A stretch of DNA of 64,000 bases from a virus. Its lineage: Duplodnaviria; Caudoviricetes. Of this stretch, positions 1-64,000 are shown piece after piece; position 1 is the first letter of the stretch, and every line of letters begins with the position of its first letter. Position numbers and translations under genes: made by a program. Where the stretch lies: the IMG/VR virus record IMGVR_UViG_3300020577_007794; one strand, written 5' to 3'. The notes beneath the pieces are model-generated. The model had not been told where the DNA came from and made no database searches. It saw nothing but the letters and a program-made list of their open reading frames with translations.

Positions 1-2
1 GA

Positions 3-221
3 CAATTAGCTTTGTCGCGGTTTAGTTTGGAAAATAACTTCCACCTATGGCCGATAGCTTGGAATTCTATGTTTGAAAAAGCAGCTAAAGGATTGCTGGG
101 CCCTCCTGATGTTCCGTTTAAGTTTAACCCTGTTACCTTCGGCAATGTAGGTAGAAATGATACTTGCCCCTGTGGTTCTGGATTAAAATACAAGGCTTGC
201 TGCCTAGGAGCGTTCGGATAA
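3..221 (+). CDS. C-terminal part of a SEC-C motif protein (probably starts upstream of the window)
   Basis: [18 protein letters not shown] is a SEC-C Zn-binding motif; the frame is open from base 3. Confidence 0.75.
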
Positions 222-523
222 TGGAAACATCATTCTTTCTTTATAGGTTAGTTGACGCTATACCTGGGTTAGATGAAATCTTCAATAGAAAACTTTGCTT
301 TAGAGTTAGACATGCTGTATTTCACGAAGACAGTGTAGAGCTTCACGTATCTCCAGACAAGTTCTCTGACAAACTTCTATCAGCAGGTAAAACATACATT
401 GTGGAAACTGAAATAGATAGGAAGAGCACCTATCGCTATTACTATTTCAAAGCGTTTGAAATACTTGCAGAAGAGAACCAAATTATAGTAAAACTTTACG
501 GTGAATTAGTGGATCAAAAGTAA
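221..523 (+). CDS. hypothetical protein
   Basis: ORF track 164..523; ATG at 221 overlaps the upstream stop (TAATG), as for most genes here. Confidence 0.6.
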   Translation: METSFFLYRLVDAIPGLDEIFNRKLCFRVRHAVFHEDSVELHVSPDKFSDKLLSAGKTYIVETEIDRKSTYRYYYFKAFEILAEENQIIVKLYGELVDQK

Positions 524-525
524 CG

Positions 526-534
526 CTCTATTTG
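526..534 (+). promoter_or_regulatory. CTCTATTTG motif, putative phage late promoter
   Basis: Exact 9-mer 20 nt upstream of the baseplate J start; recurs at four other gene boundaries. Confidence 0.6.
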
Positions 535-554
535 CGTACAGAGAATTAGTATAA

Positions 555-1667
555 ATGCCTACTCCTAGACCTACATTACAGGAAATAAAAGAGAGAATTT
601 ATGTAAGAATTCTTAACGAGACCAGTTTAACTGCAGGGCTAGAAAGTTCTGCAATTGGTGTCTTGGTTAATATAATGGCTGCTGAAATAGATTCTCAGTG
701 GGCATACATAGATGAACTCACTACCCAGTCATCCTTGACAACCGCTACAGGTGGTTCTCTGGATGATATGGGTCTTATGTTTGGGGTCCCAAGAAAGGTT
801 GAATCGAAAGCCACCACAACAGGTGGCACACCATCTATTCGATTTACAAATCTTGGGGGTACCTCACTATCAATTCCTGTAGGAACCAGAGTCTACAAAG
901 ATAGTGACCCCTCTATAGCTTTCTTTACCATAGAGGGGGCTACCTTAGCAGGGGGTGCATCAGTTGATGTACACGCCACAGCTGCACAGCCTGGGCAAGC
1001 ATTTAACGTAGCAATCGGAGACATTAATAGACACAGTGCCCCGACTACAGCTTTGTCAGTAACAAACATCCTTCCAATTCAAAACGGTGCTGCTAGAGAA
1101 TCGGATACAAGTTACAGAGAAAGAATCCTTCAAGATCTTCTTAGAAGAAACTCACTTACAGTCCCTAATACCACAGCTCTTTTAAGAACCATTGATGGTG
1201 TTAAGGATGCAATGTTGATCAATCTGGCAAGAGGTACTGGTACATTCGATGTCATCATCACCCCGTACCATTCATCCCAAACTGAGTCTGTTGTGGAAGA
1301 GTGTAGGGCTCTGCTTTCTGATACAACAAATGCTGGTATTGATTTTGTTGTAAAAGCTCCTAAGATACGACAGCTTGATCTCACTTTAACTCTGAGATTC
1401 AATCCTTCAGCCTCAAACAAAGAACTGGATAGGCAGTTAATAAGAAGCATTATTAACGCTAGGGTTGGAAATCTTCCTGTAGAGAACGGTACAGGAAATG
1501 GTTCTTTATTCCTGTCTCAACTAAGATCCGTAGCTGCTGCAGCTAGCCCAGCAATCATTGATGCAGCTATTGTTGGTGCTCTTGACGAAATCCCTCTTAC
1601 TATTGATGGAGAGGTAAAGATCGGGTTAGGAGACCGAATTGAACTTAGAAGTTTGGTCATTAGATAA
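555..1667 (+). CDS. baseplate J-like wedge protein
   Basis: 370 aa; TATGGSLDDMG..FGVPRK, GT.V and ESDTSYRERI motifs typical of Baseplate_J. Confidence 0.85.
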   Translation: MPTPRPTLQEIKERIYVRILNETSLTAGLESSAIGVLVNIMAAEIDSQWAYIDELTTQSSLTTATGGSLDDMGLMFGVPRKVESKATTTGGTPSIRFTNLGGTSLSIPVGTRVYKDSDPSIAFFTIEGATLAGGASVDVHATAAQPGQAFNVAIGDINRHSAPTTALSVTNILPIQNGAARESDTSYRERILQDLLRRNSLTVPNTTALLRTIDGVKDAMLINLARGTGTFDVIITPYHSSQTESVVEECRALLSDTTNAGIDFVVKAPKIRQLDLTLTLRFNPSASNKELDRQLIRSIINARVGNLPVENGTGNGSLFLSQLRSVAAAASPAIIDAAIVGALDEIPLTIDGEVKIGLGDRIELRSLVIR

Positions 1668-3094
1668 TGAATTGGAGCCTGTTCTCCCCTAAAATTAGAG
1701 ATGCGTGGACTCCTGCCGTTGGTAGGTCTCCGCGTTGGTTCAGTTCAAACTCTTACCCAGACCTAGATACCCTCCCTGAAATTCCTGAGCTTAGCTCCAA
1801 CCCCGTTGGCACATTCACCGTCCCTTCCGCCTCCGGGGTTGTCCCCTTTTCTTGGTCTCTATCGGCAGATACATTCTTAAAGCCATCATCAACATTCCAA
1901 GCCCTTTTCTTCTTAATGAATGAGGAAAGGGCTTTGATGAATTTAAGTCTTAAATCTCTTTACTACACCAGAGCATTAGGATTTGACCTAGCTGAACCAG
2001 ACTTCGCTTGGTATGTTTCTAATGTTAATTCTGAACTACCCATCTACGTACAGACTAGTTCAGGTTATGTTGAGCTACAATCTGCTACGTCAACTAACAC
2101 CTTGATTTATTCCAACAAATGGAGTTATCAAAAGAGTGGGCAGGAAGTCCTATTAAACGGTTTTGGCCTCCTAGAATCTTCTACAATAGTTGTTAGTGGT
2201 TGGCATTTTGCTGCTAGTGGTTCGGTGTTTGATAGTACTACACTTATACACTTTAAAAATCCAACTACACAGACTTGGATTCCTCTTCATCCAACAGAAG
2301 TAAGATCTGATGGATTCTTAGGTTTTTCGAGTACTGAAGAGTGTGCAGTTAGATCCTATTCTAGGGATGCTGCTGCAAGACTTACTACACTGAATCTGCT
2401 AACTGATGGGAAAATCTATACAGCTGATTTGGTTCCCCTATGGACTTCCATAGACGAGAAAGCGTTGTGGTTCGGTCTAAAGAGAAAACAACACGAATCT
2501 TCAGCACAATTAGCAGAAAGAGTGCTAGGGTGCAGTTGGTTTGCCAAAGATCAATCTATAGAGAGTACAAGAAATGCAATATCTTCATCACTTGGTCTAT
2601 CGAATATTTCAGTTAGTGAGCGACATACCGGATCTACCTCTGCTAGTTCTGGCTTTAATTATGTTTCGCTAAGAAATATTGATAAAATCCAAACAGCCAG
2701 GGAAATGTTAACAGTTGATGAGAATGATATAATAAGAACAAGATATTATGAACCCAGGCGGGGTACAGTATTTTGTGGTGATTATTCTTATGAAGCTGTG
2801 GCATCCTCCGGTATAGTTACCGTTATTGATTACACACATAGGTACGGAGATTATCTGTACGCTGATTGGACTTTGTATGTCTATACCAGTTCATCGTCAG
2901 CAATAACTTTTACCGCCAATATGCCACTAGAGGGGCCTGACTATATTACGTTGAGCACTCGAGATGTTGAGGTGGATAATACGTCAGGAGCAGATCTTAT
3001 AGACTGCTTTGACAAAACTTGGCCAGGATTTAGGTGGCAAAGCTCACCCATGGCTGCGTTATCAGATGACGCTAGTACAGCTGTTTTTGATTAA
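1667..3094 (+). CDS. putative baseplate protein (paralogue of 9469..10824)
   Basis: Follows baseplate J; carries an IDEKALWFGLKRKQHESSAQLAERV wedge-type motif; Ser/Thr-rich. Confidence 0.55.
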   Translation: MNWSLFSPKIRDAWTPAVGRSPRWFSSNSYPDLDTLPEIPELSSNPVGTFTVPSASGVVPFSWSLSADTFLKPSSTFQALFFLMNEERALMNLSLKSLYYTRALGFDLAEPDFAWYVSNVNSELPIYVQTSSGYVELQSATSTNTLIYSNKWSYQKSGQEVLLNGFGLLESSTIVVSGWHFAASGSVFDSTTLIHFKNPTTQTWIPLHPTEVRSDGFLGFSSTEECAVRSYSRDAAARLTTLNLLTDGKIYTADLVPLWTSIDEKALWFGLKRKQHESSAQLAERVLGCSWFAKDQSIESTRNAISSSLGLSNISVSERHTGSTSASSGFNYVSLRNIDKIQTAREMLTVDENDIIRTRYYEPRRGTVFCGDYSYEAVASSGIVTVIDYTHRYGDYLYADWTLYVYTSSSSAITFTANMPLEGPDYITLSTRDVEVDNTSGADLIDCFDKTWPGFRWQSSPMAALSDDASTAVFD

Positions 3095-3096
3095 TT

Positions 3097-3606
3097 ATGA
3101 TTCACCTTTCAATGGACCCATCCCTTAAAGCATTTGGGTATGTAGTGTACGACGATAAAAAAAGAACAATTCTCGAAGCAGGATGTATAAGGACAGATAA
3201 AGCAAAGAAAGGGGAGAAAAAAGTAACTGATGATGACGCAGAAAGGCTTCATTACATCGCTACAACACTACAAGGAATCCTTTCCAGATTTAAGATTGAT
3301 CAGATGCACGCTGAGATTCCTATTGGGGCACAAAGCTTTAATGCAGCCAAAGCACTGTATGGTGTGAGAGCAATAGTGCTTTCAATTCACGTTTTCCTTA
3401 ACATACCATTAAACGTATTTAGAGCTAAGGATATCAAAGAAAATTTAACTGGTGATGCCAACGCTGAGAAGGATGCTGTGTACAACGCAGTATTAAAAGA
3501 GTTCCCTTCCATAAAAGAGCACTGCGAAAGTGTCACTAAAGATAGGAGGGAAGCTATATCAGACGCTATGGCAGTTTTTCTTTATTACAGCAATAATAAA
3601 GAGTAG
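3097..3606 (+). CDS. ruvC: RuvC-like Holliday junction resolvase
   Basis: N-terminal DPSLKAFG, central acidic E, C-terminal ISDAMAV; RNase H-fold pattern; 169 aa. Confidence 0.8.
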   Translation: MIHLSMDPSLKAFGYVVYDDKKRTILEAGCIRTDKAKKGEKKVTDDDAERLHYIATTLQGILSRFKIDQMHAEIPIGAQSFNAAKALYGVRAIVLSIHVFLNIPLNVFRAKDIKENLTGDANAEKDAVYNAVLKEFPSIKEHCESVTKDRREAISDAMAVFLYYSNNKE

Positions 3607-3622
3607 GTAAAGTTTTTTAGCC

Positions 3623-6223
3623 ATGGTTAATACAAATAAAGTTCTCTATAATGATGAAGCTATGAAGGCCCTCAAGCAGGGTGCGGATAAGCTAGCTGAA
3701 GCTGTAAAAGTGACTCTTGGCCCCGGTGGTCACAATGTTATTATTGATCAGGGCAGTGAATGGCTCCCACCAATCGTAACTAAAGACGGTGTTACTGTTG
3801 CCAGAGAGCTGCGAGTTAATGGTGGACCTGAACAGTTGGGTGCCCAGATTATCAAACAGGCAGCATCAAAAACCAATGATTCTGCGGGAGACGGCCCACA
3901 ACCTCTTTACAGTAAAGTCCTAACCCCTAGTGGCTTTGTTCCTATGGGTTCTCTAAAAGTAGGGGATGAGCTTTGCGGTACCGGCGGTACGATACAAACA
4001 GTTCTAGCTGTCTACCCAAAAGGTGAAAAAGAAATTTATAAAGTCATATTCACCGATGGGCGGGAGGTTGAATGTTGTGAGGATCATCTTTGGTTTTTGA
4101 AAAAGGCTTCCAGAGGGACTGAGGTGATTATGACCACTAAGGAAATTCTTTCTAGTGGTGTACACAAATTTAACGGAGATGGGCATTATCTCCACAAATT
4201 TTATACTCCCAGGACTTTTGCAGAATTTTCGAACAAAAAATTCGTTCTGGATCCTTATCTTGTAGGGCTACTCATAGGCGATGGGGCTCTAACTGGTACT
4301 GGTTCTATTGAATTGTCTTTAGGGCCGAATGATAGAGATGTAATTGATAGAATTACACTACCTGAAGGGCTGTCTCTTAGCTGGAGATTTGTTGAAAAGA
4401 AACACTACTACAGAGTTAAAATAAGGGGAAAAACTCCAAATGGTGAAACTATCCATGATCTCGTACAAAAAATTGGGCTATTGGGGTGCAATAGTGGAAC
4501 TAAATTTATCCCATATGATTATCTTTTTTCAGATCTAAAATCGAGAGAAGCACTACTCAGGGGGTTGTCCGACACAGATGGGCACATTAATAACAGAGGG
4601 TTGCTAGAGTATTCAACTATAAGCCCACAGTTGGGGGAAGACATGCTTACTCTCTTGAGAAGTCTAGGTAAAGCTGCATCATGCGTTCTTCTAAAAAGAA
4701 AACCTAACTCATCATACTCCAATACTTCCATATACAGAATCAATGAATTAAAGGGAGATACTTTTGGTAATGGTATTCATGATGTCATACCTACGGGTGA
4801 ATTTACCCGAATGCAGTGCATAAAGGTAAGTAATGAGGATAATCTGTATTTTACAGATAATTTCATTGTTACACATAACACAACTACTTCTACAGTTCTA
4901 GCACAAGAAATTCTTAACCAAGGCATCAAGCATCTTGGTACAGGAAAGAATGGTATCAATATTAAGAGAGGTATTGATCTTGCAACCCAGATGGTTGTGG
5001 AATACCTTTCCAAAAACTCCACGTCTATCTCTCTGAAGGATATGGCTATGGTAACCCATATTGCTACGGTCTCTGGTAATGACCCAGAAGTTGGAAAGAT
5101 GGTTGCCACAGCCTACAAAGAAGTGGGTGAAAACGGTCTAGTTGGTTTTGAAGAAACCAGAGCTAGTGAGACTGTTATTGAAATCCACAAGGGCATGTCT
5201 TTCGATAGAGGATACCCAACCCCTGCTTTTGTAACAGATCCCAAGAGAATGGTATGCGAGTTGCGAGAAGCTAACGTTCTTGTTTTTGAAAGACGAATTT
5301 CTTCAGCGCAAGAACTAGTTGGATTCCTTACCGAATACCACAAAAACTTCAAAGAAACTCCCCTTCTTATCATCACTTCAGATATTGATGGAGATGCACT
5401 CGCTACTCTTGCAGCTAACAAGCTATCCAATGGTATGCTTTGGATTGGTATTAAAGCTCCAGGTTTCGGGAAGAGAGCTTCTGACTGGATGGAGGATATT
5501 GCGGCTTTGACCGGTGCTAAGGTCATTGCTGAAGTAAGCGCAGCTAAGCTTGAAAATGTTCCAATGGATGTTTTGGGTAAAGCAAAATCCATCACTATCA
5601 ACAAAGAGGAAACTTCTATTGTTGGTGGATACGGTGATCCAGCGTCAGTCGCTGAATACGTTGCCAACCTTAAAGAGAGACTTGTTAGTGAAACCAGTGC
5701 CCAGGAAATTGAATGGCTAAAGCTGAGGCTTGCTAAACTTGATGGAAGCATTGCTCTTATTAAGATTGGTGCGCAGACTGATGCTGAAATGAAGGAAAAG
5801 AAATACAGATTTGAAGATGCTATTAACGCAACTAAAGCTGCTCTTTCCCATGGTATAGTTCCGGGTGGTGGTGTCGCACTTCTTAATGCTTTTGAGGATG
5901 TACTTGCTAGAAAGCCAGAATTGTCACTAGAAGAGTCGGTAGGTTTTGATATCCTTCTTATGAGTCTTCTTATACCTCTTAAGACTATTGCACAGAATTC
6001 AGGTATCAGTGGGGAGCATGTTATTGCTGTGCTACAGACAAGCAAGAGACATAAGAATTATGGCTACAATGCTAGAACAGGATATTACTGTGACCTTGTT
6101 AAAGAAGGTATTATTGACCCAGTAAAGGTGACTACATCTGCGGTTCTTAATGCAGCTTCGGCAGCTGGAACCTTGCTTACAACAAGAGCAGTTATTTACG
6201 GTGACCCTGTTGAACCTAAGTAA
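3623..6223 (+). CDS. groEL: chaperonin GroEL containing an intein (538 aa after predicted splicing)
   Basis: AVKVTLGP, VTKDGVTVA, AGDG/TTT, GMSFDRGY, KAPGFG, EDAINAT, GIVPGGG, GIIDPVKV. Confidence 0.95.
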   Translation: MVNTNKVLYNDEAMKALKQGADKLAEAVKVTLGPGGHNVIIDQGSEWLPPIVTKDGVTVARELRVNGGPEQLGAQIIKQAASKTNDSAGDGPQPLYSKVLTPSGFVPMGSLKVGDELCGTGGTIQTVLAVYPKGEKEIYKVIFTDGREVECCEDHLWFLKKASRGTEVIMTTKEILSSGVHKFNGDGHYLHKFYTPRTFAEFSNKKFVLDPYLVGLLIGDGALTGTGSIELSLGPNDRDVIDRITLPEGLSLSWRFVEKKHYYRVKIRGKTPNGETIHDLVQKIGLLGCNSGTKFIPYDYLFSDLKSREALLRGLSDTDGHINNRGLLEYSTISPQLGEDMLTLLRSLGKAASCVLLKRKPNSSYSNTSIYRINELKGDTFGNGIHDVIPTGEFTRMQCIKVSNEDNLYFTDNFIVTHNTTTSTVLAQEILNQGIKHLGTGKNGINIKRGIDLATQMVVEYLSKNSTSISLKDMAMVTHIATVSGNDPEVGKMVATAYKEVGENGLVGFEETRASETVIEIHKGMSFDRGYPTPAFVTDPKRMVCELREANVLVFERRISSAQELVGFLTEYHKNFKETPLLIITSDIDGDALATLAANKLSNGMLWIGIKAPGFGKRASDWMEDIAALTGAKVIAEVSAAKLENVPMDVLGKAKSITINKEETSIVGGYGDPASVAEYVANLKERLVSETSAQEIEWLKLRLAKLDGSIALIKIGAQTDAEMKEKKYRFEDAINATKAALSHGIVPGGGVALLNAFEDVLARKPELSLEESVGFDILLMSLLIPLKTIAQNSGISGEHVIAVLQTSKRHKNYGYNARTGYYCDLVKEGIIDPVKVTTSAVLNAASAAGTLLTTRAVIYGDPVEPK
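3896..4879 (+). mobile_element. intein (328 aa) with LAGLIDADG homing endonuclease and class-3 signature
   Basis: Splits GDG|TTT; starts PQPLYSKVLTP; block B CEDHLW; LAGLIDADG motifs YLVGLLIGDG and LLRGLSDTDG; block F MQCIKV; ends IVTHN followed by Thr+1. Confidence 0.93.
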
Positions 6224-6257
6224 GATTCTGTATTAATATTGACCATAAAAAAGAAAT

Positions 6258-6296
6258 AAAAGAGGTACTAGTTTTAGGCTAGTGCTTCTTTTTTTT
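6258..6296 (+). terminator. Rho-independent terminator after groEL
   Basis: Stem AGAGGTACTAGT/GCTAGTGCTTCT (with G-U pairs) followed by a T tract. Confidence 0.75.
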
Positions 6297-6300
6297 GTCC

Positions 6301-6309
6301 CTCTATTTG
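6301..6309 (+). promoter_or_regulatory. CTCTATTTG motif, putative late promoter of the structural operon
   Basis: Exact 9-mer directly after the terminator and ahead of the 22-kb structural block. Confidence 0.6.
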
Positions 6310-6387
6310 AGTAAATGGTATGCCTAGTCTGGTCCAGTCTAGGGCCACTACTTAGTTTACGAAAACTAAATAATCTCAGGTAATTTT

Positions 6388-6804
6388 ATGGCAAGCAATT
6401 TCAAGATCTCAACCTCGGATAGAAACGCAGCCTGTGACGCTATTGTTGACTTAGTTGACGGCGGAGCGGGTGCAGGAACACTAGAAGTGAGAACAGGCTC
6501 ACCTCCTGCAACCCCAGCTACTGCGGATTCTGGTACACTTCTAGCTACGTTAACCATGAGCGATCCGGCATTCGGTTCTGCATCCACAGGTGTTGCAACA
6601 GCTAGTACTATCACTTCTGACACTAATGCTGACGCTTCTGGAGATGCAGGGCATTTCAGAGTTAAGGACAGCAGCGGCAACGTAATCTTCCAGGGCACAG
6701 CTGGTAACTCTGGGGATACTCCTGATCTCACTTTCGATAATAAATCAATAGTAGCAGGTGGTACGGTAGCCATTTCCTCCCTAACAGTAACAGTACCGGC
6801 CTAA
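6388..6804 (+). CDS. small virion structural protein (possible fibre subunit)
   Basis: 138 aa Gly/Ala/Thr-rich beta protein (RNAACDAI...GTLEVRTGSPPA...GHFRVKDSSG), a pattern common in phage structural modules. Confidence 0.55.
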   Translation: MASNFKISTSDRNAACDAIVDLVDGGAGAGTLEVRTGSPPATPATADSGTLLATLTMSDPAFGSASTGVATASTITSDTNADASGDAGHFRVKDSSGNVIFQGTAGNSGDTPDLTFDNKSIVAGGTVAISSLTVTVPA

Positions 6805-6808
6805 TATT

Positions 6809-6955
6809 ATGTTTGAATTAGATGTAGAAATCAAAGGCTCTGGGACTTGCACAATATCTAAAGAGCTGATCTTAAAAAGATTGGCTCTTATTGATGCTGA
6901 TTGTGAAGAAGCAGAGTACTTAAACAATCTCTTGAAGAGATTTGAAACGGAGTAA
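6809..6955 (+). CDS. small hypothetical protein (48 aa, absent from ORF track)
   Basis: MFELDVEIKGSG...RFETE fills the gap between two same-strand genes. Confidence 0.5.
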   Translation: MFELDVEIKGSGTCTISKELILKRLALIDADCEEAEYLNNLLKRFETE

Positions 6956-6957
6956 GA

Positions 6958-7800
6958 ATGGCGATCACTGTAGATAAAATACTTCATGCCCTTGCAGCCA
7001 ATAGTTCTAGATTGGTTATTGATAAGGCGTCAATAGCGTCACAAACAGCGGGGTCATACTGCTCTATGTGGAGAGGTACCGGTCAACCTGCGCAGGGGGC
7101 GATACCTACTACTGCAGCTACTTGTAATGAAACTACAGTAGGTGGATTTTCAATTACTCAGCAAACTTCTCCTGTGAAAAGTTACATAGGTTACGCAGAG
7201 TGGTCCTGCAGCAACTCTTCCATGACCTTAGAGTTTCATGATAGACTAGCTCATATGGGTGGTTTATCAGGTATTGTCACCACCGCCCAAACAGTTAACG
7301 TTGACTTAGATGCTCTTTTAGCTACAGATAATATTTCTGGTAGGATAGGAGACAGTGATTATTCTGACGTTCAGTGGTGGCTTGAGTGGTACACAGCAAC
7401 TGGATCTACAGCAGTTACAGCTACTGTTAACGTAACATATTCTGATGGCAGCACTGGCAACTTATCAGCAGTATCTCTTGCAGCTTCAAGGCCCGCATCT
7501 CATATGATAAATTTAAACGTATACAGACCTGCTGCTGTCACTGCTTTTATAAGAGATGTCAACTCAGTCACACTATCTGCAACCACAGGTACCGCAGGAA
7601 ACTTTGGCGTTACGGCTACTAGATTGAGAAGCAGTATTTTTGCCCCGCTTGCTAACGCAAAATATAGTGGTAACTGGGCGGAGTTACCTATTGGTGAAAT
7701 TCCGCAAAAAGCTTGTCTGTCGCTTCTTATATTAACATCTACTACATCCACCGGTACAGTTAGGGGTGGAGGTAAAATTATGCATCTCGATCCTAGCTAG
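6958..7800 (+). CDS. putative virion structural protein
   Basis: 280 aa, Thr/Ala/Gly-rich beta-type composition, within the structural operon. Confidence 0.5.
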   Translation: MAITVDKILHALAANSSRLVIDKASIASQTAGSYCSMWRGTGQPAQGAIPTTAATCNETTVGGFSITQQTSPVKSYIGYAEWSCSNSSMTLEFHDRLAHMGGLSGIVTTAQTVNVDLDALLATDNISGRIGDSDYSDVQWWLEWYTATGSTAVTATVNVTYSDGSTGNLSAVSLAASRPASHMINLNVYRPAAVTAFIRDVNSVTLSATTGTAGNFGVTATRLRSSIFAPLANAKYSGNWAELPIGEIPQKACLSLLILTSTTSTGTVRGGGKIMHLDPS

Positions 7801-7816
7801 GTATGTGAATATATAG

Positions 7817-9472
7817 TTGAACTACTTAAATCTACCAACTAAAATTCAAATACCCGTAGGTGGTGTTTGGGATGAACCACTCTCCAGCGATATACTTGCT
7901 GGGGAGTATTTTAGTAGTTTAGCTCCTCCAGTATTTTCAGCCACTGCAGCGGCTACTACTAATGCTGCTACTGGAACCGGCTCAGCAACATTCACAGCCC
8001 CACCAGCAGGTACATTCACTGCCACAGCAGATATAACCAGCACAGCAACAACCGGTGCAGGTTCAGCTACTCGGACTGTTCCTTCATTTACTGCTACAGC
8101 AGCTATAACAAAAACCAATACAACTGTTTCCGCAAGTGGCACAAGAACCACCCCCACTTTTACAGGAAGCATTGCTCTCTCAAAAAGCAATACCACTAGC
8201 ACAGGTTCGGCAACGCACACTGCCCCGGTATTCACTGCTAGTGCCAATATAACTAAATCCAACACAGCCCTTGAGGGGGTTGTAAAGGTCTTCAGTATTG
8301 GTGCAATTCAGTGTACTAAATCCGCCACTACTGGTAGTGGCTCAGCTACACACACTGCCCCCATTTATACTGGTACTTCTGCACCCAGTACAAACAAAGC
8401 TTCTGCATCTCTATCTGGTACCACTGCACCACCAGTTTTCACAACATCGGCTGCTATAACAGCATCTAAAGCTTCAGTAAATATTGCTGCTTCATTTACT
8501 GCACCGCAATTTACTGCCTCTGCTTCAATCACAAAGACTGCCACTACAGTATCAGCTGCGGGCTCTTTCACTGTGCCTGTCTTTACAGGAACCTCCAACC
8601 CTTCCACAAATAAAGCTACAGTAACAGGTACGGCACTAAACACCCCACCAGTTTTTACTGCATCATCAACCCTGACAAAGAGTGCAACAACCAGTGCAGG
8701 GTCTGCAGCGCATACTGCACCTACTTTCTCAGGTAGTGCATCTATAACTGCAAACAAGGCTTCCTCTGAAGGCTCAGGTGTTGGAATCCTTCCAACAAGA
8801 ACAGCTAATGGTGCGGTAACAGCCTCTAACATTGTTGGTGGAGGTTTAGGTGATGGTATTGATCCTGTTTACTCTGGTGCGGCAGCTTCCACCACTTCTA
8901 AGGCTACTGTTGCTGGGGTCGCAGAAAACTCTGGCCCGTTCTTCACCGCAACTGCAGCTATTGTCTGCAACGAATCAGTTGTTGCTGGAAACGGAACACA
9001 TATTACCCCTGTCTATACAGGAAACGCAGAGCTTTCAAAAACTCCGACCATGGCTGCTTCGGCAACACATGTTGCGCCAGTATTTTCTGCATCATCAGAC
9101 TGTTTATCACAAAAAGCAAGTGCATCTCTAGAAGGATCTACTCTACCCCCTATTTGTATAGGTACAGCATCTCTTAGCACTAGTAAAGCAACAGTATTAA
9201 TAGAAGGTACTGTAACTGATCCAGTGTTTGCTGCTGCTGCCGCATGTGTGGTGAGTGACGCAGTTGTAGAAGGAACTGGGCAGGTATCTGCACCTGTTTT
9301 CTCTGCCTCCTCTGCAGTCACAACAACAAAGACAACAATTAGGGCTTCCTCTTCTCCTGAGAAAATTACCCTAGCAGAGTTGAAACCATACGCGTTCTTC
9401 TCTAGGGGACGTAAGAGAAGACGAAGCCATGCACCTCTTGTTGTCCCATTCAAAACCGGTAGATATAGATGA
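7817..9472 (+). CDS. Thr/Ala/Ser-rich repeat protein (about 20 x 24-aa repeats), putative fibre scaffold
   Basis: Repeat such as VFTASSTLTKSATTSAGSAAHTAP; basic C-terminus; TTG start. Confidence 0.6.
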   Translation: MNYLNLPTKIQIPVGGVWDEPLSSDILAGEYFSSLAPPVFSATAAATTNAATGTGSATFTAPPAGTFTATADITSTATTGAGSATRTVPSFTATAAITKTNTTVSASGTRTTPTFTGSIALSKSNTTSTGSATHTAPVFTASANITKSNTALEGVVKVFSIGAIQCTKSATTGSGSATHTAPIYTGTSAPSTNKASASLSGTTAPPVFTTSAAITASKASVNIAASFTAPQFTASASITKTATTVSAAGSFTVPVFTGTSNPSTNKATVTGTALNTPPVFTASSTLTKSATTSAGSAAHTAPTFSGSASITANKASSEGSGVGILPTRTANGAVTASNIVGGGLGDGIDPVYSGAAASTTSKATVAGVAENSGPFFTATAAIVCNESVVAGNGTHITPVYTGNAELSKTPTMAASATHVAPVFSASSDCLSQKASASLEGSTLPPICIGTASLSTSKATVLIEGTVTDPVFAAAAACVVSDAVVEGTGQVSAPVFSASSAVTTTKTTIRASSSPEKITLAELKPYAFFSRGRKRRRSHAPLVVPFKTGRYR

Positions 9473-10824
9473 GTACTCCAGCAAAATGGATTCCTAGATG
9501 GATGGCCAGTGCCACGGTCCCAGTGTATTCAACAATAGAAGTAAGCGGTAGCCTTGTTACTTCTGGAAGTTTGGATAGATGGTACACAGGGATGATATCC
9601 CAACATGAGCACGAATTACATGAATGGGCTGGAAAGTTTGCACTCACTACTTTCTACTCCAGCACAGCCCTTCCAAGAAAAGGGGTTTCTATAACCCGTC
9701 CTCTTGGATTCAATAATATCCAGGTAGAAATAACACAGGATAATGCAGACCATGTTGTTGACGGGCTTCTTTTTGCTGGGGATGAATACAGTTATCTTTA
9801 CCAGACAGTTGATCCCGTAGTTTTAGTTAGAGATCATAATATTTCTCTTAGAAACTGTGCGTTGGTTGAATTTGTAGTCTATGTTTCTACAGGATTAACT
9901 TACGATCTATCCTCTATATCTAAGTTTTCTGACAAAGTTCCTGATGCCCCTATTTATGCAGCAGACTACTTTGGTGATATTTTCTGCTATGAATCGGATC
10001 AAGTAATAGCTGCATCTGGTGTCATATCATTTCCCACGATTGGTGCTTACTCAATTAGATTTGAGCATCAACCCCTATTTCAAAAAATTCTATCAGGCGG
10101 GTTGATAACAATAAATGGTAGAACACCAAAACCTGAGTTAGAATTTTATAATAACGTAGTGGATAGATATGCCTTTCTTCTAGGACTAAAAAGAAAAGAA
10201 GATGAAGATGATCTCTCCTTAAGATCCAGATGCCAAAATTATTCTCTTAGTAGGACACAGGCCCAATCTATAAGTGCTGGATTAGGTTTTTCTAAACCCT
10301 TTATATGGGATACAGGATTTGATCTTACTATACCTGCCAGTGGTTCTGCCCCACCAAATATACCAGCCCTAGGGAAGTATGTCAAAGCTGTGGAATCTGC
10401 TGCTGTTGATTCTGGGAGAATTACACTAAACAATTTTCCACTAGGAGCTGTCACCCTTAGGTTAGACGGACAAATTGTGGAGCCGGAAACCTATTCTGTC
10501 AGTGGTAATATTATCACAGTAAACTCAGGGTTAATTAAAACCTTAATTGATAATGGCTCTATTAGTGAAAGAGTTACAATTGAATACAGAACACAACAAT
10601 TGACCACCATTACCTCAACCAGCAGTGGTGGTGCTGTGTTCTTCGATGTTCCTAAAGTCACTGGACAGAAGCTAGTAATGGGAACTATTCCCACAAATGT
10701 AGAAATCGAAGAGCTTGTTCAGACCGACATTGAATTTAGATGGGGTCGTGGTATCAGATCTAATGCAGGTTTAGGGACTTTTGGCGGATACTATTCCGAA
10801 GATAATTCACTTTTCTACAAATAA
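9469..10824 (+). CDS. putative baseplate protein (paralogue of 1667..3094)
   Basis: PRW near the N-terminus, VDRYAFLLGLKRKEDEDDLSLRSRC, C-terminal FRW shared with 1667..3094. Confidence 0.55.
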   Translation: MSTPAKWIPRWMASATVPVYSTIEVSGSLVTSGSLDRWYTGMISQHEHELHEWAGKFALTTFYSSTALPRKGVSITRPLGFNNIQVEITQDNADHVVDGLLFAGDEYSYLYQTVDPVVLVRDHNISLRNCALVEFVVYVSTGLTYDLSSISKFSDKVPDAPIYAADYFGDIFCYESDQVIAASGVISFPTIGAYSIRFEHQPLFQKILSGGLITINGRTPKPELEFYNNVVDRYAFLLGLKRKEDEDDLSLRSRCQNYSLSRTQAQSISAGLGFSKPFIWDTGFDLTIPASGSAPPNIPALGKYVKAVESAAVDSGRITLNNFPLGAVTLRLDGQIVEPETYSVSGNIITVNSGLIKTLIDNGSISERVTIEYRTQQLTTITSTSSGGAVFFDVPKVTGQKLVMGTIPTNVEIEELVQTDIEFRWGRGIRSNAGLGTFGGYYSEDNSLFYK

Positions 10825-12507
10825 ATGGCAACGACAACTTACACAAACTGGCTAGAGCTAACAGGCTACCCTTCTGCGGGGATTGGTGATCTAGAAGATC
10901 TCAAGCTCGTTATCGGTGTAGGTGACAATGGTGGGTGGATTGGTTATGTTAAACCAGGTTGGTACTACTCATCAGGCTTAGAGCACTATAATTACATACA
11001 AAAAAGTACAGTTCAGGCAACCATCGCAGCTGCATCAGGAAGCATATCCGCATCCTCCTTCAGACCTGCATGGGGGCCTGTTCTAGTTTATGACGAAAAC
11101 GGTACCAACTATGTTGAGCATCATAACTGTTTTCTACCAGCAATGCCCCTAACTTGGGCTCAAGCAGCTCCACAAGTTTATTCTGCCTCTCTCCCAACTA
11201 GCGGTATTCTTCTAGGGATGAGGGGCAACGGTCAACTAACATTTAGTAGGGCAGCTTCTTCAGGAGATTTATCCGCAGGTAGGCTTTATTACCACGATAA
11301 AGATCTTAATAAAGTCTATACTTACTCAACCTCCGCTAGTGCTATAACTGCATATGCTGATATAGCAATGCTTCATCCCGTCCTAAAGTTCCGAGAAATC
11401 GTAACACAAGAGGCTGGTGGTGTTGTTAAGGCTTCTTATAGGAATATAAGAAATGTAGTTGTGACTAAGGGAACCCAATCTCAAACTATTGGAACTGTTG
11501 ACGACAACGTTATAACACACAGTTTAACAGTTTCCGAAGGTGATTGGGTTGTCCTGGAATACTACATAGATAAAAGTTTTGTCTTATACGATCATGATAG
11601 AATCCATGCTTATACAAAAGCTGGGTCTGGTGCGACACTTACAGTACATAGTGAGGGAACTCCACCTGAGTATCTCAAAAAAGCTTATCAATCTTCTCCA
11701 AACGATGGTCAACAATTACAGTTCAATCCACTCTTTTCTGATGCATTCAGGGCTGGATTCCTTTACCACTCAGAAACAGCTTCATCTGGAAGTCCACATA
11801 GAGTTTCGTTAGTCTTTGATAAACGAGAAGTGGTTGGTGGTTGGAAGGAGATCGTAAAGACAACTATTGTTGTTACCGACCAAACTGGACTTCCACTTCC
11901 ACAAACTAGCCTAGTCTTCACACATAATCAAGCACCCTCTGGTCTCCTTTTATCGGTACCAGCAACTCTTGCCAGTACTGGAAGTGTTTATACTTTAAGG
12001 ACAGACAATAGGGGTGAGGTAAACCTGCTTATCTACCCAACCACTTCTGTCTCTGGAAATCTACAACTCCGGGTAGATTGTGGAACCTTAACAAGCAGCG
12101 GTAGTGTTAGAATTCTCAATACAACTCAAGCACTGTCTTTTGATAAATACTCTGCTGGTGTTATAAATGTAGCGCAGTCAAATGCATTTACACCAAAAGG
12201 ATACTCACGATTGTATGCATCCCCCCACTACTTAGACGGAATTCCAAGAAATGCAGCAAGTGGCATTACGTTTATTAGTAGAAAACCATCCTCTTTCCAG
12301 TACACAAACACGTCAAACGAAGAGGCCACTTCTATTAGATCAGCCACAGCAAGGTGTGTTGACAGTACTGGACCATCTTCTCTCAATCCTAGCAGAGTAG
12401 TTGGTCTGGATGAGTATCTTGGAATTATTGTTGCAGACACTGATGAACTAGCTGCTAAGGCAGACTCCGGTCAATCTCCTATCGTTATAGTTAGGGAGGA
12501 ACCATAA
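10825..12507 (+). CDS. virion structural protein with an Ig-like (Big_1-type) segment
   Basis: VTDQTGLPLPQTSLVF...TDNRGEV Ig-like motif; operon context. Confidence 0.5.
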   Translation: MATTTYTNWLELTGYPSAGIGDLEDLKLVIGVGDNGGWIGYVKPGWYYSSGLEHYNYIQKSTVQATIAAASGSISASSFRPAWGPVLVYDENGTNYVEHHNCFLPAMPLTWAQAAPQVYSASLPTSGILLGMRGNGQLTFSRAASSGDLSAGRLYYHDKDLNKVYTYSTSASAITAYADIAMLHPVLKFREIVTQEAGGVVKASYRNIRNVVVTKGTQSQTIGTVDDNVITHSLTVSEGDWVVLEYYIDKSFVLYDHDRIHAYTKAGSGATLTVHSEGTPPEYLKKAYQSSPNDGQQLQFNPLFSDAFRAGFLYHSETASSGSPHRVSLVFDKREVVGGWKEIVKTTIVVTDQTGLPLPQTSLVFTHNQAPSGLLLSVPATLASTGSVYTLRTDNRGEVNLLIYPTTSVSGNLQLRVDCGTLTSSGSVRILNTTQALSFDKYSAGVINVAQSNAFTPKGYSRLYASPHYLDGIPRNAASGITFISRKPSSFQYTNTSNEEATSIRSATARCVDSTGPSSLNPSRVVGLDEYLGIIVADTDELAAKADSGQSPIVIVREEP

Positions 12508-14063
12508 TGCAGAATCAGTTAAATTTACGGTTCGGACCAGCACCACAAAATAAAGGCCAAGCAGTGGGAATAGCATTTGTTGCATCATCAATGATGCAGC
12601 CTGATCTTAGTGTGTCAGCCTTTGATACATATAAGTTCGCCAAAGAGAATGCTCCGCAATTAAGAGACTACATCTTCCACCCAAACTCCTTCAGCACAGA
12701 GTTCAAACTTAGACATGTGTATGGTGGAACCTCTCTTTTTAGTCAAGTTCCCCCAGCTAGTGGTGGATGGTCTATTTACGATTCATCAAAAACAGTAGAC
12801 CTAACTGATAATAATTACTCCCTGCCTTTTGTTAACTCACCAATCAAATCCCTTGGTATAAGACAAACAAGATCGTCTTCCTGGGGGCTAGAAGTAACTT
12901 CTGGTGTTATATTTAGATCGTACACAATACCTTCTTACGAGCAATCAGATGCGTGGTTTCTGTCTGGTGCTTTATCCGGTATTTTAGAAGTTGGTTCTAC
13001 CTGTGTTCTTGTATATACTGTTCCAGAATGTTTTTATGGAACATTGGAAGATAGTGTTGAAGGTGTTTACCCTGGCTCAGGATTTAAACTTAGAGCTGTT
13101 GTAGAAACAGCACACGCTGCTGGACCAAACAGAATCACATTCTCCGATAGTCTGCATTCTTTGAAGAGGATTACAGTTAACGGTATTGATAAATACACAG
13201 GCAATTTTACAGAAGATTCCTCAGCAACTGGTGTTATCAAAGAGGTTAACAGAGCATCAAAGTATATTGATGTTCGCTTCAGCCTCGCGCCAGGGGATGA
13301 AATAGAACTAGAATATACTATCTTCGCACAAAAATTCACATATCTAGGTTACCGAGATAGGAACAATGTCTACTACCCGTTCGATGCTAACCCTGAATAT
13401 GGACATGTTATAGGTGACTCAAGATACGGTGCTATAAGATCTTCAGCAGATTGCCTCCTAGAACAAGTAACTGTATACGCAATACCTTCCGCTGTAGGTG
13501 TTTACAGCATTGTTAAAGGCTCCCCTGATGAAATAGTTTTAACCTTCTACAGTGCTTACGATTATGGGGAGACTCATTTTATACGACACTGTGTAGGGGA
13601 GAACATCGAGGATATCGTCCCCAGAGTTTCAGAAGGACCATCTAATACATATGGATTCTCTGTCTTTGGAAGAAACTACTATGATGAAGCAGGGGTACCC
13701 AAGAGAGATATTTTCTCTACAAGATACCCGTCAATGCTTCCTTTATCCAGGGTTCTTCTAAAAGCACCTGCCTCAGTCAACTCGATAAAGGTTGCAGATG
13801 CTAGAATTAGGGGCGGAGGTATTCCAGAAGACTTCGATTTTGATCTCCTAGTATCTGAACCAAATGCACTAAATACTCTTAGAGGCTACTTCGATCTAGG
13901 CAACTGGGACGGTAAAGCGGCTCAAGTTGGTGGTGCAATAACAATACGAGTCAATAAATCTGTTCTTGTTGCAGAAGGCGGTAAGTACACAGTTGAGGAT
14001 GTCAAAGAAATAGTTGAAAATAGAATACCACCAGGTGTGTACTATAAACTGGAGTTTGTATAA
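12507..14063 (+). CDS. virion structural protein (baseplate region)
   Basis: 518 aa; DARIRGGG motif and C-terminal EIVENRIPPGVYYKLEFV resembling baseplate wedge C-termini. Confidence 0.5.
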   Translation: MQNQLNLRFGPAPQNKGQAVGIAFVASSMMQPDLSVSAFDTYKFAKENAPQLRDYIFHPNSFSTEFKLRHVYGGTSLFSQVPPASGGWSIYDSSKTVDLTDNNYSLPFVNSPIKSLGIRQTRSSSWGLEVTSGVIFRSYTIPSYEQSDAWFLSGALSGILEVGSTCVLVYTVPECFYGTLEDSVEGVYPGSGFKLRAVVETAHAAGPNRITFSDSLHSLKRITVNGIDKYTGNFTEDSSATGVIKEVNRASKYIDVRFSLAPGDEIELEYTIFAQKFTYLGYRDRNNVYYPFDANPEYGHVIGDSRYGAIRSSADCLLEQVTVYAIPSAVGVYSIVKGSPDEIVLTFYSAYDYGETHFIRHCVGENIEDIVPRVSEGPSNTYGFSVFGRNYYDEAGVPKRDIFSTRYPSMLPLSRVLLKAPASVNSIKVADARIRGGGIPEDFDFDLLVSEPNALNTLRGYFDLGNWDGKAAQVGGAITIRVNKSVLVAEGGKYTVEDVKEIVENRIPPGVYYKLEFV

Positions 14064-14758
14064 TGGCGTTTAATGATACGATAAGATGGCCAGAAAAACT
14101 GGACGTTGACTTCCCTAATCTAAGGAACAACGATAGTGCGGCTGTTTCTGATAATGAAAAGCTGTATGCGGCACACTATAATAAGGTACGAAATCTAGTT
14201 ATCAAAGCCTATGATTTGATGCAGAATACAATATCCGCATCTGGTGACGGCTCTATACAAAAGATCAGTATTCCGGTTGTATTCGATATCCCGCTTCATA
14301 CTTTAGTTAAAGTAGGCGCATTCGATGCTGCAACAAATCCACAAATCTCTGTTCCAGGGAATGTTCTACCTTTTGAATTTGTTTTGACATCATCGTCTGA
14401 TGATTATTCAAAGTTGATTGGAAGGGGTGGTGTGGCCTTACTAAATAAGAAAATTCCAACTGCTTTGTTAACACAGTTTGGTGGCATATCTATTATCAAC
14501 CCTAAACTTCATGGAACAGGATTCCTAACCGGACCTTCAGACAAAGTATTTGACAGAACAAAACCATTTCCCAACTCCTACGCAGTATCAGTAAATGCAA
14601 ACATAGGGGCAGACACAATACTTATAAGGGGAGTAATCATAGACAGTAAATTAGATTCTGTTCAATCCGCAAATGGTTTAGGCCCCCAATTCTGGCTTCT
14701 CCCTACAAACCAACAAACAAATTTAAGAATAGCCTTATGTGCGCTATCTCCACAATAA
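14063..14758 (+). CDS. putative tail fibre or adaptor protein
   Basis: WPEKLD...AAHYNKVRN fibre-attachment-type motif. Confidence 0.45.
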   Translation: MAFNDTIRWPEKLDVDFPNLRNNDSAAVSDNEKLYAAHYNKVRNLVIKAYDLMQNTISASGDGSIQKISIPVVFDIPLHTLVKVGAFDAATNPQISVPGNVLPFEFVLTSSSDDYSKLIGRGGVALLNKKIPTALLTQFGGISIINPKLHGTGFLTGPSDKVFDRTKPFPNSYAVSVNANIGADTILIRGVIIDSKLDSVQSANGLGPQFWLLPTNQQTNLRIALCALSPQ

Positions 14759-14762
14759 ATAA

Positions 14763-16787
14763 ATGAGCGATCTTCAACTGACACCTCAATATGCATCTAA
14801 GACATCTGGTTCTAATACTTGGAGCCTTAGTGGTGATATCACAACAACTGGTAACGCCACTATTGCTGATAGTGATGGATCGGTTGGGGAGAAAGTACTA
14901 TTTTTATTCGGACTTCCAGCATCCCTCCCACTAGATGCCGAAGTTAATAGTATAGCTGTTTCCTTAGTAGGAAAATGTTCATCTGGAAGTTTTACCACAG
15001 AAGAGCTTAAAGCTAATCTCGGTCTATATGTAGGAGATACTGACCAACCTTTCTCCATGGGGACGGAGAGAACTCTCTCCCTTACAGGGCATAGCTCTGG
15101 TACCCTAACATTTTCTGCATCAGAATGGGGTAAAGCATTTTGGACAAGAAAGGAACTTCTGTACGGAAATCCAAACCCAATCTTTGGTGTATCTCTAAGA
15201 AGGGTTGGAACTAAGGGTATCGAGATCACCCATCCACAGATAGTAGTTAACTATACGCAGAGCACAACACTAGTTGGTTCTAGAGTTGCTCCCCCATTTA
15301 GTCAAGTACCTCTTAACATACCAGAAAAGTTTGATGGGTCAGGTGAAGAAAATACAGTTAAAAGCGATGAAGTTAATCTCCTTGGAGATGCTCTCTATAA
15401 CATTGAGAAAGCTTCTATTGATACATCTGACTATAACAATGACATCAAATCAGTAGGAAGTTCTGCTGGCATGGATATGATCACAACAACAGTGTTTGTA
15501 TCCGGCACCTTAGGTAGCGTCTACGATTCAGTTTACTACGAAGAAATCAATGATGGGACAGCTACTTCCACTAACAGTCTTGGTGTTAGATCTGCAGCCA
15601 CAGTTATTCCATCCCTCCCACCAGGAAAACAGGTGATCTTTGAGGCTGTGGGCGGTGTAGGCTACATAGTAACCGCAAGTGGTACAGTTTTCCCCTCCCT
15701 CTTTACACCGGGCTGTCTAGCCATTAGGAGAGAGAAGAACGGTAAACACAAACACAGATTCTCGTTTAGGTTAGATTCCTCAACACTAGAAAGAGCTTCG
15801 GAGCCATTATCAAAGGGGCAATACCAAGGTTCTTTTGTTACCCTTTCTAATCCCGTTATATCGGTGTCAAATCAGCTTCAGTACACTGTACCTATTAACT
15901 CACCGGATGGTTCTCCTAACATTGTTGGTATGACCCCAACATATACTTCGTTCAGTGGTTGGTCTAATATTGATCCTCAGCCATTTTACGTTCAAGCATA
16001 CAATGATTCAAACACCCAGCAGACAGTAAGACATCTTGTATTTGCCAGCAAATCAGGGGCTAGTTTGACTAAGGGATACAAATGGGTTGATAATAACACA
16101 AACTACGACACAGTAGAATTTGACATCAACTCATTAGCTACCTATGACTACAATACATCAGGCTCGTACCTAGGTTCGGAAAATTCAAGAAGGCTGTTCA
16201 GGGGTGGTTTCCTGCTAAAGTCTTCTGGAAGTTTTGGAGCGTTAAGTGGTTATGGATTAATGATAACTACCGGTGCCCCGCAAACTACTTCATCTTACTC
16301 TGGTCCAGCAGCAGTAGCCTGGCTGGTTAAGCTGTCTAATTTAGACTTAAGCAACAGATATGATTGGGGTGTATCACTCGCTTCCAACACCTATTACCAA
16401 ACATTTCCATGGCCAGGAAGCAACTCAATGATTACTAATATAGGGTCAACCTATACACCTCTTAGTATAGCTGCTTCTGGTGCGTTCAGATTTACAGCAG
16501 CAGCGAGCGGTTCAGTTACTGTAGTGAAACTGGAATCAATAAACAATATTACGGGTGCGGCTACTGTTCTTTTAAACTACGTAGACAACACTCCATTGAC
16601 TGGAGACAAATCCGGCTTCTTCCAGACAGCACATACCTCTGCAGGTACTACAGAAGAGAAATTGGTTAACGCTACCGCTGGGTTTGACAGAGTAGCCTTT
16701 GGTTTCGCTAACAGCAGCCAAGCGCAGGGAATAATGTTCCAAGCTAGAATTCAAGGAATAGGGAGACTTATAGATGTCGTTATATAG
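14763..16787 (+). CDS. putative tail fibre or receptor-binding protein
   Basis: 674 aa, Ser/Gly/Thr-rich; SDEVNLLGDALYNIEK motif. Confidence 0.45.
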   Translation: MSDLQLTPQYASKTSGSNTWSLSGDITTTGNATIADSDGSVGEKVLFLFGLPASLPLDAEVNSIAVSLVGKCSSGSFTTEELKANLGLYVGDTDQPFSMGTERTLSLTGHSSGTLTFSASEWGKAFWTRKELLYGNPNPIFGVSLRRVGTKGIEITHPQIVVNYTQSTTLVGSRVAPPFSQVPLNIPEKFDGSGEENTVKSDEVNLLGDALYNIEKASIDTSDYNNDIKSVGSSAGMDMITTTVFVSGTLGSVYDSVYYEEINDGTATSTNSLGVRSAATVIPSLPPGKQVIFEAVGGVGYIVTASGTVFPSLFTPGCLAIRREKNGKHKHRFSFRLDSSTLERASEPLSKGQYQGSFVTLSNPVISVSNQLQYTVPINSPDGSPNIVGMTPTYTSFSGWSNIDPQPFYVQAYNDSNTQQTVRHLVFASKSGASLTKGYKWVDNNTNYDTVEFDINSLATYDYNTSGSYLGSENSRRLFRGGFLLKSSGSFGALSGYGLMITTGAPQTTSSYSGPAAVAWLVKLSNLDLSNRYDWGVSLASNTYYQTFPWPGSNSMITNIGSTYTPLSIAASGAFRFTAAASGSVTVVKLESINNITGAATVLLNYVDNTPLTGDKSGFFQTAHTSAGTTEEKLVNATAGFDRVAFGFANSSQAQGIMFQARIQGIGRLIDVVI

Positions 16788-19032
16788 GAGAGGCCAGCTA
16801 TCAACATACAGCCCCGAAACATCAACAGTAGATAGTTTCGCAATCAAGAAAAACTACACCTCCCTAGAGATTGATAGTCTAGAATCCTCAGACCATTTCA
16901 ATCATTATTTTGATGCGTGTATCCAAATTGAAAAGCAGCTTCCTAAGTTTTTAGGGACCAATATCAAAGCCTTCTACCCATTAACTTCGGATGAAATAAA
17001 CTCATCAGTGTTTAAACAGGTAGAGGGTAACCAGATACTGCTAACAACTCAAGTAACATCCGGTACAATGGTTGGGAACGGGCAGGAATTCTCTGTTACT
17101 ATTCCTGACATATTCGGGTCTAACCCGTTCAGGGACAACTCCTTCAGCCTTAGTGTCAGAGCAGATGAGTTTAACTACGGAGCAGAGGGTGTATTCGCAA
17201 ATAAGAATCCAAACAGTTCAGATGTTTGGAACACTCTTTCAAATCAGAACCACTTTGTTTGTTCAGTTCAACCATCCAGCGGGCTGGAGGGAAGAACTTT
17301 TACAGTTAAAGTTAGTGCAGTGGGGCGAACTCCACTACCAGGTTCTCAGGTTTCGTTCTCAGAAAGATTCTCAGAAGCAACTCTTTCAAGCTCCACCCTA
17401 CCAATAGTAGGTGGTAAAGACTTTTCTTTAACCCCTACAAGTACAGGAATCTTCCCAAGAAGATTGTCCTCCTCTAGATACACTATAGATTACTACGGAG
17501 TATCTGGCGGCTTTGTATACCCAAATAACCCAGATCAGACTCCTTTTGCTGTAGCAGTTAAAAACATTCCACTAGGTGGGTTTAGTCTTCTTAGCACCCC
17601 AGATGACAGGGTTCTTGCTCTTACAAGCAATACCACAGCAGCAAGGTATGAAACCACTATGGGTGGTTACTTGTACGGTATAGCTGCCAGATCTGGAATT
17701 CTTTATGGAGTGGAAGGTTTGGATAGACCGGACGACCAGTTTGTTCAATTTAGGCTTTGTGGGTTTGCTGCTGATTCTCCATTTTTTGGAAGAAACTTTG
17801 GGTGTTTTGGCCCAGCAGTTAGAATGAATGGACCAGCAAACAATGCCAGCTTCTACGGCTTGGTTTTCGGAGAAGCTGCTGGTACGTTAACAACCTCCAC
17901 CTCTGGGCTGCCCGCAGACGAAACAGCTCCAAGAATTGCATATCTAGCTAAGTTTAAGAACGTAAATCTGTCCCAGGTATTAGACGAGACTGTGACATTG
18001 AAAGGTTCTGGTACTGCCCCCTATGTCTCTACAACAGTCTCTGGGGCTACTATTTTAACTGGAACATCTACATTGGTGTTCTCTGCTAGTGACATGTCTG
18101 TTTCATACAGACTAGCTGCGTCAGGCAACACAATTATTCTGCAACAAGAAGCTGCTTCAGGATTGTTTACAAACCTCCTGACCTACACAGACACAAACAC
18201 AGTGTCCAACGGGTACCCAGGCTTCTTCTCTGTAGGAAAGAGTGTGCCACAAACCGCGTCTACTAAGAGTAATAGATGGCTGTTATTTGACTCCCTTAAA
18301 ATGGGTGATTTAGCGACTGGTGCCACGATACCTATTCAAATTAGAAGTTTCTTTTCTAAAACAGGTATGGCAAGTTCATACAATATATTCTCTTCATTCA
18401 CCACCAATGAAACTATTATAGATGATAATACAACCCCGACTGCATCTGGTGTTGTGTTAAGGTGGAATGATACTCAGAACCATGTCTACAGAGGTTGTGA
18501 TGTAAACCCAAGTCTGCCATGGTTCCTTGGTCTGGGAGGCTCTTCTAGGGCAATACCCGAACCTGGAAGCCTTCTCCTACAACTCACCTCCTACCAATTC
18601 AATGCGTGGAATATTCCGATAGTCCCTATATCAGTTCTTCTCGTAGCTCCCTCTGGTTACAATATTGCAAACGGTAACTATGTAGCTAAGTTTAGAATAA
18701 CAACAGGAGATGCTTCAGGTTTTTACACCAATATCAACGGACAAGATTTGAGAACTAAATTTGAATTTGGTATTTCAGATTCCCCGACCGCAGTAGTGAT
18801 ATCATCCTCTTATGAATCTAATAAGATACAGTATATAAATGTACCTCTCTCGCAGATGACATTTAGTTCCCAAACTTTGGGTTCACCACAGGTAGTTGAT
18901 TTCGTAATACCTATGAATCAATTTAACATAACCCCAAGATTCAATGCTTGCACTTTCTACATAAAGGGTGAGATGCTTCTTAGGGGTACACAAAACATTC
19001 ACATTTCCGACATAGTGATCGGGGAGCCTTAA
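16774..19032 (+). CDS. putative tail fibre or receptor-binding protein
   Basis: 752 aa; SDHFNHYFDACIQIEK motif; lectin-like beta composition. Confidence 0.45.
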   Translation: MSLYRRGQLSTYSPETSTVDSFAIKKNYTSLEIDSLESSDHFNHYFDACIQIEKQLPKFLGTNIKAFYPLTSDEINSSVFKQVEGNQILLTTQVTSGTMVGNGQEFSVTIPDIFGSNPFRDNSFSLSVRADEFNYGAEGVFANKNPNSSDVWNTLSNQNHFVCSVQPSSGLEGRTFTVKVSAVGRTPLPGSQVSFSERFSEATLSSSTLPIVGGKDFSLTPTSTGIFPRRLSSSRYTIDYYGVSGGFVYPNNPDQTPFAVAVKNIPLGGFSLLSTPDDRVLALTSNTTAARYETTMGGYLYGIAARSGILYGVEGLDRPDDQFVQFRLCGFAADSPFFGRNFGCFGPAVRMNGPANNASFYGLVFGEAAGTLTTSTSGLPADETAPRIAYLAKFKNVNLSQVLDETVTLKGSGTAPYVSTTVSGATILTGTSTLVFSASDMSVSYRLAASGNTIILQQEAASGLFTNLLTYTDTNTVSNGYPGFFSVGKSVPQTASTKSNRWLLFDSLKMGDLATGATIPIQIRSFFSKTGMASSYNIFSSFTTNETIIDDNTTPTASGVVLRWNDTQNHVYRGCDVNPSLPWFLGLGGSSRAIPEPGSLLLQLTSYQFNAWNIPIVPISVLLVAPSGYNIANGNYVAKFRITTGDASGFYTNINGQDLRTKFEFGISDSPTAVVISSSYESNKIQYINVPLSQMTFSSQTLGSPQVVDFVIPMNQFNITPRFNACTFYIKGEMLLRGTQNIHISDIVIGEP

Positions 19033-22000
19033 TGAACGAATACGCAAAAGTCTTTTTAACCACATTCCCATGGGCTAAGACAGCATACCAATATATGCTG
19101 GGTCTTAATACTGCGCCTGAGGTTTCTGTAAAAATAGAAGATCTAGCTTCCCCAGTATCAACTAAGGTTAACTCTTCAGACCAGATCGCTATAGAATCTT
19201 CATTAGATTGGAATAATTTCAGCATACATTCTGTATCGGACCTAGCAGGTCTTTACTCATCTATTGATCGAGCTCATCAGTATGTTGAAGCTTTGTCACA
19301 AAGATACAATGCGAATATAGGTGAGGGGGAAACTAGGCTTCTAAAATTGGAGGCAGCTTTAAGAGCCATAAGATCCTCTATCGCATCACCCGCGAATAAT
19401 TCAGTATCTTTCTCAGGTGGAGATAGTAGTTGGGTTGACCCATCTCCTAGATTCTATGTTAACTCCCCTATGCTGACTTTTGCACAGGAAGAGGGTTGTT
19501 ACAGACTACCAGACACTGGTATGTTTAGTTCTATCAGATCTAATGGTGGGTTTGCAGGTACTGCAATTATCGAGAAATCCTTAGCACCTATAGAACAAAG
19601 AGGCACTCTAAACGATGTAACCGATGGCTCAAGAGCCTCTTTCTGGATGGGCACTTCTTATTTCCCGTCTATGGTTAGGGTATCAAGCGGAGATGTAGCA
19701 TGGCTACCATCTTCCTACACACATGGTTCGGCAGTTCTCTTAACTTACTACCTTGATAGACCTACATTAGTGGGCGAAGTTTTTATTGATCCAGTAACCA
19801 CAGAACCATTCAAACTCCTCTCCGTTTCCTGGACCCCTCTAAACGAAAGAAACTGCCTACTCAATCCAGGCTTTACAGCGGCAGCAACAGGGTGGACACT
19901 CAGCCATACAACTTGGATGGCCTCAGGGCTGGGAGCTGTTAGCACGTTAATTGACAGCACCTCTGGAAAAGTTAGTCAGAGCTTTAATATTCAAAACTCG
20001 TACACCCTATCTTTGAGTGGGGTTCCGACAGCTTCAGGTATAGCTACCGGCCAAAGATTTGAATTGCAATATGCCATAGCTGCTGAGGGAGACTGCTCAG
20101 CTGGTGCCAGAATAACTTGGTTCAATTCAGCTGGAGCAGCCATAGGTTCAGATCAATTAGCTGAGACGTTACCAGCTTTCTATAAATCCTCGAGACTTGT
20201 TTCTTACTCACCTACAGGAAGTGTTAGTGGAAGGGTTGATTTCCAAATCTTTTCAGCTACTACATCAGCCTCAGCTTTCGTATCCCAAGCTAAATTGTTT
20301 GCTGGTGAACAAAGATGGCAATGTAACGAAACAATAGAGAAGCCCACAACCATCTCCCTTCCAAGATCTATCACAACTTCTAGATTTAGTTTTGTTCTAC
20401 AACAAACTTCCCCTAGAAGAGAAACCTTAAACAGACAGGTACCTTCAGAAACACTAAGCCCTATAACAGCTCCAAGAGAAGTATCAACTGAATTGGTGAA
20501 CTCTGTAAATCAATTGGTTGACAGAACAAACTCTTCGGGGGTAGGCTCAACTGTTTTTGCCTATAGATTCGGAATGAAGGAACTTGATTTGAGATACAGG
20601 GAATTTGTTCCTAGAGCAAGTCTTGTTTCTATTCCTTTAGAGACGAAGAAAGAGATCAGAAATATATGGGTCACTGCAGATGTAGGACAATATCAAACTG
20701 ATGGGCTTGGGTTCTATATCATTCCTTTTGAAAAGGATGAATCATACCAACTAGCTGTAAAGGCTTTTAGGGTTGGAGATATTGATGCATCCGGGGAGAC
20801 TATAAGAAACCAAGGTGACATAGTTTCAATCTTCACGAGTGAAGAAGAAGAAGCAGGGTGGGCGGCTAACGCAGACCATAGAATCATTACTGACCCCACA
20901 AGAATCACAGAAACCTTTGACGGTACAGATCGAGATGGTAAGGTTATTCTCAAAAGAGTGCCACACCTACGAAGAGTTAAAATGCGAGATATTAATTCTT
21001 GGCTCTCTTCTTACTCTATCTGGCCGACATACTTCGACCCTAATCTAGAAACACCAACAGGTATAGGAAGCCAACTTCTAAGAGAAGCCATTAAGGATGG
21101 TATTCTTAAAGAGGGTGGAAGAACTGGTACTACCGGTGATACACAAATAAACGGAATACCTCTTGGTATGCCAGAAACACTGGAAGTAACCAGAGATGAT
21201 ATTGTCAGCACCGAAGGTTACCTTCCAATAAAACTAACAATATCTACAAGCAAGTGGACTGCATATCCAGACACATTTGGAAAACCTGATTCAGCTAGAG
21301 TAAGAGACGTATTGAAGGAACTTCTTGAACTGACAGCAGTCTCTGAAACAACCACAAGCATTACAGCCAACTACATTACTTATGAGCAGTTCATAGCTAG
21401 AACTAAAGTTTCTGAACTGTTCTTTGGTGGTAACTTTAATAACAATCTGTGGAATGGTATAACACCAACCATGACTATTAAAGAGTACCTAGACAGACAG
21501 CAGAGTATGAATGTTGGTATAGGCTCTATTGAACAGACTGCTAAGAGAGAGTATGATTTAAGAAAAGCTAACGGCACTCTTGCTAAAGACGAAAACACTA
21601 CAGAGACCAGGACATCCAAACTTAACAGTGGGGACTCTTATAAAACAAGATTCAAACCTGTGGTTACTGGACCAATGGGTACAGTGTTTAGGGCGTATTG
21701 GTACGATCCTGATACCCAAGAAGCTAGACTTATTCCACCTAATGATTATAAGTTGGAAGCAAATTCTGGGATAATCACACTCAAAAATACAGCCCCAGCA
21801 TCTAACTTCACAGACATTGTTGCAGATTACAAATACATATCCAAATCTGAAGAGGAAGACTTCTTCAGCGAGGCTATTGCTTTTGTGAATTCAACAGCCA
21901 GTGGAAGCGAGGATACAGGTATTGTAAGTAGGCATCTGCCAATAACAAGGAATATGACTGACTACAATACTGGAAGGGTTCCAACTCTTAGAGGTCCAGA

Positions 22001-22262
22001 TTTTGACAGAATGAGTAGAACCTACTACCCAGTTATAGAGTACTACGTAACACCTGAAGGGGATATTCAGTGTAGCAGGGACTTCTTCAAATATGGAGAC
22101 ATACCAGCAACTGTAACAGTTGAGTATGAAACATTGGGGGTCAAACCTAGACTAAAAGTAGAGTCTTACCGACCATCAGGTCCAACTGTTACACCTGCCT
22201 TATTAGGGGCTTCTATGAGAACAAAAGAAGGCTCTCCTTCTCCACTTAGGGAGATTCAATAA
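19032..22262 (+). CDS. large virion structural protein with a CBM-like insert
   Basis: 1076 aa; N-terminal coiled coil, DVTDGSRASFW discoidin-like motif, LLNPGF...GW CBM4/9-like start. Confidence 0.5.
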   Translation: MNEYAKVFLTTFPWAKTAYQYMLGLNTAPEVSVKIEDLASPVSTKVNSSDQIAIESSLDWNNFSIHSVSDLAGLYSSIDRAHQYVEALSQRYNANIGEGETRLLKLEAALRAIRSSIASPANNSVSFSGGDSSWVDPSPRFYVNSPMLTFAQEEGCYRLPDTGMFSSIRSNGGFAGTAIIEKSLAPIEQRGTLNDVTDGSRASFWMGTSYFPSMVRVSSGDVAWLPSSYTHGSAVLLTYYLDRPTLVGEVFIDPVTTEPFKLLSVSWTPLNERNCLLNPGFTAAATGWTLSHTTWMASGLGAVSTLIDSTSGKVSQSFNIQNSYTLSLSGVPTASGIATGQRFELQYAIAAEGDCSAGARITWFNSAGAAIGSDQLAETLPAFYKSSRLVSYSPTGSVSGRVDFQIFSATTSASAFVSQAKLFAGEQRWQCNETIEKPTTISLPRSITTSRFSFVLQQTSPRRETLNRQVPSETLSPITAPREVSTELVNSVNQLVDRTNSSGVGSTVFAYRFGMKELDLRYREFVPRASLVSIPLETKKEIRNIWVTADVGQYQTDGLGFYIIPFEKDESYQLAVKAFRVGDIDASGETIRNQGDIVSIFTSEEEEAGWAANADHRIITDPTRITETFDGTDRDGKVILKRVPHLRRVKMRDINSWLSSYSIWPTYFDPNLETPTGIGSQLLREAIKDGILKEGGRTGTTGDTQINGIPLGMPETLEVTRDDIVSTEGYLPIKLTISTSKWTAYPDTFGKPDSARVRDVLKELLELTAVSETTTSITANYITYEQFIARTKVSELFFGGNFNNNLWNGITPTMTIKEYLDRQQSMNVGIGSIEQTAKREYDLRKANGTLAKDENTTETRTSKLNSGDSYKTRFKPVVTGPMGTVFRAYWYDPDTQEARLIPPNDYKLEANSGIITLKNTAPASNFTDIVADYKYISKSEEEDFFSEAIAFVNSTASGSEDTGIVSRHLPITRNMTDYNTGRVPTLRGPDFDRMSRTYYPVIEYYVTPEGDIQCSRDFFKYGDIPATVTVEYETLGVKPRLKVESYRPSGPTVTPALLGASMRTKEGSPSPLREIQ

Positions 22263-24295
22263 TGGAAAATGAGATCTTAAAAGATTGGTTAAATAGGGTT
22301 GATACCACTGGTGCTGATCTCCCAGAAATAGAGAGAAACCTTTCTGTTACTCTCGCAAAAGGTGCTGCCAATAGGGGGGACTGGGCTCCTGCACCAATAG
22401 CTCCTTTGGCAGAACCAACAGACCTAGACGCAATGACTGGGGATCTTGCTAGATTTTATGCTGGAAAGATACGAAGTACGGCTGTACACACTGACACATT
22501 GTTTGATAGACTTGTTGAACTTAACAATGTGCTCGCGTCTGAGATGGAGTCGGCTAACAAGGCTTTAACTGAAGCATCTGATGATGTTCAGGTAGTTACA
22601 AGCATGACTCAGGACCAGATATCTCAATATGTTTGGGTCGCTGAAAGCTTTAACAATAATCTCAACATTGATACAACCAGGACTACCGCTCTTATTGATA
22701 CAGACTATGGCCAGGTTAGTCTGCCGCCTCAAGAGTTTGCTAATATACAAGACTACGGAGTAGAAATTCCATCTAGTTCTATAGTTGGTATTCCTGGTTG
22801 TAACCTTCTAGTTCTAGATCTAACCAGCCCAGGGAGTGCCGAGAAAGGCCCAGAACCTACTTTAGAGAAAGCTGACACTACCAATATCTCTACCATGTTT
22901 GACAACAACAGCCAAACTTGGTTTGAAATGGAGAGAAACTTCATTCCCAAAGTACAGCCGCTAAGAAGGGCAGGAAGATCTTTGGTCTATGAACTAGGCG
23001 GAAAACCAGAAAACGTATTAGAGGAAACTAAAAACTACGATTGGAGAGCTACTGTGGTTCTACCAGATGGTTCAACTAAAACTGGTTCAGATGGGAAGGG
23101 CGAGCTAATAGCGGAGTTTATAGAAGACACTGACCCCAGTGGTCTAGAAAAAAATGACACACAGGTTACTATAAAGTTCAATCTAACCACCCCACAACCT
23201 CTTTCAGAGATAAGAATCAATCCATATCTACGACCGGGACAAGGTGATCTAGTCATAGAACAAATTGATGTTGTGACTCAGGGAACTAATATCGTAGTAG
23301 CTAAGAATAAAAAAGCCAATATAGAAACTACATCATTACGGACTTTAGAGAAGGAAGTTCTACGAAGAACTGGTTCTCAAACAGTTGGATCTATGTTCGA
23401 AGTTCCAACAGACCGGGATATAAACCAGATCATAGTTAAACTCAGGGGTAAGACTGTTCCTGTAAAAGGACTTGCACACCCCTTTGCTGAAGAAGAAGTT
23501 GAAACTAAAACTACAAGAAGATTTCTTTTTATTCCATCTAAGTCCACTAAGACAGAGTGGAATAGAAAACCTATATCTGAATCTGGAAAAGTAATTGGCT
23601 CTAACTCAAGTACATCAAATATTTTAGGAGCATTATCGCCTATCCTTCAGTCAATCATGGGAGGCTCTTCATCAGCACTGTCCACTATAAGCAGTGTTGG
23701 GAGTCTGGTCAGTTCAATTGCCTCAACACCTAAAGCCCTAAACCTTGGTTCTAAAGATGTAGCAGGTCTTGGCAAGATCTTGGGTGGTCTTGGTAAAGTA
23801 GGTTCTGTAATTTCTAGTGTAGTTCCCATAGTTGGTGCAGTATTATCTATTGGGGATTTGGCAAATGCTGCCTTTGGTACTTCCAGAACTTCCCAAGTAA
23901 TCGGCCAAGCTTCAGGTTACGATATCTTCAAGGGATTTAGGTCCTGCATCTCTATCAGAGACATTGGTTTACTGAGAGTTGTATACGCCCCAGCAGCAGA
24001 GATTGTAACTAAAAAGCTGGTGTTCCCACGAAGGGTTACAAAGATTGGTTTGATTGTAGACCACTCAATCCCAGCAGACTGGGCTCAGGGGGATTGGGTT
24101 AAGTACTATCTCTCACTTGACGGAGTAGAGTGGAAACCAGTCCTTCCACTTTCAGATACAACCCTAGAAAACTCCCTAACACTAGATAAACCTGCAGATG
24201 CTGTTTATGTAAAGGCAGTGCTTTTGGGAAGTTCCGATGACCTGCATCGCTCCCCCAAAATCAATAACATAGTTCTTCAAGGATTACCGGCGTAA
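22262..24295 (+). CDS. virion structural protein with a hydrophobic Gly/Ser-rich insert
   Basis: 677 aa; ESFNN...ID...GQVSLP motif shared with neighbours; about 85-aa amphipathic segment. Confidence 0.5.
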   Translation: MENEILKDWLNRVDTTGADLPEIERNLSVTLAKGAANRGDWAPAPIAPLAEPTDLDAMTGDLARFYAGKIRSTAVHTDTLFDRLVELNNVLASEMESANKALTEASDDVQVVTSMTQDQISQYVWVAESFNNNLNIDTTRTTALIDTDYGQVSLPPQEFANIQDYGVEIPSSSIVGIPGCNLLVLDLTSPGSAEKGPEPTLEKADTTNISTMFDNNSQTWFEMERNFIPKVQPLRRAGRSLVYELGGKPENVLEETKNYDWRATVVLPDGSTKTGSDGKGELIAEFIEDTDPSGLEKNDTQVTIKFNLTTPQPLSEIRINPYLRPGQGDLVIEQIDVVTQGTNIVVAKNKKANIETTSLRTLEKEVLRRTGSQTVGSMFEVPTDRDINQIIVKLRGKTVPVKGLAHPFAEEEVETKTTRRFLFIPSKSTKTEWNRKPISESGKVIGSNSSTSNILGALSPILQSIMGGSSSALSTISSVGSLVSSIASTPKALNLGSKDVAGLGKILGGLGKVGSVISSVVPIVGAVLSIGDLANAAFGTSRTSQVIGQASGYDIFKGFRSCISIRDIGLLRVVYAPAAEIVTKKLVFPRRVTKIGLIVDHSIPADWAQGDWVKYYLSLDGVEWKPVLPLSDTTLENSLTLDKPADAVYVKAVLLGSSDDLHRSPKINNIVLQGLPA

Positions 24296-26544
24296 TGATA
24301 ATTGAGCAGACACAGAAAAACGTTCTTTTTAACGAAGCATCAAAAAGAGGTATCACCAGATTTGAATTAGAATCTGTTCCAGCAACATACCTTAAAATGC
24401 TGGGTACTCCTGATATGGGTGTCCAACAATTCGGGCTCCCCACTGCACCGATTTACAAAGCAGTGGATGGTGACAAGATCAATGTCAAAAAGATTTCACT
24501 ATTTTTTACTGGTCTGTCTAGGGACGTAACTGTATCAGAACAAGCTGTCAAAGCTGTGGATGACAAGATTCAAGCTCTACAGGAAGAGTTTTGGGCGAAG
24601 AGTCAGTTATTGAAATCGAGAGCCCTAAGCTTATCTAAAGCGGCGGCTGCAGAAAAGAAGAAAGCTGGTAGTCAAGCTTCATGGAGTTTTATTGAGGGCT
24701 TCACAAATACCAATTGGATTGATTGGTCCAGAAGCACAGTTTGGGTTGATTCTAGTGAGGGTGTAACCTTTCTCCCAACGTCAACAACAGAAGCCTCTAT
24801 AAATTATGCTGACATATCTGTAGAACAGATCGTCTACTCCTCTGGGGTTGATTCGCTATCCTCAACACCGCATATGGCTGTAGACGGGTTGGATACAACT
24901 AACTGGAGGGCTCAGTTTACCTCAGTTGGCCAGATTGCCTCTGCTGTTTTCTCCTTCAATACCCCACAAGATATTTCATCAATACAGCTTGATCCAACAG
25001 GTTTTGGTATATCTGTAATTATAGAAGCTGAATCTGGCAAAGGCTTTACTGAAATTGCCAGAGAGATACTTTACAGGAAGACAACCCTATCATGTCCAAT
25101 CTCTAAGGTAAACAAACTTAGGATTACGTTCTCCTCAGAGGGTGCTGCATTACCTAAAGCTGCTGGCATACGGGACGTGAAATTTTATAAATCAGGCTCT
25201 GCTGATTCAGCTTCACTGTACTCAACCAGTATAGGTGTTCCTGTCTCCTTCTCAGAAATAAAACTTGATGTAACTGGTAAGTATCCTGAGGGATCAAATG
25301 CTAGAATTTATTACAGTTTTGATGACATTACTTGGAAGGAATGCACACCTGGGCAATGGACTGCAGTGCGGGACAATGAAGTAGCTACTTACACAGTTAA
25401 GCGAGAGGATGTCCTTTATGAAAATGGATTCTACACTATAGCTGTAGATAATGCCCCAGCATCCATTACCACTGGCAAGATGCTTATTGGTGTTAATCAG
25501 GTAGAAGTCACTGCCTTTAGAAAGGACTATCTTGTTAGTGGGGAAGCACCACACACACCAAGCTTAGATGATTTTCAAGATAATCAAGTTAGAAAATTCT
25601 CTACATGGCTAGGTGTTGGAACTTACAACGAAAGAAGTTCTTACCAAAACCATCTCTACCTACAACCAGAATACAATCTTTTCACCTCGGTAGTGAAGGG
25701 AGCAGAAATACTGCCATTCCAATTCCAAACAGAGAATGAGAAGTATATGGATATGGCTTTAGTGTTAATGGCGGGCACCGTTGGCACAAGAATAGCTCAA
25801 CCTAACCATACGTACAAACTTTCATTCCAAGTGTATATAGAGGATGACTACGTTCTGGATAGTTGTAAAGCTTACTTCTATCAAGGTATAAGAACACGGC
25901 CAGCCAAAACATTCAGAGATGCTGGAAAATGTTATGGTGCCTATTCAGTCTATATTAACAAAAACTTAGTTAATTCTTCATCTAAGCCTTACACAGTGTA
26001 CAACACTCTGGAGAATGAAAGCTTTATAGAGGGCGGGGTAGCTGGTCAGGGTGAAGCTGGTTCATCATTCTCTATGTCGTTTAACCGGGGGTGGAATACA
26101 ATTGATATTTTGGTTCACACTGTTGACCCCCTGATTTACGGAGAGGATTCCAGTTTTCCTGAAGGACTTTACCCCTATCTTCAAGTATCATTATTCCCAT
26201 CTTTGTTTGACCCAAGATTGATGGAAGAGATGAAGATCACCAAGATATGCGCATCAGGAGAGCGTGGACCTATTTCAGAATTTGATCTTTTGTGGAACGT
26301 ACCACAAGATCATAGATTCTGGGGATGGAGCACAGATGGGACTTCTATACTATTTAACACTTGGAACACTCAAGCAATTGATGGTTTCTTGAAAGGTAGC
26401 GGGCCTAATTATGAACTTGACTACAAATCTTTACCAGATGCTGACTCTAATTACTCCACTGTAAAAGTGAGAATGGATATGTTTAGAAGTCAGTTAACAA
26501 AAGATGGCCCTATTATAGATGAGTATAGAGTTTCTGTAAAGTAA
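24295..26544 (+). CDS. virion structural protein with a discoidin-like domain
   Basis: 749 aa; coiled coil, EGFTN...ID...GVTFLP, AVDGLDTTNW. Confidence 0.5.
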   Translation: MIIEQTQKNVLFNEASKRGITRFELESVPATYLKMLGTPDMGVQQFGLPTAPIYKAVDGDKINVKKISLFFTGLSRDVTVSEQAVKAVDDKIQALQEEFWAKSQLLKSRALSLSKAAAAEKKKAGSQASWSFIEGFTNTNWIDWSRSTVWVDSSEGVTFLPTSTTEASINYADISVEQIVYSSGVDSLSSTPHMAVDGLDTTNWRAQFTSVGQIASAVFSFNTPQDISSIQLDPTGFGISVIIEAESGKGFTEIAREILYRKTTLSCPISKVNKLRITFSSEGAALPKAAGIRDVKFYKSGSADSASLYSTSIGVPVSFSEIKLDVTGKYPEGSNARIYYSFDDITWKECTPGQWTAVRDNEVATYTVKREDVLYENGFYTIAVDNAPASITTGKMLIGVNQVEVTAFRKDYLVSGEAPHTPSLDDFQDNQVRKFSTWLGVGTYNERSSYQNHLYLQPEYNLFTSVVKGAEILPFQFQTENEKYMDMALVLMAGTVGTRIAQPNHTYKLSFQVYIEDDYVLDSCKAYFYQGIRTRPAKTFRDAGKCYGAYSVYINKNLVNSSSKPYTVYNTLENESFIEGGVAGQGEAGSSFSMSFNRGWNTIDILVHTVDPLIYGEDSSFPEGLYPYLQVSLFPSLFDPRLMEEMKITKICASGERGPISEFDLLWNVPQDHRFWGWSTDGTSILFNTWNTQAIDGFLKGSGPNYELDYKSLPDADSNYSTVKVRMDMFRSQLTKDGPIIDEYRVSVK

Positions 26545-27059
26545 TGAACGAAAGTATTTTTGTAAGACTTCCTGGAATAAGCAGTTCTCTTACCCCAAAC
26601 TACACAGAGTATGGGACAAAGGGTACTGAGGCATTAACGCCAGAGATGTCAAGCACTAATACCCGTTTCTTTGATCTAGAATTGGAAGGGTATGCTGGTT
26701 CACAGTTCTATGAGGACAAGCCTGTTAAATACGTGGCAGCGTTCGTTGAAGTAGTAAGTACAGACTCCCCATACTTCCCAACCAGAGACACCAACACCTC
26801 ACTCCTTCCGCTAAAAAGAAACTACAGATTTAGGGGTATAAAAGAATCTGAAAAGTTTCTTTTATTTAATCAAAATGTAGCTGGTGAAGTTCTAAGGGAA
26901 AGAAAAAGATTAGAGACAGCTGATCTAACTCTTACCACAGCAGAAGAACTTCTTTATCCCACAGACAGCGATATTTCTTCATTCTATAATGCTACTGCCC
27001 AGTTAAGATTCCATGAATGGAGGAGGTTACGAAAATTTGATGCGAGGTGGCTTATTTAA
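26544..27059 (+). CDS. structural or hypothetical protein (paralogue of the next gene)
   Basis: C-terminal ~80 aa closely similar to 27059..27652. Confidence 0.55.
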   Translation: MNESIFVRLPGISSSLTPNYTEYGTKGTEALTPEMSSTNTRFFDLELEGYAGSQFYEDKPVKYVAAFVEVVSTDSPYFPTRDTNTSLLPLKRNYRFRGIKESEKFLLFNQNVAGEVLRERKRLETADLTLTTAEELLYPTDSDISSFYNATAQLRFHEWRRLRKFDARWLI

Positions 27060-27652
27060 TGCCTAGCGGCGACCCACTAATAGGTACTTCAGGCCAGCCC
27101 TCTATGGGTATTCCCCTACCTGGGGCAGTTTACACAGACCCTGCTAATACTGTGCAGTATAGCGGTTTACAAGGTGTGTCTTCACAGCCTGTAACCCCTG
27201 CACAGCAAGTGGAATATGTTTCAATAATTGACACCAATCCTCCACCAGTGTTTGATAGGTTTAACACCCCAGCCAATGTTTTCGATGCCGTACTTCCAGC
27301 AATTGGATTTATAGGTGTGCATGAAGATACTGTTGGTGGTACAGACCCAGGTGCAGGAGATTCGTACACTAATCAAAGAGTTGTAGCTCATGATAATTTG
27401 TTTGTACGAAGTAATTTCAGGTTCCGAGGTAGCAGAGATTCCACTAAGTTTTTAAGCTTCCTGCAAAAAGCAGCGGGTTCCATTTTAAGAACTTCGAATA
27501 ATCTCGAGATTCAAGATATAGCTCTGACCCAATCAGAGGAACTAGTGTATCCAACTAATGAAGATATTAGTAGTTTCTACAATATTACAGCCCAGGCTTC
27601 CTTTCATGAGTGGAAGAGGTTAAGAAAAATAAACGCAAGTTGGTTAGTTTAA
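27059..27652 (+). CDS. structural or hypothetical protein (paralogue of the previous gene)
   Basis: ORF track 27047..27652; TAATG-coupled ATG at 27059; shared RFRG...DISSFYN...FHEW.RLRK. Confidence 0.55.
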   Translation: MPSGDPLIGTSGQPSMGIPLPGAVYTDPANTVQYSGLQGVSSQPVTPAQQVEYVSIIDTNPPPVFDRFNTPANVFDAVLPAIGFIGVHEDTVGGTDPGAGDSYTNQRVVAHDNLFVRSNFRFRGSRDSTKFLSFLQKAAGSILRTSNNLEIQDIALTQSEELVYPTNEDISSFYNITAQASFHEWKRLRKINASWLV

Positions 27653-27655
27653 GCA

Positions 27656-28753
27656 ATGAATAGCTCAGATAAATTTTCAAGAAAGCTAGAGACAACATCC
27701 TTTACTGTTGAGAGTGCAGACGCACCTAAGGTAAAGTCTGGTGGGTCCTCTTCCAGCAATGTTATTAACAGGTATCACGAGGCAGTAGCTAAGGATGTTG
27801 CAGGACTTGCGTTAGCCACTAACCAACTTAGTGATAAAGCATCTAGAATATCTAACGCTGTAGCTGCGCAGAGCGGTGCCCTATCCAGTAATCTTAGTAC
27901 GCTAAGTGGAAGGTTGGATGCATTGGCGTCTGGTTCTACTTTACTTTTAGCTACACTATTTGATAACAAGTACATATCTACATCTGGGAGTGACACAACA
28001 GCAGAAGTTAATTCTCTTTTTGGTCAAGCAACTCTACCTATACGTTCACAGGTTAATCTTCTTACTCAACAAAATGTGCAAGATGATTACATAGTCTCAT
28101 CGGAAGTGAGGCTATCGTATTCTTATGAAGCTAACCCTGATCAGTTCCAGTTTACAGAAAGTAATGAAGGGATTGCTATGCTTCTAAGAAAACAGGCATG
28201 GATGGGGAGATCCGATCAACCTGTTTGGATTAAGTTGACTGCACCACTACAATACTTAGGCCTCCCTGCCAATATGATAGAGATATACCCTATGCCAGCA
28301 TTTAATTGCGCAATTAGCGATCTCTCATACCAATTAGCTGGTGCTGGCCCAGGAAGCACATGGTACGACGTAGACTGCTCATACCTTCCAAACTATAACC
28401 CATCCTCCTTGTTAGGTGATAATGTTCTAGAGATGATTGGTCCTGTACGAGCAGCCTTACCAGTTGTACCTATGGCTCAAATTAGATTTAGATTACATCC
28501 TTCTTCTGGTGTAAACTGGGGTCTTTTTGATTTAAGAGTTCTTAGTGTGGAGTTTGAACAAACTGGTGTACTAACTCTTATTAATCCGTACAACTCTACT
28601 GGTTTTTCATCTGCAACAATAAGAGGTAAAGATCCGTCAGATCTAGCTCAATTAACAACTAGTACAACATTGAATAAGTTTAGAATTGACCTATCTAGTA
28701 CTTCCTCACAAACTTCTCCAATAATCACTGGGGCTTTACTCTCATTATCTTAA
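27656..28753 (+). CDS. virion structural protein
   Basis: N-terminal coiled coil then AEVNSLFGQATLP motif as in 22262 and 24295. Confidence 0.5.
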   Translation: MNSSDKFSRKLETTSFTVESADAPKVKSGGSSSSNVINRYHEAVAKDVAGLALATNQLSDKASRISNAVAAQSGALSSNLSTLSGRLDALASGSTLLLATLFDNKYISTSGSDTTAEVNSLFGQATLPIRSQVNLLTQQNVQDDYIVSSEVRLSYSYEANPDQFQFTESNEGIAMLLRKQAWMGRSDQPVWIKLTAPLQYLGLPANMIEIYPMPAFNCAISDLSYQLAGAGPGSTWYDVDCSYLPNYNPSSLLGDNVLEMIGPVRAALPVVPMAQIRFRLHPSSGVNWGLFDLRVLSVEFEQTGVLTLINPYNSTGFSSATIRGKDPSDLAQLTTSTTLNKFRIDLSSTSSQTSPIITGALLSLS

Positions 28754-28771
28754 TTTTATGTGGTACTATAT

Positions 28772-28799
28772 CCTTGTTAATCGTATAATATTAACGGGG
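28772..28799 (+). promoter_or_regulatory. TATAAT -10 box inside an inverted repeat upstream of the sigma-like gene
   Basis: CCTTGTTAAT-cgTATAAT-ATTAACGGGG; TATAAT at 28784..28789. Confidence 0.4.
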
Positions 28800-28803
28800 C
28801 TAT

Positions 28804-29415
28804 ATGGTTGCTACAGAAAATACTACAATAATTAATGACTCTACTGAATTAGCAAAAGCTGTAATTGCATTTAGAGAATCGAATGATGGGAAATCCCTCC
28901 ATGCTACTCTTGCAAAAATGGTTTACACTGCTTTTTCAAAACAAGGCTATAATCTTACAAAATTAAGAAGGGAAGAAAGAGAAGATCTAGTCTCTGATAT
29001 GGTGGAATTTGCTCTTGGAAAGCTTCATAAAAAAGTGGCTTCCCCTGAGGATAGATCTTTCGAAGGTTTAAGGGCTTGGAATAAAAGTGCCTTTAACTTT
29101 TTGATGATCAGCCTTAACTACCAAATAATGTATGTCTACAGGCAGAAGAAGAAGAGAGCCCATCTTTTAGATAGAAACTCTCACAAGATACTGCTCTCTG
29201 CATCCCCAACCACAAGAGAGTATTACGACATTGAGAGTTCATCTGAGAACTTGAAGACCCAATTTAGCAACCCGCTAGATGGTCAGGTTGCTATGCTTCT
29301 TGCCCAACAATACAGCAAAGTTGATATCTCAAGAGAACTAAATATTACACTTAAAAAGGTATATGCCTCAATAGAGAGGATAAAAAAAGAGTTATCGGAC
29401 AATATTGATATATAG
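28804..29415 (+). CDS. sigma-70-family-like transcription factor
   Basis: REDLVSD region-2-like segment and C-terminal HTH YSKVDISRELNITLKKVYASIERIKKEL. Confidence 0.6.
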   Translation: MVATENTTIINDSTELAKAVIAFRESNDGKSLHATLAKMVYTAFSKQGYNLTKLRREEREDLVSDMVEFALGKLHKKVASPEDRSFEGLRAWNKSAFNFLMISLNYQIMYVYRQKKKRAHLLDRNSHKILLSASPTTREYYDIESSSENLKTQFSNPLDGQVAMLLAQQYSKVDISRELNITLKKVYASIERIKKELSDNIDI

Positions 29416-29418
29416 ACC

Positions 29419-29766
29419 ATGGTTTCAATGTCTTTGAATGAGGCGGTTTCATTATTTGTAACTGCGAAAAGCGAACCTGGAGACGAAGTAGTTATCTCCA
29501 TTACGTATAACGGGGAAAGTAAGCCCCTTGTCTATTTAGATACTGCAAAGTTTTCTAGAGATACGGGAAAGACCGTGGAGTCGAGGCTAGACCTCACTCC
29601 CTACCTGCATGACAAATATAGGTGGAAGACAGAGATTCCCTCCGGTGGGGAAGTTTTGGATGGATACCATTCTTGGAGTGAGTATGTGAAGCAGTTCCTG
29701 CTTCCTGCAGTAGCAAGTGTCACCAATGCAGGTCTTAGAAAATTAAAGAAGGTAACCAAAATTTAA
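29419..29766 (+). CDS. hypothetical protein
   Basis: ORF in a tight operon. Confidence 0.55.
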   Translation: MVSMSLNEAVSLFVTAKSEPGDEVVISITYNGESKPLVYLDTAKFSRDTGKTVESRLDLTPYLHDKYRWKTEIPSGGEVLDGYHSWSEYVKQFLLPAVASVTNAGLRKLKKVTKI

Positions 29767-30230
29767 TGACAAATCCATTTTTCGACCACGATGAGGAGGA
29801 AGATATGAGACCACAACTTCCACCAGAAACATTAGTTATCAACGGTTCCAGGAAGTCAGGGCAGTATGTAGTAGTATCCCAAGCTGCGGAAAAAGATCCA
29901 GTCAGAGACGCTCTTATGCTAGAGGTCTTCCTATCGACCAACCTTCCAAACAAAACTCTTGTCATCTTAGCAAAACTTCTAGCTGATAGAATGGCACAAA
30001 ACGAACAGTTGATGGCCCAACTAACAAGAAAGCCACCTGAGGAGCCAAAGAAAGAGCAGGACTCCTACGGGTTCTCTCCACCACTAACTGATGAAGAAAA
30101 AGAGTTTCTCAAAGAGGTTGATGAAGTTATAAGGGAAGCCTTCGAACGAGAAAAATCAGATGAAACAAAACCACCTAAAAAGCGAGGTAGGAAGCCTAAA
30201 AAAGAAGGTGGAGAAACTAAAGAAGACTAA
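29766..30230 (+). CDS. hypothetical protein with an AT-hook-like basic tail
   Basis: KPPKKRGRKPKK near the C-terminus; TAATG coupling. Confidence 0.55.
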   Translation: MTNPFFDHDEEEDMRPQLPPETLVINGSRKSGQYVVVSQAAEKDPVRDALMLEVFLSTNLPNKTLVILAKLLADRMAQNEQLMAQLTRKPPEEPKKEQDSYGFSPPLTDEEKEFLKEVDEVIREAFEREKSDETKPPKKRGRKPKKEGGETKED

Positions 30231-30423
30231 ATCGGTATCTGGTAGTGGGGGACTCTCGTGGTCTCCCCCTAATGGTGGTGAACAGGTGACAATATTTGGG
30301 CAGACCTGCACAGTAATAACCAACCAATTATACCCCGACATGCTCATTATACTCACAGATAATGAAGTCCTAACTTTGAAGAAAGGATTCTACCCTTTAC
30401 GAGAAAAAAGAAATTACTACTAG
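30160..30423 (+). CDS. hypothetical protein
   Basis: 87-aa ORF filling the gap before groES. Confidence 0.45.
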   Translation: MKQNHLKSEVGSLKKKVEKLKKTKSVSGSGGLSWSPPNGGEQVTIFGQTCTVITNQLYPDMLIILTDNEVLTLKKGFYPLREKRNYY

Positions 30424-30424
30424 T

Positions 30425-31042
30425 ATGAAGTACAAACCACTTAATAACTATCTATCCTTGAAAATGATAGACAAAGCAGAGCAGGATATTCTTGTTCCTG
30501 ATCTCCTAGCTGCAGAGGATAGATGGGCAAATGTTTTAGAAGTAGGTGTAGGTGTTCCAGATATGAAAGGCAATCTTATAACTAGTTTGCTTGCTCCTGG
30601 AGATATTGCATATGTTATGGCACACGGTAGAGAGTTGGTCAGACTTAACTCTGCAGGGTTGGGGGAAGACATCTTCACAGCCAGTGAGCTCGATGTTATG
30701 TGCAAAGCCGAATTAGTTAAAGAAGAAGATAAGGAAGAAATTGTAGACGTGAAAATAGTTCCCCTTGGCATGTTTGTTGAGATTGAGAAGGTAGAACCAC
30801 CGAAGCCCAGTGTTCTTATAGTAGAGAGTAAAGCAGTTCCACCAACAGTTGCTGTAGTAAAGTCTGTGGGTGTTGGCTGGAAAGACTTCTTCGGAAACGA
30901 AGTTAAGCACCAAGTTAAGCCTGGGGATAAAATTGTTTTCGATCCTTACAAGGCCATGGTGTTAGATCTAGCACCTTTAGGCATAAAAGAGAAAAGATAC
31001 CTAATCCTTCATGGTGATATATGGGGCAAGGTAGAGGAATAA
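30425..31042 (+). CDS. groES: co-chaperonin GroES with two tandem Cpn10 domains
   Basis: Domain 1: KPLNNYL...VLEVGVG...LAPGD; domain 2: VPLGMFV...VKSVGVG...VKPGDKIVF...YLILHGDIWGKVE; 205 aa. Confidence 0.8.
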   Translation: MKYKPLNNYLSLKMIDKAEQDILVPDLLAAEDRWANVLEVGVGVPDMKGNLITSLLAPGDIAYVMAHGRELVRLNSAGLGEDIFTASELDVMCKAELVKEEDKEEIVDVKIVPLGMFVEIEKVEPPKPSVLIVESKAVPPTVAVVKSVGVGWKDFFGNEVKHQVKPGDKIVFDPYKAMVLDLAPLGIKEKRYLILHGDIWGKVEE

Positions 31043-31043
31043 G

Positions 31044-31469
31044 ATGAGAAGTTTAGACGAAATTTTAGCAGACTCAGCACGAGTCCAATACGAAGAAAAG
31101 TTGACCCAACTATTGGATGTCAATGAGTGGACGGAAGATAACAGAGACACTAGGCTTTTAGATGCGTTTGCTGTTATTAAAGATATCAGTACTCTCTCAG
31201 AAAGTGTTGTGAAACAATCTCTCGAGACCCTTATTGAAGGTGAATCAGTTATTGCACTCACAGTGAGAAAAGAACTTCTTTATGGCCTAATCACTTTCCT
31301 TCAGACAGTCAGATCTAACATTGATCTTATGCCGCAAGAAGAAGTTGATGCTTGTGCGTATAATTACACTTGGCTGAATGATAAGATAAGACTGCTCGTA
31401 GATGCGGTAAATGAACTAGAAAGGGATACGTCTAATGCTATGGCTGTTTCCCCAGTTGAGGATCTTTAA
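31044..31469 (+). CDS. hypothetical protein
   Basis: Helical acidic ORF in the operon. Confidence 0.55.
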   Translation: MRSLDEILADSARVQYEEKLTQLLDVNEWTEDNRDTRLLDAFAVIKDISTLSESVVKQSLETLIEGESVIALTVRKELLYGLITFLQTVRSNIDLMPQEEVDACAYNYTWLNDKIRLLVDAVNELERDTSNAMAVSPVEDL

Positions 31470-31903
31470 TGCAAGCCGGTAATGTAGCTAGGGGGTATCT
31501 GTATCCTAACAATATGACATCCAGGTGCCCTATGTATTCACAGTGCAAGGTGACAGGTAAATGTCAGAGTTATGACAAACACTCCCTTATTTGCACTGTT
31601 TGTGAGCAAAGAGTTAGACCAGCTGCATATCTTGGTGGCTTTCTCCCAGAAGGTGAATTTGAACCTGATATCCAACAAGCTATGGTTGTTATTCAAAATG
31701 CTATGAATGCACCTATGGCAACCCCAGACTCTGACGGACAGAGAGTTGCTCAAGTGGATATGGTGCAGCAGAAGAAGATAGAACAAGCAAACGCAGTTAT
31801 GGATAGGATGATGGAAGCTGGTAAGATGACTCAAACTATGGAAGATGAGATTATCAATGTTTCCCCAGAAATTGCTGCACAGCTAGAAGACTTGAGGTAT
31901 TAA
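31469..31903 (+). CDS. hypothetical protein with a Cys cluster
   Basis: CPMYSQC...C...CTVC. Confidence 0.55.
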   Translation: MQAGNVARGYLYPNNMTSRCPMYSQCKVTGKCQSYDKHSLICTVCEQRVRPAAYLGGFLPEGEFEPDIQQAMVVIQNAMNAPMATPDSDGQRVAQVDMVQQKKIEQANAVMDRMMEAGKMTQTMEDEIINVSPEIAAQLEDLRY

Positions 31904-32358
31904 TGCCAGCCGGTAGACCAAAGAAAGCACAATCAGAAAAAGTTATACACGAACCTAAGGTAGTTTCCAAGCCTATTATGATTAATGTAGGCTTTGACAA
32001 CATGGTTATGACAGATCAGATTGTGGCTCTCCTTGATTACCGATCTATACCAATGAGGGAATTAATCAAGTCCGCTTTATCAGAGCGACCTAGATCTGTC
32101 TTAAAAGTGACAAAGGGTAGGAGAGCTGTTACTCTCATAATCTTGACTGGGGATCGGTACGTCCTTTCCGCAATCCCCAGCAAGAAACTACAAAGCAGAC
32201 TTGGATTGAATAATGAGGTAAGAGTTGCAGAAAGCAATATTGCACGGAATGAAGCCAAAAAAGAAAGAGCCATGGCCAATAATCGAGATAATGGGGCCTC
32301 CGAACACGGGGAAGAAGATGATAGCCTCTCTGGTAGCCCAGAGACTGATGGGGCATAA
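31903..32358 (+). CDS. remA: RemA/DUF370-family regulator
   Basis: MINVGFDNMV...SIPMRELI...TKGRRAVTLIILTGDRYVLSAIPSKKLQSRL matches the RemA pattern INIGFGN...SAPIKR...T.GRRTR......LSA. Confidence 0.8.
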   Translation: MPAGRPKKAQSEKVIHEPKVVSKPIMINVGFDNMVMTDQIVALLDYRSIPMRELIKSALSERPRSVLKVTKGRRAVTLIILTGDRYVLSAIPSKKLQSRLGLNNEVRVAESNIARNEAKKERAMANNRDNGASEHGEEDDSLSGSPETDGA

Positions 32359-32893
32359 TCTCAGTTTACCCCTACTTGATTTTAACAGTATAACCGGGAG
32401 TGCTCTTATACACAGCATCTCTCAACACGCTCAAGACCTAGAAAAGAATCCCCATTGGTGGGCTCATATTTATGCCGCCAATATTCATGAGCAAGCACAC
32501 AAACTCTCAGAGTTAGTTGAAACAGGCCCAGTAGTCACCAGCAATTATTACCACTCATTTAGGGTCTGGATGAGGGCTGCTGGTATGAAAGATCTCTCTG
32601 GATTTTTCGGGCCACTGCCCCTTCCAAAACACACATTCCTTCTTCACGGAGCTTCCTATAAAACAAAGAGTGTGGAAGGTGATTTCTCCGAGGAGTTTTT
32701 GTTAAAGGTTAACCGGGGGATGATGGGACCGAGAACCGGAGCAACTACAAAAATTCTTCTGGAGCAATATTCAGATAAGGAGGCTTGGAAAGCTTTTAAT
32801 TCTGCTGCTCAGGAAATCACCCAAGTTTTAGAGAAAAAGTACAAGCTTCCAGTAGATTACGGACAACTTTATACCCACCTGCTAAGGAATTAA
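32249..32893 (+). CDS. thymidylate-kinase-like P-loop protein (degenerate)
   Basis: IIEIMGPPNTGKK P-loop, YAANIHE, VVTSNYYHS in place of DRY..S; ORF track start 32225, ATG at 32249. Confidence 0.55.
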   Translation: MKPKKKEPWPIIEIMGPPNTGKKMIASLVAQRLMGHNLSLPLLDFNSITGSALIHSISQHAQDLEKNPHWWAHIYAANIHEQAHKLSELVETGPVVTSNYYHSFRVWMRAAGMKDLSGFFGPLPLPKHTFLLHGASYKTKSVEGDFSEEFLLKVNRGMMGPRTGATTKILLEQYSDKEAWKAFNSAAQEITQVLEKKYKLPVDYGQLYTHLLRN

Positions 32894-32896
32894 TTA

Positions 32897-33634
32897 ATGA
32901 GCCTCCCTAAAGTATTAACAGCTACATTGCTTTGTGATAGAAAGAAGTACTCACAAAATGTTGCCCCACCTGCCCTCTTCAAACTTAAATACCCTAACAA
33001 TACTCTTTACTTCAATATAGAAACTGAGGACTATGATGCAAACTACCAAGACCTCCAAAAAATGATAGAGGCAAACCCAGATAAGTCTGTTGAGATTGAT
33101 ACATGGAAGTTTCAAAGTACTTGGTGGAAGAAGCCAGCATTTGATCAAGACCAAGCTAGATTGGTCCCAATATGTACAGCTAGGAATATGGCTATTGATT
33201 GTGCCAGTCTAACTGGCTGTGATTATCTGTTCTTTGTAGACGCTGATGTTATTCCATCTGCGGATTCTATCGAGAGATTGATGGCCCACGATAGACCAAT
33301 TGTATCTGGCACTGTACCTGGAAGGGGCGCACATAGCCATGGCAGCTACATTTTCCACCCGAGAGGTTACCCTAAACCAAACGTAGTCAACACAGCTCAC
33401 GCTACTTGTGGCTATACACTTATTAAGAGGGAAGTTTTTGAACTTCTTAGATTCAGACAGGGGCCACACCCAATTCACAAAGAAACACACCTTTCAGAAG
33501 ACCCAGCTTACGGGGCTGATATGGAATGTATCTGGAAGTTCTGCGACGGGTGGTGGGTAGATTTAAGCCTCCTGGCCGCGCATGTAGATAATTTAAATGA
33601 TCCGCTAACACTTGATAAGGTGGCTCAGTTTTAA
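32897..33634 (+). CDS. glycosyltransferase (GT-A/GT2-like)
   Basis: ARNMAI, DYLFFVDADV DxD motif, GYTLIKREVF, SEDPAY. Confidence 0.8.
   Translation: MSLPKVLTATLLCDRKKYSQNVAPPALFKLKYPNNTLYFNIETEDYDANYQDLQKMIEANPDKSVEIDTWKFQSTWWKKPAFDQDQARLVPICTARNMAIDCASLTGCDYLFFVDADVIPSADSIERLMAHDRPIVSGTVPGRGAHSHGSYIFHPRGYPKPNVVNTAHATCGYTLIKREVFELLRFRQGPHPIHKETHLSEDPAYGADMECIWKFCDGWWVDLSLLAAHVDNLNDPLTLDKVAQF
33571..33589 (+). repeat. direct repeat copy 1 (CCTGGCCGCGCATGTAGAT)
   Basis: 18/19 identical to 34443..34461; flanks the HNH gene. Confidence 0.85.
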
Positions 33635-34506
33635 TGATAATAGTTGAAAAAGTTCCAGATTGGTGTCCACACACCCCAGAGTTGGTATCTTCTAGTCTTT
33701 TTCCTGTTGAGGAAAAAAGAAAGTGTAGATGCGTTTGCCCCAATTGTGGTGAAGGTAGAGTCCTATCTAAGGACAACGTGATTAGATATGTTAGATTAGG
33801 TGAGTTCACTGGTTTATGCACAGCTTGCGCTAAAGCCTGCCACAGTGAAGCTACGGCATCCCTTCCAAACGTAATGGATTGGGATTTTTCTAAAGCACCT
33901 GATTGGGTTAAAAGATGGGCACCTTATATTGATGGATTAGAAGATAGGGCGAATTCTTTTAAAAAATCATTAGTTTTTTGGGGAGAAAGAGGGGGGAAAC
34001 GAAGGCTTTGCATAAAGACTTCTTGTATTAGATGCAATAAAGAAAGGGTGCTAGTGTACAACGATATACAGCAGTGTATGCGGCGGGGACATTTTTCTTG
34101 TACTTGTGCTAAATGCTCCCTCCTACTGCGTTCATCTAGTCCTGGGGGCAAAATTATTTTGTCCAGTGGGTATTGTTACATACCTATGTCTGCAATACCA
34201 GAGGAACACATTCATCTAGTTCCAAAAGGAAAAATTAGGAGCGGTATTCTAGAACACAGATATGTTATGTCTATTCATTTAGGGAGACAACTTTTGAAAA
34301 CCGAGCATGTCCACCATATGAACGGAGTGAAGGACGATAATAGAATTGAAAACTTAGAGTTATGGACAACCTCTCATCCATGCGGACAGAGAGTAGTGGA
34401 TAAGATCAAGTGGGCAAAAGAGTTTCTTAAACAATATGAAGACCTAGCCGCGCATGTAGATGATCCATCCAACCCCCTAACGTGGGAAACAGCATCCCAA
34501 TTCTAA
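33634..34506 (+). CDS. HNH homing endonuclease with N-terminal Zn ribbons
   Basis: LEHRYVM...EHVHHMNGVKDDNRIENLELW; several CxxC pairs. Confidence 0.9.
   Translation: MIIVEKVPDWCPHTPELVSSSLFPVEEKRKCRCVCPNCGEGRVLSKDNVIRYVRLGEFTGLCTACAKACHSEATASLPNVMDWDFSKAPDWVKRWAPYIDGLEDRANSFKKSLVFWGERGGKRRLCIKTSCIRCNKERVLVYNDIQQCMRRGHFSCTCAKCSLLLRSSSPGGKIILSSGYCYIPMSAIPEEHIHLVPKGKIRSGILEHRYVMSIHLGRQLLKTEHVHHMNGVKDDNRIENLELWTTSHPCGQRVVDKIKWAKEFLKQYEDLAAHVDDPSNPLTWETASQF
34443..34461 (+). repeat. direct repeat copy 2 (CCTAGCCGCGCATGTAGAT)
   Basis: Start of a duplicated glycosyltransferase 3' end fused to the HNH ORF. Confidence 0.85.
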
Positions 34507-34507
34507 T

Positions 34508-34954
34508 ATGGGATTAGCGGACACAATATCAAAACTACTCTGTAACAAAAGATGGGATTACAGAGTAGATATTTGCTTAGAGAGAACTAAGTTTTTCGCT
34601 TGGGAATCCGATATCCTCATTCTCAACAAATCAAAACACCTTGAAGAGGTTGAGATTAAAGTCAGTGTCAGTGACTTTAAAAGGGATTTCAAAGATAAGA
34701 AGGCGAAACATGATAAGCTTTCAAGAGGGCTTACTCCTATAGCATATTTTTGGTTTGCTGTCCCCAACACAATAGCAAAAGAAGTTAAACCACTCCTTCC
34801 ACCCTATGCCGGTTTACTAGTAATTAACATAGAGGGTTTTTACAATGTCACTACATATGTACAAGCACCAAAACTGTCTGGTGGGAAAACTCAAGGATTG
34901 GCCATGGAGAATAAACTTCTTAAAAAGATATATAGAAAAATGTGGAGAATGTAA
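34508..34954 (+). CDS. PD-(D/E)XK nuclease-like protein (MmcB-like)
   Basis: ESDILIL...EVEIKVSVSDFKRD...YFWFAVP...PPYAGLL. Confidence 0.65.
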   Translation: MGLADTISKLLCNKRWDYRVDICLERTKFFAWESDILILNKSKHLEEVEIKVSVSDFKRDFKDKKAKHDKLSRGLTPIAYFWFAVPNTIAKEVKPLLPPYAGLLVINIEGFYNVTTYVQAPKLSGGKTQGLAMENKLLKKIYRKMWRM

Positions 34955-35649
34955 TGAGAGAAAAGAAGATTGCAGCAGCCTGGTTAACGTACAACAGGCA
35001 AGATTTATCAGACTTTATGGAGAAGCAATTCTTGAAGAAAGAAATGCTGTCCAATGTAGATTTATTCGTTATTGATAATGGTTCTACCACACCTATTACA
35101 GCAGAGACAGCCACAGTTCTTAGGAAAGAAGAGAATGGCTTTTTCTCAGGTGGGTGGAACTGGGCTATGGAGAAGTTCATTGAACTGGGCTACGATTATG
35201 TTTGGATGATGAATGACGACATCCAAGGTGCCAGTTGTAAGAACATAGAATCAATGCTCCACGTATTCGATGTTAGACCGGAAGCCATGGCTGTGACCCC
35301 AGCCTTCAATTCCCCTCACCACCCCTTCCACCCATCCGCTGGACTCAATGGTGACGGTAGAGAGGTTAAGTGGATTGATTGGTGCTGCCCGATGGTTAAG
35401 TGCATAGCGTGGGAATATGCTAAGGGATTTGATGAAAGATTAAAGGGGTATGGTGCAGATCTTATTTTGTGTAGAGCAGCTAGGGAAATGGGATTTAAGT
35501 TTTATGTGGATGATTTATTCATTATCTATCACTTAGGTTCTCAGACAGCTAATTCTGAAGGTATGGTTCAGGAAATGTGCAACACCGGTGAGATGGATAG
35601 ATTGTTAAAGGAATACTATAACGTTGACGCATGGTGGGAGCTTACATAA
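34954..35649 (+). CDS. glycosyltransferase family 2
   Basis: LTYNR, VIDNGS, NGFFSGGWN, WMMNDD, GFDERL.GYG.D; TAATG start (track 34942). Confidence 0.85.
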   Translation: MREKKIAAAWLTYNRQDLSDFMEKQFLKKEMLSNVDLFVIDNGSTTPITAETATVLRKEENGFFSGGWNWAMEKFIELGYDYVWMMNDDIQGASCKNIESMLHVFDVRPEAMAVTPAFNSPHHPFHPSAGLNGDGREVKWIDWCCPMVKCIAWEYAKGFDERLKGYGADLILCRAAREMGFKFYVDDLFIIYHLGSQTANSEGMVQEMCNTGEMDRLLKEYYNVDAWWELT

Positions 35650-36437
35650 TGGTTATAGATGCTTTTCTATTTTACAATGAATTCGAATTATTAGAATTAC
35701 GGCTTGAGGAAATGGGGCCTGTAGTTGATTATTTTCTTATCCAAGAAAGTCCTTTCACTTTTACAGGTAACAAAAAAGATCTGGTACTAGCGGACAAAAA
35801 TAAATGGCCAGAGTTTATGAAGAAGTGGGGGGACAAAATCAGAGTAGTTTCCACCCCCTTAGATAGGCTTCCATGTGAAAACCCATGGGAAGAGGAAGCA
35901 TTTCAGAGAAACTATTTAGAAGTTAACTTAGAAAATGAATTCCGGCTTTCTATTGATAGTGGGGTTAATAAAATAATCGTAAGTGACGTAGATGAAATTC
36001 TACGAAGATCCACAATCACCAACCCCCTTGAATCAAAGATAGCCTGGGCTATACTGGACACCTATTACTATGGTATTAACCTAAAGGGTGGAGATAATGA
36101 TTGGCCAGCACCTTTCATATACTACCATCATGTAAAGCCTGAAGGCACGTTTGACGCACTTAGACGAAAAAGATTCCAGGGCCCCCATATTCATTTTGCT
36201 GGATGGCATTATTCATATGTCATGTCCCCGAAGAAAATAATAAACAAGATTAATTCCTTCTCCCACACAGAGTACCGAAATGACTATTATATGGACCTTA
36301 ACAGAATAGAGACTCTTGTAGAAGAAGGTAAGGATTTATTCGACAGAGGGGTTACATATATAAAAATTCCAGTAGACAGTACTTTCCCCAAATGTGTTAG
36401 AGAGAACCCAGAGAAATGGAAACACTTGATGCGATAA
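35649..36437 (+). CDS. GT17-like beta-1,4-N-acetylglucosaminyltransferase
   Basis: DAFLFYNEFELLELRL, VDYFLIQES..TFTG, E..QRN, SDVDEI, GWHYSY; TAATG start (track 35631). Confidence 0.8.
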   Translation: MVIDAFLFYNEFELLELRLEEMGPVVDYFLIQESPFTFTGNKKDLVLADKNKWPEFMKKWGDKIRVVSTPLDRLPCENPWEEEAFQRNYLEVNLENEFRLSIDSGVNKIIVSDVDEILRRSTITNPLESKIAWAILDTYYYGINLKGGDNDWPAPFIYYHHVKPEGTFDALRRKRFQGPHIHFAGWHYSYVMSPKKIINKINSFSHTEYRNDYYMDLNRIETLVEEGKDLFDRGVTYIKIPVDSTFPKCVRENPEKWKHLMR

Positions 36438-37147
36438 AACCAGCAATAGCTGTTCTAACATGGAACAACTTAAAATGCTGCACAGATTCAATTAAGACAT
36501 GGGAAACCTTCGGCATTACAGATAATGCGGAGAAACTTGTAGCTATAAATCAGTCTAATTTCGCATATGAAGTGGCTATGAAAGAAAGAAACTTCTTTCC
36601 TATTCCATTCCCTACAAATGTAGGCATTGCGATTGCTTTCAGAGAATTAGTGTTTAATACAAAAAGCCCATATCTTATGTTTCTTGAACATGATTGGAAG
36701 ATTCTCTCTGATGTTGATGCAGTTAAACAAATTAGTGATTCCTGCAAACTTCTAGAATCTGGTAGAGCAGATGCAGTGAGACTGAGGCATAGAACCAATT
36801 ATGGTGAGCCACTTTACACTATCCCTATCAAAGATCACATTGCAGAAACACACCCCCACCATTTAATGGATTGCCCCCATTGGGAAGAAGATCCTGTTGG
36901 GAAGTACCCAGATGTTTTCTGGGAAGATCAAATTGACACTACAAGGTTTATCTTGTGTAAAGCCAAGAACGGAGCTTTCACTAATAATCCAACTATCTAC
37001 AAGACAGAGTTTCTTAAAAAACATATCGTACCCCTCAGTGGCATCCCAGGCGGAACACTAGAGTCTGATATACAGACTTGGTGGTGCGAACAAGACTTTA
37101 ATGTAGCAAGACCATACGAAGGCGTTTTCACACACGCACCCACATAA
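36416..37147 (+). CDS. glycosyltransferase (GT-A/GT2-like)
   Basis: VLTWN, NVGIA, YLMFLEHDW, FTNNPTIY. Confidence 0.7.
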   Translation: METLDAIKPAIAVLTWNNLKCCTDSIKTWETFGITDNAEKLVAINQSNFAYEVAMKERNFFPIPFPTNVGIAIAFRELVFNTKSPYLMFLEHDWKILSDVDAVKQISDSCKLLESGRADAVRLRHRTNYGEPLYTIPIKDHIAETHPHHLMDCPHWEEDPVGKYPDVFWEDQIDTTRFILCKAKNGAFTNNPTIYKTEFLKKHIVPLSGIPGGTLESDIQTWWCEQDFNVARPYEGVFTHAPT

Positions 37148-37148
37148 T

Positions 37149-38069
37149 ATGAATATAGGACTACACACCCAGTCATTGCCTCTCAGGGGCACAGATAGAG
37201 CTATTAGAGACTACGCAGAGGGTCTCGCGTTGATGGGGCATAGCCCAATTGTTTTGATCCCTGAAGGATGCCATATAGAGCAGGAATCTTTTGACAGTAT
37301 TTCCAAGTATGCTCCTGTTAAACAGTACGCCTCCCCACAAGTTCTCTCTGACTTCTCAACACACCTTGACAGCTGCTATTTTATTCGTTATGGCTATCCT
37401 GAACAAGTTTTTCTTGAATGCAAGGAATTGGTTCATGCAGTATTTGATGCCACAAAACCTAACGGAGATAGATTTGCTGCAGTATCTGAGTGGCTCGCTG
37501 ACCACCATAAATGTGGAAGCTGGGTACCCCATATCGTTAAAGAACCTCTGGGCACGAGAAATAAAGAAGCATTAGGTATTCCTGAAAAGTCTTATGTTGT
37601 TGGCTACCATGGCGGACATGACAGCTTTGATATTGGTTTTGCAAAGGAAGGTTTGTTAGAGGCTTTAGAGAAAAGAAAAGATTTGTGGGCTGTACTGAAA
37701 GGAGTGGCCCCCTTTGCGGAACATGAAAGACTCCTCTTCCTACCGAGGAACGAAAACACCGGGGATTTTATACACACCTGCGATGCTATGTTTCATGCTA
37801 GATATAGGGGAGAGACTTTTGGGCTAGCTATAGCTGAGTTTGCAATTCTTGGAAAGCCAGTTGTTTGTTGGGATTCCCCTGAGGAAAAAGCACACTTACA
37901 CCACCTCTCAGAGGACAAGGGTCTTATCATATACAAAGACAAGCTTGACATAATCAATATCCTTCAAAGCCTTAACAAAAAAACTCCTGGCTGCAACGCT
38001 GCGTCTTGGAAGAAAAGGTTTAATACTGAGACTGTGATGACTAAGTTTCAGGAAGTCTTTCTTAGATGA
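37149..38069 (+). CDS. glycosyltransferase (GT-B/GT4-like)
   Basis: RGT..A..DYA N-terminus; CDAMFHAR.RGETFGLAIAEF EX7E motif. Confidence 0.85.
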   Translation: MNIGLHTQSLPLRGTDRAIRDYAEGLALMGHSPIVLIPEGCHIEQESFDSISKYAPVKQYASPQVLSDFSTHLDSCYFIRYGYPEQVFLECKELVHAVFDATKPNGDRFAAVSEWLADHHKCGSWVPHIVKEPLGTRNKEALGIPEKSYVVGYHGGHDSFDIGFAKEGLLEALEKRKDLWAVLKGVAPFAEHERLLFLPRNENTGDFIHTCDAMFHARYRGETFGLAIAEFAILGKPVVCWDSPEEKAHLHHLSEDKGLIIYKDKLDIINILQSLNKKTPGCNAASWKKRFNTETVMTKFQEVFLR

Positions 38070-38290
38070 ACAAAACATTGTTTCTAAGAGGAAGTGATTG
38101 GGTTCTTACCCATTACGGTGTTATCAACCACCAGAAAGCGGATTCAGTTTTGTATAGAAGCAAAATGAATGAAAAGGAGTGGCTGAGAATGAGATCAGCA
38201 CTCCTTAATATTGATACCTGTGTAGACTTAAGTTATAAAAAATACGCTAGAGCTATTATCAAAATGGGAGAGATTTATTTCGTTGTCTAA
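38066..38290 (+). CDS. hypothetical protein
   Basis: ATGA-overlap ORF. Confidence 0.5.
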   Translation: MNKTLFLRGSDWVLTHYGVINHQKADSVLYRSKMNEKEWLRMRSALLNIDTCVDLSYKKYARAIIKMGEIYFVV

Positions 38291-38819
38291 GATGAACAGT
38301 CAAGAATTTTACAAAAAATATTTAGAGGATTTTGTATGGGTTGGAGACCTATATATTGATGATGGGTGGGGCCCAAAACAGAGAGTTATCAGTGATCTTT
38401 GTAAGTTCTCTTTTGCGGTGTTAGATAAGGTTGTGGAAGAGAGTATAGAGGACCCTCTGTTCCTATGCAGTCCAACCTCAGATCAGGTCACTTTACACAT
38501 ACCTACATGTCAGGTTCCGGGATTTCGTTCAATAAACCAAAGATATTCTGTGGCACTGCTTAATCAGACATTTGAAACATTTGATCCCATTCTAGAAATC
38601 ATTTCTAGTTTAACTCTAGATAAATTCCAGTTAGTGTTAAAAGCCTATACAGTAGTGAATGGTGTATTAAAAGGGGGCAATATTTTATTGGCCATTACTA
38701 AAAAAGATGCACTTTCAGAGCCTACGTTCAAGTTAGTAGAGGGTCGGTCTGTTATCGTTTATGATAGGCCAAGAGTACTAGCAGAGTGGGTTCAAGACAA
38801 TAGTAATAAAGGAACCTAA
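38283..38819 (+). CDS. hypothetical protein
   Basis: ORF in the operon. Confidence 0.5.
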   Translation: MSKMNSQEFYKKYLEDFVWVGDLYIDDGWGPKQRVISDLCKFSFAVLDKVVEESIEDPLFLCSPTSDQVTLHIPTCQVPGFRSINQRYSVALLNQTFETFDPILEIISSLTLDKFQLVLKAYTVVNGVLKGGNILLAITKKDALSEPTFKLVEGRSVIVYDRPRVLAEWVQDNSNKGT

Positions 38820-38820
38820 A

Positions 38821-38991
38821 ATGGATAAGATCTATTTTGAGGATGCGGATGGTTCTCTGCAAAACGCAGAAGAAGTTTTAAAACCTAAAAAGAAAAGTAC
38901 AGAAGATGAGCACAGAAAACCCGATTCAGATAGTGGAAACAAAGTTCAACGAGTGGGAACTGACAAAGAAGACAAAAGAGGAACAGATTGA
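38821..38991 (+). CDS. small hypothetical protein (56 aa, absent from ORF track)
   Basis: MDKIYFEDADGSLQ... starts 1 nt after the upstream stop and overlaps the next gene. Confidence 0.35.
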   Translation: MDKIYFEDADGSLQNAEEVLKPKKKSTEDEHRKPDSDSGNKVQRVGTDKEDKRGTD

Positions 38992-39526
38992 AGAGCTAAA
39001 GCCTCTCCTCTCAGACGCTATACTTAGATTCGCCACAAGTGGTGACGCTATTGAGTCTCTGACTGTTCACGAAGATTTGTACGAAACAGTTTCAGAGGCA
39101 CTTAGTTTAGCAGACTTGCCTAAAGACTTCAATGATTCAAGCGGGCTGGATTGGGAAACAGTCAACGAAGAATTCAGAAAAATGTGTAAATCCATTCCAG
39201 TAAAGTCTGCTCCTACTGGTTATTTTGCACAGGCTAACCCAGAGTATCTTAATGCTCTAGCCCCTGTTCAACTCTTTGTTTCGTTTATGACAAAATCTAA
39301 GAGAGAAATGATCGCACTTCAACAGTTTGATATGAAGTACGGTGTTTCCCAGCTCTTGGCAAAGGCTGGTATTGGCTTCCAACCAACCCCAGCTGAGATG
39401 AGAATTATGTGCATGATTGTTGCAATCTTTGAAAGTGCCAGCCAACAGCAGCCACAACAGATTGATCAAAAAGCAATTCTGCAAGCAACAGCTGGACCTG
39501 ATTTCAGCAAAATTGTGACGAAGTAA
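38906..39526 (+). CDS. hypothetical protein
   Basis: 206-aa ORF. Confidence 0.55.
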   Translation: MSTENPIQIVETKFNEWELTKKTKEEQIEELKPLLSDAILRFATSGDAIESLTVHEDLYETVSEALSLADLPKDFNDSSGLDWETVNEEFRKMCKSIPVKSAPTGYFAQANPEYLNALAPVQLFVSFMTKSKREMIALQQFDMKYGVSQLLAKAGIGFQPTPAEMRIMCMIVAIFESASQQQPQQIDQKAILQATAGPDFSKIVTK

Positions 39527-39529
39527 ACT

Positions 39530-40384
39530 ATGTCAATTCCATTTATTGGAAAGAGAATGACCCGAGAGGAATTTAAACAGTACCTCTCGGGCTTAACTTT
39601 TTCTTCCTTCAAACCTATTTCAGTTACTTACCACCACACTGCATCCCCTTCCTTGGCGCAGAGACCTAACGGTTTTTCAGCCCAACACCTAATTAATCTT
39701 CGAGATTATTACGGAAAGACTTTGGGGTGGAACGGCGCACCTCACATTTTCATTGATGATGTTGGTGATGGCATTATTGTATTCCAAAGAATGGATAGAA
39801 GAGGGGTACACGCTGTTTCGTTCAACTCCAGATATTGGGGTATGGAAATGCTTGGGGACTACGACAATGAATCTTTTACAACTGGGCGAGGAGCTAAAGT
39901 TAGAGATAATGCTATCGCTGCGGGTGCAATTATGTTGGAGAGTTTGGGAGCTTCACCAGAGAGTATTAAGTTTCACAGAGATGATCCCAAAACATCTAAG
40001 ACCTGCCCAGGGACTAAAGTAAACAAGGCGGACATTATAGCTAGGCTTCATCAATATATGGGGTCTCAGGATGATCATGAAGATCAGGTTGAAACATTTG
40101 AATCACCCACAATTACCCTTCCAAACAAAACATTGTTTACCAATACTAGGGAGAAGGATGGAAGGATTCAAGTACCTGCACGAGCTTTCTTAACTGCTCT
40201 TGACAGCAGTCTAGTTAGCACTCTTAAAAAGTCTGGGAACTTTATTACGTTCTCAACGTTCAAACTTAACATAAGCAGCATTGATGAAAAAGGAAATACC
40301 TGGGTATTTTTACGAGATGTTGCTAACGCTCTTCACCTCAAGATCAAGCTCCTGCAATCTGGCGCAGTTGAGCTGACTAACTAA
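39530..40384 (+). CDS. N-acetylmuramoyl-L-alanine amidase (endolysin) with a C-terminal copper-amine-oxidase-N-like domain
   Basis: YHHTA, APHIFI, GVHAVSFN, GMEMLGDYD, FHRD...KTCPG; C-terminal GRIQVPARAF and WVFLRDVANAL. Confidence 0.85.
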   Translation: MSIPFIGKRMTREEFKQYLSGLTFSSFKPISVTYHHTASPSLAQRPNGFSAQHLINLRDYYGKTLGWNGAPHIFIDDVGDGIIVFQRMDRRGVHAVSFNSRYWGMEMLGDYDNESFTTGRGAKVRDNAIAAGAIMLESLGASPESIKFHRDDPKTSKTCPGTKVNKADIIARLHQYMGSQDDHEDQVETFESPTITLPNKTLFTNTREKDGRIQVPARAFLTALDSSLVSTLKKSGNFITFSTFKLNISSIDEKGNTWVFLRDVANALHLKIKLLQSGAVELTN

Positions 40385-40388
40385 GAGC

Positions 40389-40397
40389 CTCTATTTG
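40389..40397 (+). promoter_or_regulatory. CTCTATTTG motif, putative late promoter
   Basis: Exact 9-mer at the start of an intergenic region. Confidence 0.55.
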
Positions 40398-40538
40398 GGT
40401 GAGTCACCTCCTGTGGCTCACCTGTGCAACTAAGCTTAGCTTAGCATTGGCCACTTGGCAACTAAAGGCACACTCTCTTGTAAGGAACTTCTCCTAAAGT
40501 TAGTGAGTCATCGCCTTTAGGAGTTTTAGGAGAAATTT
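40398..40538 (+). promoter_or_regulatory. structured leader with alternative anti-SD pairing
   Basis: Hairpin GGTGAGTCAC/GTGGCTCACC; TTCTCCTAAAG complementary to two TTTAGGAG copies, the second being the SD. Confidence 0.4.
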
Positions 40539-41672
40539 TTGGCATACCGTAAAAAGCGCACAGAATCAGATCTCGATCTACTTCTCACCATTCTCCCTAC
40601 GAAAATCAAATCAATGATTGATGATCCAGACTCTCTAGTAGAGATAGCATTGGACCTTGATCGTTGTGTAGAACTTCTCTACCTTGGTAACCGCACCGTT
40701 ATAACAGACGTGGTGGTAGATCTAAAAACTTTAGAGCATATTATATCTAGGGTTGAGGAACCGGGGATAGATAATAGATCTGGTATTAACGGCACACTGC
40801 ACAGAGTCTCTAGAATTGTTAATAAGAAAGGTGCCCCTGTTGGGTTAACCATTAGGGTTGCAAGACCCTTCGCAGGTAACGCATCACTTATTAAAGATCT
40901 TCTAGAAGAGAATAAAAGTCTTTTATTGTTGGGATCTCCCGGTACTGGAAAAACTACACTTCTTCGAGAAGTAGCAAGAATCCTCTCTTCAGATCTTGGA
41001 AAGAGGGTTGTGGTAGTAGATACTAGTAATGAAATTGGTGGTGAAGGAAATGCTCCACACCCAGCTATTGGCAGGGCTAGGAGAATACAAGTTCCACCAA
41101 CTAAAGCCCAGCATGATGTCATGATTGAGGCTGTAGAGAATCACAATCCGCAGGTTATCATCATTGATGAAGTTTCTACTGTTGAAGAAAGTTTGGCTGT
41201 ACAAACAATTGCGAAGCGTGGTGTCCAAATTATTGCAACGGCGCACGGACAGGTACTGGAAGACTTAGTGCTTAATAAGCCTCTAGCGGGGCTTGTAGGC
41301 GGCGTTAAGACAGTTACCCTATCAGACGACGAAGCGAAGCGAAGAGGGTCACAGAAGACCGTACAAGAGCGAGAAACGGTACCTCCGTTTGACTGTGCTA
41401 TAGAAATTCACGCTTTTGATGAGTTAGCTGTACATCACGATATTGTTAAGGCTGCAGATGCAATTCTAACTAAGAAAATAGTAAAACCAGAATTGAGAAG
41501 ACTTCTAGACGGAGAACCAAGAGTCATATCACCCTCTTCCATATCTGAATCTAAGTTTTCAAAACCAAGATATCATCACGATGATGATGAAGATATCTTT
41601 GAAAGAATGACTTTTGAAAAAAGTAGAACAAGGCCCTCTAAACCACAAAGAAGATCTAGAGGTAGTCGGTAA
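40539..41672 (+). CDS. Ycf45/SpoIIIAA-like AAA+ ATPase
   Basis: NRSGINGTLHRVS, GLTIRVAR, GSPGTGKTTLLRE, VDTSNEIGG, MIEAVENHNPQVIIIDE, IATAHG. Confidence 0.85.
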   Translation: MAYRKKRTESDLDLLLTILPTKIKSMIDDPDSLVEIALDLDRCVELLYLGNRTVITDVVVDLKTLEHIISRVEEPGIDNRSGINGTLHRVSRIVNKKGAPVGLTIRVARPFAGNASLIKDLLEENKSLLLLGSPGTGKTTLLREVARILSSDLGKRVVVVDTSNEIGGEGNAPHPAIGRARRIQVPPTKAQHDVMIEAVENHNPQVIIIDEVSTVEESLAVQTIAKRGVQIIATAHGQVLEDLVLNKPLAGLVGGVKTVTLSDDEAKRRGSQKTVQERETVPPFDCAIEIHAFDELAVHHDIVKAADAILTKKIVKPELRRLLDGEPRVISPSSISESKFSKPRYHHDDDEDIFERMTFEKSRTRPSKPQRRSRGSR

Positions 41673-41680
41673 ATTTTGTA

Positions 41681-42277
41681 ATGAAGAAGAAAGCATCCTC
41701 TACAGAGAGATTCAATCCAGATGATATCCCAGCTTTACTAGAAAAAGCTAAGGCTGGTGATATAGAGGCACGAGACCGCCTTTTATACATGTTTCAAAGA
41801 ATGGTGGTTAGCTTAGTCCATGTTTGTATGACTGGGCGAGTTAACTGGAGATCTAGTTATCAAAAAACTTTTCTTAGATACTTTGGTAGTAAGGACACCC
41901 CATTTGATGTTATAGCTGGATCGTTAAAGAAACAACTATCCGTCTTCGACAAAGAGGAACTATACAACACAGGTAGGGAAGCTGTCTTAGAAGCCATTAT
42001 CCGGTGCGAAACTAATCTAGCGTCTACTATAGTTCTTTGTTTCAAGGAAGCTATAGTTGATATGACAAAAGGCAATATTAGCTGTAAACATATTGACCTA
42101 GAGGAGTGCGAGGATGTCCACGAATTTGAGGACGAAGTTCTGTTCAATCTTTGGATTCAGAGCTTAGAACTCAGGGAACAGTTAATTGTTGATTCCATAT
42201 TAAGTGGGGAGACTGTTCCTAAATCAGAAATTCCTGAGAGTTTGAAAACAAAGCTCTTAGAATACATGTCAGGTTAG
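41681..42277 (+). CDS. sigma-factor-like protein
   Basis: LLEKAKAGDIEARDRLLYMFQRMV region 1.2/2-like start, DKEELYNTG; region 4 appears truncated. Confidence 0.55.
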   Translation: MKKKASSTERFNPDDIPALLEKAKAGDIEARDRLLYMFQRMVVSLVHVCMTGRVNWRSSYQKTFLRYFGSKDTPFDVIAGSLKKQLSVFDKEELYNTGREAVLEAIIRCETNLASTIVLCFKEAIVDMTKGNISCKHIDLEECEDVHEFEDEVLFNLWIQSLELREQLIVDSILSGETVPKSEIPESLKTKLLEYMSG

Positions 42278-42281
42278 AAAG

Positions 42282-42659
42282 ATGAAAGTCAAAATTAAAG
42301 CAAGCGGCGAATACTCTATTAAGTTTAGAGATCAGATCGGTCCATTTAAATGGAACAAGACAGTTAAGTCAACTGTGAATCAGGAGTTCGAAGTAGCAGA
42401 CATCAAGCTTGGTGGGCAGCAAACTTTGTCAATTCCTGGACCAGCTGATGTGATTATCGGGCTGGAAAAAACAACCCTCAATGGCGTAGAAGTCAACATC
42501 TTGAAGGCTTCATTGATTATGGATAACTCTCCATGGGCTTTGTACAGTACTTCAATTGTTATTAATGCTCAGGTTGATAAAACTCCACCTCTTAGAATTA
42601 GAATCAACAATGTTAGAGGTTTTACCGCTGACATTAGCTTAAAACTAGGCGTAGCCTAA
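42282..42659 (+). CDS. hypothetical protein
   Basis: 125-aa beta-rich ORF. Confidence 0.55.
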   Translation: MKVKIKASGEYSIKFRDQIGPFKWNKTVKSTVNQEFEVADIKLGGQQTLSIPGPADVIIGLEKTTLNGVEVNILKASLIMDNSPWALYSTSIVINAQVDKTPPLRIRINNVRGFTADISLKLGVA

Positions 42660-42671
42660 TTCGATTCTAAA

Positions 42672-42706
42672 AAAATAACCCCGTCTGTTCTAGGCGGGGT
42701 TATTTT
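42672..42706. terminator. bidirectional terminator between the convergent blocks
   Basis: AAAATAACCCCGTCT-gttct-AGGCGGGGTTATTTT. Confidence 0.85.
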
Positions 42707-43175
42707 GCATTAAGCTAGGCTTAAATTTAGATAAGACATCTGTCATAGTTCTTCCATAAGTATAAGAAGAATACACTTTTTCAGGATAAGATTTATCTCT
42801 ACTTAACATAAAGAAATCAATACCATCATTATCTTCTCCGTAGAAGAGTGTGAAACCATGGGATGTCTTTGCCTGTATAGTTTCAGCTAAATAACCCATA
42901 GCAACTTGTTTACTTGAAAACAAGTAATTCGACTTTGTAGTAATAGTTACGGAGAGAGGTGAATCCCCCTCTTCTCCATTCACAACTACTTTATCTTTCT
43001 TTCCCTTAAGAATTGTGGAACCTTTATTTATAACAGTTCCAGTGGGAGAGATAGTATAGGAGGTAGCTGGTTCACCTACAAAGTCTTTATAGATCTGAGA
43101 ATTTACGATCAGTTGATATATTCCTAGAAAAAGAAATATCACTCGGATAGCTAATAGAACTACCTCCTGTAACAT
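42690..43175 (-). CDS. hypothetical membrane-anchored protein
   Basis: Hydrophobic N-terminus VVLLAIRVIFLFLGIYQLIV. Confidence 0.55.
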   Translation of the reverse strand: MLQEVVLLAIRVIFLFLGIYQLIVNSQIYKDFVGEPATSYTISPTGTVINKGSTILKGKKDKVVVNGEEGDSPLSVTITTKSNYLFSSKQVAMGYLAETIQAKTSHGFTLFYGEDNDGIDFFMLSRDKSYPEKVYSSYTYGRTMTDVLSKFKPSLMQNNPA

Positions 43176-43582
43176 TAGTTAGATACTCCGTCTTCTAGAA
43201 CAGCTCTTTCCTCTTCTAAGTCTCTATTAATCGCAGAATCTTCAGAAAACTTATCAGGATATCTTTTGCTTAGTTTTCTGGTATTTATAGCTAGCACTTC
43301 TTGAGGAGTAATCCCAGCTAGTTCTGCGGTTAGGGTTAGAAGTTGTCCAGCATACCAATGTATATCGCCAACCTCTTCGACAAGATTAGGAATGTCAATA
43401 TCTTTATTGTAATAAATATGCTTCTTCAGAGCATCTAAAAGCTCTGCGTTTTCTGTTACTATGCCTATGCAATGGTGAAGCATCTCAACATAATTGGAGA
43501 TTCTATCTTTGCATTTTTCATAACCCTCTTTGGTTATGTTAAAGTTTGAGGAATCTTTTGTGTACTTATTGTAATCTAACAT
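43175..43582 (-). CDS. MazG-like NTP pyrophosphohydrolase
   Basis: GIVTENAELLDALKK, EEVGDIHWY, NTRKLSKRYP; likely TAATG start at 43582 (track 43654). Confidence 0.85.
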   Translation of the reverse strand: MLDYNKYTKDSSNFNITKEGYEKCKDRISNYVEMLHHCIGIVTENAELLDALKKHIYYNKDIDIPNLVEEVGDIHWYAGQLLTLTAELAGITPQEVLAINTRKLSKRYPDKFSEDSAINRDLEEERAVLEDGVSN

Positions 43583-43932
43583 TAAATTAACTTTGCTCCG
43601 TAAATAAAGCCATTTGTGATCTCTACCTTTGGTTCCGTCCTTCCACCTATCCACTTTAAAGTTTTCTCTTCTATAGTTACTGGAAAGGGGGTTAAGGAGT
43701 AAATATCATTATACTTATCCGATATAACTCTAGATAGACTCTTATCATCAGTGTAGAGTAGAAGGACTTTTTTATTCTTTTTCGGTCCTTGTGAAATACA
43801 TACCAAACCATAGCCTTCTGCAAAAAGATCTATAATTTTCTGTCTAACAGAATAGGGAACCGAATAGATATCAATTGTTGATTTATTCTGCTCTTCAACA
43901 ACAGTTAAATAGTAATGGTTTGGTATGTCCAT
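43582..43932 (-). CDS. hypothetical protein
   Basis: ORF in the operon. Confidence 0.5.
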   Translation of the reverse strand: MDIPNHYYLTVVEEQNKSTIDIYSVPYSVRQKIIDLFAEGYGLVCISQGPKKNKKVLLLYTDDKSLSRVISDKYNDIYSLTPFPVTIEEKTLKWIGGRTEPKVEITNGFIYGAKLI

Positions 43933-43934
43933 AG

Positions 43935-44219
43935 TTAAATAATTAGAGGGTCTTCAACCTCTATATCCCCGTCCTCATCTACGTAATATACTTCAGTGAC
44001 ATCTGCAACAGAACCTATAGCAGAGATTTTGTATTCTACTTCGTTAGCATGAAAGAGGGCTTTTTCAGCAGCCTGAATAGCAGCTTTTTTAACAAGAGAA
44101 ACTGGTGCAGTTTCTGGGGTGTCAATAGGTACAAGTATGGTGCCTTTTTCTACTATAGTTCTAGTAAAAGTAATGGAGGCTACTCTTGAGTTGGGTTTAT
44201 AATTCGTTTCTGAATTCAT
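43935..44219 (-). CDS. hypothetical protein
   Basis: Track 43935..44282, but the 5' part crosses a terminator, so the ATG at 44219 is preferred. Confidence 0.5.
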   Translation of the reverse strand: MNSETNYKPNSRVASITFTRTIVEKGTILVPIDTPETAPVSLVKKAAIQAAEKALFHANEVEYKISAIGSVADVTEVYYVDEDGDIEVEDPLII

Positions 44220-44229
44220 GTATAAGACC

Positions 44230-44238
44230 ATTATAACA
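44230..44238 (-). promoter_or_regulatory. extended -10 promoter TGTTATAAT
   Basis: Minus strand TGTTATAAT, 10 nt before the ATG at 44219. Confidence 0.55.
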
Positions 44239-44240
44239 CA

Positions 44241-44271
44241 AAAAAGGGTGGTCACTAGGACCACCCTTTTT
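44241..44271. terminator. Rho-independent terminator after nrdA (symmetric)
   Basis: AAAAAGGGTGGTC-actag-GACCACCCTTTTT. Confidence 0.85.
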
Positions 44272-44311
44272 GTCTCAACCACCTGTAGATTGCACTAATG
44301 GGTTTGCACAC

Positions 44312-45955
44312 TTAGCCTTCACAAGATACACATGTAAGGACATTTCTACTCAGTTCTTGAGCAGGATTAGTCCCTCTCTGATAGTACAATGATTTTAGAC
44401 CTAAATCGTAAGCTTGTATTAAAAGCAAAGCTGTGTCCTCTGGTGGGACGGTTCTATCAATCATGAGGTTGATAGACTGGCCTTGATCAATGTATTTCTG
44501 TCTTTGAGCAGCCTGGATGATAATTTCTTTTTGAGAGATCTCACCAAACGTTTTGAAAACAGCTTTTTCTTCGTCTGTTAAGAATGTTAGATGTTGTACA
44601 GAACCACCCTTCTTCAGAATACTTCTCCAAGTTGCAGGAGTATTCTTTTCCTTCTTTTCTAAGAGTTCTAGAAGAGCTGGATTTTTGTATGTAAATTTAC
44701 CCTTCTCGAGATCCTTAACAAAGTAATTATCTCTTAAAGGCTCTACAGAAGGTGATACCTGTCCGAGAATAGCTGATGAAGTTGTAGTTGGTGCAATAGC
44801 CATAACTGTAGCATTTCGCATTCCTCTTCCCTTCATAATAGGGGCTTCACCAAGAAGGTTAGCTAAGTCTTGACTTGCTTTGGTAGCCTTCTCAAATATG
44901 TTTTTATGAATCGAGTTGTTAAGCATCTTTGCTTTCATTGACTCAAAAGGAATCATATTTTTCTGAAGGTAGCTGTGCCAGCCAAGAACACCAAGTCCCA
45001 AAGCTCTGTGTCTGGTAACAAAATTGTATGGAGCTGACATAAAAGGAATATCCTTTATTTTTTCAGCATACTCAGTTACAGATGCATCCAGAAGTTGGAG
45101 AAGAACTTCTACAGCATCAGTATCCTTCCAGTCATCATAATAGAATAAATTCATTGATGATAGAACACATACAAAAGATTCATCAAGCAAGAGTGGAAGG
45201 AAAATTTCCGTACATAGATTTGAAGACAGAATCTTCATATCCAAGTCTTTGTAAACTTGTGGTTTCCCTCTTTCTGCATTACCTGTAAATACAATATAGG
45301 GATAACCTGTTTCGTATCTTTTCTTAATGATTCGTGTCCAGACTTCCCAGTTTCTACCTTTACCTGCCTTTAGGTCAGCCATCCATTCATCTGAAATGCA
45401 GACACCAAGAGATATATGCTGGATGAAATGACCCTCTTCTCGAGCATCAAGAAATTCCATAATATCTGGATGATCAGCATCTAGATAAGCAGCAAACCCA
45501 CCTCTTCGAATGTTTGATTGACTGACAATACTGGTTGTAGATTCAAACAGACTCATAAAGTGGACGGAACCACTTGTAGTTCCACCCCTAGATATCTTTT
45601 CTCCTCTACCTCTAACATGACCAAAATAAGCAGAGGTACCCGCACCATATTTGGTCATCATGCCTACCTCAGAGGCTTTCTCCAGAATTCCACCTAAATC
45701 ATCTGGAATATAGGAACCATTACAACTAATAGGGAGTCCTCTATCATTACCAAAGTTTGCCCACATAGGCGTAGATAATGAGAACCACCCCCTAGCCATG
45801 TAATCTTGGAATTTAACAGAGTAGCCAGGAATCCCTAGAATCTCCTCGGCCCTATCCCCAATTTGCTTCAATCTTTCTTCTACAGTAAGACCATTAAGAT
45901 AACCCCTATTTAAGATCTGCTTTGAATCTTCATTAAGCCAAACAATTTCTGACAT
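44312..45955 (-). CDS. nrdA: ribonucleotide reductase class I alpha subunit (no ATP cone)
   Basis: LPISC, NLCTEI, AIAPTTTSS, IDQGQSINL, LKSLYY, C-terminal CVSCEG. Confidence 0.95.
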   Translation of the reverse strand: MSEIVWLNEDSKQILNRGYLNGLTVEERLKQIGDRAEEILGIPGYSVKFQDYMARGWFSLSTPMWANFGNDRGLPISCNGSYIPDDLGGILEKASEVGMMTKYGAGTSAYFGHVRGRGEKISRGGTTSGSVHFMSLFESTTSIVSQSNIRRGGFAAYLDADHPDIMEFLDAREEGHFIQHISLGVCISDEWMADLKAGKGRNWEVWTRIIKKRYETGYPYIVFTGNAERGKPQVYKDLDMKILSSNLCTEIFLPLLLDESFVCVLSSMNLFYYDDWKDTDAVEVLLQLLDASVTEYAEKIKDIPFMSAPYNFVTRHRALGLGVLGWHSYLQKNMIPFESMKAKMLNNSIHKNIFEKATKASQDLANLLGEAPIMKGRGMRNATVMAIAPTTTSSAILGQVSPSVEPLRDNYFVKDLEKGKFTYKNPALLELLEKKEKNTPATWRSILKKGGSVQHLTFLTDEEKAVFKTFGEISQKEIIIQAAQRQKYIDQGQSINLMIDRTVPPEDTALLLIQAYDLGLKSLYYQRGTNPAQELSRNVLTCVSCEG

Positions 45956-46962
45956 TAACCTTGATCCTCCGAATATCTTTGAAGAACGTTATTCCTAATT
46001 TCATCTGCATTAAAGTTTGCAAACTTCTTAGCATATTCAGTAGGTCTTTTGTGGAAGAAGTCCGTCATAGCATTGCCTTCGGTATCTTCAATCATCCACT
46101 CAGTCTTAGCAAACAATTCTGGATCAATCTCAAAGAGGACTTCAAAACCAATTCCGTGAAGGGATTCATTGATTCGATTCTTCACATACTCCTTCAGAAC
46201 AGGAGCAGAAAGATTAGGTTCGTTATACTCACCTAGCATCCAATCAATAATTTTAGCTTCTGCTTTAAAAGCTTCCTCAGCTTCGTGCCTTATTCGGGCT
46301 TCCAATTCCTCATCAAATAGTTCTGGATATTCTGATTTAATCGTATTGATAACCTTAGTACCAATCTGAGCATGAATCAGTTCTTCGTTTTTAGTGTACT
46401 GAACTTGCTGCGCAGTATCCTTTAAAACATTCTTGTATCTGTTAAACCATAGGATGATATAAAACTGGCTGAAGAGAGATACGTTCTCAACAAACAAAGT
46501 AAAGAGAATTAAAGCATAGACATACTGCTTCTTATCGTTAGTATAAACTTTGTCTAAGTACTTTCTTAAATAGGTGACTCTACCATTAACAACATCAATC
46601 TTAAGGTTCTGTTCAAAAGAATCCTGTAACTGTAGAATGTCTAAAAGCTTTTCATAAGCTTTATTATGGATAACTTCGATAGCCGACATAACAATACCCA
46701 TATCTGTTAATGACGGATGGGGAAGATTGTCCCCGAGTCTTGACCAAAACTTCTTGACTGCAATCTCAATCTGAGCTATCGCTGATAGAGTGTTGGTTAT
46801 AATAACCCTTTCCTCTTCGGACATAACAGTCTTAAATTGGTGATAATCGTTAATAAAGTTAAACTCTTCAGGCGTCCAGTGGCCGTTCCACATTGCCTTG
46901 ATAAACTCTTGAGCCCACGGATAGTTATCCGGTTTTCGTGCAATTTGTTCTTTAAAAATCAT
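45955..46962 (-). CDS. nrdB: ribonucleotide reductase class I beta subunit
   Basis: EVIHNKAY, VENVSLFSQF, EELIH, DFFHKRPTEY; ATG at 46962 (track 46977). Confidence 0.95.
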   Translation of the reverse strand: MIFKEQIARKPDNYPWAQEFIKAMWNGHWTPEEFNFINDYHQFKTVMSEEERVIITNTLSAIAQIEIAVKKFWSRLGDNLPHPSLTDMGIVMSAIEVIHNKAYEKLLDILQLQDSFEQNLKIDVVNGRVTYLRKYLDKVYTNDKKQYVYALILFTLFVENVSLFSQFYIILWFNRYKNVLKDTAQQVQYTKNEELIHAQIGTKVINTIKSEYPELFDEELEARIRHEAEEAFKAEAKIIDWMLGEYNEPNLSAPVLKEYVKNRINESLHGIGFEVLFEIDPELFAKTEWMIEDTEGNAMTDFFHKRPTEYAKKFANFNADEIRNNVLQRYSEDQG

Positions 46963-47046
46963 TGTACTGAACTTCAAATTAAAATGTTCAAGTCACTAGA
47001 TATTCAATAGTTAGAGGTAATCAGTATTATTGTTATTATAGGACAA

Positions 47047-47080
47047 AATTTGCCAGTTGATCCGAGTCAACTGGCAAATT
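47047..47080. terminator. perfect 14-bp hairpin, probable terminator
   Basis: AATTTGCCAGTTGA-tccgag-TCAACTGGCAAATT; minus-strand TATAAT follows at 47035..47040. Confidence 0.6.
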
Positions 47081-47103
47081 CTTAGGAGATTAATACTGTA
47101 TCC

Positions 47104-47112
47104 CAAATAGAG
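47104..47112 (-). promoter_or_regulatory. CTCTATTTG motif (minus strand)
   Basis: CAAATAGAG on the plus strand, in the intergenic region upstream of nrdB. Confidence 0.5.
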
Positions 47113-47116
47113 GGTT

Positions 47117-47509
47117 CTATCTCTTTATGGGAAAGATTACTCTTATTTTCACGGGAGTTTGCACGTTTTCTCCGAGATTTTCAGAAATGAATCCCTCAGA
47201 GTTTTCAATTAGATTAGCATTAGTAAGTCTTGTGGCTAAACCGCCACTTACTACCTGATCGCTTCCACATTTCTTACAGACAAATAATCTGATATCAACA
47301 GGTCCCCAGCATTCTGAACAAGAATAACCTTTGTTAGGTATGTACCCAATATGCCTACCATCAACAAAGACAGCTATAGCAAATGGATCATAGGGGTTAT
47401 CAGGTTCTCTTACTAATTTTACTGGAGTACCAACAGGTAATGTTTGACAAAAGCTTAAGGCACCGGGAATATACCCGGTACCCAAAACAGGAGTCTCACA
47501 TTCCTTCAT
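47117..47509 (-). CDS. HIRAN domain protein with a Zn-ribbon insert
   Basis: LVREPDNPYDPFAIAV...IGYIP; CSEC...CKKC. Confidence 0.8.
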   Translation of the reverse strand: MKECETPVLGTGYIPGALSFCQTLPVGTPVKLVREPDNPYDPFAIAVFVDGRHIGYIPNKGYSCSECWGPVDIRLFVCKKCGSDQVVSGGLATRLTNANLIENSEGFISENLGENVQTPVKIRVIFPIKR

Positions 47510-47925
47510 TAGATTTCAATATCAGGAAGATCTGGAGTAGCTGGTGCTGTAACCTTAGCACTTACAGCTTTGGTTGCACCACTTCCAACTGGTTTGGAGT
47601 CCTCCTGAGAACTTTGACCAGTAGAGATAAACTCAAGTGTAGTTACATTAAGTTCAGTTGACATTCCTTTAGCAGTTTCTGTTGACCAGGATCTATTTTC
47701 AAGTTCTCCTGATACCATAACTGGCTTGCCTTTAGTCAAATATTCAGCAAGCTTTTCACCTCTTTCACCCCAAATGGAACACACCACAAAAGTAGCACCA
47801 GGATTAACACCCTTCTTCTTAGGTTTGTTATTTGAAGCTACAGTGAACTTCAGTAGTTTAGAGCCAGATAGCTCTAGGTATTCAGCGTCAGCTGTTAAGT
47901 TGCCATGTACAGTAGAAATAATCAT
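47509..47925 (-). CDS. ssb: single-stranded DNA-binding protein
   Basis: GNLTADAE, FTVASN, CSIWG, YLTKGKPVMVSGELENRSW, acidic tail. Confidence 0.9.
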   Translation of the reverse strand: MIISTVHGNLTADAEYLELSGSKLLKFTVASNNKPKKKGVNPGATFVVCSIWGERGEKLAEYLTKGKPVMVSGELENRSWSTETAKGMSTELNVTTLEFISTGQSSQEDSKPVGSGATKAVSAKVTAPATPDLPDIEI

Positions 47926-49128
47926 TTATTCTTCTTCGATACCTTCTGGTACCACCAATACTTCGTCAAGATCAACAAAGTCAGTTTCTTTCTCAGGAAC
48001 TGCCTGTATCTTTAACGCTTCTGTTAATTCCGCTTTAAGTGCTCTGTCTTCTCGGACTAAAGCTCTTGCAACGTCAATACCACCTTCGACAAGAAATTCT
48101 CTGATTTCTCCGTCTTCATTAGGTATTTTAAATAGGTAGTTTGCCTTACCACTTTTAGATATAATTCCAGCAGATAGAGCATTTGTAAAGATCTCCATGC
48201 TGTCATCAACACCCAAACCATAAAGCACATTATATTGACCTCTTCCAAGTCTGCCTACGATGTTGTTCTTTCTAACATCAAATGCGACTGTGTGACCAAT
48301 ATCATCCTCGCCATCCTTGCCCTTAGTAGGTGCCTTCTCCAATTTCTTTTTAGCAAGAACTGTTATTAGCTTCGAGAAGAATCTAACCGCATTACCTCCA
48401 GAAATTTGATCTGGCGCACCATAAGCATTGATATTAGTTCTAAGTTGAGCTATATTTACAAGGGCTGTTCCCTCTCTAAGCATACCTCGACCGGCCAACT
48501 CTTCAAGCCATTTAGAAAGCATAGCGGCTCTTCTACCTATTGTAGAACCAGCTAAACCATCTTTTTCGCCCTTATCGTACTGTGCTTTAGGCACCATACC
48601 ATTCAAAGAGTCAACAATAACTAAATCAACAATCCCTCTGGTAAGTCTATTATCGGGATCATACAGCAGTTCATGCAGTATGTCTAGAATCTGCTCACCA
48701 TAGTCTGCAGCTCGTACAATTATAAGAGAGTCAATATCTACACCCAAAAGAATGGCCATGAGATATGGGAACGGAGGCTCTGCGTCAATCCAGACTGCAG
48801 TTCCACCCTGTTTCTGTACTTCAGCAACAAGCATGAGACCTAAACAAGTTTTACCAGAACCGGGGGTCCCAGATATTGTAGAGACAGCTCCTTTAGGAAT
48901 ACCACCCCCAAGTTTTTCATCTAAGATACCAATCCCTGTCTTAATAAACTTAGGAGAAAGCTGTTCCTTTATATCCTTTCCAACAGATATAATAGGGGTA
49001 ACATCTTCTTTACCACCTAGATATTTTTTGTTAATATCGTTTGTTATCTTTTGAAGAATAGAAAGCTTTGCTACAGCTTGTTGTTCAGGTGTTTCTATGG
49101 CTGCATCTTTTTCTTTTCGTTTTGCCAT
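47926..49128 (-). CDS. recA: RecA/UvsX-like recombinase
   Basis: TGIGILDEKLGGGIPKG, GTPGSGKT, WIDAE, IVDSL, SGGNAVRF; ATG at 49128 preferred (track 49179). Confidence 0.9.
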   Translation of the reverse strand: MAKRKEKDAAIETPEQQAVAKLSILQKITNDINKKYLGGKEDVTPIISVGKDIKEQLSPKFIKTGIGILDEKLGGGIPKGAVSTISGTPGSGKTCLGLMLVAEVQKQGGTAVWIDAEPPFPYLMAILLGVDIDSLIIVRAADYGEQILDILHELLYDPDNRLTRGIVDLVIVDSLNGMVPKAQYDKGEKDGLAGSTIGRRAAMLSKWLEELAGRGMLREGTALVNIAQLRTNINAYGAPDQISGGNAVRFFSKLITVLAKKKLEKAPTKGKDGEDDIGHTVAFDVRKNNIVGRLGRGQYNVLYGLGVDDSMEIFTNALSAGIISKSGKANYLFKIPNEDGEIREFLVEGGIDVARALVREDRALKAELTEALKIQAVPEKETDFVDLDEVLVVPEGIEEE

Positions 49129-49134
49129 GTATTT

Positions 49135-49140
49135 ATTATA
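49135..49140 (-). promoter_or_regulatory. -10 box of a putative leaderless recA promoter
   Basis: Minus strand TATAATaaatacATG. Confidence 0.5.
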
Positions 49141-49144
49141 CCGT

Positions 49145-49174
49145 AAAAAACAGAAAGGACCGGTAAAGGTCCTT
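49145..49174 (-). terminator. terminator after polA
   Basis: AAGGACC/GGTCCTT stem followed by TCTGTTTTTT on the minus strand. Confidence 0.6.
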
Positions 49175-49178
49175 ACCA

Positions 49179-51248
49179 TTACTTAGTCCAAGAATTCCCA
49201 ATTGACATACTGACTTCCACTGGAATTCGTTTGTCAAGGGATTTCTCTCCACACTCAATCATAATTTTCACAAGTAAATCAGCTGCTTCATCAACATTGC
49301 TTTCCCAAGCTTCACTTACTATTTCGTCATGGACGTTTAGAAGTACAACTGGAATATCAGTTTCAAATCTAGTGTTGAAAGAAGCCGTAGCTTCAACCAA
49401 ACTCATTTTTGTAGCGTCTGCGTTAGACGCCTGGAACACAGCATTCACAGCCTGTCTTTGTGCATCTGCAAGTTTTTGTTCGTAGTACCTTGTCTGATAC
49501 GCAGGAGGTAAAGTGAAAAACCTCTTTCTTCCACAGAAAGTTTCTATAAATCCAGGGTTCTTTACTCTTTCATGAGTTTCTTTAATAAACTGTGCAACCT
49601 TAGGAAGCTGTTTCATAAAGACATCTCGGTAATAGGAACAATCCTTGATAGTGATATTAAAGAATCCCTCTCCATAAAGCTGTTCCAGCATTCTACCAGG
49701 ACCAGCTCCATAAAGCAGAGCATACCCTAAAGTTTTTCCAAGACCTCTATCTTTGTCAGTTACCTGACTAACGTCCGTACCCAGAACAAGAGCAGAGTTT
49801 CTTCTGTGAACGTCAGTAAAGGCAAATTTATCCACCATCTCCAGCTCTCCCGGAGTTACTGTAATCTTGCCCTTTTTAACAGACTTAACAAAGTGATCTG
49901 GATCTGCCTCTCCATACTTTGATGCGATGTTCTTTATGATTGGAAGAAGATCCGCTCTCTCACAATACAGATCAATTAGAACTTGTTCACCGGTGTACGC
50001 ACCAGCTGCTCTAAATTCAAACTGGCTATAGTCTGCAGTAATGATTTTTCTACCAGGCTTAGCAATAATTAGATGCCTCAAGCCAGGAGGAATATTCTGC
50101 ATGTTGGGATCTGAAGATGCCATTCTTCCAGTATCTGCGTGACAGCTTTTAAAGTTAGGATGAATACACCCTGTGGAAGGATTAATATGTTCTTCAAGCC
50201 AAGCTTTAAAGTACTTTATACTTCCATTATGTATCTTTCTATACTCTAATATGAGTTTTGCAATATCGGCATCAGGATATTTCAGAAGCACATTGCTCAA
50301 AGCATCTTTGCTTGAACTTGTAATCATATATCCCATTGCTGACAAGATTGAAATAACTTGCTGACTGGAGTTAGGATTAAAGAGATTATCCTTAGTAACC
50401 GGTTTTATAGCAGGGGGCATACTTGAATAGACACTCTGAATATCATCGTATACCTTCTTCTGATTGATCTTTGCAGAACTATACGCTTCCTTAACCGCAG
50501 GTATGTCAACAGCTACCCCAGTAACTTCACTAATAATAAGGCTTGTAATCAAAGGAAGCTCAATCTCCTTCCACACATTATAGAGATTATTATTATGAAG
50601 TCTAGATATAAGAGGTTCAACAAGTCTATGGCTGACTAGTGAGTCATTAGCAGCATAGTGTACTTGGTCCCACGTTGGCTCCTGTGTCACTGGTTGACCA
50701 ATGAACGATGTTTGCTGCCCCTTGGATATTTCCATAGGGTAGAGGATGTATTTAACAATGTTATCCAGAGCAAATGTCATTGCTGGCCAGCAACCTGCAT
50801 AGCAGAGCTGTGAAGCCACCATGGTATCGAAGAAAATATTGACTAGGATACCATATTGGTAATACCACCACTTTGCATCAAACTTGATGTTTTGGTTGCT
50901 GATAGGGACAACTTCAAGAACCTTTAACAATAAATCATAGCATCTGTTAGTTTCCCTAGTTGGATTCTCCCCAAACATAAAGTATGGAGAAAAGACCATG
51001 GCGTGTTTTCCATTCCATGATATAGAAAACAAAAGGATATTTCCATTAATGTAATCTAAACCATCTGTTTCAAGATCAATTGTTAAGAAGAAATTGGAGT
51101 TGGCTTTGTACGTGTTAAGAAAAGACTGCATTAATTCGCAGAATTGTTCTTCATCTTCCTTAACCATGTAGACATACTTGCCAATTAATTTCCCATTCTT
51201 TTCCCTGCAAAAACTACTATTAAGTTGTTTAACCTCAGGTGTTGTCAC
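49179..51248 (-). CDS. polA: DNA polymerase family A with 3'-5' exonuclease
   Basis: DLETDG, NIKFD, YAAND exonuclease motifs; TGRMASSDPNMQNIP, DYSQFEFR, KTLGYALLYG, VHDEI. Confidence 0.95.
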   Translation of the reverse strand: MTTPEVKQLNSSFCREKNGKLIGKYVYMVKEDEEQFCELMQSFLNTYKANSNFFLTIDLETDGLDYINGNILLFSISWNGKHAMVFSPYFMFGENPTRETNRCYDLLLKVLEVVPISNQNIKFDAKWWYYQYGILVNIFFDTMVASQLCYAGCWPAMTFALDNIVKYILYPMEISKGQQTSFIGQPVTQEPTWDQVHYAANDSLVSHRLVEPLISRLHNNNLYNVWKEIELPLITSLIISEVTGVAVDIPAVKEAYSSAKINQKKVYDDIQSVYSSMPPAIKPVTKDNLFNPNSSQQVISILSAMGYMITSSSKDALSNVLLKYPDADIAKLILEYRKIHNGSIKYFKAWLEEHINPSTGCIHPNFKSCHADTGRMASSDPNMQNIPPGLRHLIIAKPGRKIITADYSQFEFRAAGAYTGEQVLIDLYCERADLLPIIKNIASKYGEADPDHFVKSVKKGKITVTPGELEMVDKFAFTDVHRRNSALVLGTDVSQVTDKDRGLGKTLGYALLYGAGPGRMLEQLYGEGFFNITIKDCSYYRDVFMKQLPKVAQFIKETHERVKNPGFIETFCGRKRFFTLPPAYQTRYYEQKLADAQRQAVNAVFQASNADATKMSLVEATASFNTRFETDIPVVLLNVHDEIVSEAWESNVDEAADLLVKIMIECGEKSLDKRIPVEVSMSIGNSWTK

Positions 51249-51681
51249 TGAATAAGTCCTCCCTCATGCTGTTAAACACTTCTCTGTTAAATGCATTTCT
51301 CGAGATAGGCATTATACCTATTTGGTCTACAACTTTCTCTAGGAGACTGAAATCATTAGAAGAAATTTGATAATCTACTTCTTTAATTTTAGCTAAAGAT
51401 AGTGGATCAGCTTCCTTTATGTCAAACTGTTTGCATAGATCTTTATATGTTTCTTCTGCAGTTGTTATTGGATCACCACCCCAAATAAGGAGGGATAATT
51501 CCCATAGACACGCATGTTCTACTAATTCTTTAGATACTGATTGAATTCTTGCAACTAACCTGTGGGCTGACATGTATGCAAGAGAAAAATAAGGGTTTAC
51601 AGGCGTATAAAGCGAAACCTGTAAACCCTTTCTGTATAGATTTTTTAAACTTAGATTTTCATCTATTACTAATTTGCTCAT
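51235..51681 (-). CDS. hypothetical protein, possible degenerate HD-hydrolase paralogue
   Basis: YFSLAYMS...ACLWEL...GD...KEVD parallels YTVAQHS...ALIHD...D...NVD of 62545..63174. Confidence 0.4.
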   Translation of the reverse strand: MSKLVIDENLSLKNLYRKGLQVSLYTPVNPYFSLAYMSAHRLVARIQSVSKELVEHACLWELSLLIWGGDPITTAEETYKDLCKQFDIKEADPLSLAKIKEVDYQISSNDFSLLEKVVDQIGIMPISRNAFNREVFNSMREDLFSDNT

Positions 51682-51886
51682 TTAAAACTTTTGTACTACC
51701 ACAATAATCGCACTTCTCAATAATTAAAATTCTGAAGAAGTTAGGTTCAGTGGGCAGATTTTGGAGACTAAATAGTTTCTTTTCGACAGAAAGAACTGAA
51801 CTATCTTGCACCAACTCATCCGCCCCTAGTATACCTATAACTAAGGTCTTGATTTCACCTTTTGGGCACAGTTTACACCGAAACAC
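51659..51886 (-). CDS. small Zn-ribbon protein
   Basis: CKLC...CDYC. Confidence 0.5.
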   Translation of the reverse strand: MFRCKLCPKGEIKTLVIGILGADELVQDSSVLSVEKKLFSLQNLPTEPNFFRILIIEKCDYCGSTKVLNEQISNR

Positions 51887-52712
51887 CAGGTTTTTCCTTT
51901 TTCAAGTATCTAACATGGCTGAATCCGTACTTCAACCTGTTATTGTATTCCTGAATAGACATAGGAATAATAGTTTCAGGAGAGCTGTCCTCCATAGCAT
52001 TTATATAATACAAAGAAGCCATGTTAATGAAAAATCTCCCTGGATCTTCACTTTTCTCTTCAACAATAGAAAGTATGAGAGGATTTCTATCCATTGAATC
52101 TGGTCCTCTATATTTACCCTTAAGCAAAATATTATCACTTCTTTTCGGAGATGTAATAACTATTTTAGGTTCGCTGCAAATCTCGGTAAGTGGAGTATAG
52201 TCATCAGGATATACTAGGTAAGTAAAATCTGGTTTTTCTTTTTTAACTATATCTAAATACTTTTCTAAGCTTTGCGGGCAAAGTATATCGTAGTTAGTTG
52301 GCTCTTTAATGGAAGGAGTAAGATAGTGGGGTTCATAGTATATCCCCAGTTTAGATGTAACTAAAGCTCTAGCTATTCTTGCTATAGAATGCGGGCCCTT
52401 TGCTTGTTCCTCAGAGATATTAACACCATGGTTCTTGTAGGTGTACTCTTGCCATTGTTTTGCAAATAGCTCATCTAGATGTTCGTAAACATCCTCCTCT
52501 GGTTCCTCTAAGACAATAACTTCACCCTCTATACTCTCAGGTAAAATTTCAGAATCAGACTTGAAAGGGTAGTTATTTTTGAAGGAAGCCCCCTTGAAGT
52601 TAATAAAAGCAGTTCCACCTAGGTTATTAATCTCTTTAACTGCAGCACAGAAAGCACAAAACCATTCTATACTTTTAGTATTAAATATGATTGTAGGTAA
52701 TTTTTTAGTCAT
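51873..52712 (-). CDS. hypothetical protein
   Basis: 279-aa ORF. Confidence 0.55.
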   Translation of the reverse strand: MTKKLPTIIFNTKSIEWFCAFCAAVKEINNLGGTAFINFKGASFKNNYPFKSDSEILPESIEGEVIVLEEPEEDVYEHLDELFAKQWQEYTYKNHGVNISEEQAKGPHSIARIARALVTSKLGIYYEPHYLTPSIKEPTNYDILCPQSLEKYLDIVKKEKPDFTYLVYPDDYTPLTEICSEPKIVITSPKRSDNILLKGKYRGPDSMDRNPLILSIVEEKSEDPGRFFINMASLYYINAMEDSSPETIIPMSIQEYNNRLKYGFSHVRYLKKEKPGVSV

Positions 52713-53331
52713 TGATAACTCTTTCTACTGAAGAAATTCCTTGGTTGTTCTTCGTTACTAGATATTTTACATTAGAGTCCATTTGCATGTGTGATATAAT
52801 ACCTACTTGAACACCAGTTTTTTCAGCCATGGTCTTTATGTAGTTCCAGGCTCTTTTACTGAGAGCAGAGTTAATATTAGAAAAAGGTTCATCGAAAAAG
52901 ATAAACTTGGGAGTTGACCCAAGAAAAAGAAGAACTGCCGTATTAATGATTACAGATACAGTTTGATATGCAGCATCTCCAAAAACAGAAATAGAATCAA
53001 ATTCTCCACCTGGAGATTTCATTTTAGGTGTAACACCTTTAAGAAGATCTTTTTCGTAGAAAGGTTCGTATATAAAGGAATACTCCTTTCCGAATAAAGT
53101 TGTTAAACCATCTGAACAAAGCTTGGCTAGATGTTCAGATAGAGATAGTGTTCGTTTTGAACAAGCCTTTCCAAGAAATATAGCATCCTGCAAAACTTCC
53201 TTTCTTTTTTTTAGTTCCGCTATCTGTTCATTAGTCTCCTGATTTAAACGGGCCTCTGACATAAATGAGCCCAGTCTCATAGAGAACTGTTGCTTAACAG
53301 AAGATGTATTAAAGTTTGTCGAATTGCTCAA
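52705..53331 (-). CDS. SbcC/Rad50-like ATPase, C-terminal half
   Basis: Walker B and D-loop FIFFDEPFSNI; H-loop IISH; no Walker A. Confidence 0.75.
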   Translation of the reverse strand: MSNSTNFNTSSVKQQFSMRLGSFMSEARLNQETNEQIAELKKRKEVLQDAIFLGKACSKRTLSLSEHLAKLCSDGLTTLFGKEYSFIYEPFYEKDLLKGVTPKMKSPGGEFDSISVFGDAAYQTVSVIINTAVLLFLGSTPKFIFFDEPFSNINSALSKRAWNYIKTMAEKTGVQVGIISHMQMDSNVKYLVTKNNQGISSVERVIND

Positions 53332-53608
53332 TTAAATCCATCACGTTCCTAAGATCGTTCTGCAATTGTTCTTTATTCACTTCGATGGAGTTTATTATTT
53401 CACTTGTTAGGTTAGCCAGAGATGATAGACTATCACTACCGACTAATTCTGTTAATTCTAAATAAAAGGATTCTAATTCTTTTTTAGAGTTTTCCTGCTG
53501 AACGGACAATCTTAAAGAAGCTTGTTCAGCTTTTTTTATATTCTGTTCTGTCTCAGCTAATGTTTTTTTAAGAGAATCTATAGATTCTTGAGAAAGTAAG
53601 TTGCTCAT
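53309..53608 (-). CDS. small coiled-coil protein (probable SbcC-associated arm)
   Basis: Heptad-rich 99 aa directly upstream of the SbcC C-half. Confidence 0.5.
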   Translation of the reverse strand: MSNLLSQESIDSLKKTLAETEQNIKKAEQASLRLSVQQENSKKELESFYLELTELVGSDSLSSLANLTSEIINSIEVNKEQLQNDLRNVMDLIEQFDKL

Positions 53609-53614
53609 ATATAG

Positions 53615-54208
53615 TTATAAATAAGTTGCATCACTTGTTCTTCTTCTTGCAGTAGTAGGTATCTCTAATTCAACAGATTCTAAAAAGTAAGGAAATTGTT
53701 GGTAGGGTGGGTCGGATGGGTTAACTACGTAAGGTCCATTACCACCAGGATCCTTGATTACAAATCTTAAATTAGTGTAGTCAGTAATACTATTGGCTTC
53801 GGACACAGTAAGATAGTATTCAAAAGTCTTAAGACCATCTCCAACACCTTGACTTAGTGAGCTGGTTGTAGCTATAACAGTACTTCCTTCACGGAGTTCA
53901 AACTGTACATAAATAGTTGTGGAAGAGGATGAGTTAACTCGCAGGATATGTCCCGACTCTGCAGGGGAGTTATCTGGATAACCACTTCTTCGACCAGGAG
54001 TTAACCCAGGAGAAAGACCTAATATATTGTTAACAGATAGAGGAAGATTGACTGCAACCATATCTGAATAACCAAAAGTCTCGCCATCTACAATAGGAAA
54101 AGGAGAATCATTAAGTCTATCCCAACAGGGTGTTGTTAAAACACCTTCACGCCACGGGACTAAATCGGTTACAGTAATATCTGAATTAGGTTTTAAATGC
54201 TGGGGCAT
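53615..54208 (-). CDS. putative virion structural protein
   Basis: LTVSEANSITDYTNLRF...VELEIP beta protein, TAATG-coupled to the fibre gene. Confidence 0.45.
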   Translation of the reverse strand: MPQHLKPNSDITVTDLVPWREGVLTTPCWDRLNDSPFPIVDGETFGYSDMVAVNLPLSVNNILGLSPGLTPGRRSGYPDNSPAESGHILRVNSSSSTTIYVQFELREGSTVIATTSSLSQGVGDGLKTFEYYLTVSEANSITDYTNLRFVIKDPGGNGPYVVNPSDPPYQQFPYFLESVELEIPTTARRRTSDATYL

Positions 54209-55968
54209 TATTGTTCTCTTAATTGTACCTGAACTGTGTATTCTTCTACACCTGTACCTATATTCTCAAAAAATGCAGCTATTTTATCTCCAGAGGTAAT
54301 GGTACTAACCGCAAAGTGGGGTGTAATTCCCGATGTTTCTCTTGTAGTATTTCCAATCCACATTTCATTAGTCAAGAGTTTCGTGCCTGAGAAAGCACCA
54401 TTACCACTAGATTTCATTATATTAATTCTTGCACTTGAAGAACCAGGAGTTTCCACTCTTGCGTCTACTCTTAGAACATTATAGACCACAGCATTTCCTG
54501 TTACAGGGTGGAAGGGAGCCATCCACTTTACTGAGTCAATACCTGATCCAGCTGGTGTATAGCCAGCTACCAATAGTACATTAGGAGTTAACTTTATCTG
54601 GCCGCTTAACGCTGCAGTTACAAAGCTGGTTGTAGCAAGCTGTTGGGTTGCAGCTCCGGTAGGTGCTGAAGGACCAGTTACTGGAACTGTAAAAGCAGCT
54701 TCTGAAGGGGTTAAAGAAAATTTAGTGCTTCCACCTGGACGCATATACATTGAATCTGCATCTATGAATAGCGGAGCGTAGGAAAAACTATTTCTATTAT
54801 ACGCTTGGAAAAATACGCTGCTGGATGAAACAAAGATTTCAAATGATGGAGCTACACCATCAATCCCACCAACTGCAAAGGGAACCAGATTATCATCGTT
54901 CTGGACCCCAAAATAACCGGTTGTTTTACCGTAAGTAATGACTGTATTTTGCGCGTCAAGGTCCCCTACTTGAAGAGATGCTTTTACATACCCAGAAGCT
55001 GAAGTATTAACAGTTGTGCTAGGTTCTTCAAAAGATCCAGTAAATAACCTATACCAACCATCAGTAGCATCTCTAAATAATCCAGTAAATCTAGGAAAAC
55101 CTATAAAGTTATACTCTGAATAGAAACCTAGGTCGGTAATATCATAGGGGTTCCCAGATCCAAATTTAACAAGAGTATCAGTCAAGCTAACTGAGTTGGA
55201 TTGGATTGAAGTAAGATCACCATTAACAACCAGGTTGCCGCCTATGCTAACATCGCTACTTACATGCAATCCTGTTGCAAAGTTCCAGGACAATGCTGAA
55301 GTACCTGTTACAGTATGCGTACCAGTAAAGAATGGAATTTGGTAAGTTGAACCAGCCCCCATTAACCCTCCTGCACCGGAAACAGAGACTGCCAAAGAGG
55401 AGGCTGCAGTCAATCTGCCTTGAGCATCAACAGTGAAGGAGGGTATTAGTGTAGAAGTGCCGTAACTACCTGCGGCAACAGATGTATCGGCTAGAGAGAA
55501 AGTTGGATTTCCACCACCAGTTGTGTTAGTTATGTTTAAACCAGTTCCAGCAACTAGGGTTCTTTTAGTAAAAGTTGAAGCACCTGTTTGTACTAAGTAA
55601 CCAGGTGTAGAATCTAGACTGCTAAGAGCATTAAGATTGGCAGACAAGCTAAAAGCAAAATGACCTGGTGATGAATTAAGAACAACACCACCACTTGCAG
55701 CTAGAGTTCTATAAGATAGGTTCCCACCATAAGAAGAAAGAAGTGAGTCGGAGCTTCCAATAGGAAACCTTGCCCACTCACTTCCAGAAAAATAAACCAA
55801 GTCTCCAGTTGATTGAGAAGAATCGTATAACCTATTTAAGGTTATAAGTCCAGATACAGAAATAGAATTAGAAGAAAAAGACTGTCTTTGGAGTTCTTCT
55901 AAAACTCTTGGAATCTGCTCATCGTATAAGATTTTCTCAAATCCATCAGGAAACTTTTCTAAAGCCAT
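54208..55968 (-). CDS. tail-fibre-like structural protein
   Basis: TSVAAGSYG...FTVDAQGRLTAAS, GLFRDATDG, APTGAATQQLATTSFV fibre motifs. Confidence 0.7.
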   Translation of the reverse strand: MALEKFPDGFEKILYDEQIPRVLEELQRQSFSSNSISVSGLITLNRLYDSSQSTGDLVYFSGSEWARFPIGSSDSLLSSYGGNLSYRTLAASGGVVLNSSPGHFAFSLSANLNALSSLDSTPGYLVQTGASTFTKRTLVAGTGLNITNTTGGGNPTFSLADTSVAAGSYGTSTLIPSFTVDAQGRLTAASSLAVSVSGAGGLMGAGSTYQIPFFTGTHTVTGTSALSWNFATGLHVSSDVSIGGNLVVNGDLTSIQSNSVSLTDTLVKFGSGNPYDITDLGFYSEYNFIGFPRFTGLFRDATDGWYRLFTGSFEEPSTTVNTSASGYVKASLQVGDLDAQNTVITYGKTTGYFGVQNDDNLVPFAVGGIDGVAPSFEIFVSSSSVFFQAYNRNSFSYAPLFIDADSMYMRPGGSTKFSLTPSEAAFTVPVTGPSAPTGAATQQLATTSFVTAALSGQIKLTPNVLLVAGYTPAGSGIDSVKWMAPFHPVTGNAVVYNVLRVDARVETPGSSSARINIMKSSGNGAFSGTKLLTNEMWIGNTTRETSGITPHFAVSTITSGDKIAAFFENIGTGVEEYTVQVQLREQ

Positions 55969-55979
55969 TATTAAATTCT

Positions 55980-56492
55980 CTAGGGGTTATCCAAATAGAG
56001 CTTAGCCTTAGTACCATTAAGTTCTTCCTCAAGAAGATTAATTTTTCGCACTAATTCAGAATTTTCCCTAACTCTATCTGCCAGAAAAGAATTGTATTTA
56101 ATAAGAAGATCATTTTCTTGCTCCCAAATAACTAAAAGATTTACAAAATCATGAAATTCCTTCCCCTTTTTAGGGGAAGATAGAGTAAATTCGACTATTA
56201 TTTCATCAGAATCCATCTCTATAGAATAAGCATAACCATCATTTATGTACTCATGACAAGATTCAATAAAAGAATAAAACCAATGCTTTCCATCTGTTGC
56301 AGAAAGGGTGCAACGTTTTGTATCTATTGTCCTATTATTCATTGGTCTTGATACTATTGATATCTTTTCAGTATCAAGATCAGTTTGATTACCATAGCTT
56401 GGGGAATATAAATACCTATACTTCTTGTCCCCAAAAAATTCTCTAACAACAGAAGCAAAGGGTCCTGATTTTTCTTTGTGTAGTATATTCAT
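55980..56492 (-). CDS. hypothetical protein
   Basis: AT-rich ORF. Confidence 0.5.
   Translation of the reverse strand: MNILHKEKSGPFASVVREFFGDKKYRYLYSPSYGNQTDLDTEKISIVSRPMNNRTIDTKRCTLSATDGKHWFYSFIESCHEYINDGYAYSIEMDSDEIIVEFTLSSPKKGKEFHDFVNLLVIWEQENDLLIKYNSFLADRVRENSELVRKINLLEEELNGTKAKLYLDNP
55992..56000 (-). promoter_or_regulatory. CTCTATTTG motif (minus strand), putative late promoter
   Basis: CAAATAGAG on the plus strand, 23 nt upstream of the fibre gene start at 55968. Confidence 0.65.
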
Positions 56493-56788
56493 AAGAAAGA
56501 TGCTTTCATTCGTATGTAATCTCGCCCAACATTAGTGTGACTAGTTTCAATAAAGTAGATAATTTGTCCCCTTAAATCGAAAAAATTGTTATAAAATTTG
56601 GGCATATTGGGTTTAAATACACTGATTTCTTTATAGTTAGCTCCTCTATAGACAGTGCATAGAAAACCATTTTCGTTTATAGAAAATTTTCTAGTACAAT
56701 TTATTACGCTGTACCTTCCCTTGCTATCTTTTGTATAAAGCTGTAATTTGTTTTGAACTAAAAAGTCCTCGAATTTTTGAACCTCCAT
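56489..56788 (-). CDS. hypothetical protein
   Basis: Overlap-coupled ORF. Confidence 0.5.
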   Translation of the reverse strand: MEVQKFEDFLVQNKLQLYTKDSKGRYSVINCTRKFSINENGFLCTVYRGANYKEISVFKPNMPKFYNNFFDLRGQIIYFIETSHTNVGRDYIRMKASFL

Positions 56789-57225
56789 TAAAATTCATCC
56801 ATAGGGATAGAAATTTGTACGCCATTTTCCCATTTTTCAATTTCTAGAAAATCTCCAGCTTCCCAAACAAGTCTTGCACTTAGTTTCCCGGTGGATTGAG
56901 CAAGTAATGGTGTTACAAAGTTTCTATGCCAAGTACCAGAACCTTCACCATAATTCTCGATATGCTCAATTTTTAACATATCTTTTTCACAAATTACAGC
57001 CTTTAATTCAAATCCTTCAGAACCACCCTGTACAGTTAGACCCCCATCTGTCCACACCATATTGTCAAGACGTAATTTCCAGCCATCCTCTAGTCTGTTA
57101 TTAACTTCGTTGAAATGTGAAATAGATACTTGAAGATTCTCAATTAATAAAGTCTTCCAATTAGTTATGTTATAACTCATACTTAAAATTTTCTCTAGAT
57201 TCCTAAGAGGAATTTTTTGTTTCAC
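56788..57225 (-). CDS. hypothetical protein
   Basis: Overlap-coupled ORF. Confidence 0.5.
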   Translation of the reverse strand: MKQKIPLRNLEKILSMSYNITNWKTLLIENLQVSISHFNEVNNRLEDGWKLRLDNMVWTDGGLTVQGGSEGFELKAVICEKDMLKIEHIENYGEGSGTWHRNFVTPLLAQSTGKLSARLVWEAGDFLEIEKWENGVQISIPMDEF

Positions 57226-57559
57226 TAGATGTAAATTTCATTGGTAAAATTGAGATATCAATATAGGGGGCTAATCCCCCGTATTCATTAGAGATATCAT
57301 AGATTGACCATGCCATTCGTCCATGTGGTTTTATAGACGGTGATCCCACTAGTTTACCCCCAACATAGGCACAAATAGCATTTAGTAGGTCTTCTGGTGG
57401 TTTGGCTTGTTCAATCCAAGGAATAGCAACAAGATCAAGATCTGTAGAGAGTGATCCATGAAAACAGATAGCATAGCCAAAAAGCTTGCCTAAATGCTGC
57501 AATTCTGGTATTAAAGCAGCGTAAAGTAAAGCTCTTTTAGGTTCTTTTATTCTTTCCAT
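57203..57559 (-). CDS. small protein with a nucleotidyltransferase-like motif
   Basis: FHGSLSTDLDLVA...YIDIS resembles the GS..DxD..D Pol-beta fold motif. Confidence 0.5.
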   Translation of the reverse strand: MERIKEPKRALLYAALIPELQHLGKLFGYAICFHGSLSTDLDLVAIPWIEQAKPPEDLLNAICAYVGGKLVGSPSIKPHGRMAWSIYDISNEYGGLAPYIDISILPMKFTSSETKNSS

Positions 57560-57564
57560 TGTAG

Positions 57565-58197
57565 TTATTCATCGTGGTCAAAAAATAAATTTGCAAAGTA
57601 ACATATCTCTTCTGGGCAGAAGTTCCCTTCTATTTTCTTATAACCGAAGTCTTTAGTCACTTCCATAAAGTAGAGACACTTATCTGCTTCAAGAACAACG
57701 GAACATCTTTTCTTTCTCCCCCAATGCCGTAGTATAATTCTTACACTTTCTTCATCGTGAAATTCTATAGATACACTTACATCACTCTTAAGGGCAAAAG
57801 TTTTTATAAATACGTAACCGTATTTCCGAGTTTGTGCAATAAGTTCAGGCGGGATTATGCATTCAAACTCTGTTTTCATAGTCAGAATTTCATCCGCTAA
57901 CTCAACTTCAAAATTCTTTGTCTCGATATCAATGTTTTCCTGAGTCTTCTTTACTAACTCTTTCTCAGTAAATCCTTCCAAAACAGAATTAGCTGTACGA
58001 AGAGCTGCATCAAAAGATTTCATATAGGGAATCTGTATGCTAAAAGACGTATCTGGATCGTATGCACTGAGAGTATGGCAGTCATATATGGACATGCCCC
58101 AAGTGCTTCGTTTGATAGTAAAACATTTATCAGCCTCTTTATAAATCCAACCAGACTTCTCCATGAAAGCTTTTGTCTCTTCATCGTAAAAATTCAT
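57565..58197 (-). CDS. hypothetical protein (paralogue of 58749..59189)
   Basis: Shared C-terminal domain. Confidence 0.55.
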   Translation of the reverse strand: MNFYDEETKAFMEKSGWIYKEADKCFTIKRSTWGMSIYDCHTLSAYDPDTSFSIQIPYMKSFDAALRTANSVLEGFTEKELVKKTQENIDIETKNFEVELADEILTMKTEFECIIPPELIAQTRKYGYVFIKTFALKSDVSVSIEFHDEESVRIILRHWGRKKRCSVVLEADKCLYFMEVTKDFGYKKIEGNFCPEEICYFANLFFDHDE

Positions 58198-58207
58198 AAT
58201 TCACTTT

Positions 58208-58756
58208 TCAATTCGTTCTTAGCTCTCGTGAAATTGCAGAATCTCTATAACTATCATCATCAGTGTTGTAATACTTACTCATTTCCACCAGCTTTTTTTC
58301 TACAGCTGCCAAAGCTTTTACAAATTTCTTCTTAGTTGCAGCTAAAACATCTGATTCTGTTTTTGATTCAAATTTCTGCACTAGCTCTAGAACAGAAATA
58401 ATATTTTCTAGGTTTATGTCAAATTTTAAGATCCAACAATACCTTTTACCATTTTGCATGTATAAAGTACCAGCTAATGTAGGTATTGATGAGGATGGTT
58501 GTTCTGATCCGCAAAATTCATAGCAGACATTATCAAAAGGATTCTGTGTCAGTTCCCAATCAATAGAAGAGTCATCTTCTGTAAAGTCAACAATAGATTT
58601 GTAACGAACTTCCTGTGTACCACCATAATAGTCCCAGAAATCTGAAATTCGTGTTCCAGCTGACCAGGATTCTTCGTGGGGTTCAAGGTGTGTAACTAAA
58701 ACACCTTTAGAAATTATGTAAAACCACAAAGTTTGTTTAATTGTATTTTTATTCAT
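58208..58756 (-). CDS. hypothetical protein
   Basis: 182-aa ORF. Confidence 0.5.
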   Translation of the reverse strand: MNKNTIKQTLWFYIISKGVLVTHLEPHEESWSAGTRISDFWDYYGGTQEVRYKSIVDFTEDDSSIDWELTQNPFDNVCYEFCGSEQPSSSIPTLAGTLYMQNGKRYCWILKFDINLENIISVLELVQKFESKTESDVLAATKKKFVKALAAVEKKLVEMSKYYNTDDDSYRDSAISRELRTN

Positions 58757-59189
58757 TATGATTGAAATATAGCTTTACAAAGTAACAAATCTCTGCCGGA
58801 GAAAACTTCCCATCTATTCTTTTAGATCCAAAACCTTTCGTTACTTCGTGATAGTAGACACAGCCATAATCATTAACAACTACAGAGCATCTTTTGATTA
58901 ATTCTCTGTTCTGTAAAACGATTCTGCAGACCCCTGGTTCTTCAAAACCAGACACAACTGCAGTTGCTTCATTATCTCCAAATTCTTTAATAAGTGCGTA
59001 GCCGTAACGCTTAATTTGGTTGACTAATTCTTCAGAAGGAGTTTCTTCAGTGACTTTTTGAGAATCTTCGTAGTCCTCGTATTCTTCTAAAAGCATACCA
59101 AGACGATTATCAAATTTCTCTATTCTAAGTTTTAATATTTCTTCTGTCACACTATGATTCTCTTTTTTGAGTGCTAGCAGCAACATCAC
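58749..59189 (-). CDS. hypothetical protein (paralogue of 57565..58197)
   Basis: KRCSVV...EVTK.FG.K.I.G.F.P.EICYF shared. Confidence 0.55.
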   Translation of the reverse strand: MMLLLALKKENHSVTEEILKLRIEKFDNRLGMLLEEYEDYEDSQKVTEETPSEELVNQIKRYGYALIKEFGDNEATAVVSGFEEPGVCRIVLQNRELIKRCSVVVNDYGCVYYHEVTKGFGSKRIDGKFSPAEICYFVKLYFNHNE

Positions 59190-59352
59190 GAAACCAGTTT
59201 AACACCGTACGTTCTTGTTCTTTAGCAAACCTCTCGTCTTCCTGTTTTCTCTCTTCAACCTGCCTGAGAATCCTTTCAAGCATCACTTTCCGCCGATATT
59301 CTTCAGTTCTGGCTTCTCGTAGCATCCTATTGAAAAATGCGCTTGCACTCAC
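59152..59352 (-). CDS. small charged hypothetical protein
   Basis: GTG start overlapping the upstream TAG. Confidence 0.4.
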   Translation of the reverse strand: MSASAFFNRMLREARTEEYRRKVMLERILRQVEERKQEDERFAKEQERTVLNWFRDVAASTQKRES

Positions 59353-59501
59353 TACTCATCACCTTCTTTCTTAGGAGGTTTTGTGGGCTCCTCAAGCCTT
59401 CTAACAGCCTTGTAAAAAGCCTCCCTTTTTGACTCTGACCAATGGCTTACTCTTTTGTCTGACGCTCGTATATACGCTTCTCTTTTTTCTTTTTCAGTCA
59501 T
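59352..59501 (-). CDS. small hypothetical protein (49 aa, absent from ORF track)
   Basis: MTEKEKREAYIRAS...KKEGDE; overlap-coupled at both ends. Confidence 0.45.
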   Translation of the reverse strand: MTEKEKREAYIRASDKRVSHWSESKREAFYKAVRRLEEPTKPPKKEGDE

Positions 59502-59661
59502 CACTCTTTTACTCCGCCCAAAATATCTCCAGCAACTTTAAGAGAAATGTCAAAAGATTTCAAGGGAATAAAACATATTCCTGCTCCTGGGTCAGTAAGG
59601 TAGATAGGCTAGCCATCTCTTTCTTTATATTTTCTATGTTCTTAATAATCTGATCTTTCAT
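59501..59661 (-). pseudogene. small gene apparently broken by a 1-nt frameshift
   Basis: MKDQIIKNIEN...EYVLFP* continues in the -1 frame as LKSFDISLKVAGDILGGVKE*, whose TGA overlaps the next ATG. Confidence 0.3.
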
Positions 59662-59688
59662 GATATAAATCTGTTGTTTTACAAGTAA

Positions 59689-59859
59689 TTATCCTAACCC
59701 CAATGCTAAACAAATAAAAATGTACACAAAAGCAAAGAGTACAATGTTAATACCAAAATATTCAAGATCCCCTCTTTTCTTAAAGATACCTACAAAAGCA
59801 ACTATAGTTCCTACAATAGCGTGGGATACTAAAAGAGAACATAAATAAGACAGTAACAT
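59689..59859 (-). CDS. small two-TM membrane protein (56 aa, absent from ORF track)
   Basis: MLLSYLCSLLVSHAIVGTIVAFVGIF-KKRGD-LEYFGINIVLFAFVYIFICLALGLG. Confidence 0.5.
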   Translation of the reverse strand: MLLSYLCSLLVSHAIVGTIVAFVGIFKKRGDLEYFGINIVLFAFVYIFICLALGLG

Positions 59860-60221
59860 CATTTTTGTTTTAAAAACCTTAGCTCAGGGAAAGTAATAGT
59901 AGGTCGAAGGGTTTCGAGAACATTTCCACGAAAATACATTATTCCATCAGGATAGTCATTTGACCCGTACTCTTTTATGCAAATAAGATATTTTGGGAAT
60001 TTTGTAGCTAATGAAATAAATATCTCTAAGGGATCAAGTGTATCATAGTAATGAAAAGAGGAGGAGTCTACATCCACATTAGATTCAACTATATAATACT
60101 CTTCAAAGACCTCTTTAATAGCTTCTGCTAATTTCTCTGGATTATCATCAGCTTTACTTTCTCCAATAAATTCCCAATCACCACTATAATAACACTCCTC
60201 ACTTGCCATAGATTTGGCCAT
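59859..60221 (-). CDS. hypothetical acidic protein
   Basis: 120-aa ORF. Confidence 0.5.
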   Translation of the reverse strand: MAKSMASEECYYSGDWEFIGESKADDNPEKLAEAIKEVFEEYYIVESNVDVDSSSFHYYDTLDPLEIFISLATKFPKYLICIKEYGSNDYPDGIMYFRGNVLETLRPTITFPELRFLKQK

Positions 60222-61194
60222 CCTTAGCAGTTATTTTGTCTAAGAAAAGATCAAGACTTTCTTGCGGAGTACCTATTTCAAGTGCTACTTCTTCTAACAA
60301 TTCTTTAGGATCCACTGCTTTAGCATTTTTAGCTGCTTCTATAGCTGAGTTATAATCATTTTCAATAACTTCTGTAGAATCCTTTTCAAAGTAGAATAGT
60401 TCTTCTTTAGTTGGCCCAGGAATTAGAACTCTTAGTATTTCTCTTGAGGGATAGAGTAAAAAGAGAGATGGAGTATTGTTTGCTTCGCCTATATGTTTTC
60501 TAACTACAGCACCAGGATTTCCACATACAGTATGTTTGTTTGAATGCAAAGCTGGGCCGTAACCATTGTGTATATCTCCAGAGAAGAAATAATCAATTCT
60601 CTTATGTATAGGCTCAGTCTTCCAATAATAAGTATGCTCAGATTCTCTATCTGCCAAGTTATGGTGACATGAAACTACAACAATATGATTATTATTGATC
60701 AAAGACATGTTCTCTTCTATGAATTCTGAAAGTTGGTAGAAATACCCCCAATCACAACATATAAGACAAAAATTATCAATAAACTCTATAAGAAAACCTT
60801 TCCTACTTGACTTACGAGTCATGCTTGTAGAAATATTAGCTTGAGAATACGCTATACCTGCTGCAGTATATGGAAGAAAGTTTATCTCGTCTGCTGGAAC
60901 ATCGTGGTTCCCTATAGCAGCAAAAGTCGGAATAGGTGCAAAATCTTCTAACATTTTAGTAAGAAGATAGATATCCATTACACGCCAATCAAATATATCT
61001 GTAAGATCTCCTCCAAATAAAACGGAACAGGCGTTGTATTGTTTTGCTGTCTCAATTACAAACTTCAAAGATTTTGACATGTCTTCCCAGAGACCTATCT
61101 TTCTATTAGAGTATTTCTTTTTATCTATGTGGAGATCTGTAAAGAATAGGACTGGGTTTCCTAGTTGTTTAGACTTTTTTGAAGTTCTTGGCAT
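60199..61194 (-). CDS. SbcD/Mre11-like metallophosphoesterase nuclease
   Basis: TDLH, GGD, GNHD, HH, GDIH, NPGAVVR. Confidence 0.9.
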   Translation of the reverse strand: MPRTSKKSKQLGNPVLFFTDLHIDKKKYSNRKIGLWEDMSKSLKFVIETAKQYNACSVLFGGDLTDIFDWRVMDIYLLTKMLEDFAPIPTFAAIGNHDVPADEINFLPYTAAGIAYSQANISTSMTRKSSRKGFLIEFIDNFCLICCDWGYFYQLSEFIEENMSLINNNHIVVVSCHHNLADRESEHTYYWKTEPIHKRIDYFFSGDIHNGYGPALHSNKHTVCGNPGAVVRKHIGEANNTPSLFLLYPSREILRVLIPGPTKEELFYFEKDSTEVIENDYNSAIEAAKNAKAVDPKELLEEVALEIGTPQESLDLFLDKITAKDGQIYGK

Positions 61195-61601
61195 ACTTTC
61201 TTTATTCTATCAAGATCTTTAATAATGGCGGAAAAGGTTTCGTTAGAATCAACTTTTTTAACTGGAGCAGGAGTTGGTTTTGGCTCTGCCGCTTTTCTAG
61301 TTCTCTTAGGTTTCTCTGAAGCAGTTTTAAGAGCCTCTTTATTTAGTTTAGGAAACTTAGTTTCCAAGAATTCATCTAACTTTTTTTTATAGTTATTAGT
61401 TAGCTCAGAAAGAGGGTTTAATACAGCCGAACTTTCAAAAAACACAACCTGACCATCTTTAGAATACATAAAAGCTTCAGTATAGCCATATCCTTCTTCA
61501 TCGTATAGTCGAGAAACTTTGATTGTGTAGTCCTTATGAGATACTACTTTGTTTTGAGGTTTTGGTGCGCTGCTCATTGATTGCTGCCGCAAGTTGGACA
61601 T
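61161..61601 (-). CDS. hypothetical protein
   Basis: ORF between the SbcC N-half and SbcD. Confidence 0.5.
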   Translation of the reverse strand: MSNLRQQSMSSAPKPQNKVVSHKDYTIKVSRLYDEEGYGYTEAFMYSKDGQVVFFESSAVLNPLSELTNNYKKKLDEFLETKFPKLNKEALKTASEKPKRTRKAAEPKPTPAPVKKVDSNETFSAIIKDLDRIKKVCQELQKSLNN

Positions 61602-62548
61602 ATACCAAGTTGCTTTAAGATTTTTTGTTTTTGTTCGTTCAATAGTAGTAATTCTTCACTTGTTAATTCTATCTGTTGTGTTAAAGTATGTAACTTTTCG
61701 GTGTTAGACACATACTTATTAAGCAATTGTAACACAGAGTGGCCCTTTTCAAGACACTTCTTTAAAACTGAGATCCTTCCATTAATAGCTTCTAAATTGC
61801 CTGGTATCTTTTCAATAAGACCTATTTTCTTAGAAACAATAGATAGTCTATTTAACTTTACAAGTTTGTTTTCAAGAGCTTTTATTTCGTCTTCTTTATC
61901 AGATGTTACTTTAAGAAGATTTTCTATTTCTGAAAGAAGAGTTTGTTTTGAATCAAGAACCTCTTTTGAGTTTAGACTAAGCTTTTCTAGTTTGGTTATT
62001 TCAGAGTTAACCTTAGTTAATTCAGAAGTAAAAGACGAAACAGCCTCTTCAATCTCCTGGCACCCCATTATTAAAGAGAATTTCTTTAGAATAGTATCAC
62101 CCCTTTCATCAAGAAGTGGTGGTGTTCTTCTAGTAGTGATAAAGTTAAAATCAATACCAGAAACATCTTTTTCTTCTAACTTTACCTTAGTAAAATTAGT
62201 TATACTCTTTACTAAAGCTGCCGTATCATTAGTTCCTTTTAACTTCTCTGTTTTATTCTTAGGATCAGTTACATAAGTAAAATGAACTTTTCCTTCCCAG
62301 GCTCTTCTTATTTTATAGCCATTTGAAAGATGGACTTCTACGTAGCCATCTTTTTCACCATATCTTAGATGTGTTATAGGAAAACTTTCATGAAACAGAA
62401 TCATTCTAAGTGCCCTAAAGATGTGAGTTTTTCCACAATCATTAGGATTAGAAAGATCCCCTGGCTCAATTACAAATATTGAATCAAGTTCTATTTCACT
62501 ATGTTCATAGCTCCTATAGTTATCTAAAATAAGTTTTTGTACTATCAT
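61574..62548 (-). CDS. SbcC/Rad50-like ATPase, N-terminal half ending in a Zn hook
   Basis: LDNYRSY, Walker A NDCGKTHIFRAL, coiled coil, terminal CPTCG; no Walker B. Confidence 0.8.
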   Translation of the reverse strand: MIVQKLILDNYRSYEHSEIELDSIFVIEPGDLSNPNDCGKTHIFRALRMILFHESFPITHLRYGEKDGYVEVHLSNGYKIRRAWEGKVHFTYVTDPKNKTEKLKGTNDTAALVKSITNFTKVKLEEKDVSGIDFNFITTRRTPPLLDERGDTILKKFSLIMGCQEIEEAVSSFTSELTKVNSEITKLEKLSLNSKEVLDSKQTLLSEIENLLKVTSDKEDEIKALENKLVKLNRLSIVSKKIGLIEKIPGNLEAINGRISVLKKCLEKGHSVLQLLNKYVSNTEKLHTLTQQIELTSEELLLLNEQKQKILKQLGICPTCGSNQ

Positions 62549-63174
62549 ACGCCAAGCAATACCGGACAGGTCATAGGATTAATGTCTTTGCCATAATAAA
62601 GACAGGAAACAACTTCCTTGTATGAATCAGTGATAAGAACTTTAGCTTCTTGATTAGACATCTTTCCAATTGAAGTGTATACCGTCTCTGGGTACTTCTT
62701 TAAAAAGTCAAGATCTGTAGAGAAGACTGCTTGTTCTATTTTAAGCATGAGCTTATCAACATTTAAAAGATCATCATATGAAATATTTTCTTTGTAGCAG
62801 TCTATTCTCAAAGCTTTAATAATGGTTTCAAAAATTTCATTCTCTTTCTCCCTAAAAGATATATAAGAAAGAGTTTTTTCATCTTTAATATAGAGGTTAT
62901 TCTTAATAGGGGTTGGAATATCCATTACATAGGCTTCTTGAAAATCATGAATTAGTGCCCAAAGAATTTGTTCGTTAGACACATATCTATCAAGAGCCTG
63001 AAGTCTGGCGCAAAGTACAGAATGCTGGGCTACAGTATAGTCAGGCTCCATTTGCCCCATAAATCTTTGCTGTTTAGAGAGGCCGTGAAAAATATCCCCA
63101 AGGAGAATATCATTTTCTGTAAGATTAAGAACATCAATGACGTTCCCGGAATACATTAACATTTCAGCTTTCAT
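62545..63174 (-). CDS. HD-domain phosphohydrolase (YfbR-like deoxynucleotidase)
   Basis: RFMG...YTVAQHS...ALIHDFQEAY.MDIPTPIK. Confidence 0.85.
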   Translation of the reverse strand: MKAEMLMYSGNVIDVLNLTENDILLGDIFHGLSKQQRFMGQMEPDYTVAQHSVLCARLQALDRYVSNEQILWALIHDFQEAYVMDIPTPIKNNLYIKDEKTLSYISFREKENEIFETIIKALRIDCYKENISYDDLLNVDKLMLKIEQAVFSTDLDFLKKYPETVYTSIGKMSNQEAKVLITDSYKEVVSCLYYGKDINPMTCPVLLGV

Positions 63175-63664
63175 TTTCGTATTTGTACAAGTCTAATTGT
63201 ACCCCAGCCTCTTCGAACATTAACACTGTATACTGAAAATGTTCTTCCCACCATCTTTCAGTCCTTTCATCAAGAGTAATATAAGAAACAACTCTTTTAA
63301 TACCTGCTTGAATAATCAATCCAGCACAAGTAGTACAGGGCATAAATGGATAACAGTAAAGTGTAGCTCCTTTAAGATCTTTTTGGGCAAACACAATAGC
63401 ATTAGCTTCTGCGTGTACTACAAGTTTATACTTAAGAAGTCTTTCCTCGTATCTTGACGATAGATCTTTAACACCAATAGGAAAACCATTATATCCACTA
63501 GAGATTATCTGTCTTGTTTCTGTATTTACAATTACAGCACCTACTTGTGTGGATGGGTCTTTACTCCAAAGAGAAACTTGCTTTGCATGTTCTAAAAATC
63601 TAGCATCCCACTTATCCGAAAGTGTAAGAGCTTCTACCTTAAAATCCACTTTCTGCCCTCTCAT
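63164..63664 (-). CDS. dCMP deaminase
   Basis: SKDPSTQVGAVIV, GYNGFP, HAEANA, PCTTCA. Confidence 0.92.
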   Translation of the reverse strand: MRGQKVDFKVEALTLSDKWDARFLEHAKQVSLWSKDPSTQVGAVIVNTETRQIISSGYNGFPIGVKDLSSRYEERLLKYKLVVHAEANAIVFAQKDLKGATLYCYPFMPCTTCAGLIIQAGIKRVVSYITLDERTERWWEEHFQYTVLMFEEAGVQLDLYKYENES

Positions 63665-63998
63665 TGATCCAAGTATCTATCATAGGTTTTAGGTTTTCTG
63701 AAAAGTCATTGTAAAGCTTATCATACTCCCTAAAGTTTATTATATCAAAATCACACTCAAAATTAAGGTGTTCTTTTTCTGAAGGATTGTCGTCAATTTC
63801 TGTGGGATCATCTGGCCAGATAACTTTTACAACTTTACCGCCAAGTTTTTTCAACCAGTCATACTCAGATTGGAATCTTAGATCAGGGATAACAATTAAA
63901 TTGTATCCTGGTTTAGCTGGCATATTTGAAACCCTATTTTCCCACTTCTTTATCCAGATATCTTCTCCATGGAGAGTTTTAAATGTCTGACCAAAAGA
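63639..63998 (-). CDS. deoxynucleoside monophosphate kinase (partial, runs off the window)
   Basis: GEDIWI...IPDLRFQSE...PSE; frame is open to the window edge. Confidence 0.75.
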   Translation of the reverse strand, partial: SFGQTFKTLHGEDIWIKKWENRVSNMPAKPGYNLIVIPDLRFQSEYDWLKKLGGKVVKVIWPDDPTEIDDNPSEKEHLNFECDFDIINFREYDKLYNDFSENLKPMIDTWINERAESGF

Positions 63999-64000
63999 AA

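Follow-up and report, generated by a model that had tools for sequence, protein, structure and literature searches.

A predicted class 3 intein with a LAGLIDADG homing endonuclease in the ATP-binding loop of a jumbo phage GroEL

The GroEL open reading frame of a jumbo phage is split exactly in its ATP-binding loop by an intein. Judged from its sequence and from its likeness to characterised inteins, this element is very probably an intact and mobile class 3 intein with a LAGLIDADG homing endonuclease, inserted between the Gly and the Thr of the GDG/TTT nucleotide-phosphate loop (here and below the slash marks an insertion point). The gene lies in IMG/VR virus record IMGVR_UViG_3300020577_007794, in a window of 64,000 nucleotides, which is the whole stretch of DNA that was analysed; positions 1-20000 of this window returned no GenBank phage match by megablast. 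Farther along, at 30425-31042, the window holds a tandem Cpn10-like open reading frame, a candidate co-chaperonin.

The interrupted GroEL gene and the architecture of the insert

The gene is an open reading frame of 866 aa on the plus strand (3623-6223), in which an in-frame, stop-free insert of 328 aa (residues 92-419) lies between GDG and TTT, the N-extein ending in SAGDG and the C-extein opening with TTTSTV. An earlier note, made from the DNA letters, had described a 328-aa insert splitting this motif of a phage GroEL, and its coordinates and residues proved exact. Upon removal of the insert the GDGTTT nucleotide-binding motif becomes contiguous and the 538 aa of the two exteins give a full-length match to GroEL models, with 545 bits against NCBIfam PRK12849 (cut-off 352, E 1e-163) and 544 bits against the stricter equivalog TIGR02348, a value under the cut-off of that model (582). 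The position of the insert, its frame and the domain matches are far beyond what chance would give.

The boundaries of the intein are fixed by insert-free alleles (Table 1). One of them, P0138, is a natural protein of 538 aa that shares 505 of its 538 residues (94%) with the expected product of splicing, aligns with it without gaps and reads AGDGTTTS at the junction, which bears out the expectation in the earlier note that a normal GroEL of this length would be left behind. Residues 6-531 of P0138 align with solved GroELs (E 1e-137 to 1e-113) and are colinear with them through AGDGTTT; no loci related to this allele were found in IMG/VR. Likewise, the insert-free P0135/P0137 differ from the extein of the intein-bearing P0090 at 3 of 521 positions only (99.4% extein identity).

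Several lines of comparison support the reading of the insert as a HINT splicing domain combined with a LAGLIDADG endonuclease, as the earlier note had also proposed. Pfam recognises Hom_end (27.4 bits, cut-off 21.1) and LAGLIDADG_3 (26.2 bits, cut-off 22.5), and both endonuclease motifs are complete in this copy. Among solved inteins, phmmer matched gp41-1 (E 5e-10), PI-SceI (E 6e-6) and class 3 DnaB inteins, and the latter were also matched by Foldseek with the predicted structure, their N-terminal HINT half fitting over 85 columns at an rmsd of 2.1 A. The best fold match is PI-SceI (yeast VMA1 intein, PDB 1vde; TM 0.69 on query length), in which a LAGLIDADG endonuclease is likewise inserted in a HINT domain; unlike the GroEL intein, PI-SceI is a eukaryotic class 1 intein (Cys1) of a V-ATPase subunit, has an extra DNA-recognition region and shares only 17% identity. 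In the homologue alignment the N-terminal HINT region holds three further cysteines, Cys27, Cys60 and Cys61, which are invariant or almost so.

Table 1. Features of the intein-bearing groEL gene (positions in the window; residue numbers of the intein count from Pro1, those of the exteins from the start of the open reading frame)
Feature	Position	Strand	Evidence
GroEL N-extein, residues 1-91, ends ...AGDG, first half of the GDGTTT phosphate-binding motif	3623..3895	+	NCBIfam GroEL models, E 1e-163; colinear with P0138 and solved GroELs
Complete intein, 328 aa, Pro1 to Asn328	3896..4879	+	Insert-free alleles; GDG/PQP...THN/T in 120/120 homologues; AF2 pLDDT 94.6; Foldseek top match PI-SceI, E 5e-17
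N-terminal splicing (HINT) region, blocks A and B (3' border approximate)	3896..4210	+	phmmer, residues 4-68 to gp41-1 (and engineered WCT variant) and MchDnaB1; Foldseek; invariance
Pro1 codon	3896-3898	+	
His64 (B:10) and Trp66 (B:12); DHLW spans 4085-4093	4085-4087; 4091-4093	+	
LAGLIDADG homing endonuclease domain (borders approximate)	4223..4750	+	Pfam Hom_end and LAGLIDADG_3; PI-SceI aligned over residues 120-265
LAGLIDADG motif 1, residues 120-131, Asp129	4253-4288	+	
LAGLIDADG motif 2, residues 217-230, Asp228	4544-4585	+	
C-terminal splicing region, blocks F and G (5' border approximate)	4763..4879	+	Cys308, Thr326, His327, Asn328 invariant, 120/120; alignment to Bethlehem prototype and gp41-1_WCT
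Cys308 (F:4, in MQCIKV) codon	4817-4819	+	
Thr326-His327-Asn328 (G:5-G:7)	4871-4879	+	
Thr+1 codon	4880-4882	+	
GroEL C-extein, residues 420-866 and stop codon, opens with the +1 nucleophile Thr of TTT	4880..6223	+	Pfam Cpn60_TCP1, residues 420-858; NCBIfam GroEL models

Class assignment and the proposed splicing reaction

The residues that the earlier note had read as a class 3 signature (Pro1, Trp B:12, Cys F:4, Thr G:5 and Thr+1) are found at the right block positions and correspond one-to-one to the catalytic residues of the class 3 prototype. Residue 1 is not a nucleophile (Cys, Ser or Thr), as in class 3 inteins in general. Trp66 stands two residues past the block B His, in the manner of His65/Trp67 of the prototype, MP-Be, and of His63/Trp65 of gp41-1_WCT; the counterparts of Cys308 are Cys320 in MP-Be and the engineered Cys107 in gp41-1_WCT, and Thr326, followed by His-Asn, aligns with Thr123 of the latter. 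Pro1, His64, Trp66, Cys308, the terminal Thr-His-Asn and Thr+1 are invariant in the 120 closest homologues, and of the catalytic endonuclease residues, 117 of these retain Asp129 and 119 retain Asp228. Homology extends to proven class 3 inteins, namely MP-Be by BLASTP and both MchDnaB1 and Msm DnaBi1 by phmmer or Foldseek. We therefore predict, from sequence and by analogy, a mechanism of the ordinary class 3 type, bearing in mind that a WCT signature alone is no proof of mechanism, because its graft onto gp41-1 failed to splice productively (PMC7664689), and that the tree did not separate class 1 from class 3 inteins because its outgroup branches are long.

The prototype is the Bethlehem 'DnaB' intein (MP-Be DnaB; gp11 of AY500153; Tori et al. 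2010, PMC2807308), which is also a phage element, of 341 aa, and which BLASTP aligns with the GroEL intein end-to-end (E 5e-25), so that the two match in the placement of Pro1, His, Trp, Cys and THN. Both share in addition Thr+1 and an internal LAGLIDADG endonuclease, although identity is only 27% and the Bethlehem host is a terminase/helicase-type protein, interrupted after ...SQDQ. The Bethlehem intein begins with Pro1 and its splicing through the block F Cys has been proven experimentally, whereas that of the GroEL intein is predicted; the presence of Pro1 in the prototype also rules out this residue as a novelty (PMC2807308). The mycobacterial DnaB class 3 mini-inteins (Msm DnaBi1, PDB 6bs8; MchDnaB1, PDB 6rix/6riy) resemble the GroEL intein in the WCT active site, in the structure of the N-terminal HINT half and in the insertion in an ATP-binding loop, but they are bacterial, lack an endonuclease, start with Ala1 and reside in DnaB.

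If the GroEL intein follows its prototype, translation would yield a precursor of ~95 kDa in which Cys308, activated by His64 and Trp66, would attack the Gly(-1)-Pro1 bond and form a thioester-branched intermediate. The N-extein would then be passed to Thr+1, cyclisation of Asn328 would free the 328-aa intein and an O-to-N shift would restore GDGTTT in a normal 538-aa GroEL, the activity of which can soundly be expected to depend on splicing. During co-infection the freed endonuclease would be expected to cut insert-free groEL at GGN GAY GGN/ACN ACN ACN, the homing target being an uninterrupted site of the GGAGACGGC/ACAACTACT type, and repair of the cut allele would copy the intein in. Splicing, the branched intermediate at Cys308 and endonuclease cleavage are accordingly proposed as the probable course of events, by sequence and analogy.

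Distribution, mobility and origin

Most catalogued inteins reside in ATPases of replication, recombination, repair and packaging. The earlier note had supposed that chaperonins are not a recognised intein host, and had called for a search for inserts at GDG/TTT. As far as the publications searched are concerned the supposition held, in that none was found to name GroEL, chaperonin, cpn60 or hsp60 as an intein host, co-mentions being unrelated, and the main text of a 2015 intein survey does not mention GroEL (PMC4760082). In sequence databases, on the other hand, hundreds of copies without annotation occupy this very site. The GroEL intein was found on 237 IMG/VR contigs and was absent from all GenBank phage records searched; among representatives of 50%-identity clusters, about 95 of the best 150 carry it. 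It has gone unflagged because annotation pipelines call such genes 'chaperonin GroEL' or leave them nameless. GroEL would extend the list of intein hosts to a protein-folding machine, and it shows that inteins favour nucleotide-binding loops outside the P-loop NTPases as well.

The element is common and almost entirely viral: among 185,579 species genomes only four short MAG contigs matched, three of them in GroEL and one in a P-loop protein. Among the extein relatives listed, the 118 other nearest ones all lack an insert at GDG/TTT, except P0002 (length 871); nearly all are 530-565 aa long, and the longer P0142 and P0144 were unmatched in the intein search. On the basis of these two results, a cellular GroEL origin of the intein-bearing genes was rejected.

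Judging from the sequences compared, the GroEL intein is mobile. Over 6,786 pairs the identity of the inteins averages 54% and that of the GroEL exteins 30%, with almost no correlation between the two (Spearman 0.14), a contrast somewhat inflated by the gathering of homologues through intein similarity. P0004 and P0007 form a mosaic, differing at 94 intein positions and at only 4 extein positions, and the insert-free alleles described above, at 94% and 99.4% extein identity, represent a presence/absence polymorphism at one exact site. The intein alignment has a mean column identity of 55%, which denotes clear constraint. Endonuclease motifs are decaying among relatives.

The nearest relatives in cultured phages are Walker A inteins (GK/AQPL...THN/T) of helicases and TerL. 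Such inteins of phage helicases, large terminases and PhoH-like ATPases share 30-35% identity with the GroEL intein over the full length, as in the helicases of Eggerthella phage LE2-3 and Vibrio phage 501E54-1 and in the DnaB of Xanthomonas phage LucasX, which is annotated as intein-containing. They have the same endonuclease type, C-I-x-V block F and THN/T end, an almost identical N-terminus (AQPLYSKVLT there, PQPLYSKVLT in the GroEL intein) and the same placement in a glycine-rich phosphate loop right before Thr. In contrast, they begin with Ala1 after the Walker A Lys (GK/T), whereas Pro1 follows the Gly of GDG/TTT in GroEL, which is not a P-loop NTPase, and the GroEL inteins form a tree group of their own. 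In a quick tree search the GroEL inteins fell on one side of a branch with an SH-aLRT of 83, which gives moderate support to a single origin of the clade, and the target DNAs of GroEL and Walker A inteins are similar. The likeliest origin of the lineage is ectopic homing, by which an intein at the Walker A motif (GK/T) of a phage helicase or terminase moved to the similar loop of GroEL, likewise rich in glycine and followed by Thr.

Alternative readings and use of the family

An addition to the preferred reading, rather than a replacement of it, is that splicing might be conditional on redox state, temperature or time after infection and act as a post-translational switch or timer of the phage chaperonin, with unspliced subunits that might poison the rings. 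The location of the insert within the ATP site of an oligomeric machine would suit such a role, as would the three extra cysteines kept across the GroEL intein family, and in Mycobacterium smegmatis DnaBi1, of the same intein class, splicing is reversibly blocked by a disulfide between the catalytic Cys and a second Cys (PMC6195587). However, the gp41-1 intein, which has an unrelated host, likewise possesses a Cys at B:6, and the phage cytoplasmic setting offers no special reason for redox control. Moreover, the patchy presence in near-identical GroELs, the replacement of alleles, the decaying endonuclease motifs and the broken copies form the pattern of selfish homing and not that of a retained regulator. 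We consider conditional splicing unlikely, and slightly less likely still its fuller form, in which the extra cysteines, temperature or time would restrict the ATP competence of the subunits to a given stage or state of infection while unspliced ones keep the rings inactive; control of splicing by redox state or temperature is speculative, and so is ring poisoning.

A departure from the class 3 route itself seems decidedly improbable. Thr+1 could attack the Gly-Pro bond directly, in a class 2-like manner, or residue 1 could start the reaction in relatives with Cys1, in a class 1-like manner, Cys308 then taking the coordinating role of the class 1 Asp F:4. Among relatives inserted at this point of GroEL, a minority in fact start with Cys1 in place of Pro1 and retain Trp, Cys and Thr. 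The closest solved HINT domain is moreover that of the class 1 gp41-1 split intein (PDB 6qaz), ahead of its WCT variant (PDB 6riz, E 2e-8); the engineered Trp65, Cys107 and Thr123 of this variant align exactly with Trp66, Cys308 and Thr326, and the graft was, as noted above, insufficient for class 3 splicing. Unlike the GroEL intein, gp41-1 occurs split in nature and is a mini-intein that has Cys1 and lacks an endonuclease. The Pro1 of the present copy, however, is unable to form a linear (thio)ester. Class 2 is known only from the archaeal KlbA, and the WCT inteins tested so far failed the class 2 route (PMC5222942, PMC2807308), and Trp66 and Cys308 are fully conserved, as would be expected of residues essential for catalysis. 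The class 3 route is thus retained for this copy, and the coexisting Pro1 and Cys1 variants could, from their sequences, be natural intermediates that reveal how inteins pass from one of the two mechanisms, class 1 or class 3, to the other.

A frameshift or stop lies within the intein at the related loci L068, L075, L079 and L009, so that not every GroEL intein copy is functional, but the notion that the present one is a dead, non-splicing remnant or an assembly artefact in a groEL pseudogene is scarcely credible, given its single open frame with all catalytic and endonuclease residues intact, the identical 866-aa form encoded by a second contig of 144 kb, the same architecture on the 237 independent viral contigs and the constraint on the intein sequence.

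The family comprises hundreds of viral contigs as well as about a hundred 50%-identity clusters. Because it is large and diverse and includes insert-free and swapped alleles, endonucleases in decay and, at one site, inteins that start with either Pro1 or Cys1, it offers a handy natural data set for homing dynamics in phage populations, for extein switching between phosphate loops and for the boundary between class 1 and class 3. Class 3 inteins that are compact, efficient and dependent on Thr+1 are attractive parts for protein engineering as well.

An intein in the ATP-binding loop of a phage GroEL

Residues 1-91 and 420-866 of the groEL precursor are recognized as GroEL (NCBIfam PRK12849, 545 bits, E 1e-163; these exteins also match Pfam Cpn60_TCP1 and PHROG 5725 'chaperonin groEL'), and an in-frame insert separates them. 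On re-reading of the sequence, the coordinates and residues that an earlier note had assigned to this insert proved exact. Its removal leaves 538 aa, the GroEL length that note had predicted, and a natural insert-free protein of the same length, P0138, belongs to the query GroEL's own 90% cluster and is identical to the predicted spliced product at 505/538 positions, colinear and without a gap, its junction reading AGDGTTTS. Residues 6-531 of P0138 align with solved GroELs, unbroken across AGDGTTT (E 1e-137 to 1e-113). Likewise, the extein of P0090, which carries the intein, matches the insert-free P0135 and P0137 (521 aa) at all but 3 of 521 positions; the insert boundaries are set by natural insert-free alleles. 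In E. coli GroEL numbering the insertion site corresponds to Gly88/Thr89, adjoining the catalytic Asp87. A 328-aa domain at GDG|TTT should prevent nucleotide binding, and consequently chaperonin function would require splicing of the intein.

The insert consists of a HINT domain into which a LAGLIDADG endonuclease is set. Pfam Hom_end and LAGLIDADG_3 both exceed their cut-offs, and phmmer against solved structures retrieved gp41-1 (engineered WCT form 6riz, E 5e-10; native 6qaz, E 2e-8), PI-SceI (E 6e-6) and three DnaB inteins of class 3, 6rix, 6riy and 6bs8. An AlphaFold2 model with 40 homologues as input (mean pLDDT 94.6, pTM 0.91) had PI-SceI as its top Foldseek match (E 5e-17) and also matched VMA inteins, PI-PfuI, gp41-1, class 3 DnaB inteins and I-DmoI, in keeping with the earlier reading of an intein carrying a homing endonuclease.

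Features of the groEL region, of other inteins in the genome (G000) and of Cys1 inteins at other viral loci (L-numbers)
Feature	Position	Strand	Remarks
Baseplate wedge gene	555-1667		upstream of groEL
475-aa ORF, function unknown			upstream of groEL
RuvC-like resolvase	3097-3606		upstream of groEL
groEL precursor ORF	3623-6223	+	866 aa
In-frame insert	3896-4879	+	328 aa (residues 92-419), between ...AGDG and TTTS...
Intein Pro1	3896-3898	+	residue 1
Intein His64 and Trp66	4085-4093	+	DHLW
Intein Cys308	4817-4819	+	MQCIKV
Intein Thr326-His-Asn328	4871-4879	+	C-terminal end of insert
C-extein Thr+1	4880-4882	+	
Virion structural protein	6388-6804		downstream of groEL
205-aa ORF	30425-31042	+	two tandem Cpn10 (GroES) matches
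P-loop ATPase (529 aa) intein	G000:C1:16868-17560	+	class 1 LAGLIDADG, at GAGK|C
Large terminase inteins	G000:C1:182916-183638	-	Glu1 class 3 then directly Cys1 class 1, at Walker A lysine
Cys1 GroEL inteins	L036:4250-5206; L070:4250-5206; L042:4256-5230; L060:4265-5215		also in proteins P0321, P0330, P0335, P0340

Class 3 membership

Class 3 inteins are defined by a non-nucleophilic residue 1, the non-contiguous triplet Trp B:12, Cys F:4 and Thr G:5, and Ser or Thr at +1 (PMC2807308, PMC5050341, PMC5222942, PMC7664689). The GroEL intein has all three features, and Pro1, His64, Trp66, Cys308, Thr326, His327 and Asn328 are invariant in 120/120 of the best homologues among 813. In the phmmer alignment Trp66, Cys308 and Thr326 coincide with the three gp41-1 positions engineered by Beyer et al. 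to mimic class 3. The prototype, taken from gp11 of the mycobacteriophage Bethlehem genome (L091:7680-8702), aligns end to end with the GroEL intein by BLASTP (E 5e-25), and Pro1, His/Trp, the block F Cys and THN are in register; this bears out the WCT signature given in the earlier note. This prototype also starts with Pro1, and its efficient splicing through the block F Cys has been demonstrated (PMC2807308); Pro1 was therefore ruled out as a novelty of the GroEL intein. Because WCT grafted onto gp41-1 was insufficient for productive splicing (PMC7664689), the class 3 mechanism of the GroEL intein is one that we infer, strongly, from its sequence.

A minority of inteins at the same GDG|TTT site start with Cys1 (GDG|CQP...), not Pro1, and retain Trp B:12, Cys F:4 and Thr-His-Asn. 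A quick tree with weak support disperses them at several points among the Pro1 forms and calls for 4 changes; going from Pro to Cys at residue 1 takes two base changes. The two forms could serve as a natural series for the class 1/class 3 boundary.

Its mechanism, architecture and Pro1, like its preference for an ATP-binding loop, are already known, so the GroEL intein counts as a further case of a known intein type. The earlier note did not count chaperonins among the recognised intein hosts, and our search, outside InBase, InterPro and most subscription journals, likewise found no paper naming GroEL or any chaperonin as one.

Distribution and genomic setting

Against 5.8 billion proteins the intein region gave 813 matches. 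The best 120 are GroELs without exception, mostly ~800-935 aa long; they share the GDG|PQP...THN|T junctions of the query, and intein identities range over 50-83%. In IMG/VR it occurs on 237 viral contigs of up to 390 kb. The search for GDG|TTT inserts advised in the earlier note thus finds many database copies. GroEL plus intein is covered by none of 50,697 GenBank phage records, where the best GroEL matches span the exteins only. The wider intein family comprises 7,297 proteins at E <= 1e-30 (profile search, 1.84 billion 50%-identity representatives), and ~95 of the best 150 occupy the GroEL site. Among 185,579 prokaryotic species genomes 4 MAG contigs match; three are short (5-8 kb) with the intein within GroEL, and the fourth, a 94-kb contig of a Clostridium MAG (L086), has it within a P-loop protein. 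The GroEL intein is in essence restricted to uncultured phages, many of them jumbo phages.

The window belongs to a 194-kb IMG/VR virus record, and groEL sits within its virion-structure region (555-6804). The 205-aa ORF lies 24 kb from groEL. Of its two Cpn10 matches, that at residues 127-197 exceeds the Pfam cut-off, and the weaker one upstream was picked up by genome search alone; the product may serve the phage GroEL as a co-chaperonin with two domains. Inteins also interrupt the large terminase and a P-loop ATPase, and this phage therefore carries at least four. Leaving aside P0002 (871 aa), the other 118 listed nearest relatives of the C-extein (4880-6223), nearly all of 530-565 aa and most of them unnamed metagenomic proteins, show no insert at GDG|TTT. 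P0002 is 59% identical; beyond it and the query's own cluster, the nearest listed relatives are GroELs at ~44-46% identity, the named ones being bacterial GroELs at ~45%, mostly from Armatimonadota or Fimbriimonadales MAGs. Other phage GroELs are no closer than these, which hints at separate groEL captures by phages or very fast divergence.

Origin, mobility and decay

Full-length relatives (30-35% identity) occur in 701 records of cultured phages, where their hosts are large terminases, DNA helicases and PhoH-type ATPases. At the loci examined, most follow the Walker A lysine, start AQPL..., nearly equal to the PQPL... of the GroEL intein, and end ...THN|T. In a maximum-likelihood tree the 37 GroEL inteins all lie to the same side of a branch within these P-loop inteins (SH-aLRT 83), and the target peptides and DNAs are alike (for example, SAGSGK|TTT in a Vibrio phage helicase, SAGDG|TTT here); a single ectopic homing event therefore probably carried the intein from a P-loop site to the GroEL phosphate loop. 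A 2025 preprint describes class 3 inteins of actinobacteriophages that switch exteins in this way, from one nucleotide-binding site to another (10.1101/2025.01.02.630785).

Across 117 intein-bearing GroELs (6,786 pairs) mean identity is 54% for the intein and 30% for the extein, a contrast somewhat inflated as homologues were gathered by intein similarity; in 99.2% of pairs intein identity exceeds extein identity, and the two are nearly uncorrelated (Spearman 0.14). Discordance in the reverse direction is seen as well: P0004 and P0007, both of 867 aa, show 98 differences, 94 of them in the intein (71% identity) and 4 in the 541-aa extein. In the tree the P0004 intein joins the intein of P0009, although the P0009 extein is only 85% identical; together with P0005, these proteins suggest that one intein allele has replaced another. 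The target DNA across 51 distinct loci reads GGN GAY GGN|ACN ACN ACN, with third positions free. The endonuclease Asp residues are retained in 117/120 and 119/120 GroEL inteins. Some lineages show decay, with D228G in L036 and L070 and D129N in L060. Such a pattern is that expected of a homing element that would cycle through invasion, fixation, decay and re-invasion.

The earlier note suggested that splicing could be redox- or temperature-conditional and that unspliced subunits could poison the rings. For conditional splicing there is a class 3 precedent in the Cys48-Cys118 disulfide of Msm DnaBi1 (PMC6195587), and Cys27, Cys60 and Cys61 are conserved in the GroEL intein family. Neither conditional splicing nor ring poisoning by the GroEL intein is supported; in populations it shows the pattern of a selfish element. 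A shortened intein of 263 aa (L078:398-1186), frameshifts in L068 and L075 (from frame 1 in the N part to frame 2 in the C part) and in L079 (frames 1 and 0), and a stop within the intein of L009 represent either decaying genes or sequencing errors.
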